Shown: positions 1 through 64,000 of the stretch, in pieces
Position numbering within the stretch: the first letter of the stretch is position 1
Layout of the letters: every line of letters starts with the position of its first letter
From: Pseudomonadota bacterium
GTDB lineage: Bacteria > Bdellovibrionota_G > JALEGL01 > DATDPG01
DNA length: 64,000 bases
Reading direction: 5' to 3'
NCBI GenBank assembly: GCA_043809315.1
Contig: JAZDDX010000026.1
Coordinates: forward strand, 10,792 to 74,791
Made by a program: the position numbers and the translations under genes
Notes under the pieces: model-generated
What the model saw: only the letters and a program-made list of their open reading frames with translations
Told to the model about the DNA's origin: nothing
Database searches by the model: none

Positions 1-1620
1 CCGGCGCGTGACCGGGTTCAACAGGAGCGGGGCGTATTTGACCCCGAACCGGACATTGAAGAAGCCCGAGTCCCGAATATGGGCGTTCGCTTTCTGTTGT
101 GCGCCTCCCCAGTGTGGTTTTGGTTTCTTCCGCACCAACTGGTACAGCATGTAACCGGCAACCCCGGTATAGTACGCCACGATCTTCCGCAGCGGGAGTG
201 ATGTCGATCCACCACCCAATTGGGTCCGGCAATGGTGTGCGTCCAGATGAGCCAGAATTCGTTGCCGCCACGCCAAAACCTTCAGCAACGGCCATCCCGT
301 TAGGTTCACGAAATGATCCGTCCGATAGGCGTCGATGTCGCTGATTCGGATCAGATACCGTTCCTCGGCGTCGATATCGGTGCCGATCGCGCCTTGTTCC
401 CGCGCATATTCGTATAGCGGCGTTCCGGGCAGAGCTTGCGCGTAATTGATGCTGATCATCTCGCTGGGGAGCGTGCCTTCCCACTCCCGGACGTACGGCG
501 ACACCTCCTTGAGGAACTCGATGGTTTCCTGGATCGTCTCGTCGGTCTCCCCCGGCATGCCGATCACCAGTTGGACGATGGTGTCGAGCCCTGCCTCATA
601 GGCGCTTTTCAGGGCGCCGAGATTCTCCTCGCGGGTTGCGTTCTTTTCCATGATCTCGAGAATCTTCGAGCTCCCGGATTCGATCCCGAAAATGACGCCG
701 ACACAACCGTTCGCTTTCCAGTGCTGCAAGGTCTCTCGGCTGACCGTACGAACCCGAACGCCGGCAGCCATCCACTTCAGATGCAGCTCGCCCATGCGGC
801 GGACGAGCTCTTCCGTTGCCTTCCGGTCCGATCCGAAGTTTTCATCCCCGACGAGGACGTACCCGACGTTGTATTGGCGGATGAGCTCGCTCAGGTGCCC
901 GATGGTCTTTTCAATCGGACGAACCCGATACCCCTTCTCAAAACGGTGGCAGAATGTGCACCTGGAGACACACCCCTTCGCCATCACGACCGTGGCAACC
1001 CTCTTGCCCGGCTCTGCCACTCCCCGCAGGCCGAACATCCGGTCGGCCACCTCGTCGGAAATATAGTATGAAAGCGAGCCGTCCGCTTCCAGGATTCCGT
1101 AATCAGGGGATTCGATCTCTTCCGCGGAAGGTCTTCTGCCGTTGCCCGTGAAACAGAACTTCTTTTGCTCGTCCAGGAAAGCAATTCCCTTCACGTCCTG
1201 TAATCGATCAACCTTCACCGGCTTCTCGGAAAGAATCCGGACCAGGTCCTGAATCGTGTACTCCCCGTCTCCGATCACACAGAAATCGACGTCGCATCTG
1301 CGCAGGAGAATTTCCGCGCTTGCCGCGAGATTCCCGCCGACGATCACCGTCGTGCCGGGAGAGACGCGGCGAATCAGATTCCCCAGGAATTTTGTGTAGG
1401 CGTAGGCCGTCGACACGACCGCGCTGATTCCGACCACGTCGAATTGATGTTCCTTGAAATAGGCCTCCACTTCGCGATGGCCGTAACGAAAGTAGTCGAT
1501 ATTTAGAAGTTTCGGGTTCTCACCGATCTTCCGCAGTGATTGGATGACCGCCATGGCGCCGAACGGCGGACAATCGGTCGGATAGGATCGGATCGGGATC
1601 GTGCAGATACAGATCTTCAT
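1..1620 (-). CDS. B12-binding-domain radical SAM protein, partial (C-terminus lies beyond the left window edge)
   Basis: Absent from the ORF track because no stop falls inside the window. My minus-strand translation from ATG 1620-1618 reads MKICICTIPIRSYPTDCPPFGAMAVIQSLRKIG...VVGISAV...VIVGGNLA, a cobalamin-binding Rossmann-like N-domain pattern. It continues with VVMAKGCVSRCTFCHRF (CxxxCxxC radical-SAM cluster motif, about nt 940-990). The frame stays open to nt 1. The start overlaps the stop of the upstream GT gene (ATGA at 1617-1620). Confidence 0.8.
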   Translation of the reverse strand, partial: MKICICTIPIRSYPTDCPPFGAMAVIQSLRKIGENPKLLNIDYFRYGHREVEAYFKEHQFDVVGISAVVSTAYAYTKFLGNLIRRVSPGTTVIVGGNLAASAEILLRRCDVDFCVIGDGEYTIQDLVRILSEKPVKVDRLQDVKGIAFLDEQKKFCFTGNGRRPSAEEIESPDYGILEADGSLSYYISDEVADRMFGLRGVAEPGKRVATVVMAKGCVSRCTFCHRFEKGYRVRPIEKTIGHLSELIRQYNVGYVLVGDENFGSDRKATEELVRRMGELHLKWMAAGVRVRTVSRETLQHWKANGCVGVIFGIESGSSKILEIMEKNATREENLGALKSAYEAGLDTIVQLVIGMPGETDETIQETIEFLKEVSPYVREWEGTLPSEMISINYAQALPGTPLYEYAREQGAIGTDIDAEERYLIRISDIDAYRTDHFVNLTGWPLLKVLAWRQRILAHLDAHHCRTQLGGGSTSLPLRKIVAYYTGVAGYMLYQLVRKKPKPHWGGAQQKANAHIRDSGFFNVRFGVKYAPLLLNPVTRR

Positions 1621-2891
1621 GACGGAAACAACGGCTCGTAATGTTTATTGAAAACGTCGGGAATCGAGAACAGCCGCTCGGCGCGGTTTCGCGCCCCCCC
1701 CCCCATCCGGGCCGTCTCCTCCGGATGATCGATCGCCCAGAGAATGCGTTCGCTCAATTGGCCCGGATTTTTCGGTTCCACCAGGAACCCGGACCGCCCG
1801 TCGGCGATCTGTTCCTGGATCCCCCCGACTCGGGATCCGATCGTCGGGATCCCGGAGGCCATCGCCTCGAGAACAACGTTCGGAAACACGTCCGGCCCCC
1901 ACGAGGGGACAACAAGCAGGTCAACATTCCGGTACAGCTCCCCAACCCGTTCGTACGGAAGCCAGGGGGCGCTTGTCAGGAACGGCAACCGCGGTGCCGG
2001 TCGATTCGATACGAACCGAACCCGGAAATCCTGCCGCTTCCTCCAGCAGGCCTCGAACGCCTCCATGGCAACCCGGAACCCCTTCGACGCGATGTCCATT
2101 CGTCCGGCCAGGAGAATCTGAAACGGGCGTGGCGAGGAACCCGCCGCCTTCGCCGGAACGAAGCGCTCCAGATCGACCGCATTAGGTACGGCTTTCACCG
2201 GCACGCGAACGAAAGGCTGAAGACGTCGCTGAATGAACCCGTTTCCGACCTGTACCGCGCGCGTGGATTCAAACGCCTGAGAACAGAGCCGTTGATAGCG
2301 TTTGGTGAACGCCCCCGTCCGGAAGAACTCGAAGAGCCAGCGCGGACTCGGATATCGCGCGTAAAATCCCAACGCACACCGGACACACGTGGACACGTTC
2401 GATCCATCGGCTTTTAGGTAATCGATCTCACAAACACGGCCGTGTCGTTCGAGAATTCCGTTCCCCTTGATACAGAGCATCTCGTGAGAAAAAAGGCGAA
2501 GAACCGGACTCCACTCTTTGAGCGCTAAAACGACCGACGGCTTGAAATACCATCCGTCCGCGATCAGGACGTAATCGGGCGAAAGCGCATGAACGTGTTC
2601 TCTCACCTTCGCCGCCAGTCCGGTCGGGGTGTATTCCCCCAGAGAAAGAGGAATGGAGTGGAGCTTGTACGGAGGGGGGGACGAAAACTCGGCCCTTCCC
2701 CGGACAAAGAACTTGGTTCGATGGAGCGGCCACGGCTGACCGACGGTTCTCGAGATCCGTTCCAGTTGGGGAAGAACCAGCGTCGTGTCGAATCGTTTTG
2801 CGAACTCGCGCAGAATCCAGTTCAGCTCCACCGGCGCCCCCCCGTCGGGAGGCCAGGTGAAGTTCAAATCGACGACACAGAGTTTCTTCAC
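1617..2891 (-). CDS. Glycosyltransferase, GT-B fold family 4 type
   Basis: Track ORF is 1617..2957, but its first 22 codons overlap tRNA-Phe. The first usable start is GTG 2891 (VKKLCVVDLNFTWPPDGG...). The C-terminal half has the GT4 signature VVPSWGPDVFPNVVLEAMASGIPTIGSRVGGIQEQIADGRSGFLVEP (E-x7-E region). Exact start is uncertain. Confidence 0.85.
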   Translation of the reverse strand: MKKLCVVDLNFTWPPDGGAPVELNWILREFAKRFDTTLVLPQLERISRTVGQPWPLHRTKFFVRGRAEFSSPPPYKLHSIPLSLGEYTPTGLAAKVREHVHALSPDYVLIADGWYFKPSVVLALKEWSPVLRLFSHEMLCIKGNGILERHGRVCEIDYLKADGSNVSTCVRCALGFYARYPSPRWLFEFFRTGAFTKRYQRLCSQAFESTRAVQVGNGFIQRRLQPFVRVPVKAVPNAVDLERFVPAKAAGSSPRPFQILLAGRMDIASKGFRVAMEAFEACWRKRQDFRVRFVSNRPAPRLPFLTSAPWLPYERVGELYRNVDLLVVPSWGPDVFPNVVLEAMASGIPTIGSRVGGIQEQIADGRSGFLVEPKNPGQLSERILWAIDHPEETARMGGGARNRAERLFSIPDVFNKHYEPLFPS

Positions 2892-2922
2892 GTCGGATGG
2901 AGATCGTATCGGGAAGGTGAAA

Positions 2923-2998
<76 letters not shown>

Positions 2999-3013
2999 AC
3001 CGACGAACCGATC

Positions 3014-3042
3014 TCGTTATGTCATTCGGGCTTTTTTGGCAA
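3014..3042 (-). promoter_or_regulatory. Putative sigma70-type promoter for tRNA-Phe
   Basis: Minus strand reads TTGCCA (3042-3037), 17 nt spacer, TAACGA (3019-3014). An A-tract lies upstream. It sits about 15 nt upstream of the tRNA 5' end. The -10 is weak. Confidence 0.3.
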
Positions 3043-3067
3043 TTTTTTCGGGAACTTCTGCGGGAAA

Positions 3068-3096
3068 TTGCCTTCCGGTCTTCAAAATGCTACATC
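3068..3096 (+). promoter_or_regulatory. Putative sigma70-type promoter for tRNA-Lys
   Basis: TTGCCT (3068-3073), 17 nt spacer, TACATC (3091-3096). A GC-rich discriminator CGCCCCC follows. The tRNA starts at 3110. Confidence 0.35.
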
Positions 3097-3109
3097 CGCC
3101 CCCTTTCGA

Positions 3110-3185
<76 letters not shown>

Positions 3186-3192
3186 GATTTCC

Positions 3193-3222
3193 GGCCGGGG
3201 GTGTAAGCCTCCGGCCTTTTTT
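3193..3222 (+). terminator. Intrinsic terminator after tRNA-Lys
   Basis: GGCCGGGGG (3193-3201) pairs with CCTCCGGCC (3208-3216), giving 9 bp including one G-U. The loop is TGTAAG and it is followed by TTTTTT (3217-3222). The T-run overlaps the argS stop codon on the other strand. Confidence 0.6.
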
Positions 3223-4924
3223 ACATCCGGTCAGGCGTTGGTATTCCGAGGAGTTTCAATCCGGTCTTCAAGAGTTCCGCGAATCCACTTACGAGCACGA
3301 CGCGCGCTTTCGCCAGTTCCGGCGGGGCGTCGAGGATCCGTTGCGTCGTGTAAAACCGATTGAAGTTCTTCGTCAGATCGATCAGGTACTGGGCGATCAG
3401 GAACGGCTCCCGTTCCATCTCCGCCTTCGCAAGAACCATCGGGAAATGGGAAAGTTCTCGAACGAGGGCGCTCTCTTCGTCGGTGGTCAGGTTTTCGAGC
3501 GCCGCCGTTTCGTCGATCGGCTGCCCCCACTTCCTCAGAATGCTTTGCGCCCGGACGAACGTGTACTGGAGATATGGCCCGGTCTCCCCTTCGAACGAAA
3601 GCATCTCCTCCCAGGAGAACTTCACGTCTTTGATCCGCTTGGCGCTCAAGTCGGCATACAAAATGGCCCCCAGGCCGACCTGCCGCGCCACCTCGTTCCG
3701 GTTCTCGAGATCGGGATTTTTCTCCGCTACGATCTTGTTCGCCAGATCCGTCGCCCGATCGATCACTTCGGCCAAGAAGACGATGTTCCCTCTCCGGGTC
3801 GACATCGATTCGTCCCCGAACGAGATGTGGCCGAACATGATGTGCTCCAGCCGGTCGGCCCAGGAGTACCCCATCAGTTCGACCACTTTGAAGAGCTGCT
3901 GGAAGTGGAGCCGTTGCGGGGCGCCAACGACGTAGATCATCCGGTCGAATTTCAGTTGATCGAACCGGTAGATCGCCGCCGCGATATCGCGGGTCAGATA
4001 AAGGGAGCTGTCGTCTTTTTTCTTGATGAGGCAGGTCGGCAACCCGTACGGCTCGAGGTCGATGACCGTCGCCTCCTCGCTGATCTTCGTGAGGTTCTTC
4101 TCCTCCAGATCCTCCAGGAGGCCGGGAAGACGGTCGGTATAGAAGCTCTCGCCCCAATAATGATCGAACGAGACCCCGAGCATCTTGTAGATCCGCTCGA
4201 GTTCCCGCATCGTCAGCTCCCGGAACCACTCCCAGAGCTCCTGCGCCTCCGGGTCTTTCTGCTCGAGCCGTGCAAACCAGTCGCGCGCCTCCTCGATCAG
4301 GGTCGGGTCGCTCACCTCTTCCTCGTGGAAACGAACGTAAAGCTTATAGAGAGCCTCCATCGGCTTCTCCGCCAGCATCTCGGCCTTTCCCCAACGACGA
4401 TAGGCGGAGATCAGCTTGCCGAACTGGGTTCCCCAGTCCCCCAGATGATTCAGCTGAACCACGCGCCACCCGCGTGCCGCGAAGATCCGGGAGAGGGCGG
4501 CGCCGATGTTGGTGGAGCGGAGGTGCCCGATCGAGAACGGCTTCGCGATGTTCGGAGAGGAGTATTCGATGACGGCGACCGGCGCAGGCTTCTTCGTGAC
4601 GAAGCCGTACTTCCCGGCACTCTTTCGAATCTCGGTTAAGACCGACCGGGAGACGAACGAGCGTTTGAGAAAGAAGTTGAGATACCCCCCCTGGACCTCG
4701 ACCCGGTCGAACTCGGCCGGAAGATGGGCGAGAAGCGCCTCCTTCCAGCGGTTGGCCAACTCGGGCGGTGAAATCTTCTCCTCTTTCGCCCAACGGAAAC
4801 AGGGGAGTGCCAAGTCCCCCTGCTCCGGCTTCGGCGGGATCTCAAGCGCCGCTTCCAGATCGGAGGCGGTGCGACCGGACGCCCCGGCCAGGAGACCGAC
4901 GACTTTCTCTCGGAGTTCTTTCAT
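3221..4924 (-). CDS. argS: Arginine--tRNA ligase
   Basis: 567-aa track ORF with class I aaRS features: SSPNIAKPFSIGHLRSTNIG (HIGH-type motif), MSTRRG (KMSKS-equivalent) and the typical ArgRS N- and C-terminal domains (ends ...GIPTPDRM). Confidence 0.95.
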   Translation of the reverse strand: MKELREKVVGLLAGASGRTASDLEAALEIPPKPEQGDLALPCFRWAKEEKISPPELANRWKEALLAHLPAEFDRVEVQGGYLNFFLKRSFVSRSVLTEIRKSAGKYGFVTKKPAPVAVIEYSSPNIAKPFSIGHLRSTNIGAALSRIFAARGWRVVQLNHLGDWGTQFGKLISAYRRWGKAEMLAEKPMEALYKLYVRFHEEEVSDPTLIEEARDWFARLEQKDPEAQELWEWFRELTMRELERIYKMLGVSFDHYWGESFYTDRLPGLLEDLEEKNLTKISEEATVIDLEPYGLPTCLIKKKDDSSLYLTRDIAAAIYRFDQLKFDRMIYVVGAPQRLHFQQLFKVVELMGYSWADRLEHIMFGHISFGDESMSTRRGNIVFLAEVIDRATDLANKIVAEKNPDLENRNEVARQVGLGAILYADLSAKRIKDVKFSWEEMLSFEGETGPYLQYTFVRAQSILRKWGQPIDETAALENLTTDEESALVRELSHFPMVLAKAEMEREPFLIAQYLIDLTKNFNRFYTTQRILDAPPELAKARVVLVSGFAELLKTGLKLLGIPTPDRM

Positions 4925-4932
4925 CGAAAAAT

Positions 4933-5292
4933 CTACCCGGGTGGCCAGCCGAACGACCGCCCGCCCAGAAGGTGAAGGTGAAGATGTGCGACGCTCTGCC
5001 CGCCGTAGGTGCCGACGTTCGAAACGACGCGATAGCCGTTTTTGTCGAGGTTCTCGCTTTCCGCCAGTTTCCCGGCCACCAGCATGAGGTGTCCCAAGAG
5101 AGCTTGGTGCTTGGGTTCACAGGTCGCGAGCGACACGACATGTTCCTTCGGGATGATCAGGACGTGAACGGGGGCTTTCGGATTGATATCCCGGAACCCC
5201 GTCGCGAGGTCATCCTCGTACAGCACCGCCGTCTCGATCTCTTGCGCGGCGATCTTGCAGAACAGGCAGTCGGAGGGGCTCACGAGCCTCAT
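4933..5292 (-). CDS. HIT-family (histidine triad) nucleotide-binding protein
   Basis: 119 aa. It contains CLFCKI... and the histidine triad HLHLHLLGG near the C-terminus. Confidence 0.9.
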   Translation of the reverse strand: MRLVSPSDCLFCKIAAQEIETAVLYEDDLATGFRDINPKAPVHVLIIPKEHVVSLATCEPKHQALLGHLMLVAGKLAESENLDKNGYRVVSNVGTYGGQSVAHLHLHLLGGRSFGWPPG

Positions 5293-5355
5293 TTCGCCAC
5301 CAACGGGAGGATTGTCAAGTGCCGCAGCGGCCCCCTTTTTGGTACAGTCGTTCCC

Positions 5356-6018
5356 ATGGGACGCCTGCCGCCCCTTCTTTTCCTATTCCTTCTCGGGGCC
5401 TGCCAATTCGCCCCCCCTCACCAGATCCCCTGGGACGAACGCTCGTTCCCCGAACAGCGGGCCCAGTTGGTCGCGGACGCCCAATCTCTCCGCCATGCCC
5501 GCGAGTTCCGGGTCGGGGCCCGCTCCTACCCGTTCGACTGCAGCGGTTTCGTCGCCATCGTCCTCTACCGGAACGGGATCGACGTCTACAAAGGGGCGAC
5601 GGAGCTTCAGATCCGGGGGAATGGAGTGCGCTTGCTGTACGAGCACATGGCCCGGTACAGCACCCTCTTCACCCAAAACGATCCGAAACCGGGGGATTTG
5701 GTCTTCTTCTCCCGGACGTACGATTCGAACCGCGACGGCCGGAGCGCGAACGATGCTCTCACACATATCGGTTTGGTTGAGGAGGTGGCTGACGACGGCA
5801 CGGTCACGTTCATCCACAACCTTCACGGCGTCCGGCGGAACGTCATGAACCTGAGACGTCCTCACGATCACAAGGACGAAAACGGGAAGGTCGTGAACGA
5901 CTACCTCCGCCGACGGCGACGTGGCGACACACGCAACACGCCGCACCTAGGGGGGGAGCTGTTCACTTCTTTCGGGTCGGTGGTGAAAGACCGTCAGGAT
6001 TCGTCGGAATCGAAGTAG
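5356..6018 (+). CDS. NlpC/P60 (C40) cell-wall peptidase lipoprotein
   Basis: Track ORF 4768..6018 trimmed to ATG 5356 because the upstream part is antisense to the HIT gene and argS. N-terminus is MGRLPPLLFLFLLGAC (lipobox). Catalytic-type motifs are DCSGFV (Cys) and THIGLVEEV (His). Confidence 0.85.
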   Translation: MGRLPPLLFLFLLGACQFAPPHQIPWDERSFPEQRAQLVADAQSLRHAREFRVGARSYPFDCSGFVAIVLYRNGIDVYKGATELQIRGNGVRLLYEHMARYSTLFTQNDPKPGDLVFFSRTYDSNRDGRSANDALTHIGLVEEVADDGTVTFIHNLHGVRRNVMNLRRPHDHKDENGKVVNDYLRRRRRGDTRNTPHLGGELFTSFGSVVKDRQDSSESK

Positions 6019-6233
6019 CTCTTGTCGACGAACTTGTTGGCCGGCTTCTTGATCTTGGCTTTGGGGTCGGTGACGGAGAGGATGCGATCGAGCGGGATCG
6101 CGATCTGGCTGGTCATGGTACGGATGACGATTTCCTCGGGCCCCACCTCCAGCAGGACCCCCTTGTAGGTGATCCCGTTTGCGCGTACCTCCACCGTCTT
6201 GCGCAAGAGTTCCTCTAACGGCCCTTTCGGCAT
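5994..6233 (-). CDS. Small conserved-looking hypothetical protein (79 aa, Sm-like beta-rich pattern)
   Basis: Track ORF 5994..6395 trimmed to ATG 6233, because the upstream part overlaps the divergent CDF gene. A GAGGGGA Shine-Dalgarno lies 5-6 nt upstream. Sequence is MPKGPLEELLRKTVEVRANGITYKGVLLEVGPEEIVIRT.... No family assigned. Confidence 0.5.
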   Translation of the reverse strand: MPKGPLEELLRKTVEVRANGITYKGVLLEVGPEEIVIRTMTSQIAIPLDRILSVTDPKAKIKKPANKFVDKSYFDSDES

Positions 6234-6245
6234 TATGATCCCCTC

Positions 6246-7124
6246 ATGACGGACCCCCACAACCACGGCCCGCTGAAGAAAACCGCCACGACCCGACTTT
6301 GGATCTCGGTGGGGCTGACGGCGTTCATCTTCGTCCTCGAGCTGGTGGGCGGATGGCTTTCCAATTCTCTCTCTCTCTTGTCCGACGCCGGGCATGTCTT
6401 CACCGACGTGATGGCGTCGGGGTTGATCCTACTCTCCATTTGGTGGGCCGCCAAACCCCCTTCTGCGCGAAACACGTACGGGCATTATCGGGCGGAGATT
6501 CTGGCCACGCTGATTAACGGGGGGCTTCTCCTCTTCATCGCGTTCCAGATTCTCCTGGCGGCGTGGCATCGGCTCTTCACGACGGAGGTGATTCGGACGG
6601 GCGTGATGCTTCCGATCGCGATCGCCGGTTTGGTTGGGAACGGGATTTCGGTGGTTCTGCTCCACAACGACCGCGAGCATCTGGCGACGCGCTCGGCCTA
6701 TTTCCATGTATTAAGTGACACGATCTCGTCGATCGGCGTCGTCCTGGCCGGGTTCGCGATTGCGAAGACCGGGTGGACGATCCTCGATCCGTTGATGGCG
6801 TTCGCAATCGCCGGGTTGATTTTGTTCGGTGGGTATCGGCTGGTGAAAGAGGCGGTCTCAATCCTGATGGAGGCTTCCCCTGCGCATGTGAAGCTCGAAG
6901 CGGTGGAACGGCAGATTCTATCGGTCCCGGGGGTCGAGGCGGTTCACGATCTTCACGTCTGGACGATCAGCTCTGGCTATCTTTCGGCGAGCGCGCACAT
7001 TCAGGTTCATCCGATGGACACGCGGGCGAGCGATGCGATCGTCCGGGGCGTTTCAACGCGCTTGAGTGAGGAGTATGGGATCACGCACGCGACGTTGCAG
7101 GTCGAGACGCTCCCGACATCCTAG
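6246..7124 (+). CDS. czcD: Cation diffusion facilitator (CDF) family divalent-metal efflux transporter
   Basis: 292 aa with six hydrophobic spans. CDF signatures are LSLLSDAGHVFTDV and HVLSDTISSIGV, plus a C-terminal cytoplasmic domain (HDLHVWTISSG). Confidence 0.9.
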   Translation: MTDPHNHGPLKKTATTRLWISVGLTAFIFVLELVGGWLSNSLSLLSDAGHVFTDVMASGLILLSIWWAAKPPSARNTYGHYRAEILATLINGGLLLFIAFQILLAAWHRLFTTEVIRTGVMLPIAIAGLVGNGISVVLLHNDREHLATRSAYFHVLSDTISSIGVVLAGFAIAKTGWTILDPLMAFAIAGLILFGGYRLVKEAVSILMEASPAHVKLEAVERQILSVPGVEAVHDLHVWTISSGYLSASAHIQVHPMDTRASDAIVRGVSTRLSEEYGITHATLQVETLPTS

Positions 7125-7127
7125 CTC

Positions 7128-7568
7128 CTACATCCCTTTCTTGGCCGCTTCCGCCTTCTCAGCCGCCTTGTCCGCTTTCTCCTGCTTCTTCTTCAAATAC
7201 TCCTGGTACCCCTTGAGGCGCTCGAGCGCTTCGCGGGCGTTGCGGCGAACCTGGGTGTCGGAATCATTCGTCGCCGTTTCCGTGAGCGGATCGACCGCCC
7301 GCTCGTCCGTCAAAAGCCCGAGTGAATTCGCCGCCTCGGCCCGTACGCCAAAGAACTTGTCGTTCAACGCCTGAATCAATGCCGGCGTCGCCGTCCGGTC
7401 CCCCATTGCACCGAGCGCACGTGCTGCATTCTTCCGGACCAGATCCATCGGATGCGTCTGCACCGTCTTGATCCAGTATTCCATATGCTCGTTTCCGGTC
7501 GGCGTCGGCGTTTGCGCCAACGAAACCGTCACCCATCCGATCGCCAGAACCCGTGCGAGTCTTCGCAT
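7128..7568 (-). CDS. Secreted HEAT-repeat protein
   Basis: 146 aa with a signal-like N-terminus (MRRLARVLAIGWVTVSLAQ). PBS-lyase/HEAT-type repeats are present: VRKNAARALGAMGD, VRAEAANSLGLL, VRRNAREALERL. Confidence 0.7.
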   Translation of the reverse strand: MRRLARVLAIGWVTVSLAQTPTPTGNEHMEYWIKTVQTHPMDLVRKNAARALGAMGDRTATPALIQALNDKFFGVRAEAANSLGLLTDERAVDPLTETATNDSDTQVRRNAREALERLKGYQEYLKKKQEKADKAAEKAEAAKKGM

Positions 7569-7572
7569 CTTC

Positions 7573-8163
7573 TTATTGCCCCTGCTTCAAATACGCGGAA
7601 TCGGTCCAGGCGAGATCGAGGTAACTCTTCGCCACCTCCGCACATTTCCCCTTGTCCAGATCCGCCTTGACCGCATTCCAATCCGCCCTCTTCGCCAAAA
7701 GCGAATTTCGCGCCACTCCGATCCTCAAGTACGGAATCACCTTCTCCGTCGGCACGATCTCCGCCCGCTTCTTCCCCACTTTCGTTGCGCTTTCGACGTC
7801 GACGAATTTGAGATAGATCTGACTTAGCGACGGGAACTTCTCGAATGCCGCTACCGCCCCATTCGCGTAAACCCCTCGCCCCAAAAGCAGCCAGCGGTAG
7901 GCGTTGCAGATCTCCTCTTTCGAATCACGAGCCTTCAGACTCCGCCAGTACGAAATTTCTGCCGAGTACCCCCCTCCGGCCATCTCCTTTACCGTCACGA
8001 TGTCATGTTGGCTCCGGCGATCGGGGCGAACGAGATAGATCCTAAGAACGTCCTGCAGGCCGCTCTGGATTGCCTGGACTTCCCCTTTCTCGGCGAAAGA
8101 AATTCTTGGGGAGAAGAGAAGCAAAACCAGAAGCGCGAAACAAACCTTCTTCATGCCGGGCAT
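7573..8163 (-). CDS. Hypothetical secreted protein
   Basis: 196-aa ORF with a signal peptide (MKKVCFALLVLLLFSPRISFA). Codon usage is consistent with its neighbours. No recognisable domain. Confidence 0.6.
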   Translation of the reverse strand: MPGMKKVCFALLVLLLFSPRISFAEKGEVQAIQSGLQDVLRIYLVRPDRRSQHDIVTVKEMAGGGYSAEISYWRSLKARDSKEEICNAYRWLLLGRGVYANGAVAAFEKFPSLSQIYLKFVDVESATKVGKKRAEIVPTEKVIPYLRIGVARNSLLAKRADWNAVKADLDKGKCAEVAKSYLDLAWTDSAYLKQGQ

Positions 8164-8167
8164 TATA

Positions 8168-10846
8168 CTAGAAGCTCTGGGTCACGCCGAAGTAGAAGCG
8201 AGCCTTCGACCCGATGTCGTTCAGTCCCTTCGCAAAGTCGAAAACGAGGAGCGCCGGGTTGACCCCCAGCCAGTCGATCAGGAACCGGATCCCGTACCCC
8301 GCATCGGTCTGATAATGCGCGACATGCAACAGATCGGCCCGGCCAGTCGCCTGGGCGAGCGCCGGGAACGCCAGCTGATCGGCCCGCTCCTGTACCGTGT
8401 CGGTCACACGCCCCGCGTCGGTGAAGAGCGCCCCCTGGAGGTCGCGGATCCGGAAGATCCCCAAGTTCCAGTCGATGTCCTGAAAAACAAAGTGCCGGTA
8501 CTCCGCGCTCCAGAGGATCAGGTTCCTTCCCTTGAACCGGTCGTCGGCGAACGAGAGCCCCCGGAGCCCGCCGAGCCCCCCCAGATCGAACGTCTCCTGG
8601 CTCGGGATCGCCGCCGGCCCCGCAAACCCGAGGAATCCGCGGGCCGCAAGGAGGTGACTCGGGTGCAATCGAAAAACCCAACTCCCTCCCAGACCGAACC
8701 GGTAGTAGTGGAAGTCACCGCCGAAATATTTCGACCCCCAGGTGGCCGAGATCGACCCCCCTCCCCCCGTAAGCGGGTTCGTCAGCGAAAGTTGGTTCCC
8801 GAAGCCGTAGGAGACGCCGATCGATGTCGCGTTTCCTGCGGGGCCTACCGGTTCGATCTTCGGCGTCTGACCCGGAAACGAGGCGACGGCGTTGTCGTCG
8901 CTCAGGCGGCTGTAATTGAAGCCGGCGTTCAGCGCGTGGCTCAAGCGGAGGCGGTCGATCAGCTTCCCGAAGAGCCGCGTGTACGAAGCCCCGATGCCGT
9001 AGGAATCGTGGGAATACGATCCGACGAAATTGTAGCGGTTCGATCCGCCGTACGACCGGCGGAACTGCGTCGCGATGAACCCCTCCGGCTGGTCGTTGTT
9101 GAAGTCGTAGTTCACCACCCAGTCGGTCAGGACGAGCTTGTAATAAGGGGGGGAACGGTTGTCCGAAAGCCTCGTCTCGAGAAGGCGCCGGCGGGGATCG
9201 ACCTCCAAAATCTTTACAGGGGACTTGGTTTCAAAACGGAACTCGTGCTCTTTCTCGGCATCGTCCCATTTCAATGCCAGATTCTCCCCTCGCTTCGTTC
9301 GGACTCCCAATTCGACCGGCTCCCGGACCACGGCTTCCGTCTCCCGACGGACGAATACCGAATGTTCGTACCCTGTCGTCGTTCTTTTCTGTTCTCGTTT
9401 CCCCAAAATGTAGTTCACCGCCGGACGAGGGGCGATCCACTGTTCGAACCGGTCATGGAGCGGGTGTCCCGCCAGGTTCCCGGCCAGCGCCACCAGCTTC
9501 TGTTGATCGCTCCCGACATACGCCACTACGATCTCCAAAGCCTTTCGCGGACCGACGTCGTCTTCGAGGTGGGCATAGATTGTTCGGCCGTTCGTCCGGA
9601 GGTGGTTGAAGCGGAGGGCGTCATCCCGGACCGGATCGTACGGGTAGATCATGTCGTAGAAGACGTCGATGAAGGCGAACTGCGGGGCGTAAATCACTTG
9701 ATCCAGCGCTGGAAGGAAGCTGAAGAACCGAACCGGGCCGAGCGTCCGCGCATCCCGGTGGGAGTACGCCTCTTCCCGCATGAACCGCTCGGTCCATCCC
9801 CACGAGACCGCTTCGGTGACCCAGCCGTAATCCCGCGAGCTTTCTCGGGTACTTACTTCCGGGAAGACGAGCTGCGCGAAGAGGCCTCGCACGATCGGCG
9901 GCGTGTGATACTGCCCCAGAATCGAAAGGAGCTTGAACGCCCGGTCGGAGACGAACGTCATCCCCTCCCCGTCCATCGCGAGCATCTCACGGAGCGGCGC
10001 CTGCGCGAGCGTCACCTCCCGCGCCCCCTGCGAAAGTTCCGGGTGACGTTCGACGAATTCGAGCCAGCGGACAACGAGTCCCTTGAGCGGCTCGATCGCC
10101 TCCTGCGGCGACCGCTCGTCCGTCCAGATGCGGGCTTGAATCCGGGATCCGGCCAGATCGGTCCGGCGGATGTCAGGCCCTGTCCAGAGGCTGAGTTCCC
10201 GGGCTCCGCGGAATTCGATCGGGGTTCCCGCGGTCAACGCCGGAACCGGCCGACCGTTTAGGAGAACCTCCCGGTCGGAGCGGATCGAAACCGTCCAATC
10301 GCTCGGCGCCGGGAGATCTTCCCTCTGGAACGCTCCCTCCCGGAACGAGGCGACATACGGGTACCACCCCCCCGACAGCGTCAGTTTCTCCCCATACCGA
10401 CCGAACGTTCCGTACTTCTCCGGAATCGTCAGGCGGTACCGAAACGAAAGCCGGACGCTTTTTCCGGGTTGGAGGGGATGCGGAAGGGAGATGCGGCCGA
10501 ACGTTCCGGAAACGGCGACCTCGACCGGCACCGAATCAACGCGGCTCTCTTCGATCTCGATCCCCCCGGAGGAGAAGCCGTCGGTATAAACCCTCCGGTA
10601 GTTGAGATCGTTCAGGTTCGGAAGCTCGGCACGAAACCGATTCGGGTATAGCACCAACTCGAGATCGGAGAGAGGGGCGGTGCCGTGGTTCGTGATTTCC
10701 GCGTTGACCGTGGCGGAGATCGTTCCGGTTTCGAAGGAGCGGAGATCAACGTCGAGACGATACGAGCGGCCGAGCGACTCCTCCCCCGCCGCGAAGGCAT
10801 GTACGGTCATCAGAACGATTGCGGCGCATCCGCCTCTCAAACTCAC
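8168..10846 (-). CDS. Large outer-membrane protein with C-terminal Omp85/BamA-type (surface antigen D15) beta-barrel
   Basis: Track ORF 8168..11095 trimmed to GTG 10846 (VSLRGGCAAIVLMTVHAFAAG, signal-like); the part upstream overlaps the divergent MltD-like gene. The C-terminal ~350 aa carry Omp85 hallmarks: LGGLGGLRGLSF, DAGYGIRF, VFDFA, and a terminal ...YFGVTQSF ending in Phe. The N-terminal ~500 aa are unassigned. Start is uncertain. Confidence 0.8.
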   Translation of the reverse strand: MSLRGGCAAIVLMTVHAFAAGEESLGRSYRLDVDLRSFETGTISATVNAEITNHGTAPLSDLELVLYPNRFRAELPNLNDLNYRRVYTDGFSSGGIEIEESRVDSVPVEVAVSGTFGRISLPHPLQPGKSVRLSFRYRLTIPEKYGTFGRYGEKLTLSGGWYPYVASFREGAFQREDLPAPSDWTVSIRSDREVLLNGRPVPALTAGTPIEFRGARELSLWTGPDIRRTDLAGSRIQARIWTDERSPQEAIEPLKGLVVRWLEFVERHPELSQGAREVTLAQAPLREMLAMDGEGMTFVSDRAFKLLSILGQYHTPPIVRGLFAQLVFPEVSTRESSRDYGWVTEAVSWGWTERFMREEAYSHRDARTLGPVRFFSFLPALDQVIYAPQFAFIDVFYDMIYPYDPVRDDALRFNHLRTNGRTIYAHLEDDVGPRKALEIVVAYVGSDQQKLVALAGNLAGHPLHDRFEQWIAPRPAVNYILGKREQKRTTTGYEHSVFVRRETEAVVREPVELGVRTKRGENLALKWDDAEKEHEFRFETKSPVKILEVDPRRRLLETRLSDNRSPPYYKLVLTDWVVNYDFNNDQPEGFIATQFRRSYGGSNRYNFVGSYSHDSYGIGASYTRLFGKLIDRLRLSHALNAGFNYSRLSDDNAVASFPGQTPKIEPVGPAGNATSIGVSYGFGNQLSLTNPLTGGGGSISATWGSKYFGGDFHYYRFGLGGSWVFRLHPSHLLAARGFLGFAGPAAIPSQETFDLGGLGGLRGLSFADDRFKGRNLILWSAEYRHFVFQDIDWNLGIFRIRDLQGALFTDAGRVTDTVQERADQLAFPALAQATGRADLLHVAHYQTDAGYGIRFLIDWLGVNPALLVFDFAKGLNDIGSKARFYFGVTQSF

Positions 10847-10888
10847 GGCCGAATCAGTATAACCTGTTGAAATCCGGGAACGATAGCG

Positions 10889-10917
10889 TTGACTTCCACG
10901 GATGCTCCCCGCACAAT
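10889..10917 (+). promoter_or_regulatory. Putative sigma70-type promoter for the MltD-like gene
   Basis: TTGACT (10889-10894), 17 nt spacer, CACAAT (10912-10917). It lies in the 98-nt divergent spacer. Confidence 0.3.
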
Positions 10918-10944
10918 CGTTTTCGGATCGAACCCCCCAACCCC

Positions 10945-12612
10945 ATGAAGTTTCTGAGCTGTATGATTCTGGCCGCGATGCTGGCCGCGTGCGCGGTCGC
11001 GGTGCCCCCACCGGCGGGGACGGCCCCGGCCTGCACCGTCGCCGACCCGTCGGGGTGCAAACCGCACAAGGTCGTCCCGACCGCCACTCCTGCAAAACCG
11101 CTCCCGGAAGAGGTGGTTTCGTTTTACGAGGGGACGCCCGAGGAGAACCTTCCGGATGAAACCGCCGCCGAACCGGCCGTCGTCGAGCATGTGATCGGCG
11201 AAGAGGTGGAGGCGGAGATCGGAAAGACCGACATCGAGAAGATCCCGAAGTTCGACATCCCGATCGTCGTCAACAAACAGGTCGAAAAGTGGATCGACTA
11301 CTTCCAGGGGAGCGGGCGGAAGGTTTTCACCGCCTGGCTGGCCCGTTCCGAGAGATATGTTCCGCTGTTCAAGGGGATCCTGCGGGAAAACGGACTCCCG
11401 GAGGATCTCATCTACCTCGCGATGATCGAGAGCGGTTTCAAGCCGTACGCTTATTCGCGGGCCAAGGCGAGCGGACCGTGGCAGTTCATCAAAAGGACGG
11501 GGCAGAACTACGGTCTCCGGGTCAACTGGTGGCTGGACGAAAGGCGCGATCCCGAGAAATCGACGATCGCGGCGGCACAACATCTGAAAGACCTCTACGA
11601 CGAGTTCAACTCCTGGTATCTGGCCGCCGCCGGATACAACGCGGGACGTGGAAAGGTCGCGCGGGCGATCGAACGGTACTCAACCGAGGATTTCTGGGAG
11701 ATGTCCCGATACGGGTATCTCAAAGCGGAAACGAAAAACTACGTTCCGAAGATGATCGCGGCCGCGTTGCTCGCGAAAGATCCGGAGCGGTACGGCTTCA
11801 CCGACGTCCCGTACGAGGAGCCGCTGACGTACGACAAGGTCACCGTGCCGGAACCGACCGAACTCTCCGCCGCCGCCAAGGCTCTCGGAATCGACATCCG
11901 GACGCTCGTCGAGCTGAACCCGGATTTGAAACGAAATATCACCCCCCCCAACTATCCGAACTACGAGCTCAAGGTCCCGGTCGGATACGCGGAGAAGTTC
12001 ACCGCGAGCTATTCCGAGATCCGCCGGAACACGGTCCCGCGCGTGATCCGCCACGTCGTCGGCCGGCGCGACACCCTCCAAAGCATCGCCGCCGAGTACG
12101 GTGTGGCGACGCAGACGATCGTCGTTTTCAACCACTTGCGCAGCAATTCGGTCCGGCGTGGCCAGCAACTGGCGATCCCCATCCGCCTCCCGACCGGCGA
12201 ACCGGTGCGTGACGCTGCGGTCCGGACCCGTCTCGGGAAGAAACCGGATGTCTACGCGGTTCGCTCGGGGGACACTCTTTGGTCGATCTCGCGCCGTTTT
12301 GACGTCTCGGTCTCCGAACTTCGGAAATGGAACCGCTTGAACGGCCAGAGCGGGCTGAAGGTCGGAACACGCCTGAAGCTCTACGCCCGATCCGATCCCG
12401 CCATGCTGGTCCCCTCTCGGGGCCTGCCCGGGAAGGGCCCGGGGCCGGATGCCTGGAAGACGTACCGCGTGCAGCGCGGAGACACGCTTTGGAGCATCGC
12501 GAAGAAGAACGGCGTCCGCCCCTCCGACCTAGCGGAGTGGAACCGCCTCGAACCGAACGGGTCGGATCTGCGCCCCGGTTCGGAGCTCCGGATCCGCGCC
12601 GTCAATCTGTAG
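10945..12612 (+). CDS. mltD: Membrane-bound lytic murein transglycosylase D-like lipoprotein (SLT domain + 3 LysM)
   Basis: Track ORF trimmed to ATG 10945 (MKFLSCMILAAMLAAC, lipobox). SLT catalytic region is LIYLAMIESGFKPYAYSRAKASGPWQF. Three LysM repeats are present: HVVGRRDTLQSIAAEYGV, YAVRSGDTLWSISRRFDVSVSELRKWN, YRVQRGDTLWSIAKKNGVRPSDLAEWN. Confidence 0.9.
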   Translation: MKFLSCMILAAMLAACAVAVPPPAGTAPACTVADPSGCKPHKVVPTATPAKPLPEEVVSFYEGTPEENLPDETAAEPAVVEHVIGEEVEAEIGKTDIEKIPKFDIPIVVNKQVEKWIDYFQGSGRKVFTAWLARSERYVPLFKGILRENGLPEDLIYLAMIESGFKPYAYSRAKASGPWQFIKRTGQNYGLRVNWWLDERRDPEKSTIAAAQHLKDLYDEFNSWYLAAAGYNAGRGKVARAIERYSTEDFWEMSRYGYLKAETKNYVPKMIAAALLAKDPERYGFTDVPYEEPLTYDKVTVPEPTELSAAAKALGIDIRTLVELNPDLKRNITPPNYPNYELKVPVGYAEKFTASYSEIRRNTVPRVIRHVVGRRDTLQSIAAEYGVATQTIVVFNHLRSNSVRRGQQLAIPIRLPTGEPVRDAAVRTRLGKKPDVYAVRSGDTLWSISRRFDVSVSELRKWNRLNGQSGLKVGTRLKLYARSDPAMLVPSRGLPGKGPGPDAWKTYRVQRGDTLWSIAKKNGVRPSDLAEWNRLEPNGSDLRPGSELRIRAVNL

Positions 12613-12622
12613 AGCTCGAAGA

Positions 12623-13624
12623 TCAGCGGAAACGATCGAGGAAATCTTCGAGCGGCCCCGTCTTCCGCTCCCAGTCCCGAACGAATCCCCAGACCGCTTT
12701 TCCCGACCGGTGGAGACCGCGCGTTTCCATGGCGATCGAGGTCTTCGCAAGTTTCGACCGGATCCTCCGCCCCGGCCAGCCGGCGAAAAGATAGAGGCCG
12801 ACCGCCAGAACGATCGAGACCCCCAAACTGACAAACTTCCACTCCGTCCGGTGCCCATACCGGCGGGAATAAAGCCATCCGACCCCGTTCAATGCGCCGA
12901 CGACGGAGTTCGCGAGACCCGCGATCGAAACGACGAGGGAGAAGACCAGCACGCCGACCGCCCAGATGAATTGCGGCTCTTCGCTCGCGGAAATGGCAAT
13001 CGGCTTGAGCGCCGCTTCATTCCAAAGACGCACGACGCCGGCGATCGAAAGCGGGACCCAGAAATAAAACAGCCCGAGCAAGACCCCCCGCAAGAACCGC
13101 CCTTGGGAAAAATGCCCCACCATCGGAAAGGGGGAGAGCAGGAGGAGCGGTGCACGTTTCCGGAGCGGGCGGACCGGGGTCCGGAGCGACCCCTGCGCCA
13201 GCACGAAAGCCAGAACGATGCTCAGCCACCAGACGAACGAGAAGAATCCGCCGAGCAGCAGCAAGCTTAACCCCGTAGGACAGATCCACCCCAACTCGCG
13301 TAAGACCGGAACGCTGATCCATTCCGGGAGAACGCCGTTGATCGATCCGAGAAGGGTTCCGCTGGTGAGCAGAAAGAAGAGAAATCCGCTCGCGACGAAC
13401 GGTCGCCTCAGATAGAGAAACCCGCTCCCGAAGACGAACAGATTGAGCGTCGCCACGGTGACGGGGGTCGCCGTTCCGAACCACCGGCTCTCGCCATCCC
13501 GTTCGGTGATCTCCCGGTTCGGAGTGGTCGTCTTGCGCTGCGGCTTCAGCCCGGCCTGGCGGAGGAACTCCTCAGCCAGCTTTGAGATCGAGGTTTCACC
13601 CCACGGATCATCCGGACGTGCCAC
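12623..13624 (-). CDS. Hypothetical polytopic membrane protein
   Basis: 333-aa ORF with at least 6 hydrophobic spans. No motif recognised. Confidence 0.6.
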   Translation of the reverse strand: MARPDDPWGETSISKLAEEFLRQAGLKPQRKTTTPNREITERDGESRWFGTATPVTVATLNLFVFGSGFLYLRRPFVASGFLFFLLTSGTLLGSINGVLPEWISVPVLRELGWICPTGLSLLLLGGFFSFVWWLSIVLAFVLAQGSLRTPVRPLRKRAPLLLLSPFPMVGHFSQGRFLRGVLLGLFYFWVPLSIAGVVRLWNEAALKPIAISASEEPQFIWAVGVLVFSLVVSIAGLANSVVGALNGVGWLYSRRYGHRTEWKFVSLGVSIVLAVGLYLFAGWPGRRIRSKLAKTSIAMETRGLHRSGKAVWGFVRDWERKTGPLEDFLDRFR

Positions 13625-13633
13625 GGGATTCCT

Positions 13634-14410
13634 TTACAGGAAGAACAGGATCGGCAACAGGATCGCCGCGATCGAGGCGGCCCCCCCGACGATATAGACC
13701 AGGACGGACCCCGCCTTCTCCTCCCCCGTCATCTCCTCCGGCTGGTCCGCCCCCCGCGTCACGGCGGAGCTGTTCTCCCGCTGGCAGAGAACCCGGACCG
13801 TTCCGGGGACCTTGAGCGGAACTGGCTTGAAAATCTGTTCCGGAAGGATGCAGTCGATCTTGTAATCCCCCGGACGGAGCCAGACCCAGACCGGCGCCTC
13901 GCCGATCTTCCGCTCCCCGATCCCGACATCGGCGATCTGTGGATGCGATTCGACCACGACCATCCGTTCTTTCCGCAACAGCTCTTCACAAGAAGGGGAT
14001 TTGACGTCCAGCACGACGGTCGAGACCGACTGGCGCAGGTAGTTTACGGAACGGAGATAGGTTCTTCCGTCGAGTTCGAACGTTAAGAACAGAATGTGGA
14101 ATCCGCGCACCGAACGGAATGAGCCGAAGTCGCTTCCCCACTCAAGCAATCGTTCGGAGTAGATCCCTTCCTTCCGAAGGGAGGAGACGAGCGCCGGCTC
14201 CCCCACCACTTCGATCTTGGGGAATTGATCGGCACATCCATCGATCCCGCGCCGGTCGAATCCGGCGCCGAAATCGATCAGCCCGATCTTGAGTTGCTGG
14301 GTCGACCGGATCTCTTCGTGCCGCATTCCGGTCGGCGCGTTTTTCTGCGCACAACCGAGAAGGGAAAACAAGAGTCCGAATAGAAGAACGTTAGCCTGAA
14401 GTTTGGTCAT
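13634..14410 (-). CDS. Lipoprotein with PEGA-like domain and C-terminal membrane anchor
   Basis: N-terminus is MTKLQANVLLFGLLFSLLGCAQ (lipobox). A PEGA-like segment follows (IADVGIGERKIGEAPVWVWLRPGDYKIDC). The C-terminus is hydrophobic (AGSVLVYIVGGAASIAAILLPILFFL). Confidence 0.6.
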   Translation of the reverse strand: MTKLQANVLLFGLLFSLLGCAQKNAPTGMRHEEIRSTQQLKIGLIDFGAGFDRRGIDGCADQFPKIEVVGEPALVSSLRKEGIYSERLLEWGSDFGSFRSVRGFHILFLTFELDGRTYLRSVNYLRQSVSTVVLDVKSPSCEELLRKERMVVVESHPQIADVGIGERKIGEAPVWVWLRPGDYKIDCILPEQIFKPVPLKVPGTVRVLCQRENSSAVTRGADQPEEMTGEEKAGSVLVYIVGGAASIAAILLPILFFL

Positions 14411-14813
14411 CGATCACTTGCGTGCCGGCGTAGATGTCCCCGACGCGGACTCCCCGATCGTCCGCCCAGACGAAGTAGGCCTCCACCGCCAGGAAGAGAA
14501 CCCCCAGCGGCAGAACGATGAACCACCCGAAGATCGGAATGCTCCCCAAGACGACGATCACGGCGTACGGAAGATTCCGGATCAACGACTGGCGGAAACT
14601 GCACCGCTCCCCCTCGTGTCCCGGATCGGCCAGAACGACCCGCAACCCGACGAGCTTCTTCCCCACGCTCTGCCCGTTGAAGAACCCGTCTCCAATCAGA
14701 ATGTAGAGCCCCGCGGCGAGAATTCCGACGCGCGGAATCAGCGACAACATCCCGACCAGGACGAAATCAATCGCCTTTCCGATCGCCCGATGGACGCTGT
14801 CCGATTTTTTCAC
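14391..14813 (-). CDS. RDD-family membrane protein
   Basis: 140 aa with three hydrophobic spans. GQSVGKKLVGLRVV is typical of RDD proteins. It overlaps the downstream gene by 20 nt. Confidence 0.65.
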   Translation of the reverse strand: MKKSDSVHRAIGKAIDFVLVGMLSLIPRVGILAAGLYILIGDGFFNGQSVGKKLVGLRVVLADPGHEGERCSFRQSLIRNLPYAVIVVLGSIPIFGWFIVLPLGVLFLAVEAYFVWADDRGVRVGDIYAGTQVIDDQTSG

Positions 14814-14837
14814 GCAGCTCCCTCTTTACGCGGCTGA

Positions 14838-14866
14838 TTGACCGCGTTTCAAACCAATACTAAGTT
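14838..14866 (+). promoter_or_regulatory. Putative sigma70-type promoter for rlpA
   Basis: TTGACC (14838-14843), 17 nt spacer, TAAGTT (14861-14866). Confidence 0.4.
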
Positions 14867-14969
14867 CTAGCAAATAAGCCCCGCCCTTACAAAGATCGTT
14901 CCGTTCCTGGCCCTTTGGGCCTTTGTCTTCGCTTGTGCCAAGCGCGTTGAACCGTTCCGCGAAGGGGGG

Positions 14970-15491
14970 TTGGAAATCGGGTACGCCTCCTGGTACGGCG
15001 ACCAATTCCACGGGCGGAAGACCGCCTCGGGGGAGCGGTACGATATGTACCAGCTGACCGCCGCCCACCGGACCGCGCCGTTCGGAACGAACGTCCGCGT
15101 GACGAACGTCGGAAACGGGAAGGCGGTGACCGTGCGAATCAACGATCGCGGCCCGTTCGTGAAGGGGCGGATTCTCGACCTGTCGCTCGCGGCGGCAAAG
15201 GAGATCGACCTGATCTCGACCGGGACCGCACGGGTCCGTTTGGAGTTCGTCGGGGCGACGGCTTCTCCGTTCCGCTTCTACGTCCAGGCGGGGTCGTTCC
15301 GGGACCCGGAAAACGCGAGCCAGATGGTCCGCAGGATCGCCCAGCTCCTCCCCGTCCCCCGGGCCCAGATCGAGACGGTCAACGATCTGAACCGGGTCTG
15401 GTTGGGGCCGGTCGAAACGGAGGAGGAGGCGGCTTCCTTAGTTGAAAAATTGGAGGATTCGGCGATCTCCGCCTTCATCTTGCGCCGGTAG
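14970..15491 (+). CDS. rlpA: Septal-ring lytic transglycosylase RlpA (DPBB domain + SPOR domain); true start probably upstream
   Basis: Contains [60 protein letters not shown] (RlpA double-psi beta-barrel) and a C-terminal SPOR-like [21 protein letters not shown]. The track start is a TTG at 14970. The in-frame upstream sequence back to the stop at 14868 encodes a lipoprotein signal (see findings). Confidence 0.9.
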
Positions 15492-15519
15492 GGGGAAACG
15501 TCTATAAGACCGCCCTCGT

Positions 15520-15657
15520 ATGGCAATGCCGTATCGCAAGACGAAGAAGAAGCGGAAGCACACGAAGACGAACGCGGGGAAAGACCGGAAGCGGAAGTTG
15601 CGCGCGAAAGGTTCGACCCCGTCGCTCGAGAAGCTCCTCGGCCCCTGCCGCGCTTAG
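15520..15657 (+). CDS. Candidate small, very basic protein (45 aa)
   Basis: Below the track cut-off; hand translation gives MAMPYRKTKKKRKHTKTNAGKDRKRKLRAKGSTPSLEKLLGPCRA. No clear Shine-Dalgarno. The 3' end overlaps the arsC stop by 4 nt. Speculative. Confidence 0.3.
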   Translation: MAMPYRKTKKKRKHTKTNAGKDRKRKLRAKGSTPSLEKLLGPCRA

Positions 15658-16088
15658 TCGCCCGACTTTTTCTTCCAACGCAAAACAAACGCCGTCACAT
15701 GGTCGCGGATCGTTTCCTGCGTCTCCCGGAACCTTTGCAGCCGTTCCTCGGGAAGCGCCACATACGCGATCGGGTCGTCAATCGGCCAGTGCTCTGTGCG
15801 CACCCCGGAGGGGATCGCGGGACAGGTCTCTTGGGCGTGCCCGCAAAGTGTGATGACGTAATCGAACCGATCGAACGGCGTCTCATCCACCGACTTCGAC
15901 CGAGCCTTCGAGATATCGATCCCCACTTCGGAAAGGACGCGGATCGTCACCGGATGGATCCCCGCCGGCCGGACACCGGAGCTGGCGACTTCAAAGCGAT
16001 CCTCACCGATTTCGCGGAGCAACGCCTCGGCCATCTGGCTCCGGACGCTGTTTCCGGTGCAGACGAATACGACACGGGTCGGGTTCAC
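15654..16088 (-). CDS. arsC: Arsenate reductase, thioredoxin-coupled LMW-PTPase type
   Basis: Track ORF trimmed to GTG 16088, 11 nt after the stop of the upstream gene. It has VVFVCTGNSVRSQMAE (C-x5-R-S P-loop) plus the downstream Cys pair LCGHAQETCP, which is typical of the Trx-type ArsC rather than a plain phosphatase. Confidence 0.8.
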   Translation of the reverse strand: MNPTRVVFVCTGNSVRSQMAEALLREIGEDRFEVASSGVRPAGIHPVTIRVLSEVGIDISKARSKSVDETPFDRFDYVITLCGHAQETCPAIPSGVRTEHWPIDDPIAYVALPEERLQRFRETQETIRDHVTAFVLRWKKKSGD

Positions 16089-16099
16089 GCGCCCATCCT

Positions 16100-16615
16100 C
16101 TAGGACCCGCCGTCCGACGTCAACGGGGAAGCTTTGGCACTGACCATGGCTTCGACGATTCGCGTCTCCGTCTGCCCCAGTTTTTCGGCCAGCCATGAGA
16201 GTCGTCGAATCGTTTCGGGCCGCAGTCGAAATGTTTTGTTTTTTCGGATCTCATTCAGCGGTTTCGTTCGTTTGTCCGCCGGTTGAAGTTGAAGCCAGCG
16301 AAGCATGTCTCGGACCGCGATGCCTTGAAATTCCGCCACAGGAGTTTTCCCCTTTCGGATTTCTCGAATCAGTTTTTCCAGCGGTGCGGGAATGTCCGCA
16401 TACCCCACGAACGCTCGAGGAAAATGAATCAGTGCCGCGGGAAACACTTCAAGAACGCGCGGCTCGATGTTCTCTGCGGTCCAGAGTAGATCCCGAATCC
16501 GGATCTTGCCTGTGAACTTGGAGATGTCTCGGTTCGTGTGGAGAAACCCCTTAGCCACAAGGAAACCAAGCACCCGAGCGGCCCGACTCGGAAGCTCAGT
16601 TCTGGAAATAGCCAC
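16100..16615 (-). CDS. Hypothetical protein with C-terminal ribbon-helix-helix-like segment
   Basis: Track ORF 16100..16675. A likely start is GTG 16615, overlapping the upstream gene by 20 nt, but the start is uncertain. The C-terminus KTFRLRPETIRRLSWLAEKLGQTETRIVEAMV has a strand-helix-helix pattern. GC is visibly lower than in the flanks. Confidence 0.55.
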   Translation of the reverse strand: MAISRTELPSRAARVLGFLVAKGFLHTNRDISKFTGKIRIRDLLWTAENIEPRVLEVFPAALIHFPRAFVGYADIPAPLEKLIREIRKGKTPVAEFQGIAVRDMLRWLQLQPADKRTKPLNEIRKNKTFRLRPETIRRLSWLAEKLGQTETRIVEAMVSAKASPLTSDGGS

Positions 16616-17093
16616 AATCCCCTCCGAATTTCTCGACGAGTTTCCGCAAGGGTTCTCCGAAGATCTGGAGCGCATCGCGGATGAGCAGCCGGTTCTTTTC
16701 TTTCGCTTTAATCGCCTTCGACGTCAGGGAATAGAGTGGATCGAGCACCTGACATTCGAGCCGCGGGGTGGAAAGAATTGTCGTGAAGGTACTCCCGGGC
16801 GGGAGCCAGACCTTTTCGCTGTCTTCATCATATTGAAGACCATGCTCTTCGAGGATTTGCTGGAACGCCTGTTTTACGAAATGATGTGCGTCAACCAGCG
16901 CATCAACGTCGGCCGTAGCAAACAAAGAGAGCTGCGCAAGAAGTTTGTCGGGATGCAAAAGAAGGCTGCACTGTCCGAGAATTCTAAGCCCCCCTTTTGG
17001 AAGAACGAATGTGGCCTCTTGGCTCCGCCGATCATTCTCTTGCTCAATGACCCGGTCGAGCTGGCGAAGGGCCTTCGTAAGAGTCTTTTCCAT
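16596..17093 (-). CDS. Hypothetical protein, minimal nucleotidyltransferase-like
   Basis: 165-aa ORF with lower GC. The segment SLFATADVDALVD resembles the T-x-D-x-D metal-binding strand of small polymerase-beta-type nucleotidyltransferases (AbiEii / DUF6036-like). This assignment is from pattern memory only. Confidence 0.55.
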   Translation of the reverse strand: MEKTLTKALRQLDRVIEQENDRRSQEATFVLPKGGLRILGQCSLLLHPDKLLAQLSLFATADVDALVDAHHFVKQAFQQILEEHGLQYDEDSEKVWLPPGSTFTTILSTPRLECQVLDPLYSLTSKAIKAKEKNRLLIRDALQIFGEPLRKLVEKFGGDCGYFQN

Positions 17094-17100
17094 TGTTTTA

Positions 17101-17129
17101 ATTGTAAGCCGCTCAGAAAATTAATGCAA
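17101..17129 (-). promoter_or_regulatory. Putative promoter for the 16596..17093 cassette (leaderless geometry)
   Basis: Minus strand reads TTGCAT (17129-17124), 17 nt spacer, TACAAT (17106-17101), then 7 nt to ATG 17093. It lies within an AT-rich spacer. Confidence 0.5.
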
Positions 17130-17213
17130 ATGCACTATTAACTATTTATATATAAACAATTAAACTAACTTGTTCGCTTGTCCCCCCTAGACCTCGATCT
17201 CACCCCTCCCGGT

Positions 17214-17242
17214 TTGACTTGAGCCCCCCTCCCGTAGATCAT
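17214..17242 (+). promoter_or_regulatory. Putative promoter for tmk (leaderless geometry)
   Basis: TTGACT (17214-17219), 17 nt spacer, GATCAT (17237-17242), then 8 nt (T + C7) to GTG 17251. Confidence 0.35.
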
Positions 17243-17250
17243 TCCCCCCC

Positions 17251-17898
17251 GTGCGGGCCAAGTTCGTCACATTCGAGGGGATCGAGGGGTCGGGAAAGAG
17301 CACCCAAGTCCGGGCCCTGGAAGCCCATTACAGCGGCAAGGGTCTTCGAGTCCTCACCACTCGCGAGCCGGGTGGAACCGTCCTTGGGAACGAAATCCGC
17401 CCCCTCCTCGTCCGCAGCCGAACCGAACCCCTCGATGCCGCAGCCGAACTGTTCCTCCTCGAAGCCGCCCGCGCCCAACTCGTGGCCCGAATCCTGACCC
17501 AAGCGTTCGAAACGCATGACCTTGTCTTGTGCGACCGCTACGCCGACGCTTCGCTTGCGTATCAAGGAGGCGGCCGCGGCCTGGATCTCGCCTTTGTTAC
17601 GCAAGCCAATCATTACGCCACCCACGGTTTCGTCCCCGACTTGACCGTCCTCCTCGACATGACCCCCGAGGTTTCTCTCGAACGCGCCTTGAAGCGGATC
17701 GCCCGGAGCACGGGGGCCGCCGAGGACCGGTTCGAAAAAGAAGAGATTGCATTCCACCAACGGGTCCGCACCACCTATCTCGATCTCGCCAAGAAGGAAC
17801 CCGCCCGTTTCCTCGTCGTCGACGCCGCCCTTCCCCCGAAAGAGATCGAGGGCAAATTGACCGTCCGGATCGACACGCTGTTAAAAGAAAGCAAATGA
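17251..17898 (+). CDS. tmk: Thymidylate kinase
   Basis: 215 aa. It has FVTFEGIEGSGKSTQ (P-loop), the DRY motif (CDRYADASLAYQG) and a LID region. Confidence 0.95.
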   Translation: MRAKFVTFEGIEGSGKSTQVRALEAHYSGKGLRVLTTREPGGTVLGNEIRPLLVRSRTEPLDAAAELFLLEAARAQLVARILTQAFETHDLVLCDRYADASLAYQGGGRGLDLAFVTQANHYATHGFVPDLTVLLDMTPEVSLERALKRIARSTGAAEDRFEKEEIAFHQRVRTTYLDLAKKEPARFLVVDAALPPKEIEGKLTVRIDTLLKESK

Positions 17899-18686
17899 AC
17901 GACGTCGTGCGAAAGCTCGCCTCCCTGAATCGTCGGGGGAAACTTCCGCACGGAATTCTTTTCATCGGAAGCGATCCTGAAATTACGAAGAACCACCTCC
18001 TCGACCTGGCCGCTTCTTTGTTCTGTGCCAACGAAGGATGCGGCGATTGCCTTTCCTGCCGCAAACTCCGCGGCGGAAACCACCCCGATTTCCTTTCCGT
18101 CCGAGCCGAGGGGAAGGAGATCAAGATCGAACAGGTGCGCGATTTCCAGCGTTGGATCAACCTCGGCCCCCATGAAGCGGAGACCAAGATCGGCGCGATC
18201 GAGGAAGCCGATCTTCTCAACGCCTCGTCATCGAATGCGCTCTTAAAGACGCTCGAAGAACCGCCGTCCCACGCCGTTATCATCCTGACCGTGCGATCGT
18301 TCGGAAACATTCTCCCGACCGTCCGCTCCCGCCTGATGCCGGTCCGATTCCCCTCTCCGTCCGATGACTCGAGGTTCGAGACAAATCGCCCGGGGTGGGG
18401 GAACGACCTCGAGGAACTGCTGGCCCAAGACCAGAAAGTGGCTCCCGATCAAATGTTCGAGTTGACCGACCGGATCGCCAAGGACAAGGAGAACCTCCCT
18501 TGGTTCTTTTGGGTCACCCAAAAGACGCTCCGGGATCGGATGATCGAGGCGCGCGAACGAGGTGCCGAGTCCCGCCGTCTTGAAACAATCTTCGATCTCT
18601 CCGCTGCGGCCGAACGGGACGTCCTCCGTCGGTACGGGAACGTGGCTCTCGCCCTCGACCGCTTCCTTTCGGAATGGCTCCTGTGA
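17895..18686 (+). CDS. holB: DNA polymerase III delta-prime subunit
   Basis: Track ORF 17529..18686 trimmed to ATG 17895 (ATGA overlap with the tmk stop). Motifs: PHGILFIGSD, zinc-module Cys residues CGDCLSCRKL, GNHPDFLSV, LLKTLEEPP. Confidence 0.85.
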   Translation: MNDVVRKLASLNRRGKLPHGILFIGSDPEITKNHLLDLAASLFCANEGCGDCLSCRKLRGGNHPDFLSVRAEGKEIKIEQVRDFQRWINLGPHEAETKIGAIEEADLLNASSSNALLKTLEEPPSHAVIILTVRSFGNILPTVRSRLMPVRFPSPSDDSRFETNRPGWGNDLEELLAQDQKVAPDQMFELTDRIAKDKENLPWFFWVTQKTLRDRMIEARERGAESRRLETIFDLSAAAERDVLRRYGNVALALDRFLSEWLL

Positions 18687-19510
18687 CCGTACCGTTGTTG
18701 ACCGATTCGCACGCCCATCTCGACCGGAATGTGTACGACACCGACCGGGAGGAGGTGTTGTTCCGGGCCCGCGAGGCCGGCGTAGGAACGATCGTCAACA
18801 TCGGCCTCGGGCCCGCCCCGGCCGACTTCGAACGCGCCCATCAGTTCACGATCACACACGAGGGGATCTTTCTCGCCGTCGGCGTCCACCCACACGACGT
18901 GAAAGGGATGACGGGCGAAACGATGGCGATCCTCCGCGATTATCTCGCGCGGGACCGCGTCGTCGCGGTCGGGGAGATCGGACTCGACTACCATTACGAT
19001 CACTCGCCGCGCGAAGTTCAGCGACGATGGTTCCGGGAGATGGTCGAGCTTGCGCTCGAGATGAACTTCCCCGTGATCATTCATTCCCGCGAAGCGGTGG
19101 AAGACACGTATTCCATCCTAAAAGAGGCTGATGCTTTCCGCCGCGTCGGGGGCGTCCTGCATTGCTTCGGCGGGAACGCGGAAGAAGCCGCCCGCTTCGT
19201 CGAGCTGGGGGCTCACATCGGGTTCGCAGGGATTGTGACGTTCAAGAAGGGGCACAACGTCCGCGGGGCGGCGAAGGAGGTCCCGATCGACCGGATTCTG
19301 ATCGAGACCGACGCTCCCTTTCTCGCCCCCGAACCGTTCCGGGGAAAAAGGAACGAGCCGGCGTTTGTCCGCCGCGTGGCGGAGGTTCTCGCGGAAATTC
19401 GCGGATTGTTGTTTGAGGAAACGGTACGGGTGACTACGGCGAACTCGGCTCGGCTGTTTCGATTTCCACCGGCGTCTCTTCCGCCTCCGGGGGTGCGTCC
19501 TCGTACGTGA
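18674..19510 (+). CDS. tatD: TatD-family metal-dependent hydrolase
   Basis: 278 aa. Motifs: LTDSHAHLD, GEIGLDYHY, VIIHSREA, VLHCFGG, IETDAPFLAP. It overlaps the holB end by 13 nt. Confidence 0.9.
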   Translation: MAPVTVPLLTDSHAHLDRNVYDTDREEVLFRAREAGVGTIVNIGLGPAPADFERAHQFTITHEGIFLAVGVHPHDVKGMTGETMAILRDYLARDRVVAVGEIGLDYHYDHSPREVQRRWFREMVELALEMNFPVIIHSREAVEDTYSILKEADAFRRVGGVLHCFGGNAEEAARFVELGAHIGFAGIVTFKKGHNVRGAAKEVPIDRILIETDAPFLAPEPFRGKRNEPAFVRRVAEVLAEIRGLLFEETVRVTTANSARLFRFPPASLPPPGVRPRT

Positions 19511-19697
19511 CCGGAGGCTCGTCCGGGATGGGGGTCGGTGTTGCGACAACCACGCGCGCGAAGGTTCTCGTTTTCTTCCCCTCGATGAGGGTCGGAGAGA
19601 TGGGAACGGCGATCCGGATCTCGTGTTCCCGGTAGTCGCTGGACGGACAAGCGGAGATCAGGAGAAGGAGCGCGGCGCTGACAAGGAGGGTTTTCAA
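19434..19697 (-). CDS. Small lipoprotein (87 aa)
   Basis: Track ORF 19434..19874 trimmed to TTG 19697, 1 nt after the stop of the upstream gene. N-terminus is (M)KTLLVSAALLLLISAC, a lipobox. The Pro/Glu-rich tail overlaps the tatD 3' end by 77 nt. Confidence 0.5.
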   Translation of the reverse strand: MKTLLVSAALLLLISACPSSDYREHEIRIAVPISPTLIEGKKTRTFARVVVATPTPIPDEPPVTYEDAPPEAEETPVEIETAEPSSP

Positions 19698-19698
19698 G

Positions 19699-20928
19699 TT
19701 AGAGCGTCCGGACCCTGGCGTCCCGGAATCGGGCGAGGGAGTTCCAGACCCCGACCCCCAGCCCCGGGAGGAATCCGCCTTCGGGGGATGAATGCCGAAT
19801 CTCGGCGCGGTGCGTTTTCCAGATCGACACGTCATCAAGAAACCCTTCCACCGCGTCCCGACCGACTTCCACATCGATCTGATACCACCGATTCTTCTCG
19901 ATACCGCTGTCCCGGGACGTTCCGGGGATCCCGACCAGTTCCGACCGTCGGTTGCCCCATCCTCCGATCACCCATGCGAGCGATCGCTTGTCGCACGGGA
20001 ACAAGATAACGAATCCGTCGGGTCCTGCAATCTTCCTGGCATGGACGCGAAAACGGAACTCGCCGGGCCCCGCCGCCGGCTGAACGGCGCAGGCCCCCCA
20101 GGGCCGGAGCACCATCTCACCGTCCGACACGTACACATGCCCCTTGGTCTCCCACCCGTCGAGAGATGCCCCGCTGAACAGAACCTTCCACGACACCCCT
20201 TCCTGGTCGACCAGGAGCGATTCCTCCGTATCGAGGTCCTGCTCGAGCCATTCCAGCTCGTTCTTCGCCTCCACCTCGTGACTCAGCACGGGAGGAAGGA
20301 ACCCCGCCGAAGCCCCGGCCGCGCGCCCGAGGCCGAGGATCATGAGAATCGCGCACGAGAGCCCCGAAACGACGGACGCCACCGCGATCACGCGCCAGAA
20401 CCCGCGACCGAACGGAGGGAAACCCCGTACGTACCCGGGGACAACGAACCCCACCTTCAGGACTCCGAACGGCGTAACGTCGCCGACGGCCCGGGTCGGA
20501 ACGAACGTCGCCGAAACGACATGGAGGTATTCCCCCGCGAACCCGGCCCCCGGACGAATCATCCGCTCCAGGACCTTTTCCGATCCCGATCTTTCGACCG
20601 CTTCCTCGACCGGGCTATTGCTGTTCCGGAGTGCGTTGGAATTCGTGATCCCGTGCCGGTACCCGTTTCGGTAATCGGCGACAACGACGTATCCGACATT
20701 CGGTTGCTGCGCGATGAAGTTCCGGTAGACCTCGTCGTCTGCAGGCTGGCTTGCCGTGAGGGCAGGAGCGACCGTCCGAGCGAGACGTGCCACGGACGTT
20801 TCGGCGTTCATCAGGAACATCTTCAGCCAGACCCAGTGCCCGATCACGAGAAAGAGGGCGATCGCGACGAGCAGACCGACCGCGAAAGGGAAATTCGAAG
20901 TCGGCCGTTCCGAATCCTGTTCCCACAT
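19699..20928 (-). CDS. Membrane-anchored protein with C-terminal DUF1080 (LamG/concanavalin-like) domain
   Basis: 409 aa with an N-terminal TM span (FAVGLLVAIALFLVIGHWVW) and a second TM span mid-protein. The C-terminus WKVLFSGASLDGWETKGHVYVSDGEMVLRP...WYQIDVEV...ARFRDARV matches the DUF1080 pattern. Confidence 0.65.
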   Translation of the reverse strand: MWEQDSERPTSNFPFAVGLLVAIALFLVIGHWVWLKMFLMNAETSVARLARTVAPALTASQPADDEVYRNFIAQQPNVGYVVVADYRNGYRHGITNSNALRNSNSPVEEAVERSGSEKVLERMIRPGAGFAGEYLHVVSATFVPTRAVGDVTPFGVLKVGFVVPGYVRGFPPFGRGFWRVIAVASVVSGLSCAILMILGLGRAAGASAGFLPPVLSHEVEAKNELEWLEQDLDTEESLLVDQEGVSWKVLFSGASLDGWETKGHVYVSDGEMVLRPWGACAVQPAAGPGEFRFRVHARKIAGPDGFVILFPCDKRSLAWVIGGWGNRRSELVGIPGTSRDSGIEKNRWYQIDVEVGRDAVEGFLDDVSIWKTHRAEIRHSSPEGGFLPGLGVGVWNSLARFRDARVRTL

Positions 20929-20933
20929 GACGT

Positions 20934-21326
20934 TTAGTCGACTTCCCCGGGTTTCGCGTTGGCGATCATCCGTTCGATCGCGGCGATCATCGCGGCGTCC
21001 GGTTTCACGAAGCGAATCCCGGCGCCGTAGATCTGTTTGTCCGGCTCGGACGGATGACTCATGGCGATGAGACGAACCACCTCACCCTTGAGAGTGAACT
21101 CCCCTTTCTGGTCGGGGTACTCAAGGGTCAGATCGATCGTCGCGTTCGGATCGAGCGGACGGTCGGTCTTCACGAAGATTCCGCCGACGCTGATGTTCCG
21201 GGTGTACTCCTGGATCAGCTCCGCCATGTTTCGGAAGGTAACCTTGATTCTCGCCTCGATTCGCGGGTACTTCCTCCGCTCCCGCTTCGGCGGCGTTCCC
21301 TCGATTTTCAACGGTGGAATAGCCAC
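20934..21326 (-). CDS. Stand-alone PilZ-domain protein
   Basis: 130 aa with a GTG start. It has RRKYPR (RxxxR) and NISVGG (D/NxSxxG), the c-di-GMP-binding PilZ motifs. Confidence 0.85.
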   Translation of the reverse strand: MAIPPLKIEGTPPKRERRKYPRIEARIKVTFRNMAELIQEYTRNISVGGIFVKTDRPLDPNATIDLTLEYPDQKGEFTLKGEVVRLIAMSHPSEPDKQIYGAGIRFVKPDAAMIAAIERMIANAKPGEVD

Positions 21327-21340
21327 GGCTTCTGGATGTC

Positions 21341-21358
21341 ATCCTAACATGTTAGGAT
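21341..21358. promoter_or_regulatory. Perfect 18-bp palindrome (candidate operator) in a 48-bp divergent spacer
   Basis: ATCCTAACA|TGTTAGGAT is an exact inverted repeat. It is AT-rich in a GC-rich genome and is followed by CTTTTTTG. It lies between the PilZ start (21326) and the start of 21375..22745. Confidence 0.4.
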
Positions 21359-21374
21359 CTTTTTTGCGGCAAAG

Positions 21375-22745
21375 ATGCGTGCCACCCCAAACCCCTTTTC
21401 TTTCCCTCGTTTGGCGCCGGCTCTTTTGATCCTCGCAACCTTCGTAGCTGCAGCCGCTCCGACGCCCGAGGAACTCTCCCAAAAACTTTCCGCCGCGTTT
21501 CAAGCAGGGGCCGGAGTCAAGGCCGCGAAATCATCGGTCACCGAGAAGAACATCGCCGGATTCCGGCTCCGGACGGTGGGATTCGAGATCGGAAACCGCG
21601 TCTACCGTGTCGTCTTTTCTTCCGACGGAAGTCTGACCGTTTCGGTCCTGGCGGAGGGGGAGATCGCCGCCACGAAGATCTGGGAGGGGCGTACCGACCG
21701 GATCTCGGTCGAGGAGATCGTGAACCTCATCTACGTGCGCGAGAGGGGGCGGAAGTTCGACGCAGGAGAGCCGAGGCGGGAAAAGGATCCGACCGCTGAT
21801 CTGGAAAAGCGTGCGGTCCGAAGGGAAGTGTCTCCGTTCGGCAGCGGGGAAGAACTCCGTTGGTCTCAAATGATCGATCAGATGGCGAAAGGAGGGGCTT
21901 CCCCGATCTCGACCAAGAGCGGCGGCGGAACCGGCGATTTTGATCGGGCCCGGTCGATGGGAAGGGCGATGGATCCTTGCGGGGAAGGTTCCGGCGGCAT
22001 GAGCCCCCAGCGCGCCGCGATCAGCGACATCGCCACGGCGATGGCCGCGGCGATGGCGGCACAGATGATGGTCCGGGGCGCCCGCAAAGGGCCGGCTCGA
22101 GCCGAGGCCGGTTTTTCCGACCGCTCCCGCGAGTTCGAGAAAAAAGGCTCCTCCTCCGTCTTGGAGGATCTGGAGAAATCCCGCGGCGCGAACTCTCCCG
22201 CCGAAATGATCCGCCTCATCCAAGACACCGGCAGCAACACCACCGAACTGTTCAAGAGGGCGTTGGCGGAATCGGACCAGAACTCCCGGGATCCGTACTC
22301 GCTCGCCGCCAGCCGCAATTTCCGTCGCGTGATCGCAAGCCTCGGTGAAAAACGGGCCTCGGCGCTCGTGGCGGAAGTTCTGAAGGCGATCGCCGTCGAC
22401 GTCACCGCGTTCACGGATCGCCGCGTTTTGACCCCCGATGCCGCGGTGATCTTCGACCGCCGTTCGGGTCACTATTTTATCGATCCCACGCTCAACTCCC
22501 CCTCCGAAGCCCGCTTTCTTCTTTCCCTCGCGACCTGGTACGCCTCCGAGATGGAGCGGTTCGGATTGATCGAAGCGGTAGAACAGTACAAGGAAGCGTT
22601 GAAAAAGATTTCGGAACTCGAGCGTGTTATGATCAGTGAGAGCGACGAGCGTGCTCTTCAAAAAGAGAGAGCCGCGACCGCCTCCGCGGCCCGCAAACTG
22701 GGTGAGTTCGCTGAACGCCTGAGGAAAGATGCCGCGCGCCCGTAA
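21375..22745 (+). CDS. Hypothetical secreted protein
   Basis: 456-aa ORF with a signal-like N-terminus (LAPALLILATFVAAAAP). No recognisable domain. Confidence 0.6.
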   Translation: MRATPNPFSFPRLAPALLILATFVAAAAPTPEELSQKLSAAFQAGAGVKAAKSSVTEKNIAGFRLRTVGFEIGNRVYRVVFSSDGSLTVSVLAEGEIAATKIWEGRTDRISVEEIVNLIYVRERGRKFDAGEPRREKDPTADLEKRAVRREVSPFGSGEELRWSQMIDQMAKGGASPISTKSGGGTGDFDRARSMGRAMDPCGEGSGGMSPQRAAISDIATAMAAAMAAQMMVRGARKGPARAEAGFSDRSREFEKKGSSSVLEDLEKSRGANSPAEMIRLIQDTGSNTTELFKRALAESDQNSRDPYSLAASRNFRRVIASLGEKRASALVAEVLKAIAVDVTAFTDRRVLTPDAAVIFDRRSGHYFIDPTLNSPSEARFLLSLATWYASEMERFGLIEAVEQYKEALKKISELERVMISESDERALQKERAATASAARKLGEFAERLRKDAARP

Positions 22746-23322
22746 TATTCTCGCCGGAATCGCTGTTACCGTATCGGTCTGGGGCCATGCCGTGGCTTCC
22801 GAAGGTTCCGACGCCGCCATCCAGGTCGTTCGCGGCCAAGCAACCGGTTGCGCCGGGTGTTATTTCTTCTCCTGGTCGATCGACGATCCGCTGATCCGCA
22901 AATATGATCTCGCGTTCGTCTCCACCCTCGACCGTGTTCCCTCCCCGGTTTGGGCGGTCGCACTTCCGAAAGGAGGGGATCCGATCCTCCTCGATGCCCT
23001 CCATCCGACCGGATGGAACCGGTTGATCGTCGTGGAACGTCCGTCCCTCAAGACCCACGACGACTTCGAGACGTACGCAAAAGGATTCGCCCGTTTGGCG
23101 GCCGGGAACTCCTCCTTCCTCTCCCAGCTTCTCCCCGCGGAACTGGCTCGGGTGAAAAAAAAGGCCGCCGGCGCAACTCTGACCTCCCTCGCGGTGGTCC
23201 GCGGAAAGGAACGGATCTCGGTCTCGTTCTACGTGCGGAGCGCCGACAGCACGATCGTCCTCTGGGATCTTCTGTTGGAACCGGACGGCGCGGTGATCAA
23301 GGCGGAGAGCCGTCGTTTTTAG
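22729..23322 (+). CDS. Hypothetical secreted protein
   Basis: 197-aa ORF with a signal-like N-terminus (ILAGIAVTVSVWGHAVA). It overlaps the previous gene by 17 nt. No recognisable domain. Confidence 0.55.
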   Translation: MPRARNILAGIAVTVSVWGHAVASEGSDAAIQVVRGQATGCAGCYFFSWSIDDPLIRKYDLAFVSTLDRVPSPVWAVALPKGGDPILLDALHPTGWNRLIVVERPSLKTHDDFETYAKGFARLAAGNSSFLSQLLPAELARVKKKAAGATLTSLAVVRGKERISVSFYVRSADSTIVLWDLLLEPDGAVIKAESRRF

Positions 23323-25747
23323 TTTTTCGTCTCCGGAACCACCCCACCCCAGCCGCAACCAGGGCCACCACGAACACCAACCCGCTGACGGCAGCCGCCC
23401 CATGTTCCACCCACGTCCGCCGGAACGTGAGCGTCGTCTCCCGCCGGTCGGCGAAGATCAGCTGATAGCAGGGGGTCGTGAAAAGGACCGGCGCTACGCC
23501 GGAGAACCACCTCGGGAAATAGCTCTGGTGAACCACGACCGGAACCGGCCGCTCGGGGTTGCGATCGAGCGTGACGCGCGTTTCGTTCCTTCCGATCTCG
23601 ACCGACCGAACCTCCGTATCTCCCGCCACCGGGATCCGTGCTTTTGTGACCGCATCCAGAATTCGTCCCATGGAGATCCGGTACTGATTCCGGAGCCGCG
23701 CAAACGTCTCCGCGAGCGGCCTCGAGCCCCCCCCCTCCGCTTCGTTCCGAGCACGCAACGTCCGTTCAGTATCGGGGGAACGATACGGACGAGCGAGAAC
23801 GATCACGCGCGTTGGGTCCCCTCGTTTCACCACGCAGGCAACCAGGGGATCCCCTTCGTTCAAGAGAAGCACCGGTTTCGTCCGGCTCCACCGGGCCAGA
23901 CGATCGCAGGCCGATTCGAGGTTCCGGTACCGATAGGCCGTCACGAGAACCCCGCCGAACGGTTCCGCATCGAACGTGCCGTCGATCCGGGATTCGGGGG
24001 CGAATACCAGGGGGGGATCGGAACGGTTCGTCAGAAACGTGAATTCGGCGAGGGAGAGAAAGTCGTACCCGCCGAACGATGCCCTCCGCTTCGGTTCCCA
24101 ATCGGCATAGACGAGCACCGGCTGAAACTCCGGGATGTGGCCATAAGGAGAGATCGCCGCTTGGTCTTCGAATACGGTCCATCTCTGTGTCGCGGCCACC
24201 TTCCGGTATCCCTTCGCCTTCCCCAACGCCTCGACCACGCTCCGTTTGTGAACGAAGATCCTCTTGAGGTTCAGGAGCCGGTTTCGTTTCCGTTGTTCCG
24301 GCCACGGCTGGTTCAAGAAATCTGGATCCGCCGCCAACTGAGAGTCGACCCCGAAGATCGACGGACGCGATTCGGAGTAAACGTTCCGCAACGGGTCGGC
24401 GAAGAACGCGGAGATCGACGCTTCCCGGTAGACCGTCGCGATCCCGTACCCCCCCTCGTTCCCGAGCAAGCCGTTCAGATACCAGGCCTCGTCGTAGAGT
24501 CCGTAATCGTCTTTCGTGTAATCCACCAACTCCACGGTGAACCGCCCTTCTGCCGGGCGATTCCCAAGCGGGAGCAGCTCGGAATAGTCCGCCGGGTCGA
24601 CGCGGGCGATTCGGACCGGCGGGTAGAACTCGTCCGGCTCTTGGGAGTACGGGTAGGCGAGAAACAACGCGAGAAGAAGGGCGAGAATCGAAAACCGGAG
24701 ATGCCGCGTCTTCGGAAGCGAAAGAAGGGTCGAGATCCCGAAAGCCAGGAGGGGGATCATCAGAAAGAACGCCGTGATCACGACCCGGTGAGATTGGAAC
24801 GGCGTCCCGGCGAAGACGATCGATGCCGTCGGCACGAGGAGAAGTGCGGCTGCGGCACCCCCTCCCGTCGCCAGCGCGAACGTCTGCCGCCGCCGAAACG
24901 CAAGGAAGATCGAGATCGCCCCGAGCACAATCCAGGTCAGATCCTCGAGACGGAATTCGGTTAAGAACGAGACGGGAAGCGGCTTGGTCGCGACCCAGGC
25001 GTACGTGTCGAGCATCGGGACATACCAGAACGCCGAGAGGGCGAGGCTCACGACACCGACCGCGAGATACGGCCGGAAACTCCGTTGGGTGACACTGAAG
25101 GCGGCGAACGTCAGGAGCAACGGCAACAACGTGTTGACGTTCGCCAGGAGAACGAGAGTCAGAAGCCCCGTGGAGATCCAGCGATCCCGCCTTCGGGTCG
25201 CGGCTCCCGGAAGAAAGAAGAAGAGAAGGAGCAGGAGCCAGAGCGCCAGAAGATGGGCATAGAGACCGATCCGAAACGTCCCGATCAGCGTGAGCCCCCA
25301 TCCCGAGAGGTTGTCGGTCCGGAGGAGCTGGAAGAGCGTCAGGATTCCCGCGATCAATGCCGGCTGTCGACCTCCGAGGTGGCGCCAGCACAGAAAATAA
25401 ATGAGCGTCGGGAGCGTGAACGACAGGAAGAGCCCGAGGAGTTTGATGTCGGTCGATACTGAAAACGGGAGGAGATGGTCGAGCGCCGCGACAAACCAGA
25501 AAAAGAGCGGGTGGTAAAAATTCGGGAACGGCATTCCGAGGTACCAGTGCGGGGTCCAGCCGAACACCGAAGGCCAGATCCCGCTGCTGTAATCGGTCGC
25601 CATCGCGAGATGGCTCGCGCCATCCCACCCCCCCAAAACGGGGGTCCGGATCAGATCGCGGAGGAGATCGTGCGCCAGCAGGATCAGAACCGCCCAGAGC
25701 AATCCCTGATCCAACAAAATCGCTTTCCATCGGGATCGGAGCGGCAT
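23297..25747 (-). CDS. Large polytopic membrane protein, GT-C-like (COG5617 / PTPS-related membrane protein type)
   Basis: Track ORF 23297..25948 trimmed to ATG 25747 (MPLRSRWKAILLDQGLLWAVLILL). More than 12 hydrophobic spans are followed by a ~400-aa soluble C-terminal region and a final TM span. The N-terminal GGWDGASHLAMATDYSSGIWPSVFGWTPHWYLGMPFPNFYHPLFFW resembles that family from memory only. Confidence 0.6.
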   Translation of the reverse strand: MPLRSRWKAILLDQGLLWAVLILLAHDLLRDLIRTPVLGGWDGASHLAMATDYSSGIWPSVFGWTPHWYLGMPFPNFYHPLFFWFVAALDHLLPFSVSTDIKLLGLFLSFTLPTLIYFLCWRHLGGRQPALIAGILTLFQLLRTDNLSGWGLTLIGTFRIGLYAHLLALWLLLLLFFFLPGAATRRRDRWISTGLLTLVLLANVNTLLPLLLTFAAFSVTQRSFRPYLAVGVVSLALSAFWYVPMLDTYAWVATKPLPVSFLTEFRLEDLTWIVLGAISIFLAFRRRQTFALATGGGAAAALLLVPTASIVFAGTPFQSHRVVITAFFLMIPLLAFGISTLLSLPKTRHLRFSILALLLALFLAYPYSQEPDEFYPPVRIARVDPADYSELLPLGNRPAEGRFTVELVDYTKDDYGLYDEAWYLNGLLGNEGGYGIATVYREASISAFFADPLRNVYSESRPSIFGVDSQLAADPDFLNQPWPEQRKRNRLLNLKRIFVHKRSVVEALGKAKGYRKVAATQRWTVFEDQAAISPYGHIPEFQPVLVYADWEPKRRASFGGYDFLSLAEFTFLTNRSDPPLVFAPESRIDGTFDAEPFGGVLVTAYRYRNLESACDRLARWSRTKPVLLLNEGDPLVACVVKRGDPTRVIVLARPYRSPDTERTLRARNEAEGGGSRPLAETFARLRNQYRISMGRILDAVTKARIPVAGDTEVRSVEIGRNETRVTLDRNPERPVPVVVHQSYFPRWFSGVAPVLFTTPCYQLIFADRRETTLTFRRTWVEHGAAAVSGLVFVVALVAAGVGWFRRRKTKNDGSPP

Positions 25748-25822
25748 CGGTCGGGACGGGAGCGTAAACGACGAAACGAACCTGTGGCAATCGCTCTTTT
25801 TCCGTCTAGGATTCCCTCCCGA

Positions 25823-27049
25823 TTGGCAACCTTCGCGCCGCTTCGGAACCGGAACATCCGCCGATATCTCGTGAGCCAGGGGATTTCCCTGACCGGGACC
25901 TGGATGCAGAACACGGCCGCCGCCTGGTTGGTCTGGGAGCTGAGCCACTCGGCGACCGCCCTAGGGCTCCTGGCATTTCTCGGATTGACGCCGTTTCTCA
26001 TTCTCGGCCCCTGGATGGGGGTCTGGGCCGACCGGGTCGACCGGCGGCGCCTTCTTCTCGCGACTCAAACGGCGTCGATGTCGCTCGCGTTTCTCCTGGC
26101 GATCCTCGTCGGGACCGGGGAGGTCCGCCTCTGGCATGTCTACCTGCTCGCGTTTCTGTTCGGGTCGATCGCCACTCTCGACCTCCCGGGCCATCAGGCG
26201 TTCTTGAACGACCTCTCGGATGCCGGAGAGGTCGGCCGGACGTTCGTCGTCGAGAAAATCATCTACCAACTGAGCCGCCTGGTCGGTCCTCCGATTGCGG
26301 GGCTGTTGATCTCGACGGTCGGGACGGCCACCGTCTTCTGGCTAAACGGATTGAGCTTCGTGGCGGTTCTTTGGGCGCTCCGCCGGATCGAGGTCCGCCC
26401 CTCCCCTTCCCGCCGGGCCAAGACCTCGTTGGCTGAGCTGTTGGAAGGGGTTCGCTTCCTCGGAGCCCACCGAAAGATTCAGTACCTTTTCCTCTTCTCG
26501 CTCCTCGTCGCGTTTTTCGGGTTTTCGAGTCAGCAGATGCTGGCGGCCTATGCTTCCCAGATCCTGCACGAGGGGCCCCGCGCGCTCGGTTTCCTGATGG
26601 GGGCCTCCGGTCTCGGGGCTCTCGCCGGGTCGTTATGGATCGCTCCCCGCGCCCATCGCGCCCGCCGCATCGGCGTCGTTCTGTGCGTCGCCTGTTGCTG
26701 GATCGGGATCTCGCTCCTGGGACTCGCCGGCACGCACTCTCTCCCTCTTGCGATGGGGGCGATGGCGGCCGCCACGCTCGCCATGCCAGTCGTGATGGTG
26801 ACCTCCGCCGGCATGGTTCAGTTGCTGAGCGAGTCCGGGATGCGCGCGCGGATGGCGAGCCTCTGGATGACGTTGACGTATGGCCTCCAACCCTGCGCGA
26901 CATTCCTGGTCGGGTGGCATGCCAACGCCGCCGGCGTCGGTTTTGCGATCGGCATGAACGGGGCGCTGATCGCGGCCGCCTCCCTCTCACTCCTGGCCTT
27001 GCCGGATCTGCGAAAATGGATCAACCTTGACGCCGAGGTACCCCAATGA
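25823..27049 (+). CDS. MFS transporter
   Basis: Track ORF 25475..27049 trimmed to TTG 25823; GTG 25784 is an alternative start. The N-terminus ATFAPLRNRNIRRYLVSQGISLTGTWMQ is typical of the MFS_3/EntS-like N-terminal region. It has 12 hydrophobic spans. Confidence 0.8.
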   Translation: MATFAPLRNRNIRRYLVSQGISLTGTWMQNTAAAWLVWELSHSATALGLLAFLGLTPFLILGPWMGVWADRVDRRRLLLATQTASMSLAFLLAILVGTGEVRLWHVYLLAFLFGSIATLDLPGHQAFLNDLSDAGEVGRTFVVEKIIYQLSRLVGPPIAGLLISTVGTATVFWLNGLSFVAVLWALRRIEVRPSPSRRAKTSLAELLEGVRFLGAHRKIQYLFLFSLLVAFFGFSSQQMLAAYASQILHEGPRALGFLMGASGLGALAGSLWIAPRAHRARRIGVVLCVACCWIGISLLGLAGTHSLPLAMGAMAAATLAMPVVMVTSAGMVQLLSESGMRARMASLWMTLTYGLQPCATFLVGWHANAAGVGFAIGMNGALIAAASLSLLALPDLRKWINLDAEVPQ

Positions 27050-27720
27050 ACCGCCAACTTCTTTCGATTGCATGGATCGGAATCGCCCTCACGTCCCCTT
27101 TCCTCGCCGTCGCCGGGACTGTTGCTCCGAAGGAGGCCGGAAGCTTCCAGGGGCAAACCGTCACGGTGGCGGGGCGGGTCCTCTACGCATTCCAGTCGAA
27201 CCGCGGCACAATGCTTTTGTTCGATCCGAATCTCAAAAAAGGGTTTTTCGTGCTGATTCCGAAGCCTGACTACGCCAAATTTTCCCCGGACGTAGCGACC
27301 TTTTATTCCGGAAAGGGGGTTCAGGTCACCGGGATGGTCGAGGGGTATCAGGGGAGACCGACGATCGTCCTTCACGACCCCTCCAAGATTCGAGTCGTCT
27401 CGGAAGCAGGACTTGTCTCCGTGACCGGAATCCCGACGATCTCCGCCACTGAAGCTTCCAAACACTCCGGCGAACTGGTAACCGTCCAAGGCTCCGTGTC
27501 CACCGCCCGGAAGTGGCGAGATGTTTGCGTCCTTACGTTCCGATCGGAACGCGATCGCCCGTTCAGCGCGGTGATCTTCGCCTCAAGCTTTTCGAAATTC
27601 CCGAAGTCCCCGGACAAGGTGTATCAGGGCAAAAACCTGGCCGTCACCGGCGTCGTCGTGGAGTACAAGGGGGCGCCCCAAATCGTCGTGACCGATCCCA
27701 GTCAGATCGAATTTAGGTGA
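27046..27720 (+). CDS. Secreted protein with two tandem OB-fold (BOF/tRNA_anti-like) repeats
   Basis: 224 aa with a signal peptide (LLSIAWIGIALTSPFLAVAG). It is an internal duplication: GQTVTVAGRV...KGVQVTGMVEGYQGRPTIVLHDPSKI versus GELVTVQGSV...KNLAVTGVVVEYKGAPQIVVTDPSQI. ATGA overlap with the MFS stop. Confidence 0.65.
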   Translation: MNRQLLSIAWIGIALTSPFLAVAGTVAPKEAGSFQGQTVTVAGRVLYAFQSNRGTMLLFDPNLKKGFFVLIPKPDYAKFSPDVATFYSGKGVQVTGMVEGYQGRPTIVLHDPSKIRVVSEAGLVSVTGIPTISATEASKHSGELVTVQGSVSTARKWRDVCVLTFRSERDRPFSAVIFASSFSKFPKSPDKVYQGKNLAVTGVVVEYKGAPQIVVTDPSQIEFR

Positions 27721-29168
27721 TGCGGAAGAACATCGTCGCTCTTTCCGCGGTCGCTTTCCTTCTCCTGATGGCGATCTTGATTCTTGTGGACCCTCATGCA
27801 GCCGCGGTTTTGCTGCGCGAGTCGAAAGCCCGCGTGGATGTCTTCCTCGTCTACGGATCGACGCCGGCGAAAGTGTTCTACCTCCCCCTGCTCCTGGTGA
27901 TTTCCCTTCCGTTGATGAATTACGGGCGCTCTCTCTGGCGCACGCAAAGGGCGCGCATCCGTGCCATCGCGATGTTGGGGGGCCTCGCCGTCTCCCTCTG
28001 GTATTTCGGATTTCACGAGGTGGGAAACACGTTTCGGAAATACCGTGTCGACCCCTACCCCCAGGGAAACCATTTCCAGTTTTGCGACAAGGGGAATTTC
28101 TATACCGAATACATCAGCTACGAGCACGTTCATTCGCTGAAAGAGGTCGCAAGCAAGGTCGTCTTCGGACCTCGGAATTATCATACCGGCGAAGATTATT
28201 GGAAACTCCACGATTTTCCGGTCAAGGTTCCCGTAATCCTTCTTTGCCTGATGCTGGTGGTCTACTTTTTGGGTCTGCCGGCCTATCGGGACGTCTCCGC
28301 CGGCGCCGCCGCCGCTCACGTGACGGGCTTCCATATTCTCTTTCTCTCGTGTTTCGACGGAGGCGTCTTTGTCGGATCGACCGGGCTCGCTTTGCTCCTT
28401 TACCCGCTGCTCGAGGACGGAAAACGCTGGTATCTCTCTCGCGAATTCAAGAGCATCTATCTCTTTCTCGGATGTCGGGCCGCCGCGCTCCTTCTTTATT
28501 TCCTGTTCCTCCGCCTGGACGGCTACCCGATGGAGAAGTGGGACGGATGGGGATTGGTTTCAATGTACTTCCTCGACAATACGATCCGCCATGCCGTCGT
28601 TCTTCTGTTTTTCAACATGATCACGGGGTTCTCGCGCTCTCGTTGGTTTTCCCTCGCCTGTCTGGCCGGACTCTCTTGTCTTTACTACTCCCAGCGCAGC
28701 GCCTGGTGGCTGGGGGAAGACTATGCTGCCACGGTCCGGAAGGGAGAGCAGGTCACGCTTTTGCTCTATTCGGATCAGCCTTCATCGGTCGGGGAAGTCC
28801 TGGTTCGGGCCAAGAATATTTCTTTGGTCCGGTTTCAGAACGATCAAGAGACCTCCGCGTGGGAGCTCTGTTGGAACGCGCTTCGCCAAACGGAAGGCTT
28901 GAGCTACCGGAGTCTCATGGTGACTGTCTATTGCCGGCCGCTGATGTCGCTGCCGCACTCGCACAGTCAGTATTTTCAGTCTCTCAAGCAAGGATCGTGT
29001 GGGTTCACCTGCAATCCGAAGCTTCGGACCCTCTTTCCGGTTAAAACCGATCCGAAGGAAAATTGGTATCTGGAGGGTCTTCGGGGGGTCCGAGGTGAGG
29101 GAGTAATCTTCTGTCTGACCGACTCGGTCCTAGAGGTATCTCGGCCACGGAGAACCGGTGACCCCTGA
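27720..29168 (+). CDS. Uncharacterised polytopic membrane protein, paralogue A
   Basis: 482 aa. The ATG at 27720 shares its A with the upstream TGA. It has about 9 hydrophobic spans, a conserved ~75-aa loop (FQFCDKGNFYTEYISYEHVHSLKEVASK...GPRNYHTGEDYWKLHDFP) and a ~140-aa Cys-containing C-terminal domain. It is collinear with 30040..31473. Confidence 0.75.
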   Translation: MRKNIVALSAVAFLLLMAILILVDPHAAAVLLRESKARVDVFLVYGSTPAKVFYLPLLLVISLPLMNYGRSLWRTQRARIRAIAMLGGLAVSLWYFGFHEVGNTFRKYRVDPYPQGNHFQFCDKGNFYTEYISYEHVHSLKEVASKVVFGPRNYHTGEDYWKLHDFPVKVPVILLCLMLVVYFLGLPAYRDVSAGAAAAHVTGFHILFLSCFDGGVFVGSTGLALLLYPLLEDGKRWYLSREFKSIYLFLGCRAAALLLYFLFLRLDGYPMEKWDGWGLVSMYFLDNTIRHAVVLLFFNMITGFSRSRWFSLACLAGLSCLYYSQRSAWWLGEDYAATVRKGEQVTLLLYSDQPSSVGEVLVRAKNISLVRFQNDQETSAWELCWNALRQTEGLSYRSLMVTVYCRPLMSLPHSHSQYFQSLKQGSCGFTCNPKLRTLFPVKTDPKENWYLEGLRGVRGEGVIFCLTDSVLEVSRPRRTGDP

Positions 29169-30033
29169 GAAGAATCTTCTCGTCCGCCTGGTCGTTTCGG
29201 CGATCGGCATTCCGGTCGTGTTCGGGGCGTTGTTTCAACCCTCCCCCACCTGGACCTGGCTCCTCGTGATGGCGGTTCTCCTCGCGGCCTTCGAAGAGTA
29301 CGGGCGGATCTTGGGGCTTCGCGCTCTCGAACGATGGGTCAACACGGGAGTCGGTGTCGTGCTCTGGGCGGTCGTCTACTGGCGACCCGATGCGCTCTTG
29401 CCCTGTCTGTTCTTTTCCACGATCGTGATCTTTTCCTCTTTCTTCGCGATCTCGGGACGCGATCCGGCCCGTGCGTTCCGCCGGACCACGGAGTCTGTCT
29501 TCGCCCTGGTCTACCTCGGCCTCCTCGTCTGCATCCCGCTCTTGCGGCGAGACGGGGGGGACAACGGAACGCTCTGGGTGATTCTGCTCGTAACGACCGT
29601 CTGGTTCGAGGACACGCTGGTCTATTTCGCCTGGCTGTTTCTGGGGGGTCATCGGGATTACCCCGATCTCGGTCCGTCGTTCCGCGGACGGCTTGCGCGG
29701 ATCTATCGGAGCCTTCCGGTTCCCTCGGAGATCAGCCGGAACAAATCCTGGGGGGCGTTCCCCGTGCAGTTCGCCGGCTGTCTGATCGCGAACCTCCTCG
29801 GGAAACTGTTTTATCTTCCGACGCTCACATGGGGTCAGGTGTTGGCTCTCTCGTTTCTCGCGGCGCTTCTCGGAAAAGTCGGCGATCTGTGTGAATCGAT
29901 GCTGAAACGGGCCTTCGGGGCGGGAACCTCCGGTCCCTTCCTGCCGGGGCACGGGGGGATTCTGGATCGGATCGACGCTCTTCTCTTCGTCGCCCCGCTC
30001 TATTATTTCTTCGTTCGGTGGTGGCTTCCGTAG
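29158..30033 (+). CDS. CTP-transferase-1 (CdsA / phosphatidate cytidylyltransferase) family protein, divergent
   Basis: 291 aa with a GTG start overlapping paralogue A by 11 nt. It has 8 or so TM spans. The C-terminal signature is SMLKRAFGAGTSGPFLPGHGGILDRIDALLF, and ISRNKSWGA stands in place of the usual SP-KKTWEG. The family K-D dyad is replaced by G-T, and there is an extra ~30-aa insertion. Confidence 0.75.
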   Translation: MTPEKNLLVRLVVSAIGIPVVFGALFQPSPTWTWLLVMAVLLAAFEEYGRILGLRALERWVNTGVGVVLWAVVYWRPDALLPCLFFSTIVIFSSFFAISGRDPARAFRRTTESVFALVYLGLLVCIPLLRRDGGDNGTLWVILLVTTVWFEDTLVYFAWLFLGGHRDYPDLGPSFRGRLARIYRSLPVPSEISRNKSWGAFPVQFAGCLIANLLGKLFYLPTLTWGQVLALSFLAALLGKVGDLCESMLKRAFGAGTSGPFLPGHGGILDRIDALLFVAPLYYFFVRWWLP

Positions 30034-30039
30034 GTCAGT

Positions 30040-31473
30040 ATGCGAAAGAACCTCGTTTCTCTTTCCTCGGTCGCTTTCCTTCTCGTCGTGGCGATTTTGA
30101 TTCTCGCGAATCCTCATGCCGCCGCGGTTTTGTTGCGGGAATGCAAGGCTCGTGTCGATGTTTTTTTCATCTTCGGGTCGACCCCTGGAAAGGTGCCGTA
30201 TCTGCCGCTGCTCCTGGCGATTTCTCTTCCGTTGATGAACTATGGTCGCCCGCTTTGGCGATCCCAAATGGCGCGCGTTCTTGCGTTCGCCACGCTGAGC
30301 GCACTCTCCGTTTCTCTCTGGTTCTCGGGGTTTCACGAAGTGGGAAACGGGCTTCGGAAACACCATGTGAACCCTTATCAGCAAGGGACGCACATCCAGT
30401 TTTGCGACGAGGGACGCTTCTATACCGAATATGTCGGGTACGAACATATTCATTCGCTGAAAGAGGTCGCCAGCAAGCTCGTCATCGGACCTCGGAATTT
30501 TCACACCGGCGAAGACTTCTGGAAACTCCACGACTTTCCGGTCGCCGTTCCGGCGCTTCTTCTCGGTTTGACACTGCTCCTTTATTTCCTGGCGTTACCC
30601 GCCTATCGGGAGATCTCGACCGGCGCCGCCGTCGCTCATGTGGTCGGTTTTTATATCCTCTTCTTCTCGTTTTTCGACGGCGGGGTGTTCGTCGGAATTC
30701 ACGGGCTTCTCCTGCTTCTCTATCCGCTGCTTCAGGACGGTACGCGCTGGTATTTCTCTCGCGAGCTCAAGAGCATTTACCTCTTTCTGGGAAGCCGGGT
30801 CGCTGCCTTGGCCCTTTATTTTCTGTTCCTGCGCTTGGACGGTTTTCCGATGGCCTCCTGGACCGGCTGGGGACTCGTTTCGTACTACTTCGTCGGACAA
30901 TCGGTTCGCCACGCCATCGTTCTCTTGTTTTTCAACGCGATCACTGGATTCTCGCGTTCCCGGTATTTTTCTCTCGTGTTTCTCGCCGGATTCTCCTCTC
31001 TTTACGTCACCCAACACGATACATGGTGGTTGGCGGACTCCTACAGCGACCCGGTCCGGAAAGGGGAACAGGTCACGCTGTTGCTCTATTCGGAACGACC
31101 GCCGCCGGGGGGAGAGATTCTCGTCCGGGCGAAAAACGTTTCATTGGTCACATTTCGGAATGAACGGGAGACCACCGTGTGGGAGCTCTGTTGGAATACG
31201 CTTCATCAAATGGAAGGGGTTGGTTACCGGAGCCTCATGGTAACTGTCTATTGCCGGCCGCTTTCGCCCATCCCCGCCTCGCACAGTCAGGTTTTCCAGG
31301 TGCTCGAGAACGGGTCGTGCGGCTTCACTTGCAGTCCAAAACTTAAGTCTCTTTATCCGATCCGATCCGGCTTGGGCGCCGACCTTCATCTGGAGGGGAT
31401 GCGCGGTGTCCGGGGTGAAGGCGTGATCTTCTGTCTGACCGATTCGACCAAAACTGTGTCGAGGCCGCGGTAA
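30040..31473 (+). CDS. Uncharacterised polytopic membrane protein, paralogue B
   Basis: 477 aa. It aligns end to end by eye with paralogue A (same motifs), and the DNA is also still alignable. Its stop abuts the stop of the convergent gene with no spacer. Confidence 0.75.
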   Translation: MRKNLVSLSSVAFLLVVAILILANPHAAAVLLRECKARVDVFFIFGSTPGKVPYLPLLLAISLPLMNYGRPLWRSQMARVLAFATLSALSVSLWFSGFHEVGNGLRKHHVNPYQQGTHIQFCDEGRFYTEYVGYEHIHSLKEVASKLVIGPRNFHTGEDFWKLHDFPVAVPALLLGLTLLLYFLALPAYREISTGAAVAHVVGFYILFFSFFDGGVFVGIHGLLLLLYPLLQDGTRWYFSRELKSIYLFLGSRVAALALYFLFLRLDGFPMASWTGWGLVSYYFVGQSVRHAIVLLFFNAITGFSRSRYFSLVFLAGFSSLYVTQHDTWWLADSYSDPVRKGEQVTLLLYSERPPPGGEILVRAKNVSLVTFRNERETTVWELCWNTLHQMEGVGYRSLMVTVYCRPLSPIPASHSQVFQVLENGSCGFTCSPKLKSLYPIRSGLGADLHLEGMRGVRGEGVIFCLTDSTKTVSRPR

Positions 31474-32892
31474 TCAGAATTCGTCCGCCTCGACGGCGAA
31501 GGTGTCGAACCCCATCGTTTTCAGGCGCGCCAGGACGGTCTCGTACCGATCGTCCGGCACGCACCCTTCGATCACCGCCCGGAACCGGAGGTCGCACGAC
31601 TCCTTTTCCCCGCATCGTTCGGTGTCGAAAGACCGGAAGATCCTCTTCGCCGCGGGCTCAAACGAGGTCGCGTGTCGCGCCAAGATCTTGACCGTTCCCT
31701 CCCGGACGAACCCCTCCTCGAACGAGCAGCGTCCCGGCTCCGGAACCGCCACCAGAAAAAACGAGGGGGGCAGGCGATACTCCTTGTGTACGTCCCGGAT
31801 GGTCGAGGCGGCCGAGAAGATTCCCCGGTACAGCGTCAACCCCCCCTCTGTTGCAAGGGGCCGGAGGGGGAGATCGGACTTCCAGGTCGTCACGAAGAAC
31901 GGCGTTCCGGCCGGGATCGGCGTCCGAAGGTACCGGAACGTCCCGCTCCAGAAGAAGTTCCAGCTCAGAGCGACCAGCAACGGGAGCGACCAGACTAGGT
32001 GCTTCCAACTCGGGCTCGCGCGCCTCAGCGCCAGAAACTCCACAGTCTGGAGAAGCACAAGAACAAACAGTACCTCGAGAAACAGCTGATGTACGAGATA
32101 CCAAGGCGCGGCGATCCCAAACAAACCGCGGAGTCCACCAATCAGTAGGATCGCCACGAGCCACCCTGGGCTCATACCCCGGGCCAAACCAATCGGCCTC
32201 ACGTTCGTAGTTCGCAAAAGCACCACGAACGTCGGGAAGAAAACAAGGAACTCCGTACAGAACGGCCCTCCGTCAAAAAGGCTTTTCACGACGGCATACC
32301 CCGCAATGATCGCCCCCGCCCAATGAGGCGAGTATTTTCGGTCCAACCACGCCTCCCGCTTGGAAACGATCGCGGCACCCGTCAGAACGACTGCCGCGAC
32401 GACGACCAGCAGCTGCACCAGAACAAGGCCCGGGGGAAGGATCGCCAGATAAGGACTGCCGGTGTCCCCCACGATCCTCGTCGGATCGACTCCGATCAGC
32501 TGCAGAAAGAGCGCCAGGGATCCCTTCCCGACATGAAGATGAACCAGGCTGTTGTCCGAGTGTTTCTTCGAATACAAGATCGTCCAGGCCCCGAACGCCG
32601 TTCCGGTCCGTTGAACGTAGATGACGTGGGCGATCAGGTTGACGAGTTGACCCGACAGAACGGCCGCCATCGCCCATCGACCGACTCCCCGTATTCTTAC
32701 ACGGAGCGGGCTTGCCAAGAGCGCGCAGAGAACCAACGCCCAGCCGAGAAACAGGTGCGCCTTGAAGAACGTCCGGCCGAAGGCGAAAAACTGCGTGAAG
32801 ATCCCCGCGAAGAACGCGACGTCGTAGGATAGAACCGATGCAATCAGTCCGGCGGCAAGGGCCACGGCGGAAACAAAGAACGGCTTTCGCAC
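31474..32892 (-). CDS. Uncharacterised polytopic membrane protein, probable distant paralogue C
   Basis: 472 aa with the same layout: multi-TM N-terminal part plus a ~140-aa soluble Cys-containing C-terminal domain. It shares an FDGG motif in a TM context (SLFDGGPF versus SCFDGGVF / SFFDGGVF). Confidence 0.7.
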   Translation of the reverse strand: MRKPFFVSAVALAAGLIASVLSYDVAFFAGIFTQFFAFGRTFFKAHLFLGWALVLCALLASPLRVRIRGVGRWAMAAVLSGQLVNLIAHVIYVQRTGTAFGAWTILYSKKHSDNSLVHLHVGKGSLALFLQLIGVDPTRIVGDTGSPYLAILPPGLVLVQLLVVVAAVVLTGAAIVSKREAWLDRKYSPHWAGAIIAGYAVVKSLFDGGPFCTEFLVFFPTFVVLLRTTNVRPIGLARGMSPGWLVAILLIGGLRGLFGIAAPWYLVHQLFLEVLFVLVLLQTVEFLALRRASPSWKHLVWSLPLLVALSWNFFWSGTFRYLRTPIPAGTPFFVTTWKSDLPLRPLATEGGLTLYRGIFSAASTIRDVHKEYRLPPSFFLVAVPEPGRCSFEEGFVREGTVKILARHATSFEPAAKRIFRSFDTERCGEKESCDLRFRAVIEGCVPDDRYETVLARLKTMGFDTFAVEADEF

Positions 32893-32902
32893 GGATCGTC
32901 CG

Positions 32903-33505
32903 TTATTCGCAAGAATTGGATCCGGTCGGTGCTCCCGGAGCGTTGGCCCAATAATACGGGACCAAACCGACCAACCCCGGTTTCACGATCTGGACGAACC
33001 CGCCGATCGTGACTTCGACCTCCCGAGCTTTCGAACCGCTCGCGAGCTCCGTCGCACTCAGGACGATCTCGACCCCGATGGATGTGCATGTGGCGCCGGA
33101 GCAAAAGTTCGGCCGGCCGAACTGGTCGAACCAGACGGTCCGCGGGTACCACGAACTGCAGGCCGAGAACGAAATGCCGTTCCGAAGGTTCACGGTCTCG
33201 CCGATCCGCTCCTGCCCGCTGCCGCCACAACCGACGGCCGACGTGTGTCCGGTTCCCGCCTTATCTAGGTATGTCGTAATCGTGTTGGTCGTGCTGTCCA
33301 GCAGAACGCACACCCACAAACTGCGTGTCGTCGCCTCCGTCTGCGCCTTTTGGAACGCGGCGGACAGGGCCTGTGCGGAAGTGATCAGTCGTTGTTTGGG
33401 GAGGTATCCGCGGATCGACACGATCCCGATCGAGAGAAGTGTGGCCAGGATCGTGAGCGTAACCATCAGCTCGACCAGAGTTATGGCTCTCGACCGACGA
33501 ATCAT
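32903..33505 (-). CDS. Type II secretion / type IV pilus minor pseudopilin (GspH/FimT-like)
   Basis: 200 aa. The N-terminus MIRRSRA|ITLVELMVTLTILATLLSIG is a prepilin-type leader with Glu at +5 and Ala rather than Gly at -1. It is followed by a Cys-rich globular domain. Confidence 0.75.
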   Translation of the reverse strand: MIRRSRAITLVELMVTLTILATLLSIGIVSIRGYLPKQRLITSAQALSAAFQKAQTEATTRSLWVCVLLDSTTNTITTYLDKAGTGHTSAVGCGGSGQERIGETVNLRNGISFSACSSWYPRTVWFDQFGRPNFCSGATCTSIGVEIVLSATELASGSKAREVEVTIGGFVQIVKPGLVGLVPYYWANAPGAPTGSNSCE

Positions 33506-33508
33506 TTT

Positions 33509-33862
33509 CTAAAGGACGGCGATCCTTTTGATCAGAGACAGGATCATCTCTTTGTCGATCTCATTCAGATTCACGAACCGGATCCCCATCCCGGGGTTGT
33601 AGTTGTCTTTCTTCTGGGGACGCAGGGGATTCGCCCACGCAACCTCCCCCAGGACTTCGATCTTCTTCTCCGTATCGGGGGAGGTGAACTGGAGTTCGAT
33701 CATCGTTCCGGGGTCCATCGGTTTGTCGGTCTCGATGAAGATCCCGTGTTCGCTGATGTTGGTCGCGTTCTCATACAGGAACGTCCCTTCCGACTTCCAG
33801 TCGACTTTGAATTTGGTCGGCACGCGGCGTGATAAGCGTTTCTCTTTGCTGTCCTCGGACAT
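33509..33862 (-). CDS. Stand-alone PilZ-domain protein
   Basis: 117 aa. Motifs: RLSRRVP (RxxxR region) and NISEHG (NxSxxG). The stop lies 3 nt before the pseudopilin start. Confidence 0.85.
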   Translation of the reverse strand: MSEDSKEKRLSRRVPTKFKVDWKSEGTFLYENATNISEHGIFIETDKPMDPGTMIELQFTSPDTEKKIEVLGEVAWANPLRPQKKDNYNPGMGIRFVNLNEIDKEMILSLIKRIAVL

Positions 33863-33914
33863 ACGCTTGCGCTACCACAGCGCGGAACGGGAGGCCAAGG
33901 AAAAACATCCTCCC

Positions 33915-34502
33915 TTACGGCCGCGCGAGGCTGGCTACCCTCTTCTGGCTTCCGAGTCGGTAGAACTCTCGCAAGCTTCGCAGGATCCCCGGGGTCGGCC
34001 CGACTCCACCGGCGATCGCTCCGAGCGACCGCACGAACTTTCCCCCGAGTCGTTGGGCCTCCGCATATCGCGCCTTCGCCTCCTCGGACAGTTTTCCCAG
34101 CCACGAGAACTTCCCGAAGATGCGTGCGAAGAGATCCGATTCGCCATCGAAGTAGGCTGAGGCGAGGAGGAACTTGTCGATCTCCCCTTGGAGTTCGAGA
34201 TCCAGGAGACTCACCGGTTTTTCGTTTGCCGCGCGCCAGAGGAGATAGACGAAGTGGCTTGTTTCCTCCGCGGCGCTCAGGAAGTCGGCCAGGTTCTTCG
34301 GTTCGAGCCCCTCCGGGGCGAGGTGAACCGCCAGGAAGACCTCCCCATCCGCCTCCTGGATGAGGATTTGCGGTTTCGGATCAGCTCCTTCCGGCAGCCA
34401 ACTTCGGAGATCGGCGGCGGAGATCAGAAAATGTTCGATCGGGGGTTGCGCTCCAAGACGGTAGATCCGCTCGAGCAGGCGCTGCAACTCCCGGACGATC
34501 AA
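33915..34502 (-). CDS. Hypothetical protein (195 aa)
   Basis: Track ORF 33915..34589 trimmed to TTG 34502, which overlaps the upstream TGA (TTGA). No recognisable domain. Confidence 0.55.
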   Translation of the reverse strand: MIVRELQRLLERIYRLGAQPPIEHFLISAADLRSWLPEGADPKPQILIQEADGEVFLAVHLAPEGLEPKNLADFLSAAEETSHFVYLLWRAANEKPVSLLDLELQGEIDKFLLASAYFDGESDLFARIFGKFSWLGKLSEEAKARYAEAQRLGGKFVRSLGAIAGGVGPTPGILRSLREFYRLGSQKRVASLARP

Positions 34503-35086
34503 TGAAGCGGCCCCTTCTTCCAATCGACCGGCAGGATCCCCTTTTCCAGAAGAAGTTCGCGGAGCCGATCGTTCCGGGTTGCGAGCCATCGTTCGTAGAC
34601 GCGGAGGAGATCCGCGTCCGACGTGAGTCCGGACGAGGCGCTGATCTCCGCGAAGAGATCGACCAGCTTCGCGAACTTCCCCGAGAGTTCTTCGAACATC
34701 TCCGCGACCCCTCGGTCCGGCTTCTTCTCCTCGGCCAGGGAGGAAACGAAGTCGTACGCTAGAACCCCCATGGCAATGAAGTAATCGACGTCGACCGCCA
34801 TTCGGCTCAGGGCATCTCCGAAAAACCCCGACACGTAGAGGGACCGGTCCCCGACCTGCTTCATCAGAGTGAAGCGTTCACCGATGCTCGGCGTTCCCAT
34901 CGCCCGTCCGTACGTCAAGGCGAGCGGTTCGTCGGGCGGGTTTTTCCGGGTATCGACCGCCTCCGAAAGGAGGTTCACGAGATAAAATTCCGACATCTCC
35001 GTGAGTTGGATCTGCCTCTTCCGGCGGACCCGCTGGACACTCTCACGGAAAAACTCCATTAAGTTACGGGCGGACTCTAGTTTCAT
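34499..35086 (-). CDS. Hypothetical protein (195 aa)
   Basis: Track ORF with an ATG start. Predicted helical and cytosolic. No recognisable domain. Confidence 0.6.
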   Translation of the reverse strand: MKLESARNLMEFFRESVQRVRRKRQIQLTEMSEFYLVNLLSEAVDTRKNPPDEPLALTYGRAMGTPSIGERFTLMKQVGDRSLYVSGFFGDALSRMAVDVDYFIAMGVLAYDFVSSLAEEKKPDRGVAEMFEELSGKFAKLVDLFAEISASSGLTSDADLLRVYERWLATRNDRLRELLLEKGILPVDWKKGPLH

Positions 35087-35130
35087 ACGTCGTGTCGGAA
35101 TCGATAAAAAATTCGGACACTTGCCGCTCT

Positions 35131-35160
35131 ATTTTACCGCAACCGAGATGGCTTTCGCAA
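35131..35160 (-). promoter_or_regulatory. Putative sigma70-type promoter for the 35086-> operon
   Basis: Minus strand reads TTGCGA (35160-35155), 18 nt spacer, TAAAAT (35136-35131). A 10-bp imperfect hairpin (about 35093-35121) lies in the leader. No sigma54 -24/-12 element was found here. Confidence 0.35.
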
Positions 35161-35173
35161 GGGGGCTCGGGGC

Positions 35174-37018
35174 TTAGGTCCGCCGGATTCCGTACTTTTT
35201 GATCTTGGAAACGAGCGTACGGCGGGGAATCTTAAGGATATCGGCGGCTTTGGTCTGGTTCCACTCCGCCCGTTTCAGGGCCGCGACGATCAGGTCCCGC
35301 TCGTAGGCGGAGATCACCTCCTTCATGTCGCCGACGGCGGTCGCCGCCACCGTCACCGCTGTTCCGGCCATACCCAGACCGGCGGAGGGGGGGTCGACGT
35401 AGTCGAATGTATCGGAGGTCAGCTTGCTCGTCAGCCCCTGTTTGTAGATCGTGTCCCCCTCGGAGATCACGACCGCTCGCTCGATCGCGTTCTTGAGCTC
35501 CCGGATGTTCCCGGGCCATGGGTACCGAGCCAGAATCTCCATCGCGTCGGGGGAGATCTGTTTGGTCGGGAAGCCGTTCTCTTTGCAGATCTGTTCGATG
35601 AAGGCGGTCGCCAGGTACGGGATCTCGTCGCGCCGTTCCCGTAACGGAGGGACGGTGATCGTCGCGGCATTCAGACGGTAGAAGAGATCTTCACGGAAGA
35701 TCCCCTTCGCCACCAGATCCTCGAGCTTTCGGTTCGTGGCGGCGACGATCCGTACGTCGGTATCGAGCTCTCGGTTGGAACCGACCCGCATGATCTTCTT
35801 CGATTGAAGAACCCGAAGGAGTTTTGCTTGCGTCTTCGCCGGCATCTCCCCCACTTCGTCCAGAAAGATCGTCCCCCCCTTGGCCGACTCGAAGAGGCCG
35901 ATTTTAAGGTGGTCCGCTCCGGTGAAAGATCCTTTTTCGTGCCCGAACAGTTCGCTCTCGAGAAGGGTCTCGGTAAGCGCCGCGCAGTTCACGCAGACGA
36001 GCGATTTCTGCACCCGGTCGCTGTTCGCGTGGATCGCTTCCGCCACCACCTCCTTGCCGACCCCCGTCTCCCCCTGGATCAGCACCGTGATCGTCGATTT
36101 CGCGATCCGCTCCGCCAACTCGAAGAGTTGCGCCATCTTCTCGCTTTTCACGATCACCAGGTGGGACGAGACCTTGATCTTTCGAACCTCGTCTTTGATC
36201 TCGGCGACACGGTCGGCCTCTTTCGTGCGAGCGACTTTGAGCGCTTGGCGAGATTTTTCGATCAGAAGATCGGGGGTCCGCCCGTCGTCCGGGAAGGTCG
36301 CGATCCCGATCGAGATGAACGCTTGTTTGTCGGTGATCCGCTCCGACGCGATCCGCTGTGCGAGGCGCATCGCCTCTTTCTTGTCCGTCTCCGGAAGGAG
36401 GAGTTCGAGTTCGAACTTTCCATAGTGGGCAAGAAGGTCCATCGTCCGGATCATCTTCCGAAGGTATTCGACGACCCTCGGATATCTTCGCTGCAGAATC
36501 TCATCACGGTCCGCCACGTTCTTTCCGCTGGGATCGATCCCCACCATCAGAACGGAGAGCGGGCGTTTGTATCGCGCCGCCCGGTCGAGTTCCTCGGCGA
36601 CCCGGCTTTCGAAGTACCCGTGACTCCGGATTCCGAGACGATTCCCCTCGACCAGGTTGTGCGTCGAGAAACGGAAGCAGGTGACGCCGATCTGAACCTC
36701 GTCTCCGTCGTTCAGAACGTGATCCCCCGCCAACTTGTCACCGTTCACGAACGTGCCGTTTGTGCTGCTGAGATCGGAAACCTTCGTCTCACCCAACTTG
36801 GTGATAAACTGCGCATGTTTTCTCGAGACCTGGCTGTCATTGAGAAAAACATCGGCACTTCCCTGCCGCCCGACGACCATGGTTCCCTCGTTCAACGTAT
36901 AGACGGTTCCTGAACCGGGGCCCGAAATCGCCACGATATAGGCCTTCTCCGTGGTTATTTGGTCCTCGCGCTCGGAAGAGGTCTCGCGAAACTTGGGGAG
37001 CGTTTTGTCCTGTTCCAT
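35174..37018 (-). CDS. Sigma54-dependent transcriptional activator with N-terminal FHA domain and degenerate GGDEF domain
   Basis: The track ORF starts at 37081. I prefer ATG 37018 (AGGTGA just upstream; the preceding codons are AT-rich). Domains in order: FHA (VVGRQGSADVFLNDSQVSRKHAQF...SSTNGTFVNG); GGDEF-like (LSVLMVGID...RTMDLLAHYGKFELELLLPET...SIGIATFP); AAA+ (GETGVGKE, ESELFGHEKGSFTGA); Fis-type HTH (AADILKIPRRTLVSKIKKYGI). Confidence 0.9.
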   Translation of the reverse strand: MEQDKTLPKFRETSSEREDQITTEKAYIVAISGPGSGTVYTLNEGTMVVGRQGSADVFLNDSQVSRKHAQFITKLGETKVSDLSSTNGTFVNGDKLAGDHVLNDGDEVQIGVTCFRFSTHNLVEGNRLGIRSHGYFESRVAEELDRAARYKRPLSVLMVGIDPSGKNVADRDEILQRRYPRVVEYLRKMIRTMDLLAHYGKFELELLLPETDKKEAMRLAQRIASERITDKQAFISIGIATFPDDGRTPDLLIEKSRQALKVARTKEADRVAEIKDEVRKIKVSSHLVIVKSEKMAQLFELAERIAKSTITVLIQGETGVGKEVVAEAIHANSDRVQKSLVCVNCAALTETLLESELFGHEKGSFTGADHLKIGLFESAKGGTIFLDEVGEMPAKTQAKLLRVLQSKKIMRVGSNRELDTDVRIVAATNRKLEDLVAKGIFREDLFYRLNAATITVPPLRERRDEIPYLATAFIEQICKENGFPTKQISPDAMEILARYPWPGNIRELKNAIERAVVISEGDTIYKQGLTSKLTSDTFDYVDPPSAGLGMAGTAVTVAATAVGDMKEVISAYERDLIVAALKRAEWNQTKAADILKIPRRTLVSKIKKYGIRRT

Positions 37019-37141
37019 TTTCACCTGCCTAAAAAAAGTAAGGAAAGGATAGACGATTTGGCGATATTTCGCCATGCGCAAGGCGTCAGGTGCTCGTTTT
37101 AGGGTCGCGCCCCCCCCCTTTTTCGGCTATTTTTCACCTCC

Positions 37142-37990
37142 TTGAAACGAGCGGGAACTAAAAACGTTACGCCGACCGCCTTGGAGCGGGCGGCACGCCT
37201 TGCGGCCCGCAAGGGGGCGGCAATTCTTCGGCGGTACTACGCCCGGCGGCTTAAGATCGTATTCAAGGGGGAGATCGATCTCGTAACGGAGGCCGACATT
37301 GAGTCGCAGAAGACGATCGTCCGGACCTTGTCGACCGCTTTCCCCTCGCACGATATCCTTGCCGAGGAGGGGGGGGTCGGGCACGACCGGTCGCTCGCCG
37401 GGCCGGTTTGGGTCGTTGATCCGCTCGACGGAACGACCAACTTCGCACACGGCTTTCCGGTCTTCGCGATTTCGATCGCCTATCGGGAACAGGGGGAGAT
37501 GTTGTTCGGCCTCGTTTATCAGCCGATCCTGGACGAACTTTTCATCGCTCACCGGGGGAAAGGGGCGACGTTGAACGGACGGGCGATCCACGTCTCCCGG
37601 AACCGGGATATCTTGAAATGTCTCCTGTCGACCGGATTCCCGTACGATCGCCGAACCTCCCGTGAGAACAACCTCGATCTTTTCACCCATTTCGAATTGA
37701 CGGCTCAGTGTGTCCGGCGCGTCGGAGCCGCATCGCTCGATCTCGCCAACGTCGCATGCGGCCGATTCGACGGATTCTGGGAGCCGAAGCTCGCGCCTTG
37801 GGACATCGCGGCCGGAATCTTGCTCGTCGAGGAAGCGGGGGGGCGGGTCACCGACTATCGCGGCCGTCCGATCGAAGACCTCCGCTGCGGCGAGATCGTG
37901 GGAACCAACGGCCGGATCCATGACGTCATGATCTCCGGGATCGCCTCCGCCCGCGGAAAAACCCTTGTCGGGACTCCCCCGGCTCCCTAA
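37142..37990 (+). CDS. suhB: Inositol monophosphatase family protein
   Basis: 282 aa. IMPase motifs: WVVDPLDGTTNFAHGFP and WDIAAG. The TTG start is somewhat uncertain. Confidence 0.9.
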   Translation: MKRAGTKNVTPTALERAARLAARKGAAILRRYYARRLKIVFKGEIDLVTEADIESQKTIVRTLSTAFPSHDILAEEGGVGHDRSLAGPVWVVDPLDGTTNFAHGFPVFAISIAYREQGEMLFGLVYQPILDELFIAHRGKGATLNGRAIHVSRNRDILKCLLSTGFPYDRRTSRENNLDLFTHFELTAQCVRRVGAASLDLANVACGRFDGFWEPKLAPWDIAAGILLVEEAGGRVTDYRGRPIEDLRCGEIVGTNGRIHDVMISGIASARGKTLVGTPPAP

Positions 37991-38016
37991 CATCACATGC
38001 CTTAAAGGAGTAACTC

Positions 38017-39579
38017 GTGGATAAGGTCTTAGGAATCGATCTCGGTACGTCAACCTCGTGCGTGGCGGTCATGGTCGACGGGAAACCGGTCGTCATCCCC
38101 GACAAGGACGGCGTCACGATCCAGCCCTCGATCGTGAACTTCCGACCGGATGGCCGGATCTTGGTCGGCAAAGAGGCCAAGCCGTACGTCATCCAGGACG
38201 CGGAAAACACCGTGACCGCGGCGAAACGACTCATCGGACGGAAGTTTTTCTCCGCCGAGGTGAAAAAGGCGAAGGCGCTGATGCCGTATGAGATCATCGA
38301 GGGGGAGAACCAGTCGGCTCAGATCCGGATCCAGCAGAAGAGTTTCACTCTGCAAGAAATCTCCGCGATGATCCTCAAGAAAATGAAGGCGATCGCCGAG
38401 GAGTATTTCGGCGAACCGATCTCGCGCGCGGTCGTCACCGTCCCGGCCTACTTCAACGACAACCAGCGCGCAGCCACGAAAGACGCGGGGAAGATCGCTG
38501 GGCTCGACGTCCTCCGGATCATCAATGAACCGACCGCCGCCGCGTTGGCATACGGATACGGGAAAGCGATCCGGCAGCGGGTCGCCGTTTACGATCTCGG
38601 CGGCGGGACGTTCGATGTCTCGGTTCTCGAACTCGGAGACGACGTCTTCGAGGTGATTTCGACCTCCGGCGACACCTATCTCGGGGGGGAGGATTTCGAC
38701 GACCGGATCATCGATTGGGCGTCCGCGAAGTTTCTGGCAAGCCACAATTTCGACCTCCGGAAAGACCGGATGACGCTCCAACAACTCAAAGATGCGGCCG
38801 AGCGCGGAAAGGTCGAGCTGACCGTCAAAGAGGTCACCAAGATATTCATCCCCGCCGTTACCGCCGATACGACCGGGTTCGTCGACCTCGACTTCGATCT
38901 TCCCCGCGCGGAGTTCGAAGGGCTGATCACCGATCTAATCCAGCGGACGTTCAAGGTCTGCGACGAGGCGATGCAGATGGCGCGCCTCACGCCGAGCGAC
39001 ATCGGCGGCGTGATTCTGGTGGGCGGGCCGACCCGATCCCCCAGTGTCCGGAACGCCGTCATGAACTACTTCCAGCGCGAACCTCTAGCCGACATCCATC
39101 CGGACGAGGTGGTGGCGACCGGTGCCGCGATTCAAGGGGGAGCTTTGACCGGCGAATCGAAGGACGTCGTCCTGGTCGACCTCACTCCGCTCTCACTCGG
39201 AATCGAGATCCGAGGAGGGTTGGTGGAACGGATCGTCGAACTCAACACCCCCGTTCCGGCCGATCACACCAAGATCTTCACCACGACCCACAACAATCAG
39301 GAGTCGGTCAAGATCCGCGTCTTCCAGGGGGAGAAACGGAAAGCCGCCGAGAACGAACTTCTCGGGGAGTTCACCCTTTCCGGCCTCTCGAAGGCGCAGG
39401 CCGGGGACGTGAGTGTCGCCGTTCAGTTCGAGGTCGACACGAACGGGATCCTAAACGTCACCGCGAAAGATGTCGAAACCGGGAAATCGCAGTCGGTTCG
39501 TTTGCAGTCGTCCGGTCGCCTCTCCGAGGAGAGACTGAAGGAACTGCAGGGATCGACCGACGCCGTCGTGACCAAGTAA
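38017..39579 (+). CDS. Atypical Hsp70-family chaperone lacking the C-terminal helical lid
   Basis: 520 aa with a GTG start; AAGGAG lies 7 nt upstream. Motifs: GIDLGTSTSCVAV, VTVPAYFNDNQRAATKDAG, DLGGGTFDVS. A substrate-binding beta domain is present (LTPLSLGIE...). The protein ends about 40 aa after it, with no lid and no EEVD. Confidence 0.9.
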   Translation: MDKVLGIDLGTSTSCVAVMVDGKPVVIPDKDGVTIQPSIVNFRPDGRILVGKEAKPYVIQDAENTVTAAKRLIGRKFFSAEVKKAKALMPYEIIEGENQSAQIRIQQKSFTLQEISAMILKKMKAIAEEYFGEPISRAVVTVPAYFNDNQRAATKDAGKIAGLDVLRIINEPTAAALAYGYGKAIRQRVAVYDLGGGTFDVSVLELGDDVFEVISTSGDTYLGGEDFDDRIIDWASAKFLASHNFDLRKDRMTLQQLKDAAERGKVELTVKEVTKIFIPAVTADTTGFVDLDFDLPRAEFEGLITDLIQRTFKVCDEAMQMARLTPSDIGGVILVGGPTRSPSVRNAVMNYFQREPLADIHPDEVVATGAAIQGGALTGESKDVVLVDLTPLSLGIEIRGGLVERIVELNTPVPADHTKIFTTTHNNQESVKIRVFQGEKRKAAENELLGEFTLSGLSKAQAGDVSVAVQFEVDTNGILNVTAKDVETGKSQSVRLQSSGRLSEERLKELQGSTDAVVTK

Positions 39580-41157
39580 ATGGAACTTCCGCAGTTCGAC
39601 AGTTCGAAACCGTCGCAAAACGCAGCCCAGGCGCCGATTCGTGGGATCGCCGCCGTCGTTCGCGCGCGCTTGAGCGGACGGCTGACCGTCACTACGGGGC
39701 CGATCGTTCGCGAACTCCGCTTCGATGCCGGGAACTGTCTCGAAGCTTCGGCCGAGGCGATCGTCAAGGAACTCGCACCTCTCTCGAATGCCGACCTAAC
39801 CTTCACCCCCGGATCATCGATGGGGGCCTCGAAAAGCAAGATCAACGGCCTCCGGCTCCTGATCTCCGCCGCATCCGCCCTCGACCCGGCGCAGATGGCG
39901 GCGCTCTTCCCGGAACTCAAGAGCGAGAGTTTCGTCCGATACGACGCGAAGCGGGTCCGGTCTCTCGAGCCACTTCCCCTCGAACCCGAAGAGCGGGGTC
40001 TCGTGACCGTCCTCGAGCACAGCCGGGTGGTCGCCCACATCTTTGAGTCAAGCTTCCTTCCCCGCCCGAGAGTCCAGGCTCTCGTTTTCGCCTACTGGCT
40101 GGGCGGCTTCTGCTCGTTTGAAGATCCCGCAGAGGTGAAACGGAAAGAGTACATCAACTCGCTCAAACCGGAAGCGGTGGCGATTCGCGAGGAGGTCCGC
40201 CAACGCGTGACCCGCCTTTCCGCCACGAGCTACTACGATTGGCTAGAGGTTCCGCCGACCGCGACCGCTACGGAAATCCAGAAAAAGGGGTTGGCGATCT
40301 ACGAAAAATACCTCAACCCCGCACTTGAACAGGCGTTTCAGGACGAGCGGAAAGGGGAGTTGGCAAAACTCCTCGCCGCCCTTGTTGAAGCACGCGGAGT
40401 TCTGACTCATGCGGACAAGCGGGCTGAATACGACGGTTTTCTCGCGGCAGGAAGGACCGGATCGTTCGTCCGGGAGAGCCGCGCCGTTCGCTCCGCTTCC
40501 GTGATCGGCAAGGCGGAAACCGAAATCGCCGCCGGGGATCCCGCCGCTGCCGTTGCTCGGTATGAATCGGCACTTACGGAAGGTGCGGTTTCCCCGAAGG
40601 TGACGGCGGCTTACGCCCGCGCCCTTCTCGCCGACGGAGGACCGGGGAACACCAAGAACCGCGAAAAGGCGCTGGCCCATCTCAAAAAGTCGCTGGCGGA
40701 AACCCCCTCGGATCCGGATCTGTACCTCGCCTATGCGGAGTGGTGTGAGGCGCTACGGCAGACTGACCGTGCCGCTGAAGGGTATCAGCGCGCGCTCTCT
40801 CTTGACCCTACGATCCGGGCCGCCCGCGAGGGACTCCATCGTCTCAAGCCGGAGCAGGCTCCCAAAATGGTTCTCTCCGCGATCCACCGGAACCTCGGAA
40901 GGCTGACTCGGTATCAGCTTCTTGGGGTTGCCCGGGAGGCGAATCTTCGGGAGATCCACGCCTCCTACAGGGAACTGACGGGCCGGTACCACCCCGACCG
41001 TTTCTTCGGCCACCCCGATGGGGAGTTGCAGTCGCTCGCGAAGGAAACGTTTAAACGGATGGTCGATGCCTTCATGACGCTCAAGAGCCCCGAGAAGCGC
41101 AAGGCCTATGACGCGGAGCTGATTGAAATTTCTCGCCAAGCCCCCGCCCGTTCCTGA
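39580..41157 (+). CDS. Multi-domain J-protein (DUF4388-like N-domain, degenerate J-like domain, TPR region, C-terminal J-domain with HPD)
   Basis: 525 aa. The ATG immediately follows the Hsp70 TAA. The C-terminal J-domain is YQLLGVAREANLREIHASYRELTGRYHPDRF...KRKAYD. The central YYDWLEVPPTATATEIQKKGLAIYEKYLNPAL...KRAEYD is J-like without HPD. TPR-like helices lie between the two. Confidence 0.85.
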   Translation: MELPQFDSSKPSQNAAQAPIRGIAAVVRARLSGRLTVTTGPIVRELRFDAGNCLEASAEAIVKELAPLSNADLTFTPGSSMGASKSKINGLRLLISAASALDPAQMAALFPELKSESFVRYDAKRVRSLEPLPLEPEERGLVTVLEHSRVVAHIFESSFLPRPRVQALVFAYWLGGFCSFEDPAEVKRKEYINSLKPEAVAIREEVRQRVTRLSATSYYDWLEVPPTATATEIQKKGLAIYEKYLNPALEQAFQDERKGELAKLLAALVEARGVLTHADKRAEYDGFLAAGRTGSFVRESRAVRSASVIGKAETEIAAGDPAAAVARYESALTEGAVSPKVTAAYARALLADGGPGNTKNREKALAHLKKSLAETPSDPDLYLAYAEWCEALRQTDRAAEGYQRALSLDPTIRAAREGLHRLKPEQAPKMVLSAIHRNLGRLTRYQLLGVAREANLREIHASYRELTGRYHPDRFFGHPDGELQSLAKETFKRMVDAFMTLKSPEKRKAYDAELIEISRQAPARS

Positions 41158-41170
41158 TAATTTGAGGTTC

Positions 41171-42856
41171 ATGAGATCCATCGTCCTCTTCGCCCTCGTC
41201 TTGGCGGCTACCCCTGCTATTTCCTCACCTCAAAACGATCTAGGATTCGGCCGGACCGGCACGGTGCAGTACGTCCATCATTGGCCCGACCCGGTCACCG
41301 TCCGGAACGGGAACTTCTTCCTCCCGGCGCAGGATTACTTCATGTCGTGTTACGGGTTCCCCCTCGAGGTGTACCGGTCGTACAACAGCATCTCGACGCG
41401 GAACGGACCGTTCGGCCGCGGCTGGACGTTCAACTACGACATCCAGATCGTGGTCGATTTAAAGAACGGCATGACGGTCGTCGAAGCGGACGGGTTCGTG
41501 AACGACTACCTTCCGGTCGAATCGGACCTCGGTCCCGGGAAAGACCTGATCGATCGGATCGTGGAGGCGCGCAAGAAGGAGGACGTTCAATACCTCGGGA
41601 AGCCGGAGGGGAAAGGGTCGGCGTTCTACAAAGATCTCAGGCAAAAACTCGATGACGACCCTGCCCTTCTGAAGCGCCAGACGGAGCGGTATTTCCCGAC
41701 CCAGACCAAGATCTCCCCCAGCGGAAAGTATGTCTCCCATCAACGGGGGACCACGACGATCGAAAAGGGCCCGACCGGATTCATCCGGACGACCGAAACC
41801 GGGCGACGGGAGGAGTACAGCCCGAAAGGACTTTTGACCCGCGTCACAGACCGGAACGGCGACGGGCTGACGTTGAGCTACAACACGGACAGCCGTCTCG
41901 ACCGGGTCCGGGACTCCTGCGGGCAGTGGCTGCAGTTCTCCTACACGCCGGCGGGGAAGATCTCCAAGATCACCGATTACCTCCTCCGGGAGTTGACCTA
42001 CCAGTTCGACAAGACCGATCACCTGCTTGCCGCAACGACCGTCGAAGCGGAGACGGCGAAGTTCGCCTACGACAAGGACGATCGGATGACGCTACTCACG
42101 TTCGCGGACGGATCGAAGGTCGAGATGACGTACGATCCGAAGAGCGGATATGTCACGAAACAAGCCGGACCGGGGACCAAAGTCACGACCTACACCTACG
42201 GCCGTTCGCTGGGAACGTTCTGGGCGAAGGTCGAAGACAACGAGGGGGAGAAGAGCAAGTACGAGTACCTCGATGCCGAGGACAAGATCATCTTCACCGA
42301 TCGGGCTGGCAAGAAGATCATCACGACCTTGAGCGCCTGCTGCGGAAAGCCGATTTCGATCGTGGACGAGCGTGGGGTCGGCGACCACTTCAAGTACGAC
42401 GCCACGGGGAACCTCGTCGAGAAACTGGATGCCGCGAACCACCTGACGAAGTATGTTTACGAACCGCGCTTCAACCACCCTTCCGAAATCCGTCTCCACG
42501 ACAATTCGTATCTTCGGTTCGTCTATGACAAGGGGGGGAATCTTTCGTTCGTCCGGAGCTCGGGGGGCGAGCATGTCCAGATCACGAACGATGCGCACGG
42601 GAAGATCGTCTCGATGAACGATCACCGGGATGTGACGATCAAATTCGAATACAACCGGTTCGGGAAGCCGACGTTGATCGAGAAATCGCTCAAGGGGAAG
42701 AAGGTCGGGTCGATCGCGATCACGTACAGCAAGGCGCAGGACATTTTGAAGGTCGCGTACGACCCGAAACGAGCCGAGGTGATGCAGGAGATCAAGGAGA
42801 CGCTGGCGTCGTTCCTCCGCTTCATGAAACCGTCCGGGATCGAGTTCGAGATCTAA
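41171..42856 (+). CDS. Secreted YD/RHS-repeat protein (short, no obvious toxin tip)
   Basis: Track ORF trimmed to ATG 41171 (MRSIVLFALVLAATPAISS, signal). It has a GRGWTFNYD motif and many YD repeats, for example FKYDATGNLVEKLD, FVYDKGGNLSFV, FEYNRFGKPTLIE. Confidence 0.8.
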   Translation: MRSIVLFALVLAATPAISSPQNDLGFGRTGTVQYVHHWPDPVTVRNGNFFLPAQDYFMSCYGFPLEVYRSYNSISTRNGPFGRGWTFNYDIQIVVDLKNGMTVVEADGFVNDYLPVESDLGPGKDLIDRIVEARKKEDVQYLGKPEGKGSAFYKDLRQKLDDDPALLKRQTERYFPTQTKISPSGKYVSHQRGTTTIEKGPTGFIRTTETGRREEYSPKGLLTRVTDRNGDGLTLSYNTDSRLDRVRDSCGQWLQFSYTPAGKISKITDYLLRELTYQFDKTDHLLAATTVEAETAKFAYDKDDRMTLLTFADGSKVEMTYDPKSGYVTKQAGPGTKVTTYTYGRSLGTFWAKVEDNEGEKSKYEYLDAEDKIIFTDRAGKKIITTLSACCGKPISIVDERGVGDHFKYDATGNLVEKLDAANHLTKYVYEPRFNHPSEIRLHDNSYLRFVYDKGGNLSFVRSSGGEHVQITNDAHGKIVSMNDHRDVTIKFEYNRFGKPTLIEKSLKGKKVGSIAITYSKAQDILKVAYDPKRAEVMQEIKETLASFLRFMKPSGIEFEI

Positions 42857-42863
42857 AGCCCCC

Positions 42864-43367
42864 GTGGCTCACGTCGTCATCGACGGATACAACCTCCTCC
42901 CGGCGACGACCTACCGCGACCGAGAAGCGCTGATTGCGGCACTGGCGCGATATCGCAAACTCAAAAACCACGAAGTCACCGTTGTTTTCGACGGCGGAAA
43001 GGGCGGAACCCGGACAGGGGACCGTTCGTTCTCGTCCGGGATCGAGGTGGTCTATTCGCCGATCACGGTCACGGCGGATACGGTGATCGAGGAGATGCTC
43101 CCCGATTTCGAAGGAAGTTCGACGATCGTCGTCAGCTCCGATTGGCGGATCCAGACCGCCGCCAAGAGGGAAAAGATGGTTTTCCTCGAATCGCGCGAAT
43201 TCGCGCGTCGTCTAACCGAAGCCGCGAAGCTTCCGCTCGGAACCGCGCCTCCCCCTTGGATGGAGGGGCGGGAGGACGATGACAAAGTCGCGACGGCAAA
43301 GAAATGTCCGGGCCGGAAACTCTCGAAAGAGGCCCGACGAAAGAAACGCTCATTACGACAGCTCTAG
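42864..43367 (+). CDS. NYN-domain (YacP/Rae1-like) predicted ribonuclease
   Basis: 167 aa with a GTG start. The sequence VVIDGYNLL...VTVVFDG...VVYSP...TADTVIEEM...VVSSDWRIQ matches the YacP-type NYN pattern (from memory). Confidence 0.6.
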   Translation: MAHVVIDGYNLLPATTYRDREALIAALARYRKLKNHEVTVVFDGGKGGTRTGDRSFSSGIEVVYSPITVTADTVIEEMLPDFEGSSTIVVSSDWRIQTAAKREKMVFLESREFARRLTEAAKLPLGTAPPPWMEGREDDDKVATAKKCPGRKLSKEARRKKRSLRQL

Positions 43368-43376
43368 CTTCGGAAC

Positions 43377-43829
43377 TTGTTATCGCAGCGTCGGATATCC
43401 GCCCGTCGGCTTCAGCCAAACGGCCGCAAAGTCCCAAAGGTTTATTTCTTCGACGCCGCTGCGGCCCAGGGGCCGAACACAGGGGGTGCCAAACTCGAAA
43501 ATGTGGTGGCCTGCGCTTTGTTTAAATTCGTTCATTCCCAGCAGAACGGATTCGGGAAGAACCATTTCCTTCATTACTTTCGGGACCGAGAAAAGCGGGA
43601 GGTCGATTTCGTCGTCACGCTCAATCGGAAACCTCACTGGTGCATCGAGGTAAAATCAAACGATGACGCCCTTCATCTGCCTCTCCGGTACCTTCACGAA
43701 CGACCCCGTCCCCGCCGATCGATCCAGTTAATCCGCGGACTAAAGAGAGAGTGGGAGAAGGACGGCGTCGAGGGGCGGAATCTCGAGCGTTGGCTCGATC
43801 AACTAAACGTCGGGCCTAGTGGAGCGTGA
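43377..43829 (+). pseudogene. Remnant of a DUF4143-type AAA+ ATPase gene (C-terminal part only)
   Basis: The translation PKVYFFDAAAAQG...KLENVVACALFKFV...REKREVDFVVTL...WCIEVKSNDD matches the C-terminal DUF4143 region of the common ATP-binding-protein family. The whole N-terminal AAA domain is missing. GC is lower than in the flanks. Confidence 0.55.
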
Positions 43830-43835
43830 AGCTCT

Positions 43836-44243
43836 CTAACAACCCAGCGCTTTACAAAGCTTCTCGTGCTGCCCCGGATGCGCCCAGACGACCGTGAAGC
43901 ATCTCCCTCCGGTCGCGCCGGCCATCATCGACTCGATGTTGACGCCGGCCTCGGCGACCTTCTTCAGGATGTCGTGAACCGCCCCCGGCTGGTCCGTCGT
44001 ATCGACCCAACAGGCATCCCGGGCGACATAGCGTGATCCGGCCTGTTTGAAGATGTTCTCCGTCTTCTCGGGGTTGTCTCCGACGATGATCGCATGAGAG
44101 GTCATCGCTTCGCTCCAGAGCCAGGTTCCGATCAGGTTCGTCTTGGTTTCGCGGAACTGACCGAGGACACGGGCGATCTCCCCCGGCTTGTTGGTCAGAT
44201 CGATCATGAACGTTTTGATGTTTTTTGAGGTCGTTGCGGGCAT
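43836..44243 (-). CDS. ACT-domain-like small protein
   Basis: 135 aa made of two beta-alpha-beta-beta-alpha-beta-like halves (KPGEIARVLGQF... and QPGAVHDILKKVAEAGVNI). AGGAG lies 7 nt upstream. It is probably co-transcribed with clpB. Confidence 0.5.
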   Translation of the reverse strand: MPATTSKNIKTFMIDLTNKPGEIARVLGQFRETKTNLIGTWLWSEAMTSHAIIVGDNPEKTENIFKQAGSRYVARDACWVDTTDQPGAVHDILKKVAEAGVNIESMMAGATGGRCFTVVWAHPGQHEKLCKALGC

Positions 44244-44303
44244 CGGAATCTCCTTTTTCGCGGATTGGACTCCTTCCCCCGGCGGGTGTCAACAGCCCGT
44301 CTT

Positions 44304-46883
<2,580 letters not shown>

Positions 46884-46891
46884 ACAACGGC

Positions 46892-46920
46892 AATAAAGGG
46901 TCGGAAACCGACCTTGTCAA
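46892..46920 (-). promoter_or_regulatory. Putative promoter for clpB (leaderless geometry)
   Basis: Minus strand reads TTGACA (46920-46915), 17 nt spacer containing the inverted repeat GGTCGG-TTT-CCGACC, TTTATT (46897-46892), then 8 nt to ATG 46883. No Shine-Dalgarno. Confidence 0.45.
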
Positions 46921-46925
46921 CGCCC

Positions 46926-47312
46926 TTATCGCTTGGAACTCTCGACGAATCGCAGGCGGAGTTCGTAGAGGACCTGCTCCATCATCTCCGCTTCCTCGCC
47001 GACCAGGTTCCCTTTCGTCTTTTCGGCCAGCATCTCGAGAATATCGATGTCCTGCCGGGCGAGTTCTAAACTGACCCCTCTCTTTTTCGAGATCGGGTCC
47101 TCGACGAGTCCCAAATGAATCGCCGCGGACGTACTCAGAGACATCACGAATGCACTGAAATCAATCTGCCCTCCACCTGTCCGCGGCGCCTTGGGCGCTT
47201 CTTTTTTCGGCGGCGGAGTCGGTTCCGGTTTCCGAACCTCCTCCTCTTTCGTTTCCCCTCTCCGATCGCTGACGGAGAATCCCCGGTTTTCGGTTTCGTT
47301 CGAATCGCTCAC
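46926..47312 (-). CDS. DUF1844-family protein
   Basis: 128 aa with a GTG start overlapping the upstream TGA (GTGA). FSAFVMSLSTSAAIHLGL...LELARQDIDILEMLAEKTKGNL...LYELRLRF matches the DUF1844 pattern (from memory). Confidence 0.6.
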   Translation of the reverse strand: MSDSNETENRGFSVSDRRGETKEEEVRKPEPTPPPKKEAPKAPRTGGGQIDFSAFVMSLSTSAAIHLGLVEDPISKKRGVSLELARQDIDILEMLAEKTKGNLVGEEAEMMEQVLYELRLRFVESSKR

Positions 47313-48793
47313 GGCTTCCTCGCTTTCGAAGGGGTTGGGGTCGGAGTTGCCGGGACCGGTGTCGGTACCTTCAGCAGCTTCGATCCCTGGTTATGAAATG
47401 TCTCGAGATCGGACGTCGGAATTCGATACCAGATCCCCGATGGCTGCGCCAGGACCTCCGGCTCCCCTCCTTCCGCTGCGAACACCGAGATCGATTCTTT
47501 CCGGTCCCCTGCCGCCAGGCTGACCCGGAGCACCGGATGGGTCGATTTCACCGTCCCGCTCTTGCCGAGGTACTCCCTCGCCTTGAAGTTTCCCAGGTAC
47601 GAGAGGAAAGAGCCGATGCCGGCCTCATCCGCCTCGACACCGGCCGGTTTCGCCGCCGTCCACTTCTCCCCTTTTTTCCAAAGCTCCGTCCGGTCCCCCT
47701 CCCGATCGACCTCCACCGACGTGATCTTTGCCGACTCGAGGGTGAACGGACTCTTCGCAACGAACGAGTTGAAATTCTTCGAGAGCTTCTCTCGCATATA
47801 CGAGGCGATCGAAAAGATCTGCGGCAGGTCGAGTCGGCGGAGGGAAAACCCCTTCCCCGGATCATTCTCATCCCCACCGCCGGCGATCAACTCCTGCGTC
47901 TCCTTCCCCTGATTCGTTTCGATCTCGAGCGCAATCCTCGCGAACGGACGATCGAGGCTGAACTTTTTCGCATCCACTCCGGCGTTGTCGCTGGCGATTT
48001 CGGTCGCACGCAGTGACTTGAGCTCGTTCAGGAAGATGTCGACCGCCGATCCGTCCGCGCGGCTTCGGGTCGGCTCGAGAATCTCCCAAACCCCTTTAGC
48101 GTCGCGCCCGACGACCACCCGCTCTTTTTTCTTCCCCTTCACGACGTCAACGGTGATCTTTTTCACTTTCGTCGGTTCTTTGATCCCGATCACCTCTTTC
48201 TTCCGCCAGTCGGAAAACTTCCGGGTCCGGAGATAGTCGAGCGACATCCCCGCGAGATGGATCTTCGGGGAGGCAGAGGTCTGGACATAAATCCCGTTCG
48301 CCGCCGTGTTCGAGTCGCCGATCGAGACCGCGAGAAGCGGGTTCTTCTCCCCTTTTCCGAACAGCTCCACTTTGACTTTCGCCGGGACGAGACCGTACTC
48401 CGTCGGATGTTCCCCCGTCTCCGAAACGGTTTTCGATGCGGTCAGATCCTTGAGATTCGCGAGCAGCGTCGTCACTGCGAAGTGGTCCGGAAGGGTTTCG
48501 ACCGGTTCTACGATCCGCCACTCCGGCACGATCTCGAACTCCTCCGTGAACCGCGCAAACCGGTCCGTGAAATTCCCTTTGCCATCCTTCCGACGGCGCT
48601 CCAGCGTGACCGACCCGTCCGTTTCCGAAATGACGATGCGATCGACCTTTTCTAGGTCCAAGCTGACGATCGACTGCTCCTTCTTTTTTTCCCCTTCGGA
48701 CTTTTCCTGCCCCTTCCGATGCCCCCAGACGACGAAAAGAAGAGCGATCAATAGAAGAAATGCCCCGGCGATCTTCGCTAACTCCCGCTTCAT
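47309..48793 (-). CDS. DUF4340-like protein (partner of GldG-type ABC accessory proteins)
   Basis: Track ORF 47309..49420 trimmed to ATG 48793, 5 nt after the upstream stop. N-terminal anchor is MKRELAKIAGAFLLLIALLFVVW. The family call rests on position after a GldG-like gene and on the repeat-like beta-rich sequence. Confidence 0.6.
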   Translation of the reverse strand: MKRELAKIAGAFLLLIALLFVVWGHRKGQEKSEGEKKKEQSIVSLDLEKVDRIVISETDGSVTLERRRKDGKGNFTDRFARFTEEFEIVPEWRIVEPVETLPDHFAVTTLLANLKDLTASKTVSETGEHPTEYGLVPAKVKVELFGKGEKNPLLAVSIGDSNTAANGIYVQTSASPKIHLAGMSLDYLRTRKFSDWRKKEVIGIKEPTKVKKITVDVVKGKKKERVVVGRDAKGVWEILEPTRSRADGSAVDIFLNELKSLRATEIASDNAGVDAKKFSLDRPFARIALEIETNQGKETQELIAGGGDENDPGKGFSLRRLDLPQIFSIASYMREKLSKNFNSFVAKSPFTLESAKITSVEVDREGDRTELWKKGEKWTAAKPAGVEADEAGIGSFLSYLGNFKAREYLGKSGTVKSTHPVLRVSLAAGDRKESISVFAAEGGEPEVLAQPSGIWYRIPTSDLETFHNQGSKLLKVPTPVPATPTPTPSKARKP

Positions 48794-48798
48794 CCCGA

Positions 48799-50670
48799 TT
48801 ACCCCTTTCGGCGGCGATACCACCAGAGGTTGATCCCGAAGATCAGAACGAGCATCGGGATCGTCACGACCGCCACGTAGAAGACCATGTTGCTCTGTTC
48901 CGGGGTCAGGTCGATCATGGACGTCCGCAGCTGTTTTGGCCGGATCGAGATCTGCTCCACCGTCTCGCCGAGCCAATTGAACACGTTGAGCGTCAGATCG
49001 AAGTTGAACTCGTAGCTCCGGAGGTTCCCGTTCATCATGAAGTCGCTGTCCCCGATTACCACCAACTGCGTCTTCTTCCCGTCGGTCTCTTTTTCCGTCG
49101 CCATCGCGAACGGAATCGGCCCGATCCGGTCTTTCGGACCCGGCTTGACCTCTTGGCGCCGGAAAAGCGAATCGACATCCTCTTTCGTCCAGCTGGCATT
49201 GTTCCCCGCACTCTGGATCAACTCCGTCGTGAGAACGGCAAATCCCTCCGCTTTCTTGAGCGAGCGAACCGCGTCGAAGACGGTCTGTTTCCCCTTGAGC
49301 GGATCTACGATCGGATGGCTCCCGTAGTTGAACGCCTGAACCGTCAGGCCGGTTACCACCCCCCGTAACAGTTCGAGATGCGCTTCGAGGATGAAGTCGC
49401 GCCCGAGTTCGATCCCCCATTTCTTCGTCACGTTTTCAAGGCCGCTCTCTTGAACACTGATCCGCCCGGCCGCCATCCTTGGATCGGGAATCCGCGGGTC
49501 GAGCAGAAAGAACCCTTTTCCACCTCCGTCAAGATACTTCCCGACCGCCCCCGCCTCCGCATCCGTGAATCGCTGGAGTGGCCCGGCGATCACGATCATC
49601 GAGCAGCCGGCCGGTACTCCGCCGACGACCGACTCGATCGATTTGACCTTGATCCCCTCGTTCTCGAGCCCCTTCTTCAAGTAGCTCGCGCTCCGCGGGG
49701 AATCTTCGGCAGCGTCCACGCCGAGTTCGCCGTGACCCTTCGTGAAGCAAGCGGTCGGCGTGACGGTCCGGGCGACCTTCAGGATCGCCTGGGTCATCCC
49801 CTCCTCGGTTACCGCCTGCGTGACGTACGACTGGGTCCCGTACTCGATGACGATATCGCCGTCCTTCGCTTTGTGTTTCTCCGCGAGCAGCCTCTCCTTG
49901 TCCGGGTCGACGAACTTCGTCTCGACCTTCTTCGACCGGTACCCGTACATACCGAAGAGTTCTTTGAGCGCCGGCTTCTTCTCGTTCCGGTCGTCGAAGA
50001 AAGCGGTGATCCGGAGCGGTTCTTTCAACCCCTCGACCGCCTTCACCGATTGCTCGGCCAGCGTATTGACCTGGTTCTCCGTGAAATCTTTCTGCCAGTG
50101 GAAATCGGTCGACATGACGTTTGCGACGATGATCACGCCGATCGAAAGGACCGAGTAAATGACGGCGGTCGTGCCGTACCTCAACGATCGCTTCTCGAAC
50201 ATCTGTTTGAGTGCGATTCTTCCCAGATAGACGAAGATGCCGTTGTGGAGGAACGCGCAGGCCAGGACGCCATACCCGTACCCGCTCTTCTCCGCCGCGA
50301 AAACCACTCCTGCAAATGTCGCTCCGACAACCCCGGCGCCGATCCCGGCCGCCAGCATCCCCGCGTCGACGAACCCGGCCGCGAACAGGCCGAGCACGCT
50401 CACTCCCCCGGCCAACGACAATTTCCAGATAGCCCACTCTTTCCCCGCGATCAGGAAAATCCATGGCAGGTTGACGGCGACCAGAATGGCGACCAACCGT
50501 TGCCAGAGCCGGCTTAGGGTCGTCACGACGAAGGCCACCAGGAACGCGCACCCGGCGATCAAGAGCCCCCAGAAGAACCAGGTCGACACGTGGGTAAACG
50601 CGAACGCCAGCATTCCGGACAGGATCAGGATTCCGCCGGTAATTCCCAGACATTGGAAGATTACGTTCAT
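48799..50670 (-). CDS. GldG-like ABC-transporter accessory protein
   Basis: 623 aa with N-terminal and C-terminal TM spans flanking a large periplasmic region. It directly follows an ABC-2 permease and ATPase, as in gldA/F/G-type sets. Confidence 0.6.
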   Translation of the reverse strand: MNVIFQCLGITGGILILSGMLAFAFTHVSTWFFWGLLIAGCAFLVAFVVTTLSRLWQRLVAILVAVNLPWIFLIAGKEWAIWKLSLAGGVSVLGLFAAGFVDAGMLAAGIGAGVVGATFAGVVFAAEKSGYGYGVLACAFLHNGIFVYLGRIALKQMFEKRSLRYGTTAVIYSVLSIGVIIVANVMSTDFHWQKDFTENQVNTLAEQSVKAVEGLKEPLRITAFFDDRNEKKPALKELFGMYGYRSKKVETKFVDPDKERLLAEKHKAKDGDIVIEYGTQSYVTQAVTEEGMTQAILKVARTVTPTACFTKGHGELGVDAAEDSPRSASYLKKGLENEGIKVKSIESVVGGVPAGCSMIVIAGPLQRFTDAEAGAVGKYLDGGGKGFFLLDPRIPDPRMAAGRISVQESGLENVTKKWGIELGRDFILEAHLELLRGVVTGLTVQAFNYGSHPIVDPLKGKQTVFDAVRSLKKAEGFAVLTTELIQSAGNNASWTKEDVDSLFRRQEVKPGPKDRIGPIPFAMATEKETDGKKTQLVVIGDSDFMMNGNLRSYEFNFDLTLNVFNWLGETVEQISIRPKQLRTSMIDLTPEQSNMVFYVAVVTIPMLVLIFGINLWWYRRRKG

Positions 50671-50672
50671 GG

Positions 50673-51470
50673 CTACCTCCAGCTCACCGATTCAAGCGAC
50701 CGCTTCGTCAGGAACAAGAACAGGAAGATGATGCTCAGGAAATAGACGAGATCCCGCGTGTCGAGAACCCCGCGCAGCAGATTCTTCAGATGATCGGCCA
50801 CCGCGATGTACCTCACGAGATCCCCGATCAGCGTCCCCTCGGCGACCGAAATGAAGTTGATGATGAACATGAAGAGGACGATCACGAACGTCACCACCGC
50901 CGCGATGATTTGGTTCTCCGTGAGCGACGACGCGAAGAGGCCGATCGCCACCCCGCACCCCGCGAAGAGGACTACCCCCAGGTACCCCAGAACGACCGGG
51001 CCCGCCTCCGGGGAGGCGAGCTTGAAGAGGACGACTTGATAGGCAACCGTCGGGAGGAGCATCGCAACCAGGAACGCGAACGCCCCGAGAAACTTTCCCG
51101 CCAGGATCTCGTTGACCGTGAGCGGGGAAGTCAAGAGGAGTTCGTCGGTCTTCTGCCGTTTCTCCTCCGCGAACGACCGCATCATGATCAGCGGGAGCAG
51201 AAACAGAAAGACGAAAATCATGTTGAAGAGCGCCGGCGCGATCACCCATTCGTTCAGGTTCAGGCGGCTCAGCATCTCCGGGTTTTGATAGACCTGCATC
51301 ATGTTCCGCATGTAGCGGATCCGCTCCTGGAACCGGACCAAGCCAAAATGGAAGAAGTATCCCGACAATGTCAGGAAGATCATCATCACGACGTACGCGA
51401 TCGGCGAGACGAAGTAGTGTTTCAGCTCTTTCTGGACCAACGCCCAGGTGTTCGACAGGGTTCCCATCAT
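50673..51470 (-). CDS. ABC-2 type transporter permease
   Basis: Track ORF 50673..51845 trimmed to ATG 51470 (ATGA overlap with the ATPase stop). N-terminus is MMGTLSNTWALVQKELKHYFVSPIAYVV. It has six hydrophobic spans. Confidence 0.8.
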   Translation of the reverse strand: MMGTLSNTWALVQKELKHYFVSPIAYVVMMIFLTLSGYFFHFGLVRFQERIRYMRNMMQVYQNPEMLSRLNLNEWVIAPALFNMIFVFLFLLPLIMMRSFAEEKRQKTDELLLTSPLTVNEILAGKFLGAFAFLVAMLLPTVAYQVVLFKLASPEAGPVVLGYLGVVLFAGCGVAIGLFASSLTENQIIAAVVTFVIVLFMFIINFISVAEGTLIGDLVRYIAVADHLKNLLRGVLDTRDLVYFLSIIFLFLFLTKRSLESVSWR

Positions 51471-52201
51471 GCCACCTCCGCTTTCGGCTCCGATTCTTCT
51501 CTCGTGATCAGATCGACGAACAGTTCCTCGAGCGTCCGCTCCCTCGTCAGATCCGCGACGCCCCCCTCCAGGACGATCCGCCCGCGATTGATGATCACCG
51601 CCCGCTGGCAGACCATGGTCACTTCCGGGAGGATGTGCGTCGAGAGGATGATCGTGTGTTCCTTCGACAGCTCCCGGATCAGCTCCCGGATCTCGCGGAT
51701 CTGCCGGGGATCGAGACCGATCGTCGGCTCGTCGAGCACGAGAACCTCCGGCCGGTTGATGATCGCCTGCGCGAGCCCCACGCGCTGACGGAACCCCTTG
51801 GAGAGGTTTCCGATCACCCGTTTCCTCACTTCGCTCAGGCCGCATCGTCCGATCGCCCAGTCGAGCCGCTCGTTTCGATCCGCGGCAGGCACCCCTTTGA
51901 TCTTCATCACGAACTTCAGGTATGACGTCACGTTGAAGTCGGGGTAGAGCGGCGGGTGTTCCGGCAGGTACCCGATCCGTTTTTTCACCTCGAGCGGCTT
52001 CTCGAGGATGTCGAACCCCGCGATGATCGCCGTTCCGCTCGACGGGGGAAGCGCGCCCGTCAGCATCCGCATCGTCGTCGTCTTCCCGGCGCCGTTCGGC
52101 CCGAGAAACCCCAAGATCTTCCCCTTGTCCACGCGGAACGAGATCCCGTTCACCGCACGCAGTTCACCGTACGATTTCGAAAGATTCCGAGCTTCGATCA
52201 T
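51467..52201 (-). CDS. ABC transporter ATP-binding protein
   Basis: 244 aa. Walker A is GPNGAGKTT, the signature is LSKGFRQRV, Walker B is VLVLDEPT, and an H-loop is present (STHIL). Confidence 0.93.
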   Translation of the reverse strand: MIEARNLSKSYGELRAVNGISFRVDKGKILGFLGPNGAGKTTTMRMLTGALPPSSGTAIIAGFDILEKPLEVKKRIGYLPEHPPLYPDFNVTSYLKFVMKIKGVPAADRNERLDWAIGRCGLSEVRKRVIGNLSKGFRQRVGLAQAIINRPEVLVLDEPTIGLDPRQIREIRELIRELSKEHTIILSTHILPEVTMVCQRAVIINRGRIVLEGGVADLTRERTLEELFVDLITREESEPKAEVA

Positions 52202-52286
52202 CCGTCACCTCGATGCGTTAAACAAACCAAGAATTCCGCCGCTGTCAAGCCGCTGCGAAGGGGCGTATATTATACGAACTTCTTCG

Positions 52287-54260
52287 ATGTTGCCCTTTCC
52301 GCAGGCCCCCAGGAAAAAAAGGCCGAAATCGGGACCGCCGGATTTTCCGAAGGTGCCGCTTTCGGAGCTGAGCCGCCTTCGCCTCTTTCGCGATCTCCCG
52401 GAGGAACCGGTCCGGCTTCTCGAGGGTGCCGTACGCCGCGCAGCGGCAGTTCCGGACGAAACGATTCTGGAGATGATGCAGGAGGACGAACCGTTCCGCT
52501 ATTTCTTTTTCCTCGTCCAGGGACAAGTGAAGGTGGTCGGGTTCGACGACGAGGCGCGCCCCAAGGTGCTCAACTTCCTCCGAAAAGGAGAGTTCTTCGT
52601 CGACAAATCGATCACCTGGCGGGGACAGGTTTCGACCAAGGTCATCGCCATCACCGACGTCGAACTCTGGATCGTCCCGCGGGAGAGTCTCCGGAACCTG
52701 GCGCAGGAGTACCCGCCGTTCCACGAGATGGTTCTCCGTCTCGGGGACCGGATCGACTACCGGAACCGGATCTATACCGAAGACAAATACGCCCGCTCGG
52801 TTCTGGAGTTCCTGATCCGCACCGAACTCACGCAGGCCTCGAGTGTCAAGATCACACAGATGGACAAGTGCATCGAATGCGACACCTGTTATCAGGCGTG
52901 CGAGGACCGTCACGGCTTCCAGCGTCTCTCCCGCGGGTACGCCCGGTTCGGGATCCTCGATTTCGCCCAGAGCTGCATCACCTGCTTTTACCCCGCCTGC
53001 ATCCCCCCCTGCCCGGTGGATGCGATCGTGTTCAGTCCCAAGTCCGGCCAGGTCGAAATTCTCGACAATTGTATCGGGTGCGCCGCCTGCGCGCATGCTT
53101 GCCAATACGGCGCGATCCGGATGCACCGCACGATCGCCGGGGATTCGCGGTTCGCGCGATTCAAGCCGGAGAACCCGCGCGTTAAACTCAAGTTCGTCGC
53201 CGACAAGTGCGACCACTGCGACGGGTACGACGACATGACCTGCATCACGAGCTGTCCGACGGGGGCGATCATCGAGGTCGAGGCGACCGACCTCCTCGAG
53301 AACCCCAAGGTGTTCGGCGCCGACGAAGGGGGGCGGCGCTCCCTTCCCAGCATGACGGAGAGCGGCTGGTTCCGCTCCCTCCTGCAGGCGGGGTATGTCG
53401 CCGCGATCCTTTTCTTTGCGTCGCTCCTCGGTTGGGAAGCCCTCGCCCTCACCCGCTGGCCCGCCCTTTCCGTCCTCTCGACCCTTCAACGGGACCGCTT
53501 TGTCCCGGCTGACTTTACGATGAAGTTCGAGAAAGGTTCGGACCTCTGCGTCCTCCTGGGAAACGTCGGGTTCGTTCTGGTCCTCTTTTCGCTCCTCTAC
53601 CCATTCCGGAAGGCGTTCCCGCGATTGTTCAAGCATTTGGGGCGAAAACCGGTCTGGCTTGATTTTCACAACTCCTGCGGAATCTTGGGAACGATCTTCG
53701 TCTTGTTCCATACCGGGCTTTATTTTCCATTCGCCCCGGCGTCGTTCGCCTATCTCTCGCTGGTTCTCGTCATGTTGAGCGGGATCTTCGGCCGCTTCCT
53801 CTACATGACGATCCCCCGCGGCGTGGCGGGAACCGAACTCAAAATGCGCGACATCGAGGAGGAGGATGCGGCGATCACGCAAAAACTCGACGCCCTCTTC
53901 GGCGGTTCCGAGCGGCACCGCGCATGGGTGAACCGGATCGTCGCTTCTCTCACGCACGAGGCGGACGACGCCTCCTCCGTTCTCGCTCTGATCCGGGCCA
54001 TGATTCAGACTCGTCTTCTCCTTCTCCGCTTCCGGCTCCATCCTCCCGCGGAAGTTCGGGACCAGGGGCGCCAGATCGGCGTCTTCTTGCGTCTTCTCCA
54101 CCGGAAAATCCGTTTGGCCCGGAACGTCGCCTTCCTGGGGCTCACCTCCCGTCTCTTTGTCCGGTGGCAGTACGTCCACCGGCCGTTCGCTTACGCCCTC
54201 GGCGCGTTGGCGACCGGTCACGTGATCTATAATGTTCTTTACTTCAACTGGGGCGCCTGA
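52287..54260 (+). CDS. CAP-effector-like domain / four [4Fe-4S]-motif ferredoxin domain / C-terminal membrane domain protein
   Basis: Track ORF 52008..54260 trimmed to ATG 52287. The N-terminal cNMP-binding-like beta-roll (LFRDLPEEP...FFFLVQGQVKVVG...LRKGEFF) has a degenerate phosphate-binding cassette. Cys motifs: CIECDTCYQAC, CITCFYPACIPPCP, CIGCAACAHAC, CDHCDG-x7-CITSCP. The C-terminal ~300 aa have 5-6 TM spans, and two helices each carry H-x13-H (DFHNSCGILGTIFVLFH; VHRPFAYALGALATGH). Confidence 0.8.
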   Translation: MLPFPQAPRKKRPKSGPPDFPKVPLSELSRLRLFRDLPEEPVRLLEGAVRRAAAVPDETILEMMQEDEPFRYFFFLVQGQVKVVGFDDEARPKVLNFLRKGEFFVDKSITWRGQVSTKVIAITDVELWIVPRESLRNLAQEYPPFHEMVLRLGDRIDYRNRIYTEDKYARSVLEFLIRTELTQASSVKITQMDKCIECDTCYQACEDRHGFQRLSRGYARFGILDFAQSCITCFYPACIPPCPVDAIVFSPKSGQVEILDNCIGCAACAHACQYGAIRMHRTIAGDSRFARFKPENPRVKLKFVADKCDHCDGYDDMTCITSCPTGAIIEVEATDLLENPKVFGADEGGRRSLPSMTESGWFRSLLQAGYVAAILFFASLLGWEALALTRWPALSVLSTLQRDRFVPADFTMKFEKGSDLCVLLGNVGFVLVLFSLLYPFRKAFPRLFKHLGRKPVWLDFHNSCGILGTIFVLFHTGLYFPFAPASFAYLSLVLVMLSGIFGRFLYMTIPRGVAGTELKMRDIEEEDAAITQKLDALFGGSERHRAWVNRIVASLTHEADDASSVLALIRAMIQTRLLLLRFRLHPPAEVRDQGRQIGVFLRLLHRKIRLARNVAFLGLTSRLFVRWQYVHRPFAYALGALATGHVIYNVLYFNWGA

Positions 54261-54319
54261 TCCCCCTCCTTGGGTTTTTTCGTGACGCTCCAGGAACGAC
54301 TTCGTACGATGGAATCTCG

Positions 54320-56341
54320 TTGTCCCGATCGTTGTTTCTGAAAATCGTGGTTCTCTGCGCGGCGTGCGCTTCCGGTGCCGCGTTCGCGCAGCTTGATTTC
54401 ATGAAATGGATCAACCCGGGCCCGCTCGCCCGGCCGCACGACACGCTAGAAGGGGTGTCGAACTGCGGCCTCTGTCACGCCACGGCCAAGGGGATTCCCG
54501 ACTCCAAATGTCTCGATTGTCATACCGAGATCCGGGAACGGCTCGAGAAGAAGCTCGGGTATCACGCCCGCCAGACCGACCCGTGCGTCAAGTGCCACAG
54601 CGACCACAAGGGACGCGACTACGATCTTCTAGCCCTCAAGCGGGTCAAGTTCGACCACCAGAACGTCGGGTGGGCGCTCAACGGAGCGCACGGGAAGGTC
54701 GACTGCCGCAAGTGCCACACGCAGACCCGTGTCGACGTGAAGACCCACCTTCCGACCCGGCGCCCTTCGTACCTCGGCGCCCCGACCGTCTGTCTCCCCT
54801 GCCATCCGGACATTCACAAAAGCGCGGAACCGGCCTGGCAACGATGTGAACTCTGTCACGACGAGTCGGTCTGGAAACCGATGCGAACTCCGGCGGAGTT
54901 CGACCACACGCGAGACAGCAAATATCCGTTAACCGGGAAACACGCCAAAATCGACTGCTACGCTTGCCACAAACAGAAGACCTGGAAACCGCTCTCGTTC
55001 GCTCGCTGCCTCGATTGTCACCCGGACCCGCACAAGAACGCCTTCGGGCCGAAGTGCGAGATCTGCCACGTGACGGCGAACTGGAAGAAGCTCCTGATGA
55101 AAACCCCCCAAGGAGTCCGGTTCGACCACCAGAAGACGAAGTTCTCGTTGAGCGGCGCACATTTCCAGGTCCCGTGTCTCACCTGCCACGGGCCGACGAT
55201 CGGGAAGATGACCGGGTTCGATCAGTGTACGGGGTGCCACAACAACCCCCACGGGAACGAATTCCAGGAGAAGTGGAACGTCCGGAAGGAGTGTTCGAAA
55301 TGTCACGTGACCGAAGGGTGGACGATCCTCAACTTCCAGCACGGCCGCGATTCTCGGTACGATCTCCTCGACAAACACAAGCAGGTGCCGTGCGAGCAGT
55401 GCCACGTCGACCGGAAATACCGGTGGCTCGCATCCTCCCCCGATTGCGACGTCTGCCATCTCGACGTTCACGTTAAACAATTCACGAAGGCATGCGTTGT
55501 TTGCCACACACAGAAAGGGTTCGACACCCTCAAGTTTGATCACAATAAAGACTCGAAGTTCCCGATCGTCGGGAAACACAAGGCGGTCGGTTGCGAGAAG
55601 TGTCACGAGGCGGGGAAGTACACGGGGATCGACCATCGGTGCCAGGGGTGCCACACCGATTTCCACAACAATCAGCTGGGGGTCGAATGTTCCCGTTGCC
55701 ACGCGCCGATCGCGATGAACGACATCGCCTTCGATCACAAACATGCGTCTCGATTCCGCGTCGAGGGGGCGCACGAGAAGGTCGCGTGCAATCAGTGCCA
55801 CCTCGACTATCACTACCGGCCGCTTTCGTCCGAGTGCTCCTCCTGTCACGAGGATGCGCACAAGGGAACGTTCGGGCCCGCATGCCAACGCTGCCACGTC
55901 ACGTCGAGTTTCCGGCCGCGAAAGGGATTCCACGACTTCGGCGCGTTTTCGTTGGGTGGGGTCCACGATCGGTTGGATTGCAAGGTCTGTCACGCCCCGA
56001 CCTCGCCTGGGCGGATCCAGCCGGCCCAATGCGCCGCCTGCCATCGCGATCCGCACCTGGGGTCGCTCGGCCCCGACTGCGCCGGGTGCCACACACAGGT
56101 CGCTTGGCTTCCCTCCAAGTTCCGCCACACTCAAACCGGCTTCCAGCTCTCCGGCGCGCACCGATTTCTCTCGTGCGATCGCTGCCACTTCAACCGGGTT
56201 TTCGGCGGTCTCCCGCAGGACTGTGCTTTCTGCCATCAGAAAGATTTCGTACCGGCCACGAAGATCCCGCAGCACCTCGGCGCTTCCTCGCAGTGCGAGA
56301 GCTGTCACTACACGTACGGCTGGAGGCCGGCGAAGCGATGA
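54320..56341 (+). CDS. Periplasmic multihaem cytochrome c with 27 CxxCH motifs (poly-c7/c3-type repeats)
   Basis: 673 aa. The signal is MSRSLFLKIVVLCAACASGAAFA. I counted 27 CxxCH motifs, from CGLCH through CESCH, arranged in a recurring three-motif unit. Alternative (TTG) start at 54320. Confidence 0.9.
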   Translation: MSRSLFLKIVVLCAACASGAAFAQLDFMKWINPGPLARPHDTLEGVSNCGLCHATAKGIPDSKCLDCHTEIRERLEKKLGYHARQTDPCVKCHSDHKGRDYDLLALKRVKFDHQNVGWALNGAHGKVDCRKCHTQTRVDVKTHLPTRRPSYLGAPTVCLPCHPDIHKSAEPAWQRCELCHDESVWKPMRTPAEFDHTRDSKYPLTGKHAKIDCYACHKQKTWKPLSFARCLDCHPDPHKNAFGPKCEICHVTANWKKLLMKTPQGVRFDHQKTKFSLSGAHFQVPCLTCHGPTIGKMTGFDQCTGCHNNPHGNEFQEKWNVRKECSKCHVTEGWTILNFQHGRDSRYDLLDKHKQVPCEQCHVDRKYRWLASSPDCDVCHLDVHVKQFTKACVVCHTQKGFDTLKFDHNKDSKFPIVGKHKAVGCEKCHEAGKYTGIDHRCQGCHTDFHNNQLGVECSRCHAPIAMNDIAFDHKHASRFRVEGAHEKVACNQCHLDYHYRPLSSECSSCHEDAHKGTFGPACQRCHVTSSFRPRKGFHDFGAFSLGGVHDRLDCKVCHAPTSPGRIQPAQCAACHRDPHLGSLGPDCAGCHTQVAWLPSKFRHTQTGFQLSGAHRFLSCDRCHFNRVFGGLPQDCAFCHQKDFVPATKIPQHLGASSQCESCHYTYGWRPAKR

Positions 56342-57720
56342 TTTGGAGGGGCCTCCGTTGTTCGGCCGTTCTCGTTCTGCTGGCCGTTCCGGCCGGCGCG
56401 ACCGAGGTGCACGGCGGGGGGGAACTCGGCTTCTGGTATCTCCAAAACGACGTCTCCGATGCCGCAGGATTTCAACTCGACGACGGATACGGCGCGATCT
56501 ACGTGCAACGACGGTACATGCTCGGGAACCTCCACCTGAAGCTGGACGCCCTCGATCTAGGGAACGGGTCGAACACGAAATACAACACCCATTTCGACGG
56601 TCGTGTACTCTGGAACATTAATCATCACGCCGACTCCCTGGCGATTCCCGATCGAACCCGGCAGCAAGTCGACGAGCTTTCCCTCGAGGCTGCGGGGATC
56701 GGAGAGCGAACCGATCTCTGGCTCGGACGTCAGACGTTGTATGAAGCGGGGGGGGTCGGCGTCGACGGGGCCCGTGTCATCTACCATCTTTCGGATCAAT
56801 TGGGGTTCGGGGTCTACGGAGGGTTGGCGAACGACCCGCGGAACTTCACCGGTTATATCGGCCCCGCGTATCGCTCCCGACCGTTCTCGAGTCACTTCGA
56901 AACGGGCGGCTTGTTCTTGAGCCAGAAGAGCGAGCGGTTGCGACTCGACGCTGCCGTGAACGCCGGGTTTTACAAGGCGAAGATCGACCGGCTCGCCGTT
57001 TACTCGCAAGCGGTCTATCAGCTCAACCCGACCTGGACCTTTTCCGGGATGGCCGATCTCGGCGTGGCGGGGGATCGGGGGATCAAGGGTGTTTCGGCGT
57101 TTGTTACGACCCGCGTGACGAGCCGGATCACCAACACGGCGTCTTTTCTCCGGTTCACGACCCTTCGATACAAGGAATCGAATGTCTCTGCGATCCCCGT
57201 TCCGGCGGGGATCGACGCCTCCCTCGTCCGCGGGGCCGATGTCGTCACGTCGTCGTATAATTCCGGCCGGGACCAGGTCCAGATCCGGATCCTGGATCGG
57301 AACTACATCTTCGGTGGTTTTCAGGTGACCCGTCGGACGTTCGACGACGCGAATCAGTTCAAATACACCGCCGGATACCGTGATCCGACGCTGTTCGGAT
57401 CGACGTTCGATCTGCGGCTCCAGACCGACGTGATCGACAACTACCGCGGGTTCAACACCGCGCTCGACACACTTCTGGGGAAAGAGTTTTCCGACGGGAA
57501 GGTGCGCCTGGAGGGGGGCGCGACGTTTTATGCGAACGAACGGAACCTCGCGAGCGAGGTCGGAAAGGACCGCTCCTACCGGTTCAACGTTTTCTATCTC
57601 CCGACGAAAACGTTCTCCTGGCTGATCAACTATGCCCTGCACGAAGAGCGCGATGTCGTGAACGGTTCGCAGCGGATTCGGGTCCATGACCTCTATTTCT
57701 CAAGCGCATTCAGATTCTAG
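56338..57720 (+). CDS. Predicted outer-membrane beta-barrel protein
   Basis: Track ORF 55591..57720 trimmed to ATG 56338 (ATGA overlap with the cytochrome stop). The signal is MIWRGLRCSAVLVLLAVPAGA. It shows an alternating amphipathic beta pattern with abundant Y/G/N/D and ends ...LYFSSAFRF (terminal Phe). Confidence 0.7.
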   Translation: MIWRGLRCSAVLVLLAVPAGATEVHGGGELGFWYLQNDVSDAAGFQLDDGYGAIYVQRRYMLGNLHLKLDALDLGNGSNTKYNTHFDGRVLWNINHHADSLAIPDRTRQQVDELSLEAAGIGERTDLWLGRQTLYEAGGVGVDGARVIYHLSDQLGFGVYGGLANDPRNFTGYIGPAYRSRPFSSHFETGGLFLSQKSERLRLDAAVNAGFYKAKIDRLAVYSQAVYQLNPTWTFSGMADLGVAGDRGIKGVSAFVTTRVTSRITNTASFLRFTTLRYKESNVSAIPVPAGIDASLVRGADVVTSSYNSGRDQVQIRILDRNYIFGGFQVTRRTFDDANQFKYTAGYRDPTLFGSTFDLRLQTDVIDNYRGFNTALDTLLGKEFSDGKVRLEGGATFYANERNLASEVGKDRSYRFNVFYLPTKTFSWLINYALHEERDVVNGSQRIRVHDLYFSSAFRF

Positions 57721-57782
57721 GAACTTTAGTTCCCTATATATTTTATGTGTATGTCGTTGTAAATATATGTGAAATAATCGTA

Positions 57783-57812
57783 TTGACTTTTATTGGTAAG
57801 TTTTGTTACTAT
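57783..57812 (+). promoter_or_regulatory. Strong-looking sigma70 promoter with extended -10, with no downstream ORF
   Basis: TTGACT (57783-57788), 18 nt spacer ending in TGT, TACTAT (57807-57812), that is TGnTACTAT. An AT-rich block (57730-57782) lies upstream. Confidence 0.5.
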
Positions 57813-57818
57813 CGAACC

Positions 57819-57932
57819 ATACGGCGGGGGCGCTCCGCGAGGCGGGGCTAGGGAAATAGAGATTTCCTTGGTTTGGAGCTTCCCCGATGGGACGGGCCCG
57901 GTCGATTCGTCGGCCGGGCCCGTCGGCTTTTG
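57819..57932 (+). ncRNA. Candidate small structured RNA (about 115 nt), family unknown
   Basis: It is bounded by the promoter above and the terminator below. It has two internal hairpins: GCTCCGC-GAG-GCGGGGC at about 57832-57848, and GGAAAT-AGAG-ATTTCC at 57852-57867. It lies in a convergent spacer between an OM-barrel gene and a radical SAM gene. Boundaries are approximate. Confidence 0.4.
57891..57931 (+). terminator. Intrinsic terminator (15-bp stem, UUCG tetraloop)
   Basis: GACGGGCCCGGTCGA (57891-57905), loop TTCG, TCGGCCGGGCCCGTC (57910-57924). All positions pair, with one G-U. It is followed by GGCTTTTGGGATTT. Confidence 0.65.
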
Positions 57933-57945
57933 GGATTTAAAAAAC

Positions 57946-58971
57946 CTATCTTCGGGCAGCGTGCCCGGCGTGCACGCGTTTCTTCGGGGGAACCATGGCG
58001 GGGATCTTCTTCGTCGGTTTCGCGACCATTTTCTTCGGCTCCGGCTGCAGCGCCATCACCTTCTCGATGACCCGGTGCAGGCGGTCTTCTTTCGCGTCCC
58101 TCCGCAGATCGGCCAGAATCGGCTGCGGCCGGTTCGGAACCAGCTCGTTCGAAAGGACCCCTTCGACATTGAAGAGGATCCGCGGGACCGCTTCCTCCGC
58201 ATCGATCTCCGACGGCCCGAGAAACGAGATCTTTCCGACGGCATCTGCGAATCGATAGGTCGGCACCGGCACTTCAGTTTCAAGATCGTACACCCGCACC
58301 AGGGTCTGGAAGTTCTCGATCGCTCGTCGGACTTCGTAGACGGGAAGACCGAGGCGGCTGGCGTACGGGTCTCCATTCGCCGTTCGCGGGCAGTATTCCA
58401 GGAACCGGACGTGAAGCGGGCGGTCTTTCGTCATCCGCGCGAAGTCGATGACCTCCTCCTCGTTGATCCCCTTCAGCAGGTGAATGTGCAGCCGGATCTC
58501 GGAGAAGTTGAGCTTCTCCACCTTGTCGATCCCATCGAGCACGCGGTAGAGCGAGTCCCGCCCGGTGATCCGCTGGTACTTCATGAAGTTCAGGCTGTCG
58601 AATGCGACGTCAACTTTCCGAAGCCCCATCTTCCGGAGCGGATCGGCGAATGTCTTGAGGAACGTTCCGTTCGTGACGAGACGGACATCCGAGATCGCTT
58701 TGTGTGCAAACGCCGCCTTAACGAAGTTCGCCGCGTCTTTTCGCAGAAGGGGCTCTCCCCCTCCGATCAAGATCTTTGTCACACCGAGCTCGCCGACGAT
58801 TCGGATCAGCTTCGTCACGTCGGACGGCTGAACCGGGTTCTTGGTCGAAAACAACTCGCGGGACGATCCGACGGATCGGCAGTAGAAACAACTCAGGTTG
58901 CATTCCCCCGTGATCGAAAGACGCAATGTACGCGCGATCGGACTGACGTTGTCCCGAACCGTTGCAACCAT
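57946..58971 (-). CDS. Radical SAM protein with MoaA-like core but no C-terminal auxiliary-cluster cysteines
   Basis: 341 aa. GGAGGG lies 6 nt upstream of ATG 58971. Motifs: LRLSITGECNLSCFYCRS (CxxxCxxC) and GGGEPLLRKD. The C-terminal region aligns in shape with the MoaA second-cluster region, but all three Cys positions are acidic residues (see findings). It has a basic C-terminal tail. Confidence 0.8.
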   Translation of the reverse strand: MVATVRDNVSPIARTLRLSITGECNLSCFYCRSVGSSRELFSTKNPVQPSDVTKLIRIVGELGVTKILIGGGEPLLRKDAANFVKAAFAHKAISDVRLVTNGTFLKTFADPLRKMGLRKVDVAFDSLNFMKYQRITGRDSLYRVLDGIDKVEKLNFSEIRLHIHLLKGINEEEVIDFARMTKDRPLHVRFLEYCPRTANGDPYASRLGLPVYEVRRAIENFQTLVRVYDLETEVPVPTYRFADAVGKISFLGPSEIDAEEAVPRILFNVEGVLSNELVPNRPQPILADLRRDAKEDRLHRVIEKVMALQPEPKKMVAKPTKKIPAMVPPKKRVHAGHAARR

Positions 58972-59035
58972 AAACTGCCCTCCGAATCTTCCTACAAACT
59001 CAAGTACTTAGGCGTGGTTTTTAAGGCTGGCCGCG

Positions 59036-59065
59036 TCTATATTTGATCCGTGCGACCTTTGTCAA
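59036..59065 (-). promoter_or_regulatory. Putative sigma70 promoter for the radical SAM gene
   Basis: Minus strand reads TTGACA (59065-59060), 18 nt spacer, TATAGA (59041-59036). The leader to the start codon is about 60 nt. Confidence 0.4.
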
Positions 59066-59124
59066 CAGGGTATCCACAGCCGCCGGGATTCCGGCCATGG
59101 CAGCCTGTTTGCGGTAGGCCCCCC

Positions 59125-59478
59125 TCAGTCCGGGGCCGCTTTTCGTTCTTTCAGAACCTGGAGGATCTCTTTCCGCCCCTCGTCGTTCAATTCTACGAAC
59201 TTGATCCCCATTCCGGGGGGACCGTCCGGGTCGTTGTTGACCCACTGCACAATTCCGGAGCCGGCGATCTTCTCTCCGCCGTCGCGAACGAGAAATTCGA
59301 ACCGGATCTTCGTCCCGACCGGCTTCGGATGATCGGTGCGAAGGAACAATCCCCCCGCCCCCAAATTGTCGACCAGCCGCTGGCGCCGAGCGGAAACCCC
59401 CTCGAAAACGATGGCAAGGGTTGTTTCGAGGGCGATCCGGGGAAACTTTCTGCGGTTGTGTGGATTCTCCTGCACCAT
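59125..59478 (-). CDS. Stand-alone PilZ-domain protein
   Basis: Track ORF 59125..59871 trimmed to ATG 59478, because the upstream part is antisense to the PBP gene. It has RRKFPR (RxxxR) and DNLGAGG (DxSxxG variant with Leu for Ser). Confidence 0.8.
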   Translation of the reverse strand: MVQENPHNRRKFPRIALETTLAIVFEGVSARRQRLVDNLGAGGLFLRTDHPKPVGTKIRFEFLVRDGGEKIAGSGIVQWVNNDPDGPPGMGIKFVELNDEGRKEILQVLKERKAAPD

Positions 59479-59496
59479 TAGACTTCTGTTTCTGCC

Positions 59497-61989
59497 ATGG
59501 ATACCTCCGATTCCAAAGCACGATTTCACACCTCCGTCCGCTGGATCGGGCTCGGGTTCGTCGGGGCGATCCTCCTCGTCGTCGGTTTCCTCCTGGCGTT
59601 TTCGTTCATCACTTGGAAACTCCCGTCGGTCTCCGCGCTCAAAGACTTCCACCCGCCCGTGGTCAGCGAGGTCTACAGCGACGAGTTCGTAAAGATCGGG
59701 GAGTTCTACCAGGAGCGTCGCGTATACGTGCCGCTCGGGCAGATCCCGCCGCTTGTCGCGCAGGCGTTCATCGCCGCGGAGGATTCCCAGTTTTTCAAAC
59801 ACAAGGGGATTTCTCTGACCGGGATCGCACGAGCCTTCTTCAAGAACCTCCTGGCGGGGGAGGCCAAACAAGGGGGGAGCACGATCACGCAGCAGGTCGC
59901 CAAACAGCTTCTTCTTTCGCCGGAGCGGAGCCTGTTGCGGAAGTTCCGGGAAGCGTTCCTCGCATCCAAGATGGAGCGGTTCCTCTCGAAAGAGGAGATC
60001 CTCGAGATCTATTTAAACCAGATCTACCTCGGCCACACCGCCTATGGCGTCGAGGCGGCCGCACGGGTCTACTTCGGAAAAGACCTGTCCGATCTCTCGC
60101 TCGCCGAAATCGGAGTTCTCGGAGGGTTGCCCCGCGCCCCGAGCCGCGACAATCCGATCACCAGCCCCGAGCGTGCGAAAGAGAAGCTCGCCTACGTTCT
60201 CACCCGGATGGTGGAGGAGAATTACATCACCCAGAGTGATCGGACCGCCGCCCTCGCCCAGTCGATTCGCCCCGTCGCCGAGACCAACATCAATCTCCGG
60301 CACGCTCCATACTTCGTCGAACATGTCCGTCGGTACGTCACCGAGAAATACGGTGACGATGCGGTTCTCTCGGGCGGACTTCAGATCTTCACCGGGCTTT
60401 CCGCCCGCGCTGCCCCCGGAGCGACGCAGGCGCTCCGCGACGGCCTTGAGGAACTCGATCGTCACGAGGGATACCGGGGGCCCTCCCGGAACCTCCCCCC
60501 CCTCGAACGCCCCGCGTTTCTCGAGAAACTCGACGCCGAGCGCGGGGAGGCGCCGCTCGAGCGGGACAAGACCTACCCTGGAGTCGTCACCGAGGTGAAG
60601 GACGACCGTGGCCTGGTCTTCGTGAGTCTTGGAAACCGGACCGGTGCGATTCCGATCGATCTCATGGCGTGGGCGCGCAAACCGAACCCCGATCTTCTCT
60701 GGAGCAGTCATCGGATCGACAAACCCTCCCAAGCGTTGAAAGTGGGGGATGTGATCCAGGTACGTCTTTCCTCTCGCGAGACAACTAAGACGCTCCCGTC
60801 AGGGGTCGCCCTCCTCGAACTGTTCCAGGAACCGCTGGTGCAGGGGGCGCTCGTTGCGCTCGACCCACAGACCGGCGTCATCCGCGCCATGGTGGGGGGA
60901 TACGATTTTGAAAAAAGCGAGTTCAACCGCGCCGTGCAAGCGCGCCGCCAGCCAGGGTCCGCATTCAAGCCGATCACCTACGCCGCCGCCCTCGATCGCG
61001 GATACACGCCCGCGAGCATCCTCGTCGACGCGCCGTTCACCTACGACGATCCCACCACGGAGTTCCGATGGCGTCCGAAGAATTTCGGCGGGAAGTTTTC
61101 CGGAGACACGATCTTCCGCGAATGCCTGATCGAATCGCGGAACGTCCCGACGATCAAGATCGTGCAAGATCTCGGCGTCGACACCATCATCTCGTACGCC
61201 CAACGTCTCGGGATCTCCTCCCCTCTCGCGCGGAACTTTTCCCTGGCCCTCGGATCGTCCGGCGTCACCCCGATCGAGTTGATCTCCGCCTTTTCCGTAT
61301 TTGCGACGGGGGGGCGGAAGTTCAAGGCGCCGATCGCCGTCAAGAAGATCATCGACCGGAACGGGAAAGTTCTCGAGCGAAACGTCTTCGACGACCCCTC
61401 TCTCGACGTCGAGGAACAAGCGGCCTACGCGGAACAGTTGGCCGAGTCGGCTGACCAGGATCGGGCGGCGATCCAGCTCGGGAAAGATCCGAAAGCGGAA
61501 CTCCCGGCCGGATACGCTCTAAGCCCGCAAACGGCCTACATCATGACCCACCTCTTGAAACAGGTGATCACCTCCGGAACCGGGCGGCGCGCGGCGGCGA
61601 TCAACCGCCCCGCCGCCGGAAAGACCGGCACGACGAACGACAACCACGATGCCTGGTTCATCGGGTTCACTCCGACGCTGGTGGCCGGGATCTGGCTCGG
61701 GTTCGACGATTCCGGGTCGACCCTCGGCCTCTCTGAAGAAGGGGGGCATGCCGCAAGCCCCGTCTGGCTCTCCTTCATGCTGAAAGCGCTCGACGAAACG
61801 CCGATCACCGATTTCAAAGTGCCGGAGGGGGTCGTCTTCGCCCAGATCGATCCCAAAACGGGAAAACTAGCGACGGCAAAAACGAAGGACGCCGTCTTCG
61901 AAGTCTTTCGCGAAGGGACGGAACCGAAAGAGACGACCGAAGAAGCCGCGACGAAAAAGAGTTCGCAACAGTTCTTCCTTCAAGAATGA
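59497..61989 (+). CDS. mrcA: Class A penicillin-binding protein (PBP1A type: glycosyltransferase + transpeptidase)
   Basis: 830 aa with an N-terminal TM anchor. GT51 motifs: EDSQFFKHKGI and GGSTITQQVAK. Transpeptidase motifs: SAFKP, SRN, KTGTT. Confidence 0.93.
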   Translation: MDTSDSKARFHTSVRWIGLGFVGAILLVVGFLLAFSFITWKLPSVSALKDFHPPVVSEVYSDEFVKIGEFYQERRVYVPLGQIPPLVAQAFIAAEDSQFFKHKGISLTGIARAFFKNLLAGEAKQGGSTITQQVAKQLLLSPERSLLRKFREAFLASKMERFLSKEEILEIYLNQIYLGHTAYGVEAAARVYFGKDLSDLSLAEIGVLGGLPRAPSRDNPITSPERAKEKLAYVLTRMVEENYITQSDRTAALAQSIRPVAETNINLRHAPYFVEHVRRYVTEKYGDDAVLSGGLQIFTGLSARAAPGATQALRDGLEELDRHEGYRGPSRNLPPLERPAFLEKLDAERGEAPLERDKTYPGVVTEVKDDRGLVFVSLGNRTGAIPIDLMAWARKPNPDLLWSSHRIDKPSQALKVGDVIQVRLSSRETTKTLPSGVALLELFQEPLVQGALVALDPQTGVIRAMVGGYDFEKSEFNRAVQARRQPGSAFKPITYAAALDRGYTPASILVDAPFTYDDPTTEFRWRPKNFGGKFSGDTIFRECLIESRNVPTIKIVQDLGVDTIISYAQRLGISSPLARNFSLALGSSGVTPIELISAFSVFATGGRKFKAPIAVKKIIDRNGKVLERNVFDDPSLDVEEQAAYAEQLAESADQDRAAIQLGKDPKAELPAGYALSPQTAYIMTHLLKQVITSGTGRRAAAINRPAAGKTGTTNDNHDAWFIGFTPTLVAGIWLGFDDSGSTLGLSEEGGHAASPVWLSFMLKALDETPITDFKVPEGVVFAQIDPKTGKLATAKTKDAVFEVFREGTEPKETTEEAATKKSSQQFFLQE

Positions 61990-61993
61990 CGGG

Positions 61994-63604
61994 TCAGTCA
62001 TCGCGGCGTCGAGCCACGACCTGCGAAAAGAGCTCCTGTCCCACGATTGAAAATACGATGATCAGGGCGATCCCCCCGAGAATCGCGCGGATGTTCACCC
62101 ACCGAAGGCCGTGGAGCACCAAGTTGATCAGCCAGACATCCCACTCGGCCCGGAGGGGGGCGTCGGCATGCAACGCCGTGAAGCCGAGACCACGCCAGGG
62201 GACGCTCGTCCCCGGTTTCTGGCGGTCGAGAAAGAGCGATTTCACGACCCACCACTGACCCAGGATCGGGGAATATTCTGGAATGAATTCGGTTTCGAGG
62301 AACGTGTCGCGCATCGGGACGGCGACTCCCGTTTTGGCGGCGTACAGGTAGCGCGCTTTTTCGATGAACGATCCGTTCGCCCGGACATACTGGTAGTAGG
62401 CCAAGTAATGCACCGAGACCGCGAGGAGTTGGACGAACGCCGACACGGCGAAGAGGCCGGCCAGCAGGGCGCGCCTTCCGATCCCCCGATCGGCGATCGC
62501 TCGCTCCACCCATTCGCCCGCCGGAAGGGTCAGGAGGGGCGTTAAGACCAAAAGATATCGCGGGCCCCAGGACGGATCCCCGGACCAGACCCACCAAGCG
62601 GCGTATTTGAGCGGCACGAGAAGGGTGATTGCCCCGATCAACATCGTCTCCTGCCGGGCACGGCGGAAGAACGCCGCCGCGCCGACCAAACCCAGAAGGA
62701 GGATCGAATTGTAGAAAAAGAATCCCTTCCCCGGACTCGCCAGATACCCGAACAAGCCCACATAGAGCGGGGTCGAGAACCCTCCGCCGGCATACCCGAG
62801 CTTCAAGGGGGTTCCGAAACGGATGTAGTCGTAGAGGAGCTGCGGCGACGTAAGAAGGAACATTGGGATTGCGAAACAAAGGAGCGGGGCGATCAGGCGC
62901 CGCTCCCGATTCCGGTAGAACCAATAGATCGCCAGGACCGCAAGCAGCGGGGCAAAGATCGCCCGGATCGCCAGCAGGAGTCCGAACGCGGCGCCGGCCG
63001 CCGCCATCGCTTTCGGGCGGAGGATCCCTTCGTTTCTCTGGGCGTACAATAGATAGACCGTCAGGAGCAGGAGCGTCGTCTGCGACGATTCCGTGAGGAG
63101 GTATTTCGAATACGGCCAGGCCATCGTCCCAAGACCGAAGAAAAGGGAGAGGATCAGGCTGGTCGTGCCCGTGAACCCGAGGCGCATGGCGAATAGGAAC
63201 AGAAGCGAACAGGAGAACGCCGTGAAGAGCGCCGGACAGAGACGGAGATAGCGTCGCGTCTGTCCCTCCAGCCAGCCGTCGTACTCCCGACGGCTCTTCC
63301 CCGACGCGGTATCGTACGGCTCGGAGAAGGAAAGGCCCCGGTTGATCACGAAGTAGAATGGGGCGTAAACGAGCGATTGGCCGATCTGGTAGGAAGAGTA
63401 GGTCTTCCCGTCGCTTCCGATGTCGATCGCGCCCGGATATCTAGGAACGTCGTCGGGAAGAGAAAGCGGCTGGAGTTTCACCAGACTCGAAGTGACGCGG
63501 AGAACGTACTCTTCGTCCGGGATCTGGACCGCTTCGCGGAACGAATTCGTCAGGATGTAGAGGATCCCGAAAAACAGAAAGATGAGTCCCGCTTGCCGGC
63601 GCAT
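61994..63604 (-). CDS. GT-C fold glycosyltransferase (ArnT/PMT-like, GT39/GT83 type)
   Basis: 536 aa with more than 10 TM spans. The first extracytoplasmic loop carries an acidic DE motif (IPDEEY). The overall layout is that of undecaprenyl-phosphate-sugar-dependent transferases. Confidence 0.7.
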   Translation of the reverse strand: MRRQAGLIFLFFGILYILTNSFREAVQIPDEEYVLRVTSSLVKLQPLSLPDDVPRYPGAIDIGSDGKTYSSYQIGQSLVYAPFYFVINRGLSFSEPYDTASGKSRREYDGWLEGQTRRYLRLCPALFTAFSCSLLFLFAMRLGFTGTTSLILSLFFGLGTMAWPYSKYLLTESSQTTLLLLTVYLLYAQRNEGILRPKAMAAAGAAFGLLLAIRAIFAPLLAVLAIYWFYRNRERRLIAPLLCFAIPMFLLTSPQLLYDYIRFGTPLKLGYAGGGFSTPLYVGLFGYLASPGKGFFFYNSILLLGLVGAAAFFRRARQETMLIGAITLLVPLKYAAWWVWSGDPSWGPRYLLVLTPLLTLPAGEWVERAIADRGIGRRALLAGLFAVSAFVQLLAVSVHYLAYYQYVRANGSFIEKARYLYAAKTGVAVPMRDTFLETEFIPEYSPILGQWWVVKSLFLDRQKPGTSVPWRGLGFTALHADAPLRAEWDVWLINLVLHGLRWVNIRAILGGIALIIVFSIVGQELFSQVVARRRDD

Positions 63605-63670
63605 GGTCCGGGGCGATTCCTACCAGAGTTTCCCTCGGCTCGGAAAAAAACTCCGATATAATGAGCCGCT

Positions 63671-64000
63671 TTGTCCGGCCGCACCCTTCGATCGCTTCTT
63701 GGGCTTCTTCCGCTTCTGGCGGTTTCCGCCTGCGTCCGGGAGATCCCCCGGCTGATCGTCCCTCCCGTCCCGATCGGGGACGGAGGGCGGTTGATCCGTG
63801 AGCTGTATCGAAGCGCCTGGGTTCCCCCCGCCTCCGACGACGACCTGATCCGGGTCGCTCTCGTTCCCGGAGAGACCGCCGTCCGTTTCCGCGCGCTCGC
63901 ACCGATGCAGATCCGGGCTTATTCCGAATCCGATTCCTGGGAGGTCGCCTCCCCCGAAGGAGTGATCTGGGCCGTCGTCGCCGGGCCAATCGTCCGACCG
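63671..64000 (+). CDS. Lipoprotein, partial (continues beyond the right edge); possibly SpoIID/LytB-like
   Basis: Not in the track because there is no stop in the window. Hand translation from TTG 63671 gives (M)SGRTLRSLLGLLPLLAVSAC (lipobox) ...DDDLIRVALVPGETAVRFRALAPMQIRAY.... The frame is open to nt 64000. The family guess is weak. Confidence 0.5.
   Translation, partial: MSGRTLRSLLGLLPLLAVSACVREIPRLIVPPVPIGDGGRLIRELYRSAWVPPASDDDLIRVALVPGETAVRFRALAPMQIRAYSESDSWEVASPEGVIWAVVAGPIVRP

What the first reader, a model, noticed from the sequence alone, without database searches (positions are those of the whole stretch)
25823..32892. Three copies of an unrecognised ~480-aa polytopic membrane protein flanking a divergent CdsA-family gene in a tightly coupled operon
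Seen in sequence: 27720..29168 (A) and 30040..31473 (B) are collinear paralogues that align end to end by eye. Shared motifs include MRKN.V.LS.VAFLL..AILIL..PHAAAVLLRE.KARVDVF, FQFCD.G.FYTEY..YEH.HSLKEVASK, GPRN.HTGED.WKLHDFP, FDGGVFVG, GFSRSR.FSL, VRKGEQVTLLLYS, SLMVTVYCRP, SCGFTC.PKL and LRGVRGEGVIFCLTDS. The DNA is still alignable too. Each protein has about 9 hydrophobic spans, a conserved ~75-aa loop rich in His/Asp/Glu/Cys, and a ~140-aa soluble C-terminal domain with conserved Cys. The convergent gene 31474..32892 (C) has the same size and layout and shares the FDGG motif in a TM context, so it is probably a third, older member. Its stop abuts the stop of B with zero spacer (TAA 31471-73 / TCA 31474-76). 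Between A and B sits a CTP-transferase-1 (CdsA) family protein. Its signature reads [31 protein letters not shown], so the K-D of the family consensus S-x-x-K-R-x4-K-D is G-T. It also has a ~30-aa insertion ahead of ISRNKSWGA. The whole string MFS - tandem-OB periplasmic protein - A - CdsA-like - B is joined by overlapping or near-abutting start/stop codons: ATGA at 27046, TGATG at 27720, an 11-nt overlap at 29158 and a 6-nt gap at 30040. I cannot place A/B/C in any family I know. Inference: a membrane-lipid or lipid-linked-carrier modification/export module. The CdsA superfamily also includes CTP-dependent polyprenol kinases.
Basis: partly seen in the sequence, partly recalled or inferred. 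Interest (0 to 1): 0.72.

Follow-up and report, generated by a model that had tools for sequence, protein, structure and literature searches.

The report
New membrane family beside CdsA-like enzyme
Three genes in this window belong to a rare membrane-protein family that is in no domain library and has no solved structural relative; it repeatedly sits next to a specialised lipid-activating (CdsA-type) enzyme, which points to an undescribed step in bacterial envelope-lipid chemistry.

Summary
A (27720..29168) and B (30040..31473) are 70% identical over their full length, with dN/dS 0.2. C (31474..32892, minus strand) shows no BLASTP similarity to them, but profile methods make it a distant paralogue (HMM E 1e-12; hhalign 97.4%, collinear). 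The family has about 88 clusters among 1.84 billion representative proteins. It has no Pfam or NCBIfam model. The AlphaFold model is confident (pLDDT 93.7) and has no Foldseek match in the PDB (TM 0.17 or less). Each protein has nine TM helices and a C-terminal beta-domain that is probably disulfide-bonded. The near-invariant S..HxHxxK / DxG / DGG motif is predicted to face the periplasm. Partners recur. A CdsA-like gene carrying the same 21-aa insertion lies beside tandem paralogues on two other contigs. A CarS-like gene takes that place on a third. LPG_synthase_TM genes are adjacent on two more. Three members are fused to an NPP-type alkaline-phosphatase domain. The CdsA-like protein keeps every residue shown to be catalytic in TmCdsA; only K-D is changed to G-T. 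Best reading, which is inferred: a cytoplasmic CTP-dependent lipid-activating enzyme is paired with periplasm-facing, probably metal-dependent, lipid head-group enzymes. The substrate is unknown.

The parts
23297..25747 (-). Large polytopic membrane protein. It is 816 aa counted from Met68 of the 883-aa ORF, with about 11 TM helices, a roughly 400-aa extracytoplasmic part and a C-terminal TM helix. It is transcribed divergently from the operon across a 75-bp spacer. Possible accessory partner.
   Evidence: No Pfam, NCBIfam, PDB-sequence or PADLOC hit. Homologous to an 823-aa unknown protein two genes from the 9TM-NPP fusion on L004: E 2e-11 N-terminally, plus a collinear C-terminal match. Linkage evidence is weak, resting on 2 contexts.
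25823..27049 (+). MFS transporter of the DHA3/EntS-like type (MFS_3). First gene of the operon, with a TTG start.
   Evidence: PF05977 E 4.7e-43, PF07690 E 4.5e-28, TIGR00900 E 1.8e-48. Its stop overlaps the OB start (ATGA).
27046..27720 (+). It has a signal peptide (…PFLAVA/G).
   Evidence: Weak OB-fold hits: PF12869 E 1.9e-6, PF01336 E 9.5e-6. N-terminal hydrophobic segment.
27720..29168 (+). Paralogue A of the 9TM family, divergent A/B subtype. Motif EH-V-H-SL-K, H-T-G, F-DGG.
   Evidence: AF2 model pTM 0.70, with the same order of secondary-structure elements as C.
29158..30033 (+). CdsA-family CTP:lipid cytidylyltransferase-like protein. It has a 21-aa cytoplasmic insertion (DLGPSFRGRLARIYRSLPVPS) ahead of the NKSW lysine, and K-D is replaced by G-T.
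30040..31473 (+). Paralogue B, 70% identical to A.
31474..32892 (-). Paralogue C, the mainstream type of the 9TM family. Motif S112, H118-x-H120-x-x-K123, D143-x-G145, D207-G-G209, and 4 Cys in the C-terminal domain.
32903..33505 (-). Prepilin-type (GspH/FimT-like) pseudopilin. It lies 10 nt upstream of C on the same strand. The linkage is probably local only.
   Evidence: PF07963 E 2.8e-5, TIGR01708 E 2.4e-5. Not seen next to family members elsewhere.
33509..33862 (-). PilZ-domain protein (TIGR02266 family), upstream of the pseudopilin on the same strand.
   Evidence: PF07238 E 1.9e-14, TIGR02266 E 5e-24.

Best explanation
Shown: A, B and C are three paralogues of a rare, previously undescribed family of inner-membrane proteins. 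Each has nine TM helices followed by a C-terminal beta-rich domain of about 140 aa. The family has a near-invariant constellation: S112, H118-x-H120-x-x-K123, D143-x-G145 and D207-G-G209 in C numbering. In A and B, D143 is replaced by H. The family is encoded again and again as tandem paralogue sets beside a dedicated enzyme of the CTP-transferase clan. That enzyme is either CdsA-like with a family-specific 21-aa insertion, or CarS-like.

Inferred topology: the N-terminus is cytoplasmic. The HxHxxK, DxG and DGG motifs and the C-terminal domain all face the periplasm.

Inferred mechanism: the CdsA-like enzyme acts on the cytoplasmic face. It uses CTP to activate or phosphorylate a membrane lipid, giving a CDP-diacylglycerol-type liponucleotide, a DAG-PP-linked product as in MPIase synthesis, or a polyprenyl phosphate. 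The product or a derivative reaches the outer leaflet. Here the co-operonic MFS is the candidate carrier; in other lineages it is the adjacent LPG_synthase_TM (MprF-flippase-like) protein. The 9TM proteins then use a His/His/Asp(His)/Asp site, probably holding a divalent metal, with Lys44 and Lys123 positioned to bind phosphate. With it they transfer or cleave the phosphate-linked head group at the periplasmic membrane surface. The C-terminal domain, and here perhaps the secreted OB protein, would bind the acceptor. Paralogues would act as a hetero-oligomer or in successive steps. The substrate and product are unknown.
For: Family and paralogy:
- A/B are 70% identical with dN/dS 0.2.
- The HMM of the C family hits A and B at E 1e-12 and 7e-10; hhalign gives 97.4% over a collinear alignment.
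- Among 75 aligned members, H120, K123, G208 and G209 are present in 75/75, H118 and D207 in 74/75, and D143 in 71/75, with H at that position in A and B.

Novel fold:
- The AF2 model of C has pLDDT 93.7 and pTM 0.92.
- The best PDB Foldseek hit is E 0.24 with TMq 0.17 or less.
- No Pfam or NCBIfam hit for A, B or C, and none in Pfam for the other members scanned.

Topology:
- Mean K+R in the predicted cytoplasmic loops and N-terminus is 1.4-2.8. In the short predicted periplasmic loops TM5-6 and TM7-8 it is 0.06 and 0.33.
- The C-terminal domain has an even number of Cys in 94% of members, mean 3.8.

Linkage to lipid activation:
- L001 carries three tandem paralogues and a convergent CdsA-like gene that is 52.6% identical to the window's and has the same insertion.
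- The ERZ1426844 contig carries two tandem paralogues and a convergent CTP_transf_1 gene.
- L006 carries a CarS-like gene (PF01864, E 3e-13) directly upstream of two tandem paralogues.

Other lipid-related partners:
- An LPG_synthase_TM gene is divergent and adjacent on L003 and on L007.
- Three members carry a C-terminal PF01663 NPP/alkaline-phosphatase domain with an intact P-T-F-S Thr nucleophile and a GDHG motif.

The CdsA-like protein is probably active:
- It keeps the equivalents of TmCdsA D144, K167, D219, E222, K226, D246 and D249 (PMC4083444).

It is not the standard cdsA model:
- NF008635 scores 63 bits against a cut-off of 385.
- There is no uppS/dxr/rseP context.

Precedent:
- CdsA and YnbB also make GlcNAc-PP-DAG for the glycolipid MPIase (PMC6362211).

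Persistence of paralogues:
- The L001 gene 3 / P0005 pair is 47% identical across loci, against 40-42% within a locus. At least one duplication is therefore old and has been kept.
Against: - No biochemical or genetic data exist for any member.
- No CDP-alcohol phosphatidyltransferase or glycosyltransferase is present in the operon to consume a CDP-lipid.
- Only 4 of about 10 sampled contexts have a CTP-transferase neighbour. Others have PMT_2, GH57, an inositol-monophosphatase-type gene, or nothing informative.
- Metal binding by the His/Asp set is inferred from residue identity only. Model coordinates could not be inspected.
- The topology rests on the positive-inside rule and Cys parity, not on experiment.
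- The window's CdsA-like protein has lost the K-D of the family signature, and the consequence is unknown.
- No A/B-type relatives were found elsewhere. The word-index search is weak for these proteins, however. It also missed all 87 relatives of C, and A and B sit behind wrong 40-aa cluster representatives.
Confidence: 0.45

Rival explanations
1. DAG-PP- or polyprenyl-PP-linked glycan assembly. The CdsA-like enzyme primes a lipid-pyrophosphate-sugar carrier, as E. coli CdsA and YnbB do for MPIase. The 9TM paralogues are periplasmic polymerases or ligases, functional analogues of Wzy and WaaL, for that lipid-linked glycan. The large neighbouring membrane protein would act as a GT-C-like glycosyltransferase.
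For: - Precedent for CdsA/YnbB making GlcNAc-PP-DAG (PMC6362211).
- The conserved site faces the periplasm.
- Wzy_C, a sulfotransferase and an ACP gene lie near P0007 on L003.
- A PMT_2 GT-C gene is divergent from P0008.
- GH57 and a homologue of the window's large membrane protein lie near P0023.
- Multiple paralogues are typical of polymerase/ligase sets.
Against: - There are no cytoplasmic glycosyltransferases, sugar-nucleotide genes or Wzx-type flippases in the window's operon or in the CdsA-linked contigs.
- There is no structural similarity to WaaL, Wzy-like, SEDS or GT-C structures in the PDB.
- The family has no invariant Arg, unlike WaaL and Wzy.
Confidence: 0.2
2. Polyprenol/lipid-phosphate recycling pair. 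The 9TM proteins are periplasmic lipid-(pyro)phosphate phosphatases or phosphodiesterases. The CdsA/CarS-like partner is a CTP-dependent lipid kinase, like dolichol or phytol kinases of the same clan, that re-phosphorylates the released lipid alcohol on the cytoplasmic side.
For: - From general knowledge, the PF01148 clan contains CTP-dependent dolichol and phytol kinases.
- The His/Asp/Lys site faces the periplasm.
- Some members are fused to a phosphodiesterase-type alkaline-phosphatase domain.
- Either a CdsA-like or a CarS-like partner can fill the role.
Against: - The CdsA-like protein retains the complete CdsA di-metal and accessory residue set, and the signature is closest to true CdsA (29% identity to E. 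coli CdsA).
- The family has no PAP2 or BacA motifs and no structural match to them.
- The model does not explain why two or three paralogues are kept.
Confidence: 0.12
3. The 9TM proteins are not enzymes. They are subunits of a lipid or amphiphile transporter or scaffold, for example a flippase for the CdsA-like product. The conserved polar residues would form a substrate- or ion-binding site.
For: - Polytopic architecture.
- Tandem paralogues could form hetero-oligomers.
- Association with other putative lipid translocators, namely MFS and LPG_synthase_TM.
Against: - The invariant residues cluster in extramembrane loops on one side rather than along TM helices.
- An invariant HxH plus two Asp and a Lys is more typical of a catalytic or metal site.
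- A separate flippase-like protein is usually encoded alongside.
- There is no fold match to any transporter in the PDB.
Confidence: 0.13
4. Coincidental neighbourhood. The 29158..30033 gene is simply this organism's housekeeping cdsA, and A, B and C are unrelated envelope proteins that happen to flank it.
For: - All experimentally defined catalytic residues are present.
- No other cdsA is present in the 64-kb window.
- The rest of the genome cannot be inspected.
Against: - It recurs with a CarS-like enzyme on a third contig.
- The NCBIfam CdsA equivalog model scores 63 bits against a cut-off of 385.
- The usual uppS-cdsA-rseP/dxr context is absent.
- The gene is translationally coupled to A (11-nt overlap) and nearly abuts B.
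Confidence: 0.08

Closest known systems
CdsA / YnbB (CTP_transf_1, PF01148; TmCdsA structures 4Q2E/4Q2G)
   Same: The 29158..30033 product matches PF01148 (E 1.5e-40) and TmCdsA (E 1e-19). It is 29% identical to E. coli CdsA and 26% to YnbB. It keeps the D-D metal dyad and the accessory D, K and E residues. Like YnbB, it sits in a specialised operon rather than the uppS-cdsA-rseP context.
   Different: It has a 21-aa insertion ahead of the active-site Lys, shared only with the other 9TM-linked homologue. K-D of the signature is G-T here. It scores far below the NCBIfam CdsA equivalog cut-off, at 63 against 385 bits. Its partners are 9TM proteins, not YnbA, YnbC or YnbD.
Membrane-anchored alkaline-phosphatase-superfamily lipid head-group transferases (EptA, LtaS, OpgB/MdoB, GPI-EtNP transferases)
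   Same: This is a functional analogy only. Those enzymes have a polytopic membrane domain plus a periplasmic domain and act on phosphate-linked lipid head groups at the outer face. Three members of the 9TM family carry a C-terminal PF01663 domain with a Thr nucleophile and a DHG metal motif.
   Different: A, B and C have no alkaline-phosphatase domain. Their membrane domain (9 TM, HxHxxK/DxG/DGG) and beta-domain match no solved structure, including EptA and LtaS entries in the PDB.
Periplasm-facing lipid-linked-glycan enzymes (WaaL O-antigen ligase, Wzy, GT-C such as ArnT and PglB)
   Same: Polytopic inner-membrane proteins whose conserved polar residues lie in periplasmic loops. Some family contexts contain Wzy_C or PMT_2 genes.
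   Different: No Pfam hit and no Foldseek similarity. The motif set is different, with no invariant Arg and no DxD/ExD first-loop motif.
MprF-type flippase domain (LPG_synthase_TM, PF03706) / YbhN
   Same: It is a recurrent neighbour of the family in two lineages. It may play the role proposed here for the MFS, namely moving a lipid across the membrane.
   Different: It is not homologous to A, B or C, and no PF03706 gene is in the window.

Membership tests
CTP_transf_1 / CdsA superfamily (for 29158..30033) | Significant match to PF01148 and to a solved CdsA | tested here: met
   PF01148 E 1.5e-40, 140 bits against a cut-off of 24. 4Q2G and 4Q2E at E 2.8e-19 and 1.4e-18.
CTP_transf_1 / CdsA superfamily (for 29158..30033) | Mg-K di-metal dyad (Tm D219, D249) and accessory residues D144, K167, E222, K226, D246 | tested here: met
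   Equivalents D152, K196, D243, E246, K250, D270 and D273 are present. Their roles are taken from PMC4083444.
CTP_transf_1 / CdsA superfamily (for 29158..30033) | Full signature S-x-x-K-R-x4-K-D-x-G…HGG-x-x-D-R-x-D | tested here: not met
   K-D is replaced by G-T ([13 protein letters not shown]). It is kept in the L001 homologue, E. coli CdsA, YnbB and TmCdsA. The function of K-D was not addressed in the TmCdsA passages retrieved.
Housekeeping phosphatidate cytidylyltransferase (CdsA equivalog, NF008635) | Score above the NCBIfam equivalog cut-off, and the uppS/dxr/rseP neighbourhood | tested here: not met
   63 bits against a cut-off of 385. The neighbours are 9TM, MFS and OB genes. The E. 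coli context is given for comparison.
Housekeeping phosphatidate cytidylyltransferase | Being the only cdsA of the genome, with CDP-DAG synthase activity | not testable with these tools
   Only 64 kb of the genome is available. No second copy is in the window.
New 9TM HxHxxK/DGG family (defined here from C and its 87 relatives) | Collinear profile match over the TM domain | tested here: met
   C is the seed. A scores E 1e-12 and B 7e-10 against the family HMM, and hhalign gives 97.4% over 362 columns. A is found again in a six-frame ORF search.
New 9TM HxHxxK/DGG family | Invariant H118, H120, K123, G145, D207-G-G; near-invariant S112, D143, G39, K44 | tested here: met
   C has all of them. 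A and B have H, H, K, G and DGG, but H in place of D143. A has Y in place of S112; B did not align at that column. The N-terminal G and K aligned in A only.
New 9TM HxHxxK/DGG family | C-terminal beta-domain with conserved Cys pairs | tested here: inconclusive
   C has all four conserved Cys. In A and B, MAFFT aligns a Cys (VYCR) with the invariant C389 column and a second Cys with a 90%-conserved Cys column. The last ~80 residues of the A model are at low confidence (pLDDT <50), and hmmalign left them unaligned.
Wzy / WaaL (O-antigen polymerase and ligase), GT-C, exosortase | Pfam or profile match, or shared fold with solved members | tested here: not met
   No Pfam hit at E of 1 or below for A, B or C, or for 33 relatives. 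Foldseek against the PDB gives a best E of 0.24 and TMq of 0.17 or less.
Alkaline-phosphatase superfamily lipid head-group transferases (EptA/LtaS type) | Periplasmic sulfatase or phosphodiesterase domain with a Thr or Ser nucleophile | tested here: not met
   Absent from A, B and C. Present only as a C-terminal fusion in P0023, P0025 and P0040.
Anti-phage defence systems (PADLOC) | Match to any PADLOC model | tested here: not met
   No hit for any of the seven proteins.

The most novel reading that the evidence does not exclude
The 9TM proteins found a new class of integral-membrane enzymes with a new fold and a periplasm-facing His-His-Lys-Asp-Asp metal site. Together with a dedicated CdsA/CarS-type liponucleotide synthase, they make or remodel a so-far unknown envelope lipid or lipid-anchored polymer. 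One example would be use of a CDP-activated or DAG-pyrophosphate lipid as a phosphatidyl or head-group donor outside the cytoplasm. That chemistry has no described enzyme.
Probability: 0.3. Interest if true: 0.85.

Novelty: categorically new. Interest (0 to 1): 0.72.

Why it matters
Bacterial envelope-lipid enzymology is thought to be largely mapped at the level of folds: CDP-alcohol transferases, PAP2, PLD, alkaline-phosphatase-type transferases, GT-C, MBOAT and AT3. Here is a confidently modelled polytopic protein with no solved structural relative and no domain-library entry. It has a strictly conserved polar constellation on the outer face. It also has a repeated genetic link to the enzyme class that makes CDP-activated lipids.

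If that link reflects a pathway, it would show a second, specialised use of CdsA-type enzymes, in the spirit of YnbB and MPIase. It would also add a new periplasmic lipid head-group chemistry.

The case is directly testable, because the whole candidate module is small. It comprises the CdsA-like gene plus two or three paralogues, and can be expressed in E. coli for lipidomics.

There is a practical point too. The family is close to invisible to word-indexed searches, and two of its members sit behind wrong cluster representatives.

Tried and rejected
- Single-sequence searches with A. The search for homologous proteins found nothing. This was later explained: A and B are filed under unrelated 40/41-aa cluster representatives. 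The word index also saturates for TM proteins; the same tool found only self for C although 87 relatives exist.
- A search with only the soluble parts of A and B found nothing.
- Two genome-contig scans found no relative among 185,579 GTDB species representatives. One alignment was too diverse to search with.
- The metagenome-contig scan gave a single distant locus, L002.
- tblastn of C against plasmids gave no match.
- A lookup of P0092 was wasted on an unrelated contig, L005.
- P0001 and P0003 are not on record in the look-up of encoding contigs.
- Foldseek of the C model against the viral BFVD library found nothing.
- PDB sequence searches with the large membrane protein, the OB protein, the MFS and the NPP domain of P0023 found nothing useful.
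- Literature searches found the MPIase/YnbB precedent but no description of this family.
- Rejected: a PLD HKD motif (the spacing is wrong), a BacA-like 'SRS' motif in A and B (it is not conserved in the family and lies in a cytoplasmic loop), and a defence-system reading.
- The simple promoter and terminator scan was at background level.

Full report
**1. What is in the sequence**

On the plus strand the genes run in this order:

- an MFS gene at 25823..27049, with a TTG start (the Pfam match begins at that point)
- a secreted OB-fold protein at 27046..27720
- A at 27720..29168
- a CdsA-family gene at 29158..30033
- B at 30040..31473

C (31474..32892) lies on the minus strand. A pseudopilin-like gene and a PilZ gene sit upstream of it on the same strand.

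A and B are 70% identical over 477 ungapped residues. At the DNA level they are 73% identical. Third codon positions are near saturation (dS about 1.0), and dN/dS is 0.2 in every segment tested. Both are therefore old, functional duplicates.

**2. C is the same family, and the family exists elsewhere**

BLASTP shows no similarity between C and A or B. An exhaustive phmmer scan with C against 1.84 billion representative proteins returned 88 proteins. Most are 460-500 aa and full-length.

An HMM built from 63 full-length members hits A at E 1e-12 and B at 7e-10. hhalign of A+B against the family gives 97.4% probability over 362 collinear columns.

Conservation across 75 aligned members is as follows:

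| Residue (C numbering) | Present in |
|---|---|
| H120, K123, G208, G209 | 75/75 |
| H118, D207, G145 | 74/75 |
| D143 | 71/75 |

A and B keep all of these except D143, which is His in both. MAFFT also aligns a Cys of A and B with the invariant Cys column of the C-terminal domain.

It needs profile methods to see.

**3. The family is undescribed**

- No Pfam, NCBIfam or PADLOC model hits A, B or C. Pfam also finds nothing in 33 further family members, even at E of 1 or below.
- A family profile finds no PDB sequence.
- The AlphaFold2 model of C, built from a 33-sequence alignment, is very confident: pLDDT 93.7, pTM 0.92. Foldseek nevertheless finds nothing in the PDB; the best hit is E 0.24 with query TM-score 0.17 or less. 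It finds nothing in BFVD either.
- The model of A is weaker (pLDDT 67, pTM 0.70). It reproduces the same order of helices and hairpins through about residue 400.

The family is rare. No relative was found in one genome per GTDB species with the patterns tried, and only one was found in the JGI metagenome scan.

A technical trap hid A and B. Both are in the big protein collection, but they are filed under unrelated 40/41-aa 'representatives'. This is why the word-indexed searches returned nothing. The same tool also missed all relatives of C.

**4. Architecture and topology (inferred)**

The model has nine TM helices and a short interfacial helix after TM1. Between TM3 and TM4 is a loop of about 55 residues that contains a beta-hairpin followed by HxHxxK and DxG. 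The DGG motif lies between TM5 and TM6. A beta-rich C-terminal domain of about 140 residues follows.

Across 33 members, the N-terminus and the loops TM2-3, TM4-5, TM6-7 and TM8-9 carry 1.4-2.8 Lys+Arg each. The loops TM5-6 and TM7-8 carry 0.06 and 0.33. The C-terminal domain has an even number of cysteines in 94% of members.

The motifs and the C-terminal domain therefore most likely face the periplasm. A cluster of two His, two Asp (His/Asp in A and B) and two Lys at the outer membrane surface looks like a metal-plus-phosphate binding or catalytic site. That reading is an inference. I could not inspect model coordinates.

**5. The CdsA-like gene**

It matches PF01148 (E 1.5e-40) and TmCdsA (E 1e-19). 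It is 29% identical to E. coli CdsA and 26% to YnbB.

All residues that the TmCdsA study showed to matter are present. These are the D219-D249 Mg/K dyad and E222, D246, D144, K167 and K226 (PMC4083444).

Three things set it apart:

- K-D of the signature is G-T.
- A 21-aa insertion (DLGPSFRGRLARIYRSLPVPS) precedes the active-site Lys.
- It scores 63 bits against the 385-bit cut-off of the NCBIfam CdsA equivalog model.

The insertion is shared with the only close homologue whose sequence I could read. That homologue is 52.6% identical and keeps K-D. The insertion therefore marks the subtype, and the G-T change is a local peculiarity.

No canonical uppS/dxr/rseP context is present, and there is no second cdsA in the window.

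**6. Conserved gene neighbourhoods**

About ten contexts could be read:

| Context | What lies beside the 9TM gene(s) |
|---|---|
| L001 | Three tandem C-type paralogues (the first cut off by the contig end), then a convergent CdsA-like gene with the insertion |
| ERZ1426844 contig | Two tandem paralogues (P0004, P0005), then a convergent 297-aa CTP_transf_1 gene |
| L006 | CarS-like gene (PF01864, same clan) directly upstream of two tandem paralogues |
| L003 and L007 | Homologous LPG_synthase_TM (MprF-flippase-type) genes, divergent and adjacent |
| P0023, P0025, P0040 | Fusion to a C-terminal NPP-type alkaline-phosphatase domain with an intact Thr nucleophile and DHG motif |
| L008 | PMT_2 (GT-C) gene, divergent |
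| P0013 contig | Inositol-monophosphatase-family gene downstream |
| L002 | Nothing informative |

A CTP-transferase-clan gene normally occurs about once per genome. Finding one beside the family in 4 of about 10 independent contexts, from two different families of that clan, is far beyond chance. Tandem paralogy is also a family habit. The gene nearest the CdsA-like gene on L001 is more similar to its positional counterpart P0005 (47%) than to its own neighbour (40-42%). At least one duplication is therefore old and has been kept.

**7. Most likely mechanism**

Shown: there is a new family with a conserved outward-facing polar site, it occurs as paralogue sets, and it is genetically linked to CdsA/CarS-type enzymes, to flippase-like proteins and to a phosphodiesterase-type domain.

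Inferred: a two-sided lipid pathway.

1. The CdsA-like enzyme uses CTP on the cytoplasmic face to activate or phosphorylate a lipid. CdsA and YnbB set a precedent for a specialised role, because they also make GlcNAc-PP-DAG for MPIase (PMC6362211).
2. The product or a derivative is moved outward. The candidate carrier is the MFS here and LPG_synthase_TM proteins elsewhere.
3. The 9TM proteins then transfer or cleave the phosphate-linked head group at the periplasmic surface. Their C-terminal domain, and here perhaps the secreted OB protein, would bind the acceptor.

I put this general model at about 0.45.

| Rival | Weight |
|---|---|
| Wzy/WaaL-like role on a DAG-PP-linked or polyprenyl-PP-linked glycan | 0.2 |
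| Non-enzymatic transporter or scaffold | 0.13 |
| Phosphatase/CTP-dependent kinase recycling pair | 0.12 |
| Coincidental neighbourhood of a housekeeping cdsA | 0.08 |

**8. Comparison with known systems, and novelty**

The CdsA-like gene is a member of the CTP_transf_1 superfamily. It is not the standard CdsA equivalog.

A, B and C fail every membership test I could run for known families: Wzy/WaaL/GT-C/exosortase, alkaline-phosphatase-type transferases, and defence systems. They work most like periplasm-facing lipid head-group enzymes, but that is analogy.

**9. Limits**

- The organism is unidentified. It is a chromosomal context of about 60% GC with multihaem cytochromes, ClpB, Hsp70 and PBP1A. 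One relative is labelled a Pseudomonadota MAG.
- Conservation of the MFS and OB genes could not be tested.
- No relatives of the A/B subtype were found.
- The substrate, the metal and the topology are predictions.

Noticed in passing
window 23297..25747 (-); L004 11337..13808 (-): An 816-aa polytopic membrane protein with no Pfam, NCBIfam or PDB-sequence hit lies divergent from the operon. It is homologous to an 823-aa unknown protein two genes from the 9TM-NPP fusion on L004 (E 2e-11, plus a collinear C-terminal match). The two share the first-loop motif L(G/P)GWD..(S/P)H. It may be a further recurrent partner, possibly a GT-C-like enzyme.
   Followed up: partly
protein collection (A = P0089, B = P0091): A and B are filed in 90%-identity clusters whose representatives are unrelated 41-aa and 40-aa peptides (P0090, P0092). 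Representative-based searches therefore cannot find them. This is a database artefact that hides the two proteins.
   Followed up: yes
window 32903..33862 (-) and 35174..37081 (-): C is the last gene of a minus-strand string that also holds a GspH/FimT-like pseudopilin and a TIGR02266-type PilZ protein. Two unknown ORFs (33915..34589 and 34499..35086) and an FHA-GGDEF-sigma54-activator-HTH regulator lie further upstream. The pseudopilin/PilZ link was not seen in other family contexts.
   Followed up: partly
window 41123..42856 (+): RHS-repeat / DUF6531 / YD-shell protein, a toxin-delivery type, lies downstream of an Hsp70 gene and a TPR-DnaJ gene (38017..41157).
   Followed up: no
window 52008..56341 (+): A cNMP-binding protein with a 4Fe-4S dicluster is followed by a 673-aa multihaem cytochrome (c7/c3 repeats). 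This suggests an anaerobic or metal-respiring diderm of the Desulfobacterota/Myxococcota type.
   Followed up: no
window 47309..51845 (-): A DUF4340 protein (703 aa) lies in the same minus-strand stretch as an ABC-2 permease, resembling GldG/GldF-like or similar envelope export sets. The reading frames overlap heavily with alternative ORFs, so the gene calls there need care.
   Followed up: no
L006 1385..2027: The bacterial CarS-like gene (162 aa) beside the 9TM pair is preceded by an overlapping 57-aa TM ORF and a response-regulator gene. The 57-aa ORF may be the detached N-terminal helix or helices of the CarS-like protein, or the result of a frameshift.
   Followed up: no
window 2923..3185: Divergent tRNA-Phe(GAA) and tRNA-Lys(CTT) genes are the only RNA genes detected in the window.
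   Followed up: no

Follow-up and report, generated by a model that had tools for sequence, protein, structure and literature searches.

A three-gene locus of an uncultured Bdellovibrionota bacterium predicted to encode a cytoplasm-fed electron conduit related to PCC3 and PCC4

Could three adjacent genes suffice to carry electrons between the cytoplasm of a bacterium and its surface? The locus considered here comes from a subsurface metagenome, its host is an uncultured Bdellovibrionota bacterium, and it lies in a 64-kb window (the whole stretch of DNA that was analysed). A preliminary description had proposed a path leading from Fe-S clusters through haem b and a 27-haem rod to an outer-membrane barrel. 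That path has come through each of the tests named against it, whereas two accompanying claims, that the architecture was undescribed and that its input protein senses a ligand, have fared less well. On balance, we think it probable that the products of genes 1-3 form a porin-cytochrome conduit, complete in itself and spanning the envelope, that is related to PCC3 and PCC4 and whose inner-membrane step would be fed from the cytoplasm and not by quinol. If so, a single three-gene wire would join cytoplasm and cell surface, with the quinone pool apparently bypassed. The features of the locus are:

52242..52271, +, sigma-70-like promoter match (CTGTCA-18-TATATT), 16 nt 5' of the gene 1 ATG, from a consensus scan
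52287..54260, +, gene 1, predicted fused inner-membrane electron-input protein (open reading frame, motifs, Pfam/NCBIfam, homologues, AF2)
52344..52781, +, CNB-fold beta-roll and long C-helix, gene 1 residues 20-165 (Pfam, Foldseek, cassette alignment)
52851..53294, +, four-cluster polyferredoxin module, gene 1 residues 189-336 (16 invariant Cys, HycB3 match)
53349..54257, +, PCC3-type inner-membrane domain, gene 1 residues 355-657 (AF2 helices, hydropathy, K/R distribution, homology)
54320..56341, +, gene 2, secreted cytochrome c with 27 haems in nine c7-type trihaem units (open reading frame, Pfam, motif count)
56338..57720, +, gene 3, plug-less 22-strand outer-membrane beta-barrel of 460 aa, as modelled by AF2
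56830..56895, +, conserved long loop DPRNxTGYIGPxYR, gene 3 residues 165-186, after strand 7 (alignment)
57172..57240, +, second conserved long loop, gene 3 residues 279-301, after strand 13 (alignment, AF2)
57720..57743, +, short terminator-like hairpin and T-rich tail at the stop codon of gene 3

All three open reading frames lie on the + strand, co-directional and at the positions originally reported for them. Both candidate transcription signals are weak: the promoter match agrees with the consensus at 9/12 positions in a region that holds 2 sites against 0.8 expected by chance, and the hairpin has a 5-bp stem, with 10 such sites in the region against 6.4 expected.

Gene 1 begins with ATG and encodes 657 aa in which a CNB-like domain is followed by a module of four [4Fe-4S] clusters and a membrane domain of the di-haem-b type (AF2 model, pLDDT 70). 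The public database call starts 22 codons later (635 aa); the ATG at 52287 is supported as the start because the N-terminal segment KKKxGxPPxFP is conserved among homologues. The four Cys clusters of [4Fe-4S] type and the two H-x13-H strings noted at the outset are confirmed, all 16 cluster Cys and all four His being invariant in 27 homologues of 48-68% identity. The clusters follow the order CxxCxxCxxxC (C195/198/201/205), CxxCx4CxxxCP (C230/233/238/242), CxxCxxCxxxC (C262/265/268/272) and CxxCx7CxxxCP (C308/311/319/323). The best solved relative of residues 189-336 is HycB3 of hydrogen-dependent CO2 reductase (E 4.8e-15), a four-cluster electron-wire protein, and the NCBIfam matches of this module to HydN, AegA and DmsB all fall under their cut-offs. 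AF2, which models the chain without cofactors, gives low confidence across this region (pLDDT 30-45). No signal or Tat peptide precedes the module, and the topology, consistent with the positive-inside rule, is consistent with a cytoplasmic location.

The membrane domain comprises 5 TM helices in the AF2 model, with a cytoplasmic helical insert of ~100 residues between TM4 and TM5. TM3 carries W457-x3-H461-x13-H475, TM4 S498-G-x-x-G502 and TM5 W627-x3-H631-x13-H645, and hydropathy and K/R distribution place the K/R-rich loops 444-456 and 510-615 on the cytoplasmic side. The His pairs thus lie within predicted helices, and both motifs are retained in 69/70 representative relatives. The resemblance to ferric-reductase-type profiles suggested in the preliminary description is present, through weak Pfam matches to Ferric_reduct (13.5 bits against a threshold of 28), DUF4405 (16 against 26.7) and PepSY_TM, but none of these reaches threshold; sub-threshold DUF4405 and Ferric_reduct matches recur in 26/27 and 25/27 members of the gene 1 family, respectively. 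Four-His DUF4405, PepSY and MsrQ proteins have been shown experimentally to bind haem b (PMC11334425). The 289-aa inner-membrane protein of a PCC3-type cluster (L013) is homologous to the gene 1 membrane domain by blastp (30% identity, E 3e-21) and by HMM (E 1.7e-28), with all signature motifs aligned.

The company kept by this domain elsewhere bears on its source of electrons. Among the best 149 representative relatives, 37 have an Fe-S+IMP (inner-membrane protein) architecture and 9 the CNB+Fe-S+IMP architecture. Two relatives, P0234 and P0244, fuse Fer4 and Pyr_redox (FAD/NAD(P)H, E about 1e-40) to the membrane domain, and in a member of the Haliangiales (L011) a Fer4+Pyr_redox-like gene, assigned as flavoprotein-like from its GSGPGG dinucleotide motif, overlaps the start of a gene-1-like gene. 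In these relatives the membrane domain has NAD(P)H-flavoprotein modules as fusion partners or neighbours, an arrangement suggestive of a NOX-like, quinone-independent transfer. The sequences suggest that the gene 1 membrane step is apparently fed by cytoplasmic Fe-S clusters, bypassing the quinone pool.

The CNB-like domain was correctly recognized as a beta-roll whose phosphate-binding cassette is degenerate. Residues 64-142 match Pfam cNMP_binding (1.7e-13, 50.8 bits), and the best Foldseek matches of residues 20-165 are the CNB domains of CRP, GlxR and PKG. In alignment, the cassette reads F104-V-D-K...V115-S-T against the canonical F-G-E-[AL]-A-L...R-[ST]-A. No gene-1-type fusion has the GE..R[ST]A signature, the Gly-Glu and Arg found in cNMP binders being lost from all of them, whereas soluble 2xCNB+Fe-S relatives retain these residues. 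Because these residues are lost, we do not read the domain as a cNMP sensor, and the claim of a ligand-sensing domain is weak. The segment N96-K107 is nonetheless almost entirely invariant in the 27 homologues, and the domain is most likely a dimerisation or docking module, or a binder of some other ligand.

Gene 2 starts with TTG and encodes 673 aa with a signal peptide; it is the sole CxxCH-rich open reading frame in the 64-kb window. The reading frame contains exactly 27 CxxCH motifs, compared with 0 in any of the five other frames of the same DNA; these motifs sort into nine 3-haem repeats, as the three-motif unit first described implied (24.9 residues per haem, 58 His; Pfam Cytochrome_C7, 108.7 bits over 9 stretches). 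Homology extends over the full length to 27-haem cytochromes of L013 (31.5% identity) and L014 (36%), and 12 loci keep exactly 27 haems. Such conservation across distant loci fits a length constraint, that is, spanning of the periplasm. No solved structure matches gene 2 at E <= 0.001 by phmmer, and the DmsE/MtrA-family model (15.6 bits, cut-off 192) and the HmcA model (only 16.2 bits) score low.

Gene 3 overlaps the gene 2 stop codon in an ATGA, by which the two genes are predicted to be translationally coupled. Its product bears a signal peptide and a C-terminal ...AFRF, and the barrel surmised from its composition is modelled by AF2 with 22 strands and no plug domain (pLDDT 79.9, pTM 0.71). 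Foldseek returns only generic outer-membrane barrels (porin, usher, AlgE-like) at TM about 0.4. There is no match in Pfam (MtrB_PioB included), NCBIfam or PDB sequences, MtrB is absent from the top 50 Foldseek matches, and no similarity to the 716-aa PCC3-type porin of L013 is detectable. Judged from these comparisons, the barrel belongs to an unannotated family, other than that of the PCC3 porins, with about 26 database homologues. Its most conserved segment is the loop at residues 165-186, in which G172, Y173, I174, G175, P176 and Y178 are invariant among 25 sequences; AF2 models this loop at low confidence, and strand parity in the model would place it on the extracellular side. The loop at 279-301, with S281 and S284 invariant and I286, P287 and V288 nearly so, is likewise inferred to be extracellular.

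A Bdellovibrionota clade keeps the three genes in synteny, and gene 2 orthologues share contigs with genes 1 and 3. Gene 3 is not a generic porin that strays from the cytochrome: in 13/13 loci in which the sequence upstream of a gene 3 relative is present, a 22-27-haem cytochrome lies directly upstream, and the order holds in the distant L014 and L016, outside the syntenic Bdellovibrionota set. Gene 1 adjoins the cytochrome and barrel in 11/13 of these loci. Nor is gene 1 normally unlinked to cytochromes, as a c7-type cytochrome follows it at every locus having downstream sequence. The modules of the conduit are separable, because no gene 1 lies near the cytochrome and barrel of the divergent L015 and L021, and in L007 gene 1 is accompanied by a 6-haem cytochrome and no barrel.

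The preliminary view that this is not a described architecture was overstated. In PCC3 and PCC4, as predicted by He et al. 2017, a porin is combined with a long multihaem cytochrome of the periplasm and with an inner-membrane protein that has 5 TM, W-x3-H-x13-H twice and SGxxG (PMC5566968); the gene 1 membrane domain and gene 2 have their homologues among PCC3-type components. PCC3 is itself a prediction, called 'functionally unverified' (PMC12442390), and both clusters came to light in Fe(II) oxidisers, where they are modelled as conduits for electron uptake (PMC5566968; PMC10734462, a Gallionellaceae survey). The present locus shares with PCC3 the homologous membrane domain with its motifs, a repetitive periplasmic cytochrome of 21-27 haems, an adjoining outer-membrane barrel and the gene order inner-membrane protein, cytochrome, barrel. 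It differs in lacking an extracellular multihaem cytochrome; in its barrel (460 aa and 22 strands against the 716-aa PCC3-type porin, without detectable relation); in the fusion of the membrane protein, which stands alone there at about 300 aa, to a CNB-like domain and four [4Fe-4S] clusters; and in its host, which for He et al. belonged to the Alpha-, Beta- or Gammaproteobacteria (PMC5566968). The published quinone-coupled model of PCC3 is argued against here because of that cytoplasmic fusion. In PCC4 subgroup II, an Fe-S gene lies directly 5' of the gene for the inner-membrane protein, with one fused annotation in Oceanospirillum beijerinckii (PMC5566968); this subgroup resembles our locus in having a porin with periplasmic cytochromes only, none extracellular, the Fe-S gene by the membrane protein and the same motifs therein. 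It has three periplasmic cytochromes, of 4, 5 and 10 haems, against one 27-haem chain here, no CNB-like domain is reported there, and its membrane proteins, compared here by published description, are described as a sequence family apart from those of PCC3. Genes 1-3 are a variant related to PCC3 and PCC4 in a phylum new for such clusters; relative to PCC3, the predicted novelties are the polyferredoxin/CNB fusion, the lack of an extracellular cytochrome, the barrel family and the phylum.

Parts of the design recur in other systems. MtrAB, MtoAB and PioAB likewise conduct electrons through the outer membrane along a multihaem cytochrome sheathed by a barrel. The structure of MtrCAB is known; its MtrB has 26 strands, and the 10-haem MtrA depends on periplasmic shuttles and the quinol dehydrogenase CymA. 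These proteins have no sequence relationship to genes 2-3, the barrel here has 22 strands in the model, and one 27-haem chain with a cytoplasm-fed cytochrome b would replace the shuttles and CymA. In Tmc and Hmc of sulfate reducers, a membrane cytochrome b connects a periplasmic multihaem cytochrome c with an Fe-S protein in the cytoplasm, as proposed here, and electrons cross the inner membrane without quinone being obligatory. These complexes are multi-subunit where gene 1 is fused, have no outer-membrane barrel and draw on other protein families, namely NarI/NrfD-type membrane subunits, HdrD-like CCG Fe-S proteins and c3-type cytochromes of 4 or 16 haems. With NOX, FRE, MsrQ, YedZ, PepSY_TM, FoxB and DUF4405 proteins, gene 1 shares His pairs 13 apart on TM3 and TM5, the pattern of two haems b stacked across the membrane, and with NOX also an attached cytoplasmic electron-input module. 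It departs from this ferric-reductase-domain (FRD) superfamily in its sub-threshold Pfam scores, 5 modelled TM helices against 6, the 100-residue TM4-TM5 insert, a 4x[4Fe-4S] polyferredoxin in place of an FAD/NADPH domain, and an acceptor that would be a multihaem cytochrome and not O2, Fe(III) or MsrP. When the 2013 survey of FRD architectures was searched by term, no Fer4 or cNMP fusions came up (PMC3591440). The poly-c7 cytochromes of Geobacter (GSU1996, 12 haems; GSU2210, 27 haems) share the tandem trihaem modules and low residue-to-haem ratio, and 27-haem versions occur in Desulfuromonadia (PMC10138318, PMC11492766); a coupled barrel or Fe-S-fused cytochrome b is not reported for them in the literature surveyed.

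We propose that a cytoplasmic reductant, either a ferredoxin-level carrier or NAD(P)H via a separate flavoprotein, would reduce the four-[4Fe-4S] wire of gene 1; neither the 64-kb window nor the syntenic loci contain a gene for a cytoplasmic electron donor. The next carriers would be two haems b of the 5-TM domain, first one on the cytoplasm side (H461/H631) and then one on the periplasm side (H475/H645), following the logic of the NOX, FRE, MsrQ and DUF4405 cytochromes; from these, electrons would reach the nine c7 modules of gene 2, whose length would be enough to cross the periplasm. One end of this chain may sit inside the plug-less gene 3 barrel, as MtrA does in MtrB. There, at the cell surface, it would exchange electrons with acceptors, soluble or solid, and no separate extracellular cytochrome would take part. 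Thermodynamics favours an outward flow, by which the cell would dispose of electrons to, or respire on, extracellular Fe(III), Mn(IV), humics or a partner cell.

The same hardware could run inward, as proposed for PCC3 in iron oxidisers, since in principle a multihaem wire conducts both ways. The electrons would then come from Fe(II), reduced minerals, a cathode or a syntrophic partner and travel through the 27-haem wire and haems b to the Fe-S clusters, which would reduce ferredoxin or NAD(P)+ directly. The discovery of PCC3 and PCC4 in such organisms (PMC5566968, PMC10734462) speaks for uptake, as does the lack of an extracellular cytochrome, a trait shared with MtoAB and PioAB of iron oxidisers (PMC5566968). 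We nevertheless think uptake unlikely: from Fe(II)-level potentials to [4Fe-4S] the transfer would, on established bioenergetics, be steeply uphill and opposed inward by the membrane potential, the 64-kb window offers no linked genes for carbon fixation or a terminal oxidase, and the flavoprotein-fused relatives resemble NOX-type exporters. Genes 1 and 2 might instead work in the periplasm only, as an electron store (capacitor) or a supply to periplasmic reductases, with gene 3 an ordinary diffusion or export barrel sharing the operon. GSU1996-like poly-c7 proteins are soluble, periplasmic and discussed as nanowires or electron stores (PMC10138318, PMC11492766); the barrel-less L007 and the generic Foldseek matches of gene 3 point the same way. 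A small barrel family placed directly after a 22-27-haem cytochrome, and translationally coupled to it, in 13/13 readable loci including distant relatives makes this reading distinctly unlikely; the periplasm-spanning length of the 27-haem chain tells against it too, and an empty plug-less 22-strand barrel, if the model is right, would be an open pore through the outer membrane if no partner occupied it.

Two further readings concern gene 1 in particular, and to both we attach very little probability. It could chiefly be a membrane-anchored redox or ligand sensor-regulator of CRP/FNR fold, with the cytochrome as signal input, as its CNB fold with a CRP-like C-helix, its near-invariant cassette-equivalent N96-K107 (suggesting a conserved binding or interaction site) and its soluble relatives with two canonical CNB domains and Fe-S might indicate. 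Against this highly improbable role, Pfam and NCBIfam detect no HTH or other output domain in gene 1, the cNMP-contact residues are lost, relatives have flavoprotein modules in place of the CNB part, and 16 cluster Cys with four haem-ligand His make an electron-transfer chain atypical of a sensor. An assimilatory ferric or siderophore reductase for iron acquisition, akin to FRE or FoxB-type PepSY_TM proteins and outside energy metabolism, has an equally slim chance. The weak PepSY_TM and Ferric_reduct matches agree with it, as does the ferric-reductase ancestry given for the FRD family (PMC3591440). The window contains no linked genes for a TonB-dependent receptor, siderophores or Feo, however, and a 27-haem wire with a dedicated barrel far exceeds the needs of periplasmic siderophore reduction.

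We identify three co-directional open reading frames (ORFs), exactly where the preliminary description had placed them, that encode a putative membrane input protein (gene 1), a 27-haem cytochrome c (gene 2), and a predicted outer-membrane barrel (gene 3).

Genes and ORFs of the proposed conduit region
52287-54260, + strand: gene 1, 657 aa; cyclic-nucleotide-binding (CNB)-like domain, Fe-S motifs, hydrophobic C-terminal third
54320-56341, + strand: gene 2, TTG start, 673 aa; signal peptide, 27 CxxCH motifs
56338-57720, + strand: gene 3, 460 aa; signal peptide, C-terminal F, ATGA overlap with the gene 2 stop
43836-52201, - strand: divergent block upstream of gene 1; ACT-domain protein, ClpB, DUF1844, DUF4340, GldG-like ABC auxiliary protein, ABC-2 permease, ABC ATPase
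57946-58971, - strand: radical-SAM protein, convergent, downstream of gene 3
59125-59553, - strand: PilZ-domain protein, convergent, downstream of gene 3; overlaps the start of a PBP1A-like gene at 59497
52245-54221, - strand: spurious ORF of 658 aa that overlaps the conserved gene 1; high-GC artefact
54929-56308, - strand, and 55591-57720 (upstream part), + strand: spurious ORFs, with many others

The public gene call for gene 1 (P0027, 635 aa) begins 22 codons after the ATG at 52287; a KKKxGxPPxFP segment conserved at the N-terminus of homologous sequences supports the longer form. Both the promoter-like site upstream of gene 1 and the hairpin with T-tail downstream of gene 3 are weak. Besides gene 2, no ORF with at least two CxxCH motifs is present in the 64-kb window. 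The long antisense and out-of-frame ORFs across genes 1-3 (up to 658 aa) are not genes; they give arginine/proline-rich low-complexity translations typical of 60% GC DNA. The flanking genes, from the ACT-domain gene through PBP1A, were likewise rejected as conduit parts, being unrelated housekeeping genes of which the downstream ones are non-syntenic. ClpB was named from its sequence and length and PBP1A from its translation, neither by profile. Among sequencing runs, the window sequence is matched by two DNA runs only, from subsurface metagenome, and by no RNA run.

Gene 1 combines an Fe-S module with a membrane domain. Residues 195-323 hold 16 Cys in four [4Fe-4S]-type motifs, an arrangement that matches, by sequence, the four-cluster ferredoxin pattern of HycB/HydN/CooF-type proteins. 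The closest solved relative of the module (residues 189-336) is HycB3 (7qv7_A, E 4.8e-15), the four-cluster electron-wire subunit of hydrogen-dependent CO2 reductase; Fer4_11 (PF13247) scores 22.2 bits, below its cut-off of 26.2. The two H-x13-H strings first noticed in the translation are present as H461/H475 and H631/H645 in the hydrophobic C-terminal third. They fall within predicted transmembrane (TM) helices, TM3 and TM5, and are invariant across 27 aligned homologues (48-68% identity), which settles in its favor a point on which the preliminary description had made its reading depend. The 16 Cys, W457, W627, G499, and G502 are equally invariant. The AlphaFold2 model of gene 1 (pLDDT 70) is confident in the membrane domain and of low confidence in the Fe-S region, as expected because cofactors are absent from the model. 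It places TM helices at about 361-390, 419-443, 454-478, 484-508, and 617-652, with a helical insert of ~100 residues between TM4 and TM5. Gene 1 has no signal or Tat peptide, and the K/R-rich segments 444-456 and 510-615 are consistent, under the positive-inside rule, with a cytoplasmic N-terminal Fe-S module. The predicted topology puts H461/H631 toward the cytoplasmic side and H475/H645 toward the periplasmic side of TM3 and TM5, the geometry, in the model, of a stacked di-haem b.

Matches of the membrane domain to haem-b families stay below threshold on gene 1 but recur among its homologues. Ferric_reduct (13.5 bits), DUF4405 (16.0), and PepSY_TM (15.8) all score under their gathering thresholds, and no significant match was obtained to PF01794, PF14358, PF03929, or PF01292. 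The sub-threshold matches to Ferric_reduct, DUF4405, and PepSY_TM recur in 25, 26, and 14 of the 27 homologues, respectively, and one stand-alone relative of the domain reaches 29 bits for DUF4405, above threshold. Four central His are common to DUF4405, PepSY-like, and MsrQ-like proteins, and haem b binding was demonstrated for DUF4405 (PMC11334425). Judged by its motifs, gene 1 carries the four-His pattern (H-x13-H on predicted TM3 and TM5) of the ferric reductase superfamily/2-haem cytochrome b clan. Foldseek with the whole gene 1 model is dominated by CNB domain matches and does not inform on the membrane domain.

Gene 2 has the makeup of a periplasmic wire. All 27 CxxCH motifs lie in its reading frame, with none in each of the other five, and they align as nine repeats of a three-haem unit (Cytochrome_C7, 108.7 bits over nine stretches), that is, tandem trihaem c7 modules of the GSU1996/GSU2210 type. 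By count, its 58 His would be enough to bis-His-ligate nearly all haems. A phmmer search against solved structures returned no match at E <= 0.001. A count of exactly 27 haems is shared by the window and 11 other loci, among them L013, which resembles a published porin-cytochrome c cluster type (PCC3), and the distant L014, L015, and L016. This conserved count suggests a length constraint. GSU1996 is about 12 nm long. Scaled from it, nine c7 modules would extend roughly the width of the periplasm, and the strict conservation of 27 haems across distant lineages raises a "molecular ruler" hypothesis for that width. With its four c7 modules, GSU1996 is described as wire-like (PMC11492766), and a periplasm-spanning reach was suggested for PCC3 cytochromes (PMC10734462).

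Gene 3 is the only one of the three without a match in Pfam, NCBIfam, and PDB sequences. AlphaFold2 predicts a 22-strand barrel with no plug and no periplasmic domain (pLDDT 79.9, pTM 0.71). Foldseek returns only generic outer-membrane barrels (TM about 0.4), with no MtrB among the top 50 matches. The most conserved segments of the family, DPRNxTGYIGPxYR (165-186) and SAIPVP (281-288), lie in long loops after odd-numbered strands, from which we infer that they are extracellular and, in the model, able to fold into the lumen. A plug-less 22-strand barrel of this kind would, if empty, leave the outer membrane with an open hole. Because of this, and because gene 3 is strictly coupled in translation to the cytochrome, we argue that a c7 module of gene 2 may occupy the barrel.

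Linkage of the three genes was assessed in 12 loci that the gene 1 profile found in genomes and five more that the gene 3 profile found in metagenomes, mapped by tblastn and HMM. Full-length homologues number about 40 for gene 1 and only about 26 for gene 3, and those with names belong to uncultured Bdellovibrionota/Oligoflexia MAGs. A cytochrome of 22-27 haems lies directly upstream of the gene 3 relative in all 13 loci with upstream sequence, and gene 1 is adjacent in 11 of these 13. The concerns that the barrel might not accompany the cytochrome elsewhere, or that gene 1 might normally be unlinked to cytochromes, are thus all answered as far as linkage goes. The exceptions without an adjacent gene 1, L015 and L021, carry the most divergent barrel clade (34% identity). 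The three-gene unit is kept beside the divergent syntenic block of ClpB, DUF1844, DUF4340, ABC auxiliary protein, ABC-2 permease, and ATPase. Nearly all related Bdellovibrionota loci share this synteny, with ClpB 69-79% identical in those that extend to it; the conduit is therefore in a stable part of the core genome, not on an island. Genes 3' of gene 3 are not conserved among related loci, and neither the radical-SAM nor the PilZ gene is conserved beside the conduit in them.

Variation among the loci takes several forms. In L014 and L016/L017, distant barrels matched by the gene 3 profile (E 2e-19 and 1.5e-13) again overlap the stop codons of the 27-haem cytochromes before them, without the conserved Bdellovibrionota synteny, and the neighbors of the L014 and L016 pairs include no recognizable inner-membrane redox partner. 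In L007, a Bdellovibrionota MAG locus, gene 1 is followed by a 246-aa cytochrome (11987-12727) with 6 CxxCH and a Pro/Lys-rich tail, then by propionyl-CoA-carboxylase-like genes with no barrel; L007 represents either decay of the system or a version confined to the periplasm. Small genes between gene 1 and gene 2 in L001, L002, L005, and L006 occur in some lineages only, and were rejected as conduit parts, since they encode lineage-specific small secreted or unrelated proteins that are not conserved. On the L015 and L021 metagenome contigs, one of them marine, the pair of 27-haem cytochrome and barrel is kept, with no gene 1 within 8-9 kb. A carboxyl-transferase gene follows the barrel pair in L015, and such a gene is likewise present in L007.

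The closest described systems are two porin-cytochrome clusters, PCC3 and PCC4, predicted in Fe(II) oxidizers by He et al. 2017 (PMC5566968); PCC3 is functionally unverified (PMC12442390), and the kind to which our conduit belongs is itself only predicted. The published signature of their inner-membrane protein (IMP) comprises 5 TM helices, W-x3-H-x13-H on TM3 and TM5, and SGxxG on TM4 (PMC5566968). Gene 1 matches it exactly (W457..H461..H475; S498-G-I-F-G502; W627..H631..H645; 5 TM in the AlphaFold2 model), although the PCC3 IMP stands alone whereas in gene 1 the same domain is part of a larger fusion. L013, the context of a distant gene 2 homologue, is of PCC3 type, and its genes encode, in this order, a membrane protein of 289 aa that carries both motifs, a cytochrome with 27 haems (661 aa), a protein with 47 haems (1192 aa), and an outer-membrane protein of 716 aa. 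The L013 membrane protein shares 30% identity with gene 1 over gene 1 residues 379-652 (E 3e-21; HMM E 1.7e-28), motifs in register, and gene 2 aligns end-to-end with the 27-haem cytochrome of L013 (31.5% identity over 688 aligned positions). Gene 2 thereby shows the PCC3 trait of a repetitive periplasmic cytochrome of about 21-27 haems. A PCC3-like second, extracellular multihaem cytochrome was found neither in the window nor in the syntenic loci, and the gene 3 profile does not match the L013 716-aa porin, the one PCC3-type porin compared. In L013, a response regulator and histidine kinase gene pair (4886-6939) lies directly upstream of the IMP gene, and a CycH-like (cytochrome c biogenesis) protein is encoded after the porin.

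PCC4 combines an inner-membrane protein and a porin with three periplasmic cytochromes. Its subgroup II has an Fe-S (pfam13247) gene upstream of the IMP gene, and one genome annotates the pair as a single gene (PMC5566968). Subgroup II has three cytochromes of 4, 5, and 10 haems where the window has a single 27-haem cytochrome, and in gene 1 a four-cluster Fe-S module is fused N-terminal to the IMP domain, PCC4 being compared by its description only. As for better-known conduits, the MtrA/DmsE cytochrome family of MtrAB/MtoAB/PioAB (TIGR03508) reaches 15.6 bits where the cut-off is 192.2, and gene 3 has no Pfam or NCBIfam match that would mark an MtrB/PioB-family barrel. What the conduit has in common with PCC3/PCC4 is the membrane-protein family with its signature, the long periplasmic cytochrome family, the adjacent barrel, and the overall model. 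Four features are new: the fusion to CNB-like and polyferredoxin parts, a 22-strand barrel family that lacks annotation and accompanies 27-haem cytochromes, the Bdellovibrionota host, and the absence of an extracellular cytochrome together with a PCC3-type 27-haem wire. Read from its domains, the fusion implies a cytoplasmic input that would bypass quinone. Full-text searches found no paper on the fused architecture (cNMP + 4Fe-4S + multihaem + porin; FRD + 4Fe-4S) and literature searches no report of such conduits in Bdellovibrionota, where a search on extracellular electron transfer gave only an irrelevant paper. A term search of the 2013 survey of ferric-reductase-domain proteins turned up no Fer4 or cNMP fusion (PMC3591440).

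The wider family of the membrane domain indicates what it is combined with elsewhere. A profile search of 1.84 billion representative proteins gave 182 with E <= 1e-30, and 149 of the best 150 were classified by domain HMMs.

Architectures among the 149 classified of the best 150 relatives (representatives)
Any with IMP domain: 70
Stand-alone IMP (about 285-330 aa, PCC3-like): 22
Fe-S + IMP: 37
CNB + Fe-S + IMP: 9
CNB + IMP, no Fe-S detected: 2
Soluble CNB + Fe-S without IMP domain: 51

Both H-x13-H motifs are kept in 69/70 of these IMP-bearing representatives. Two relatives, P0234 (968 aa) and P0244 (1008 aa), have a Fer4 dicluster separated from the membrane domain by an FAD/NAD(P)H oxidoreductase domain (Pyr_redox_3/Pyr_redox_2, E about 1e-40); P0220 (823 aa) likewise has a Fer4 dicluster, Pyr_redox_3/Pyr_redox_2, and a di-haem-type membrane domain. 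By sequence, this architecture appears to be bacterial NOX-like, assembled from different parts. At L011 (7344-11707 and 1367-6742), in a Haliangiales MAG, a gene-1-like gene (715 aa) has its start overlapped by a Fer4-plus-flavoprotein-like gene. The 746-aa product of the latter has a long Pro/Ala-rich tail and is a putative flavoprotein by virtue of a GSGPGG dinucleotide motif in the translation. An SH3-domain protein, a 28-haem cytochrome, and outer-membrane protein(s) are divergently encoded there, and the barrel matches the gene 3 profile marginally (E 0.002-0.003). Since its relatives are fused or adjacent to Fe-S and flavoprotein modules, the membrane domain repeatedly recruits cytoplasmic electron-input modules. 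By analogy, such recruitment would follow the logic of NADPH oxidases, not that of quinol dehydrogenases. The L011 Fer4+Pyr_redox-like protein, searched against the window and the syntenic loci, yielded Fe-S motif cross-matches only; neither a flavoprotein partner nor a donor gene linked to the conduit in this clade was found with this query.

We propose that a cytoplasmic reductant would deliver electrons to the four [4Fe-4S] clusters of gene 1, from which they would pass to the cytoplasm-side haem b (H461/H631) and the periplasm-side haem b (H475/H645), and then along the 27-haem wire of gene 2 and through the barrel lumen of gene 3 to an external acceptor. All support for this path is at the sequence level, namely domains, invariant ligands, topology prediction, homology to PCC3-type parts, and gene linkage; from these we infer cofactor binding, protein contacts, donor identity, and the direction of flow. 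Less probably, the conduit may serve electron uptake, as proposed for PCC3 in iron oxidizers. We favor outward flow because electrons at Fe-S potential move downhill to haems and on to acceptors such as Fe(III), Mn(IV), or humics, because membrane potential assists outward electron movement, and because the flavoprotein-fused relatives resemble NOX-type exporters.

To our knowledge, the well-studied Gram-negative extracellular electron-transfer pathways all begin at an inner-membrane quinol dehydrogenase: CymA, ImcH, CbcL, or CbcBA. Our conduit would instead take cytoplasmic Fe-S-level electrons via two haems b, then through one 27-haem polypeptide to the surface. If true, this would give anaerobes a new route to dump reducing equivalents on minerals or partner cells, revise the role of the IMP in the widespread, predicted PCC3/PCC4 clusters of iron oxidizers, extend candidate electroactivity to subsurface Bdellovibrionota, and offer a compact three-gene module for engineered electron export independent of the host quinone pool. 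Because of the fusion and the flavoprotein-fused relatives, how PCC3/PCC4 electrons cross the inner membrane becomes a directly testable hypothesis. Tentatively, and at somewhat worse than even odds, we suggest that the PCC3-type IMP family is a NOX-like gate for electrons across the membrane, not a quinone-reactive cytochrome b as in published models, and that cytoplasmic low-potential carriers (polyferredoxin modules, and NAD(P)H flavoproteins in relatives) feed periplasm-spanning multihaem wires directly. Were this so, the three-gene unit of fused input protein, 27-haem ruler-length wire, and barrel would be the most compact complete quinone-free extracellular electron-transfer pathway known.

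The N-terminal domain of gene 1 has a CNB-like fold. Residues 64-142 match the Pfam cyclic-nucleotide-binding fold (1.7e-13; PF00027, 50.8 bits against a cut-off of 27.5), and the AlphaFold2 model shows a CNB beta-roll with a long CRP-like C-helix that matches CRP and PKG CNB folds in Foldseek with probability 1.00. Pfam and NCBIfam scans detect no HTH family in gene 1, and what comes after the CNB domain is the Fe-S module; for want of an HTH domain, the reading of gene 1 as a CRP/FNR-type regulator was rejected. The phosphate-binding cassette is degenerate, as had been proposed from the sequence: in an alignment with PKG, F-G-E-A-A-L...R-S-A becomes F104-V-D-K...V115-S-T, with V105-D106 and V115-S116-T117 at the G-E and R-[ST]-A positions. 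No gene-1-type fusion has the GE..R[ST]A motif, which is kept in soluble relatives with two CNB domains and an Fe-S module and in the longer fusion P0273. Residues N96-K107 are almost invariant among the 27 aligned homologues, and the degenerate site is therefore conserved for some other purpose. The soluble relatives (P0255, P0260, P0262, P0270, and about 47 further representative clusters) are about 470 aa long, with two canonical CNB domains of intact GE..R[ST]A followed by the four-cluster Fe-S module; from their sequences they look like cNMP-regulated polyferredoxins. A Gemmataceae relative (887 aa, P0068/P0203) has further Fe-S/Fer2-type domains added.
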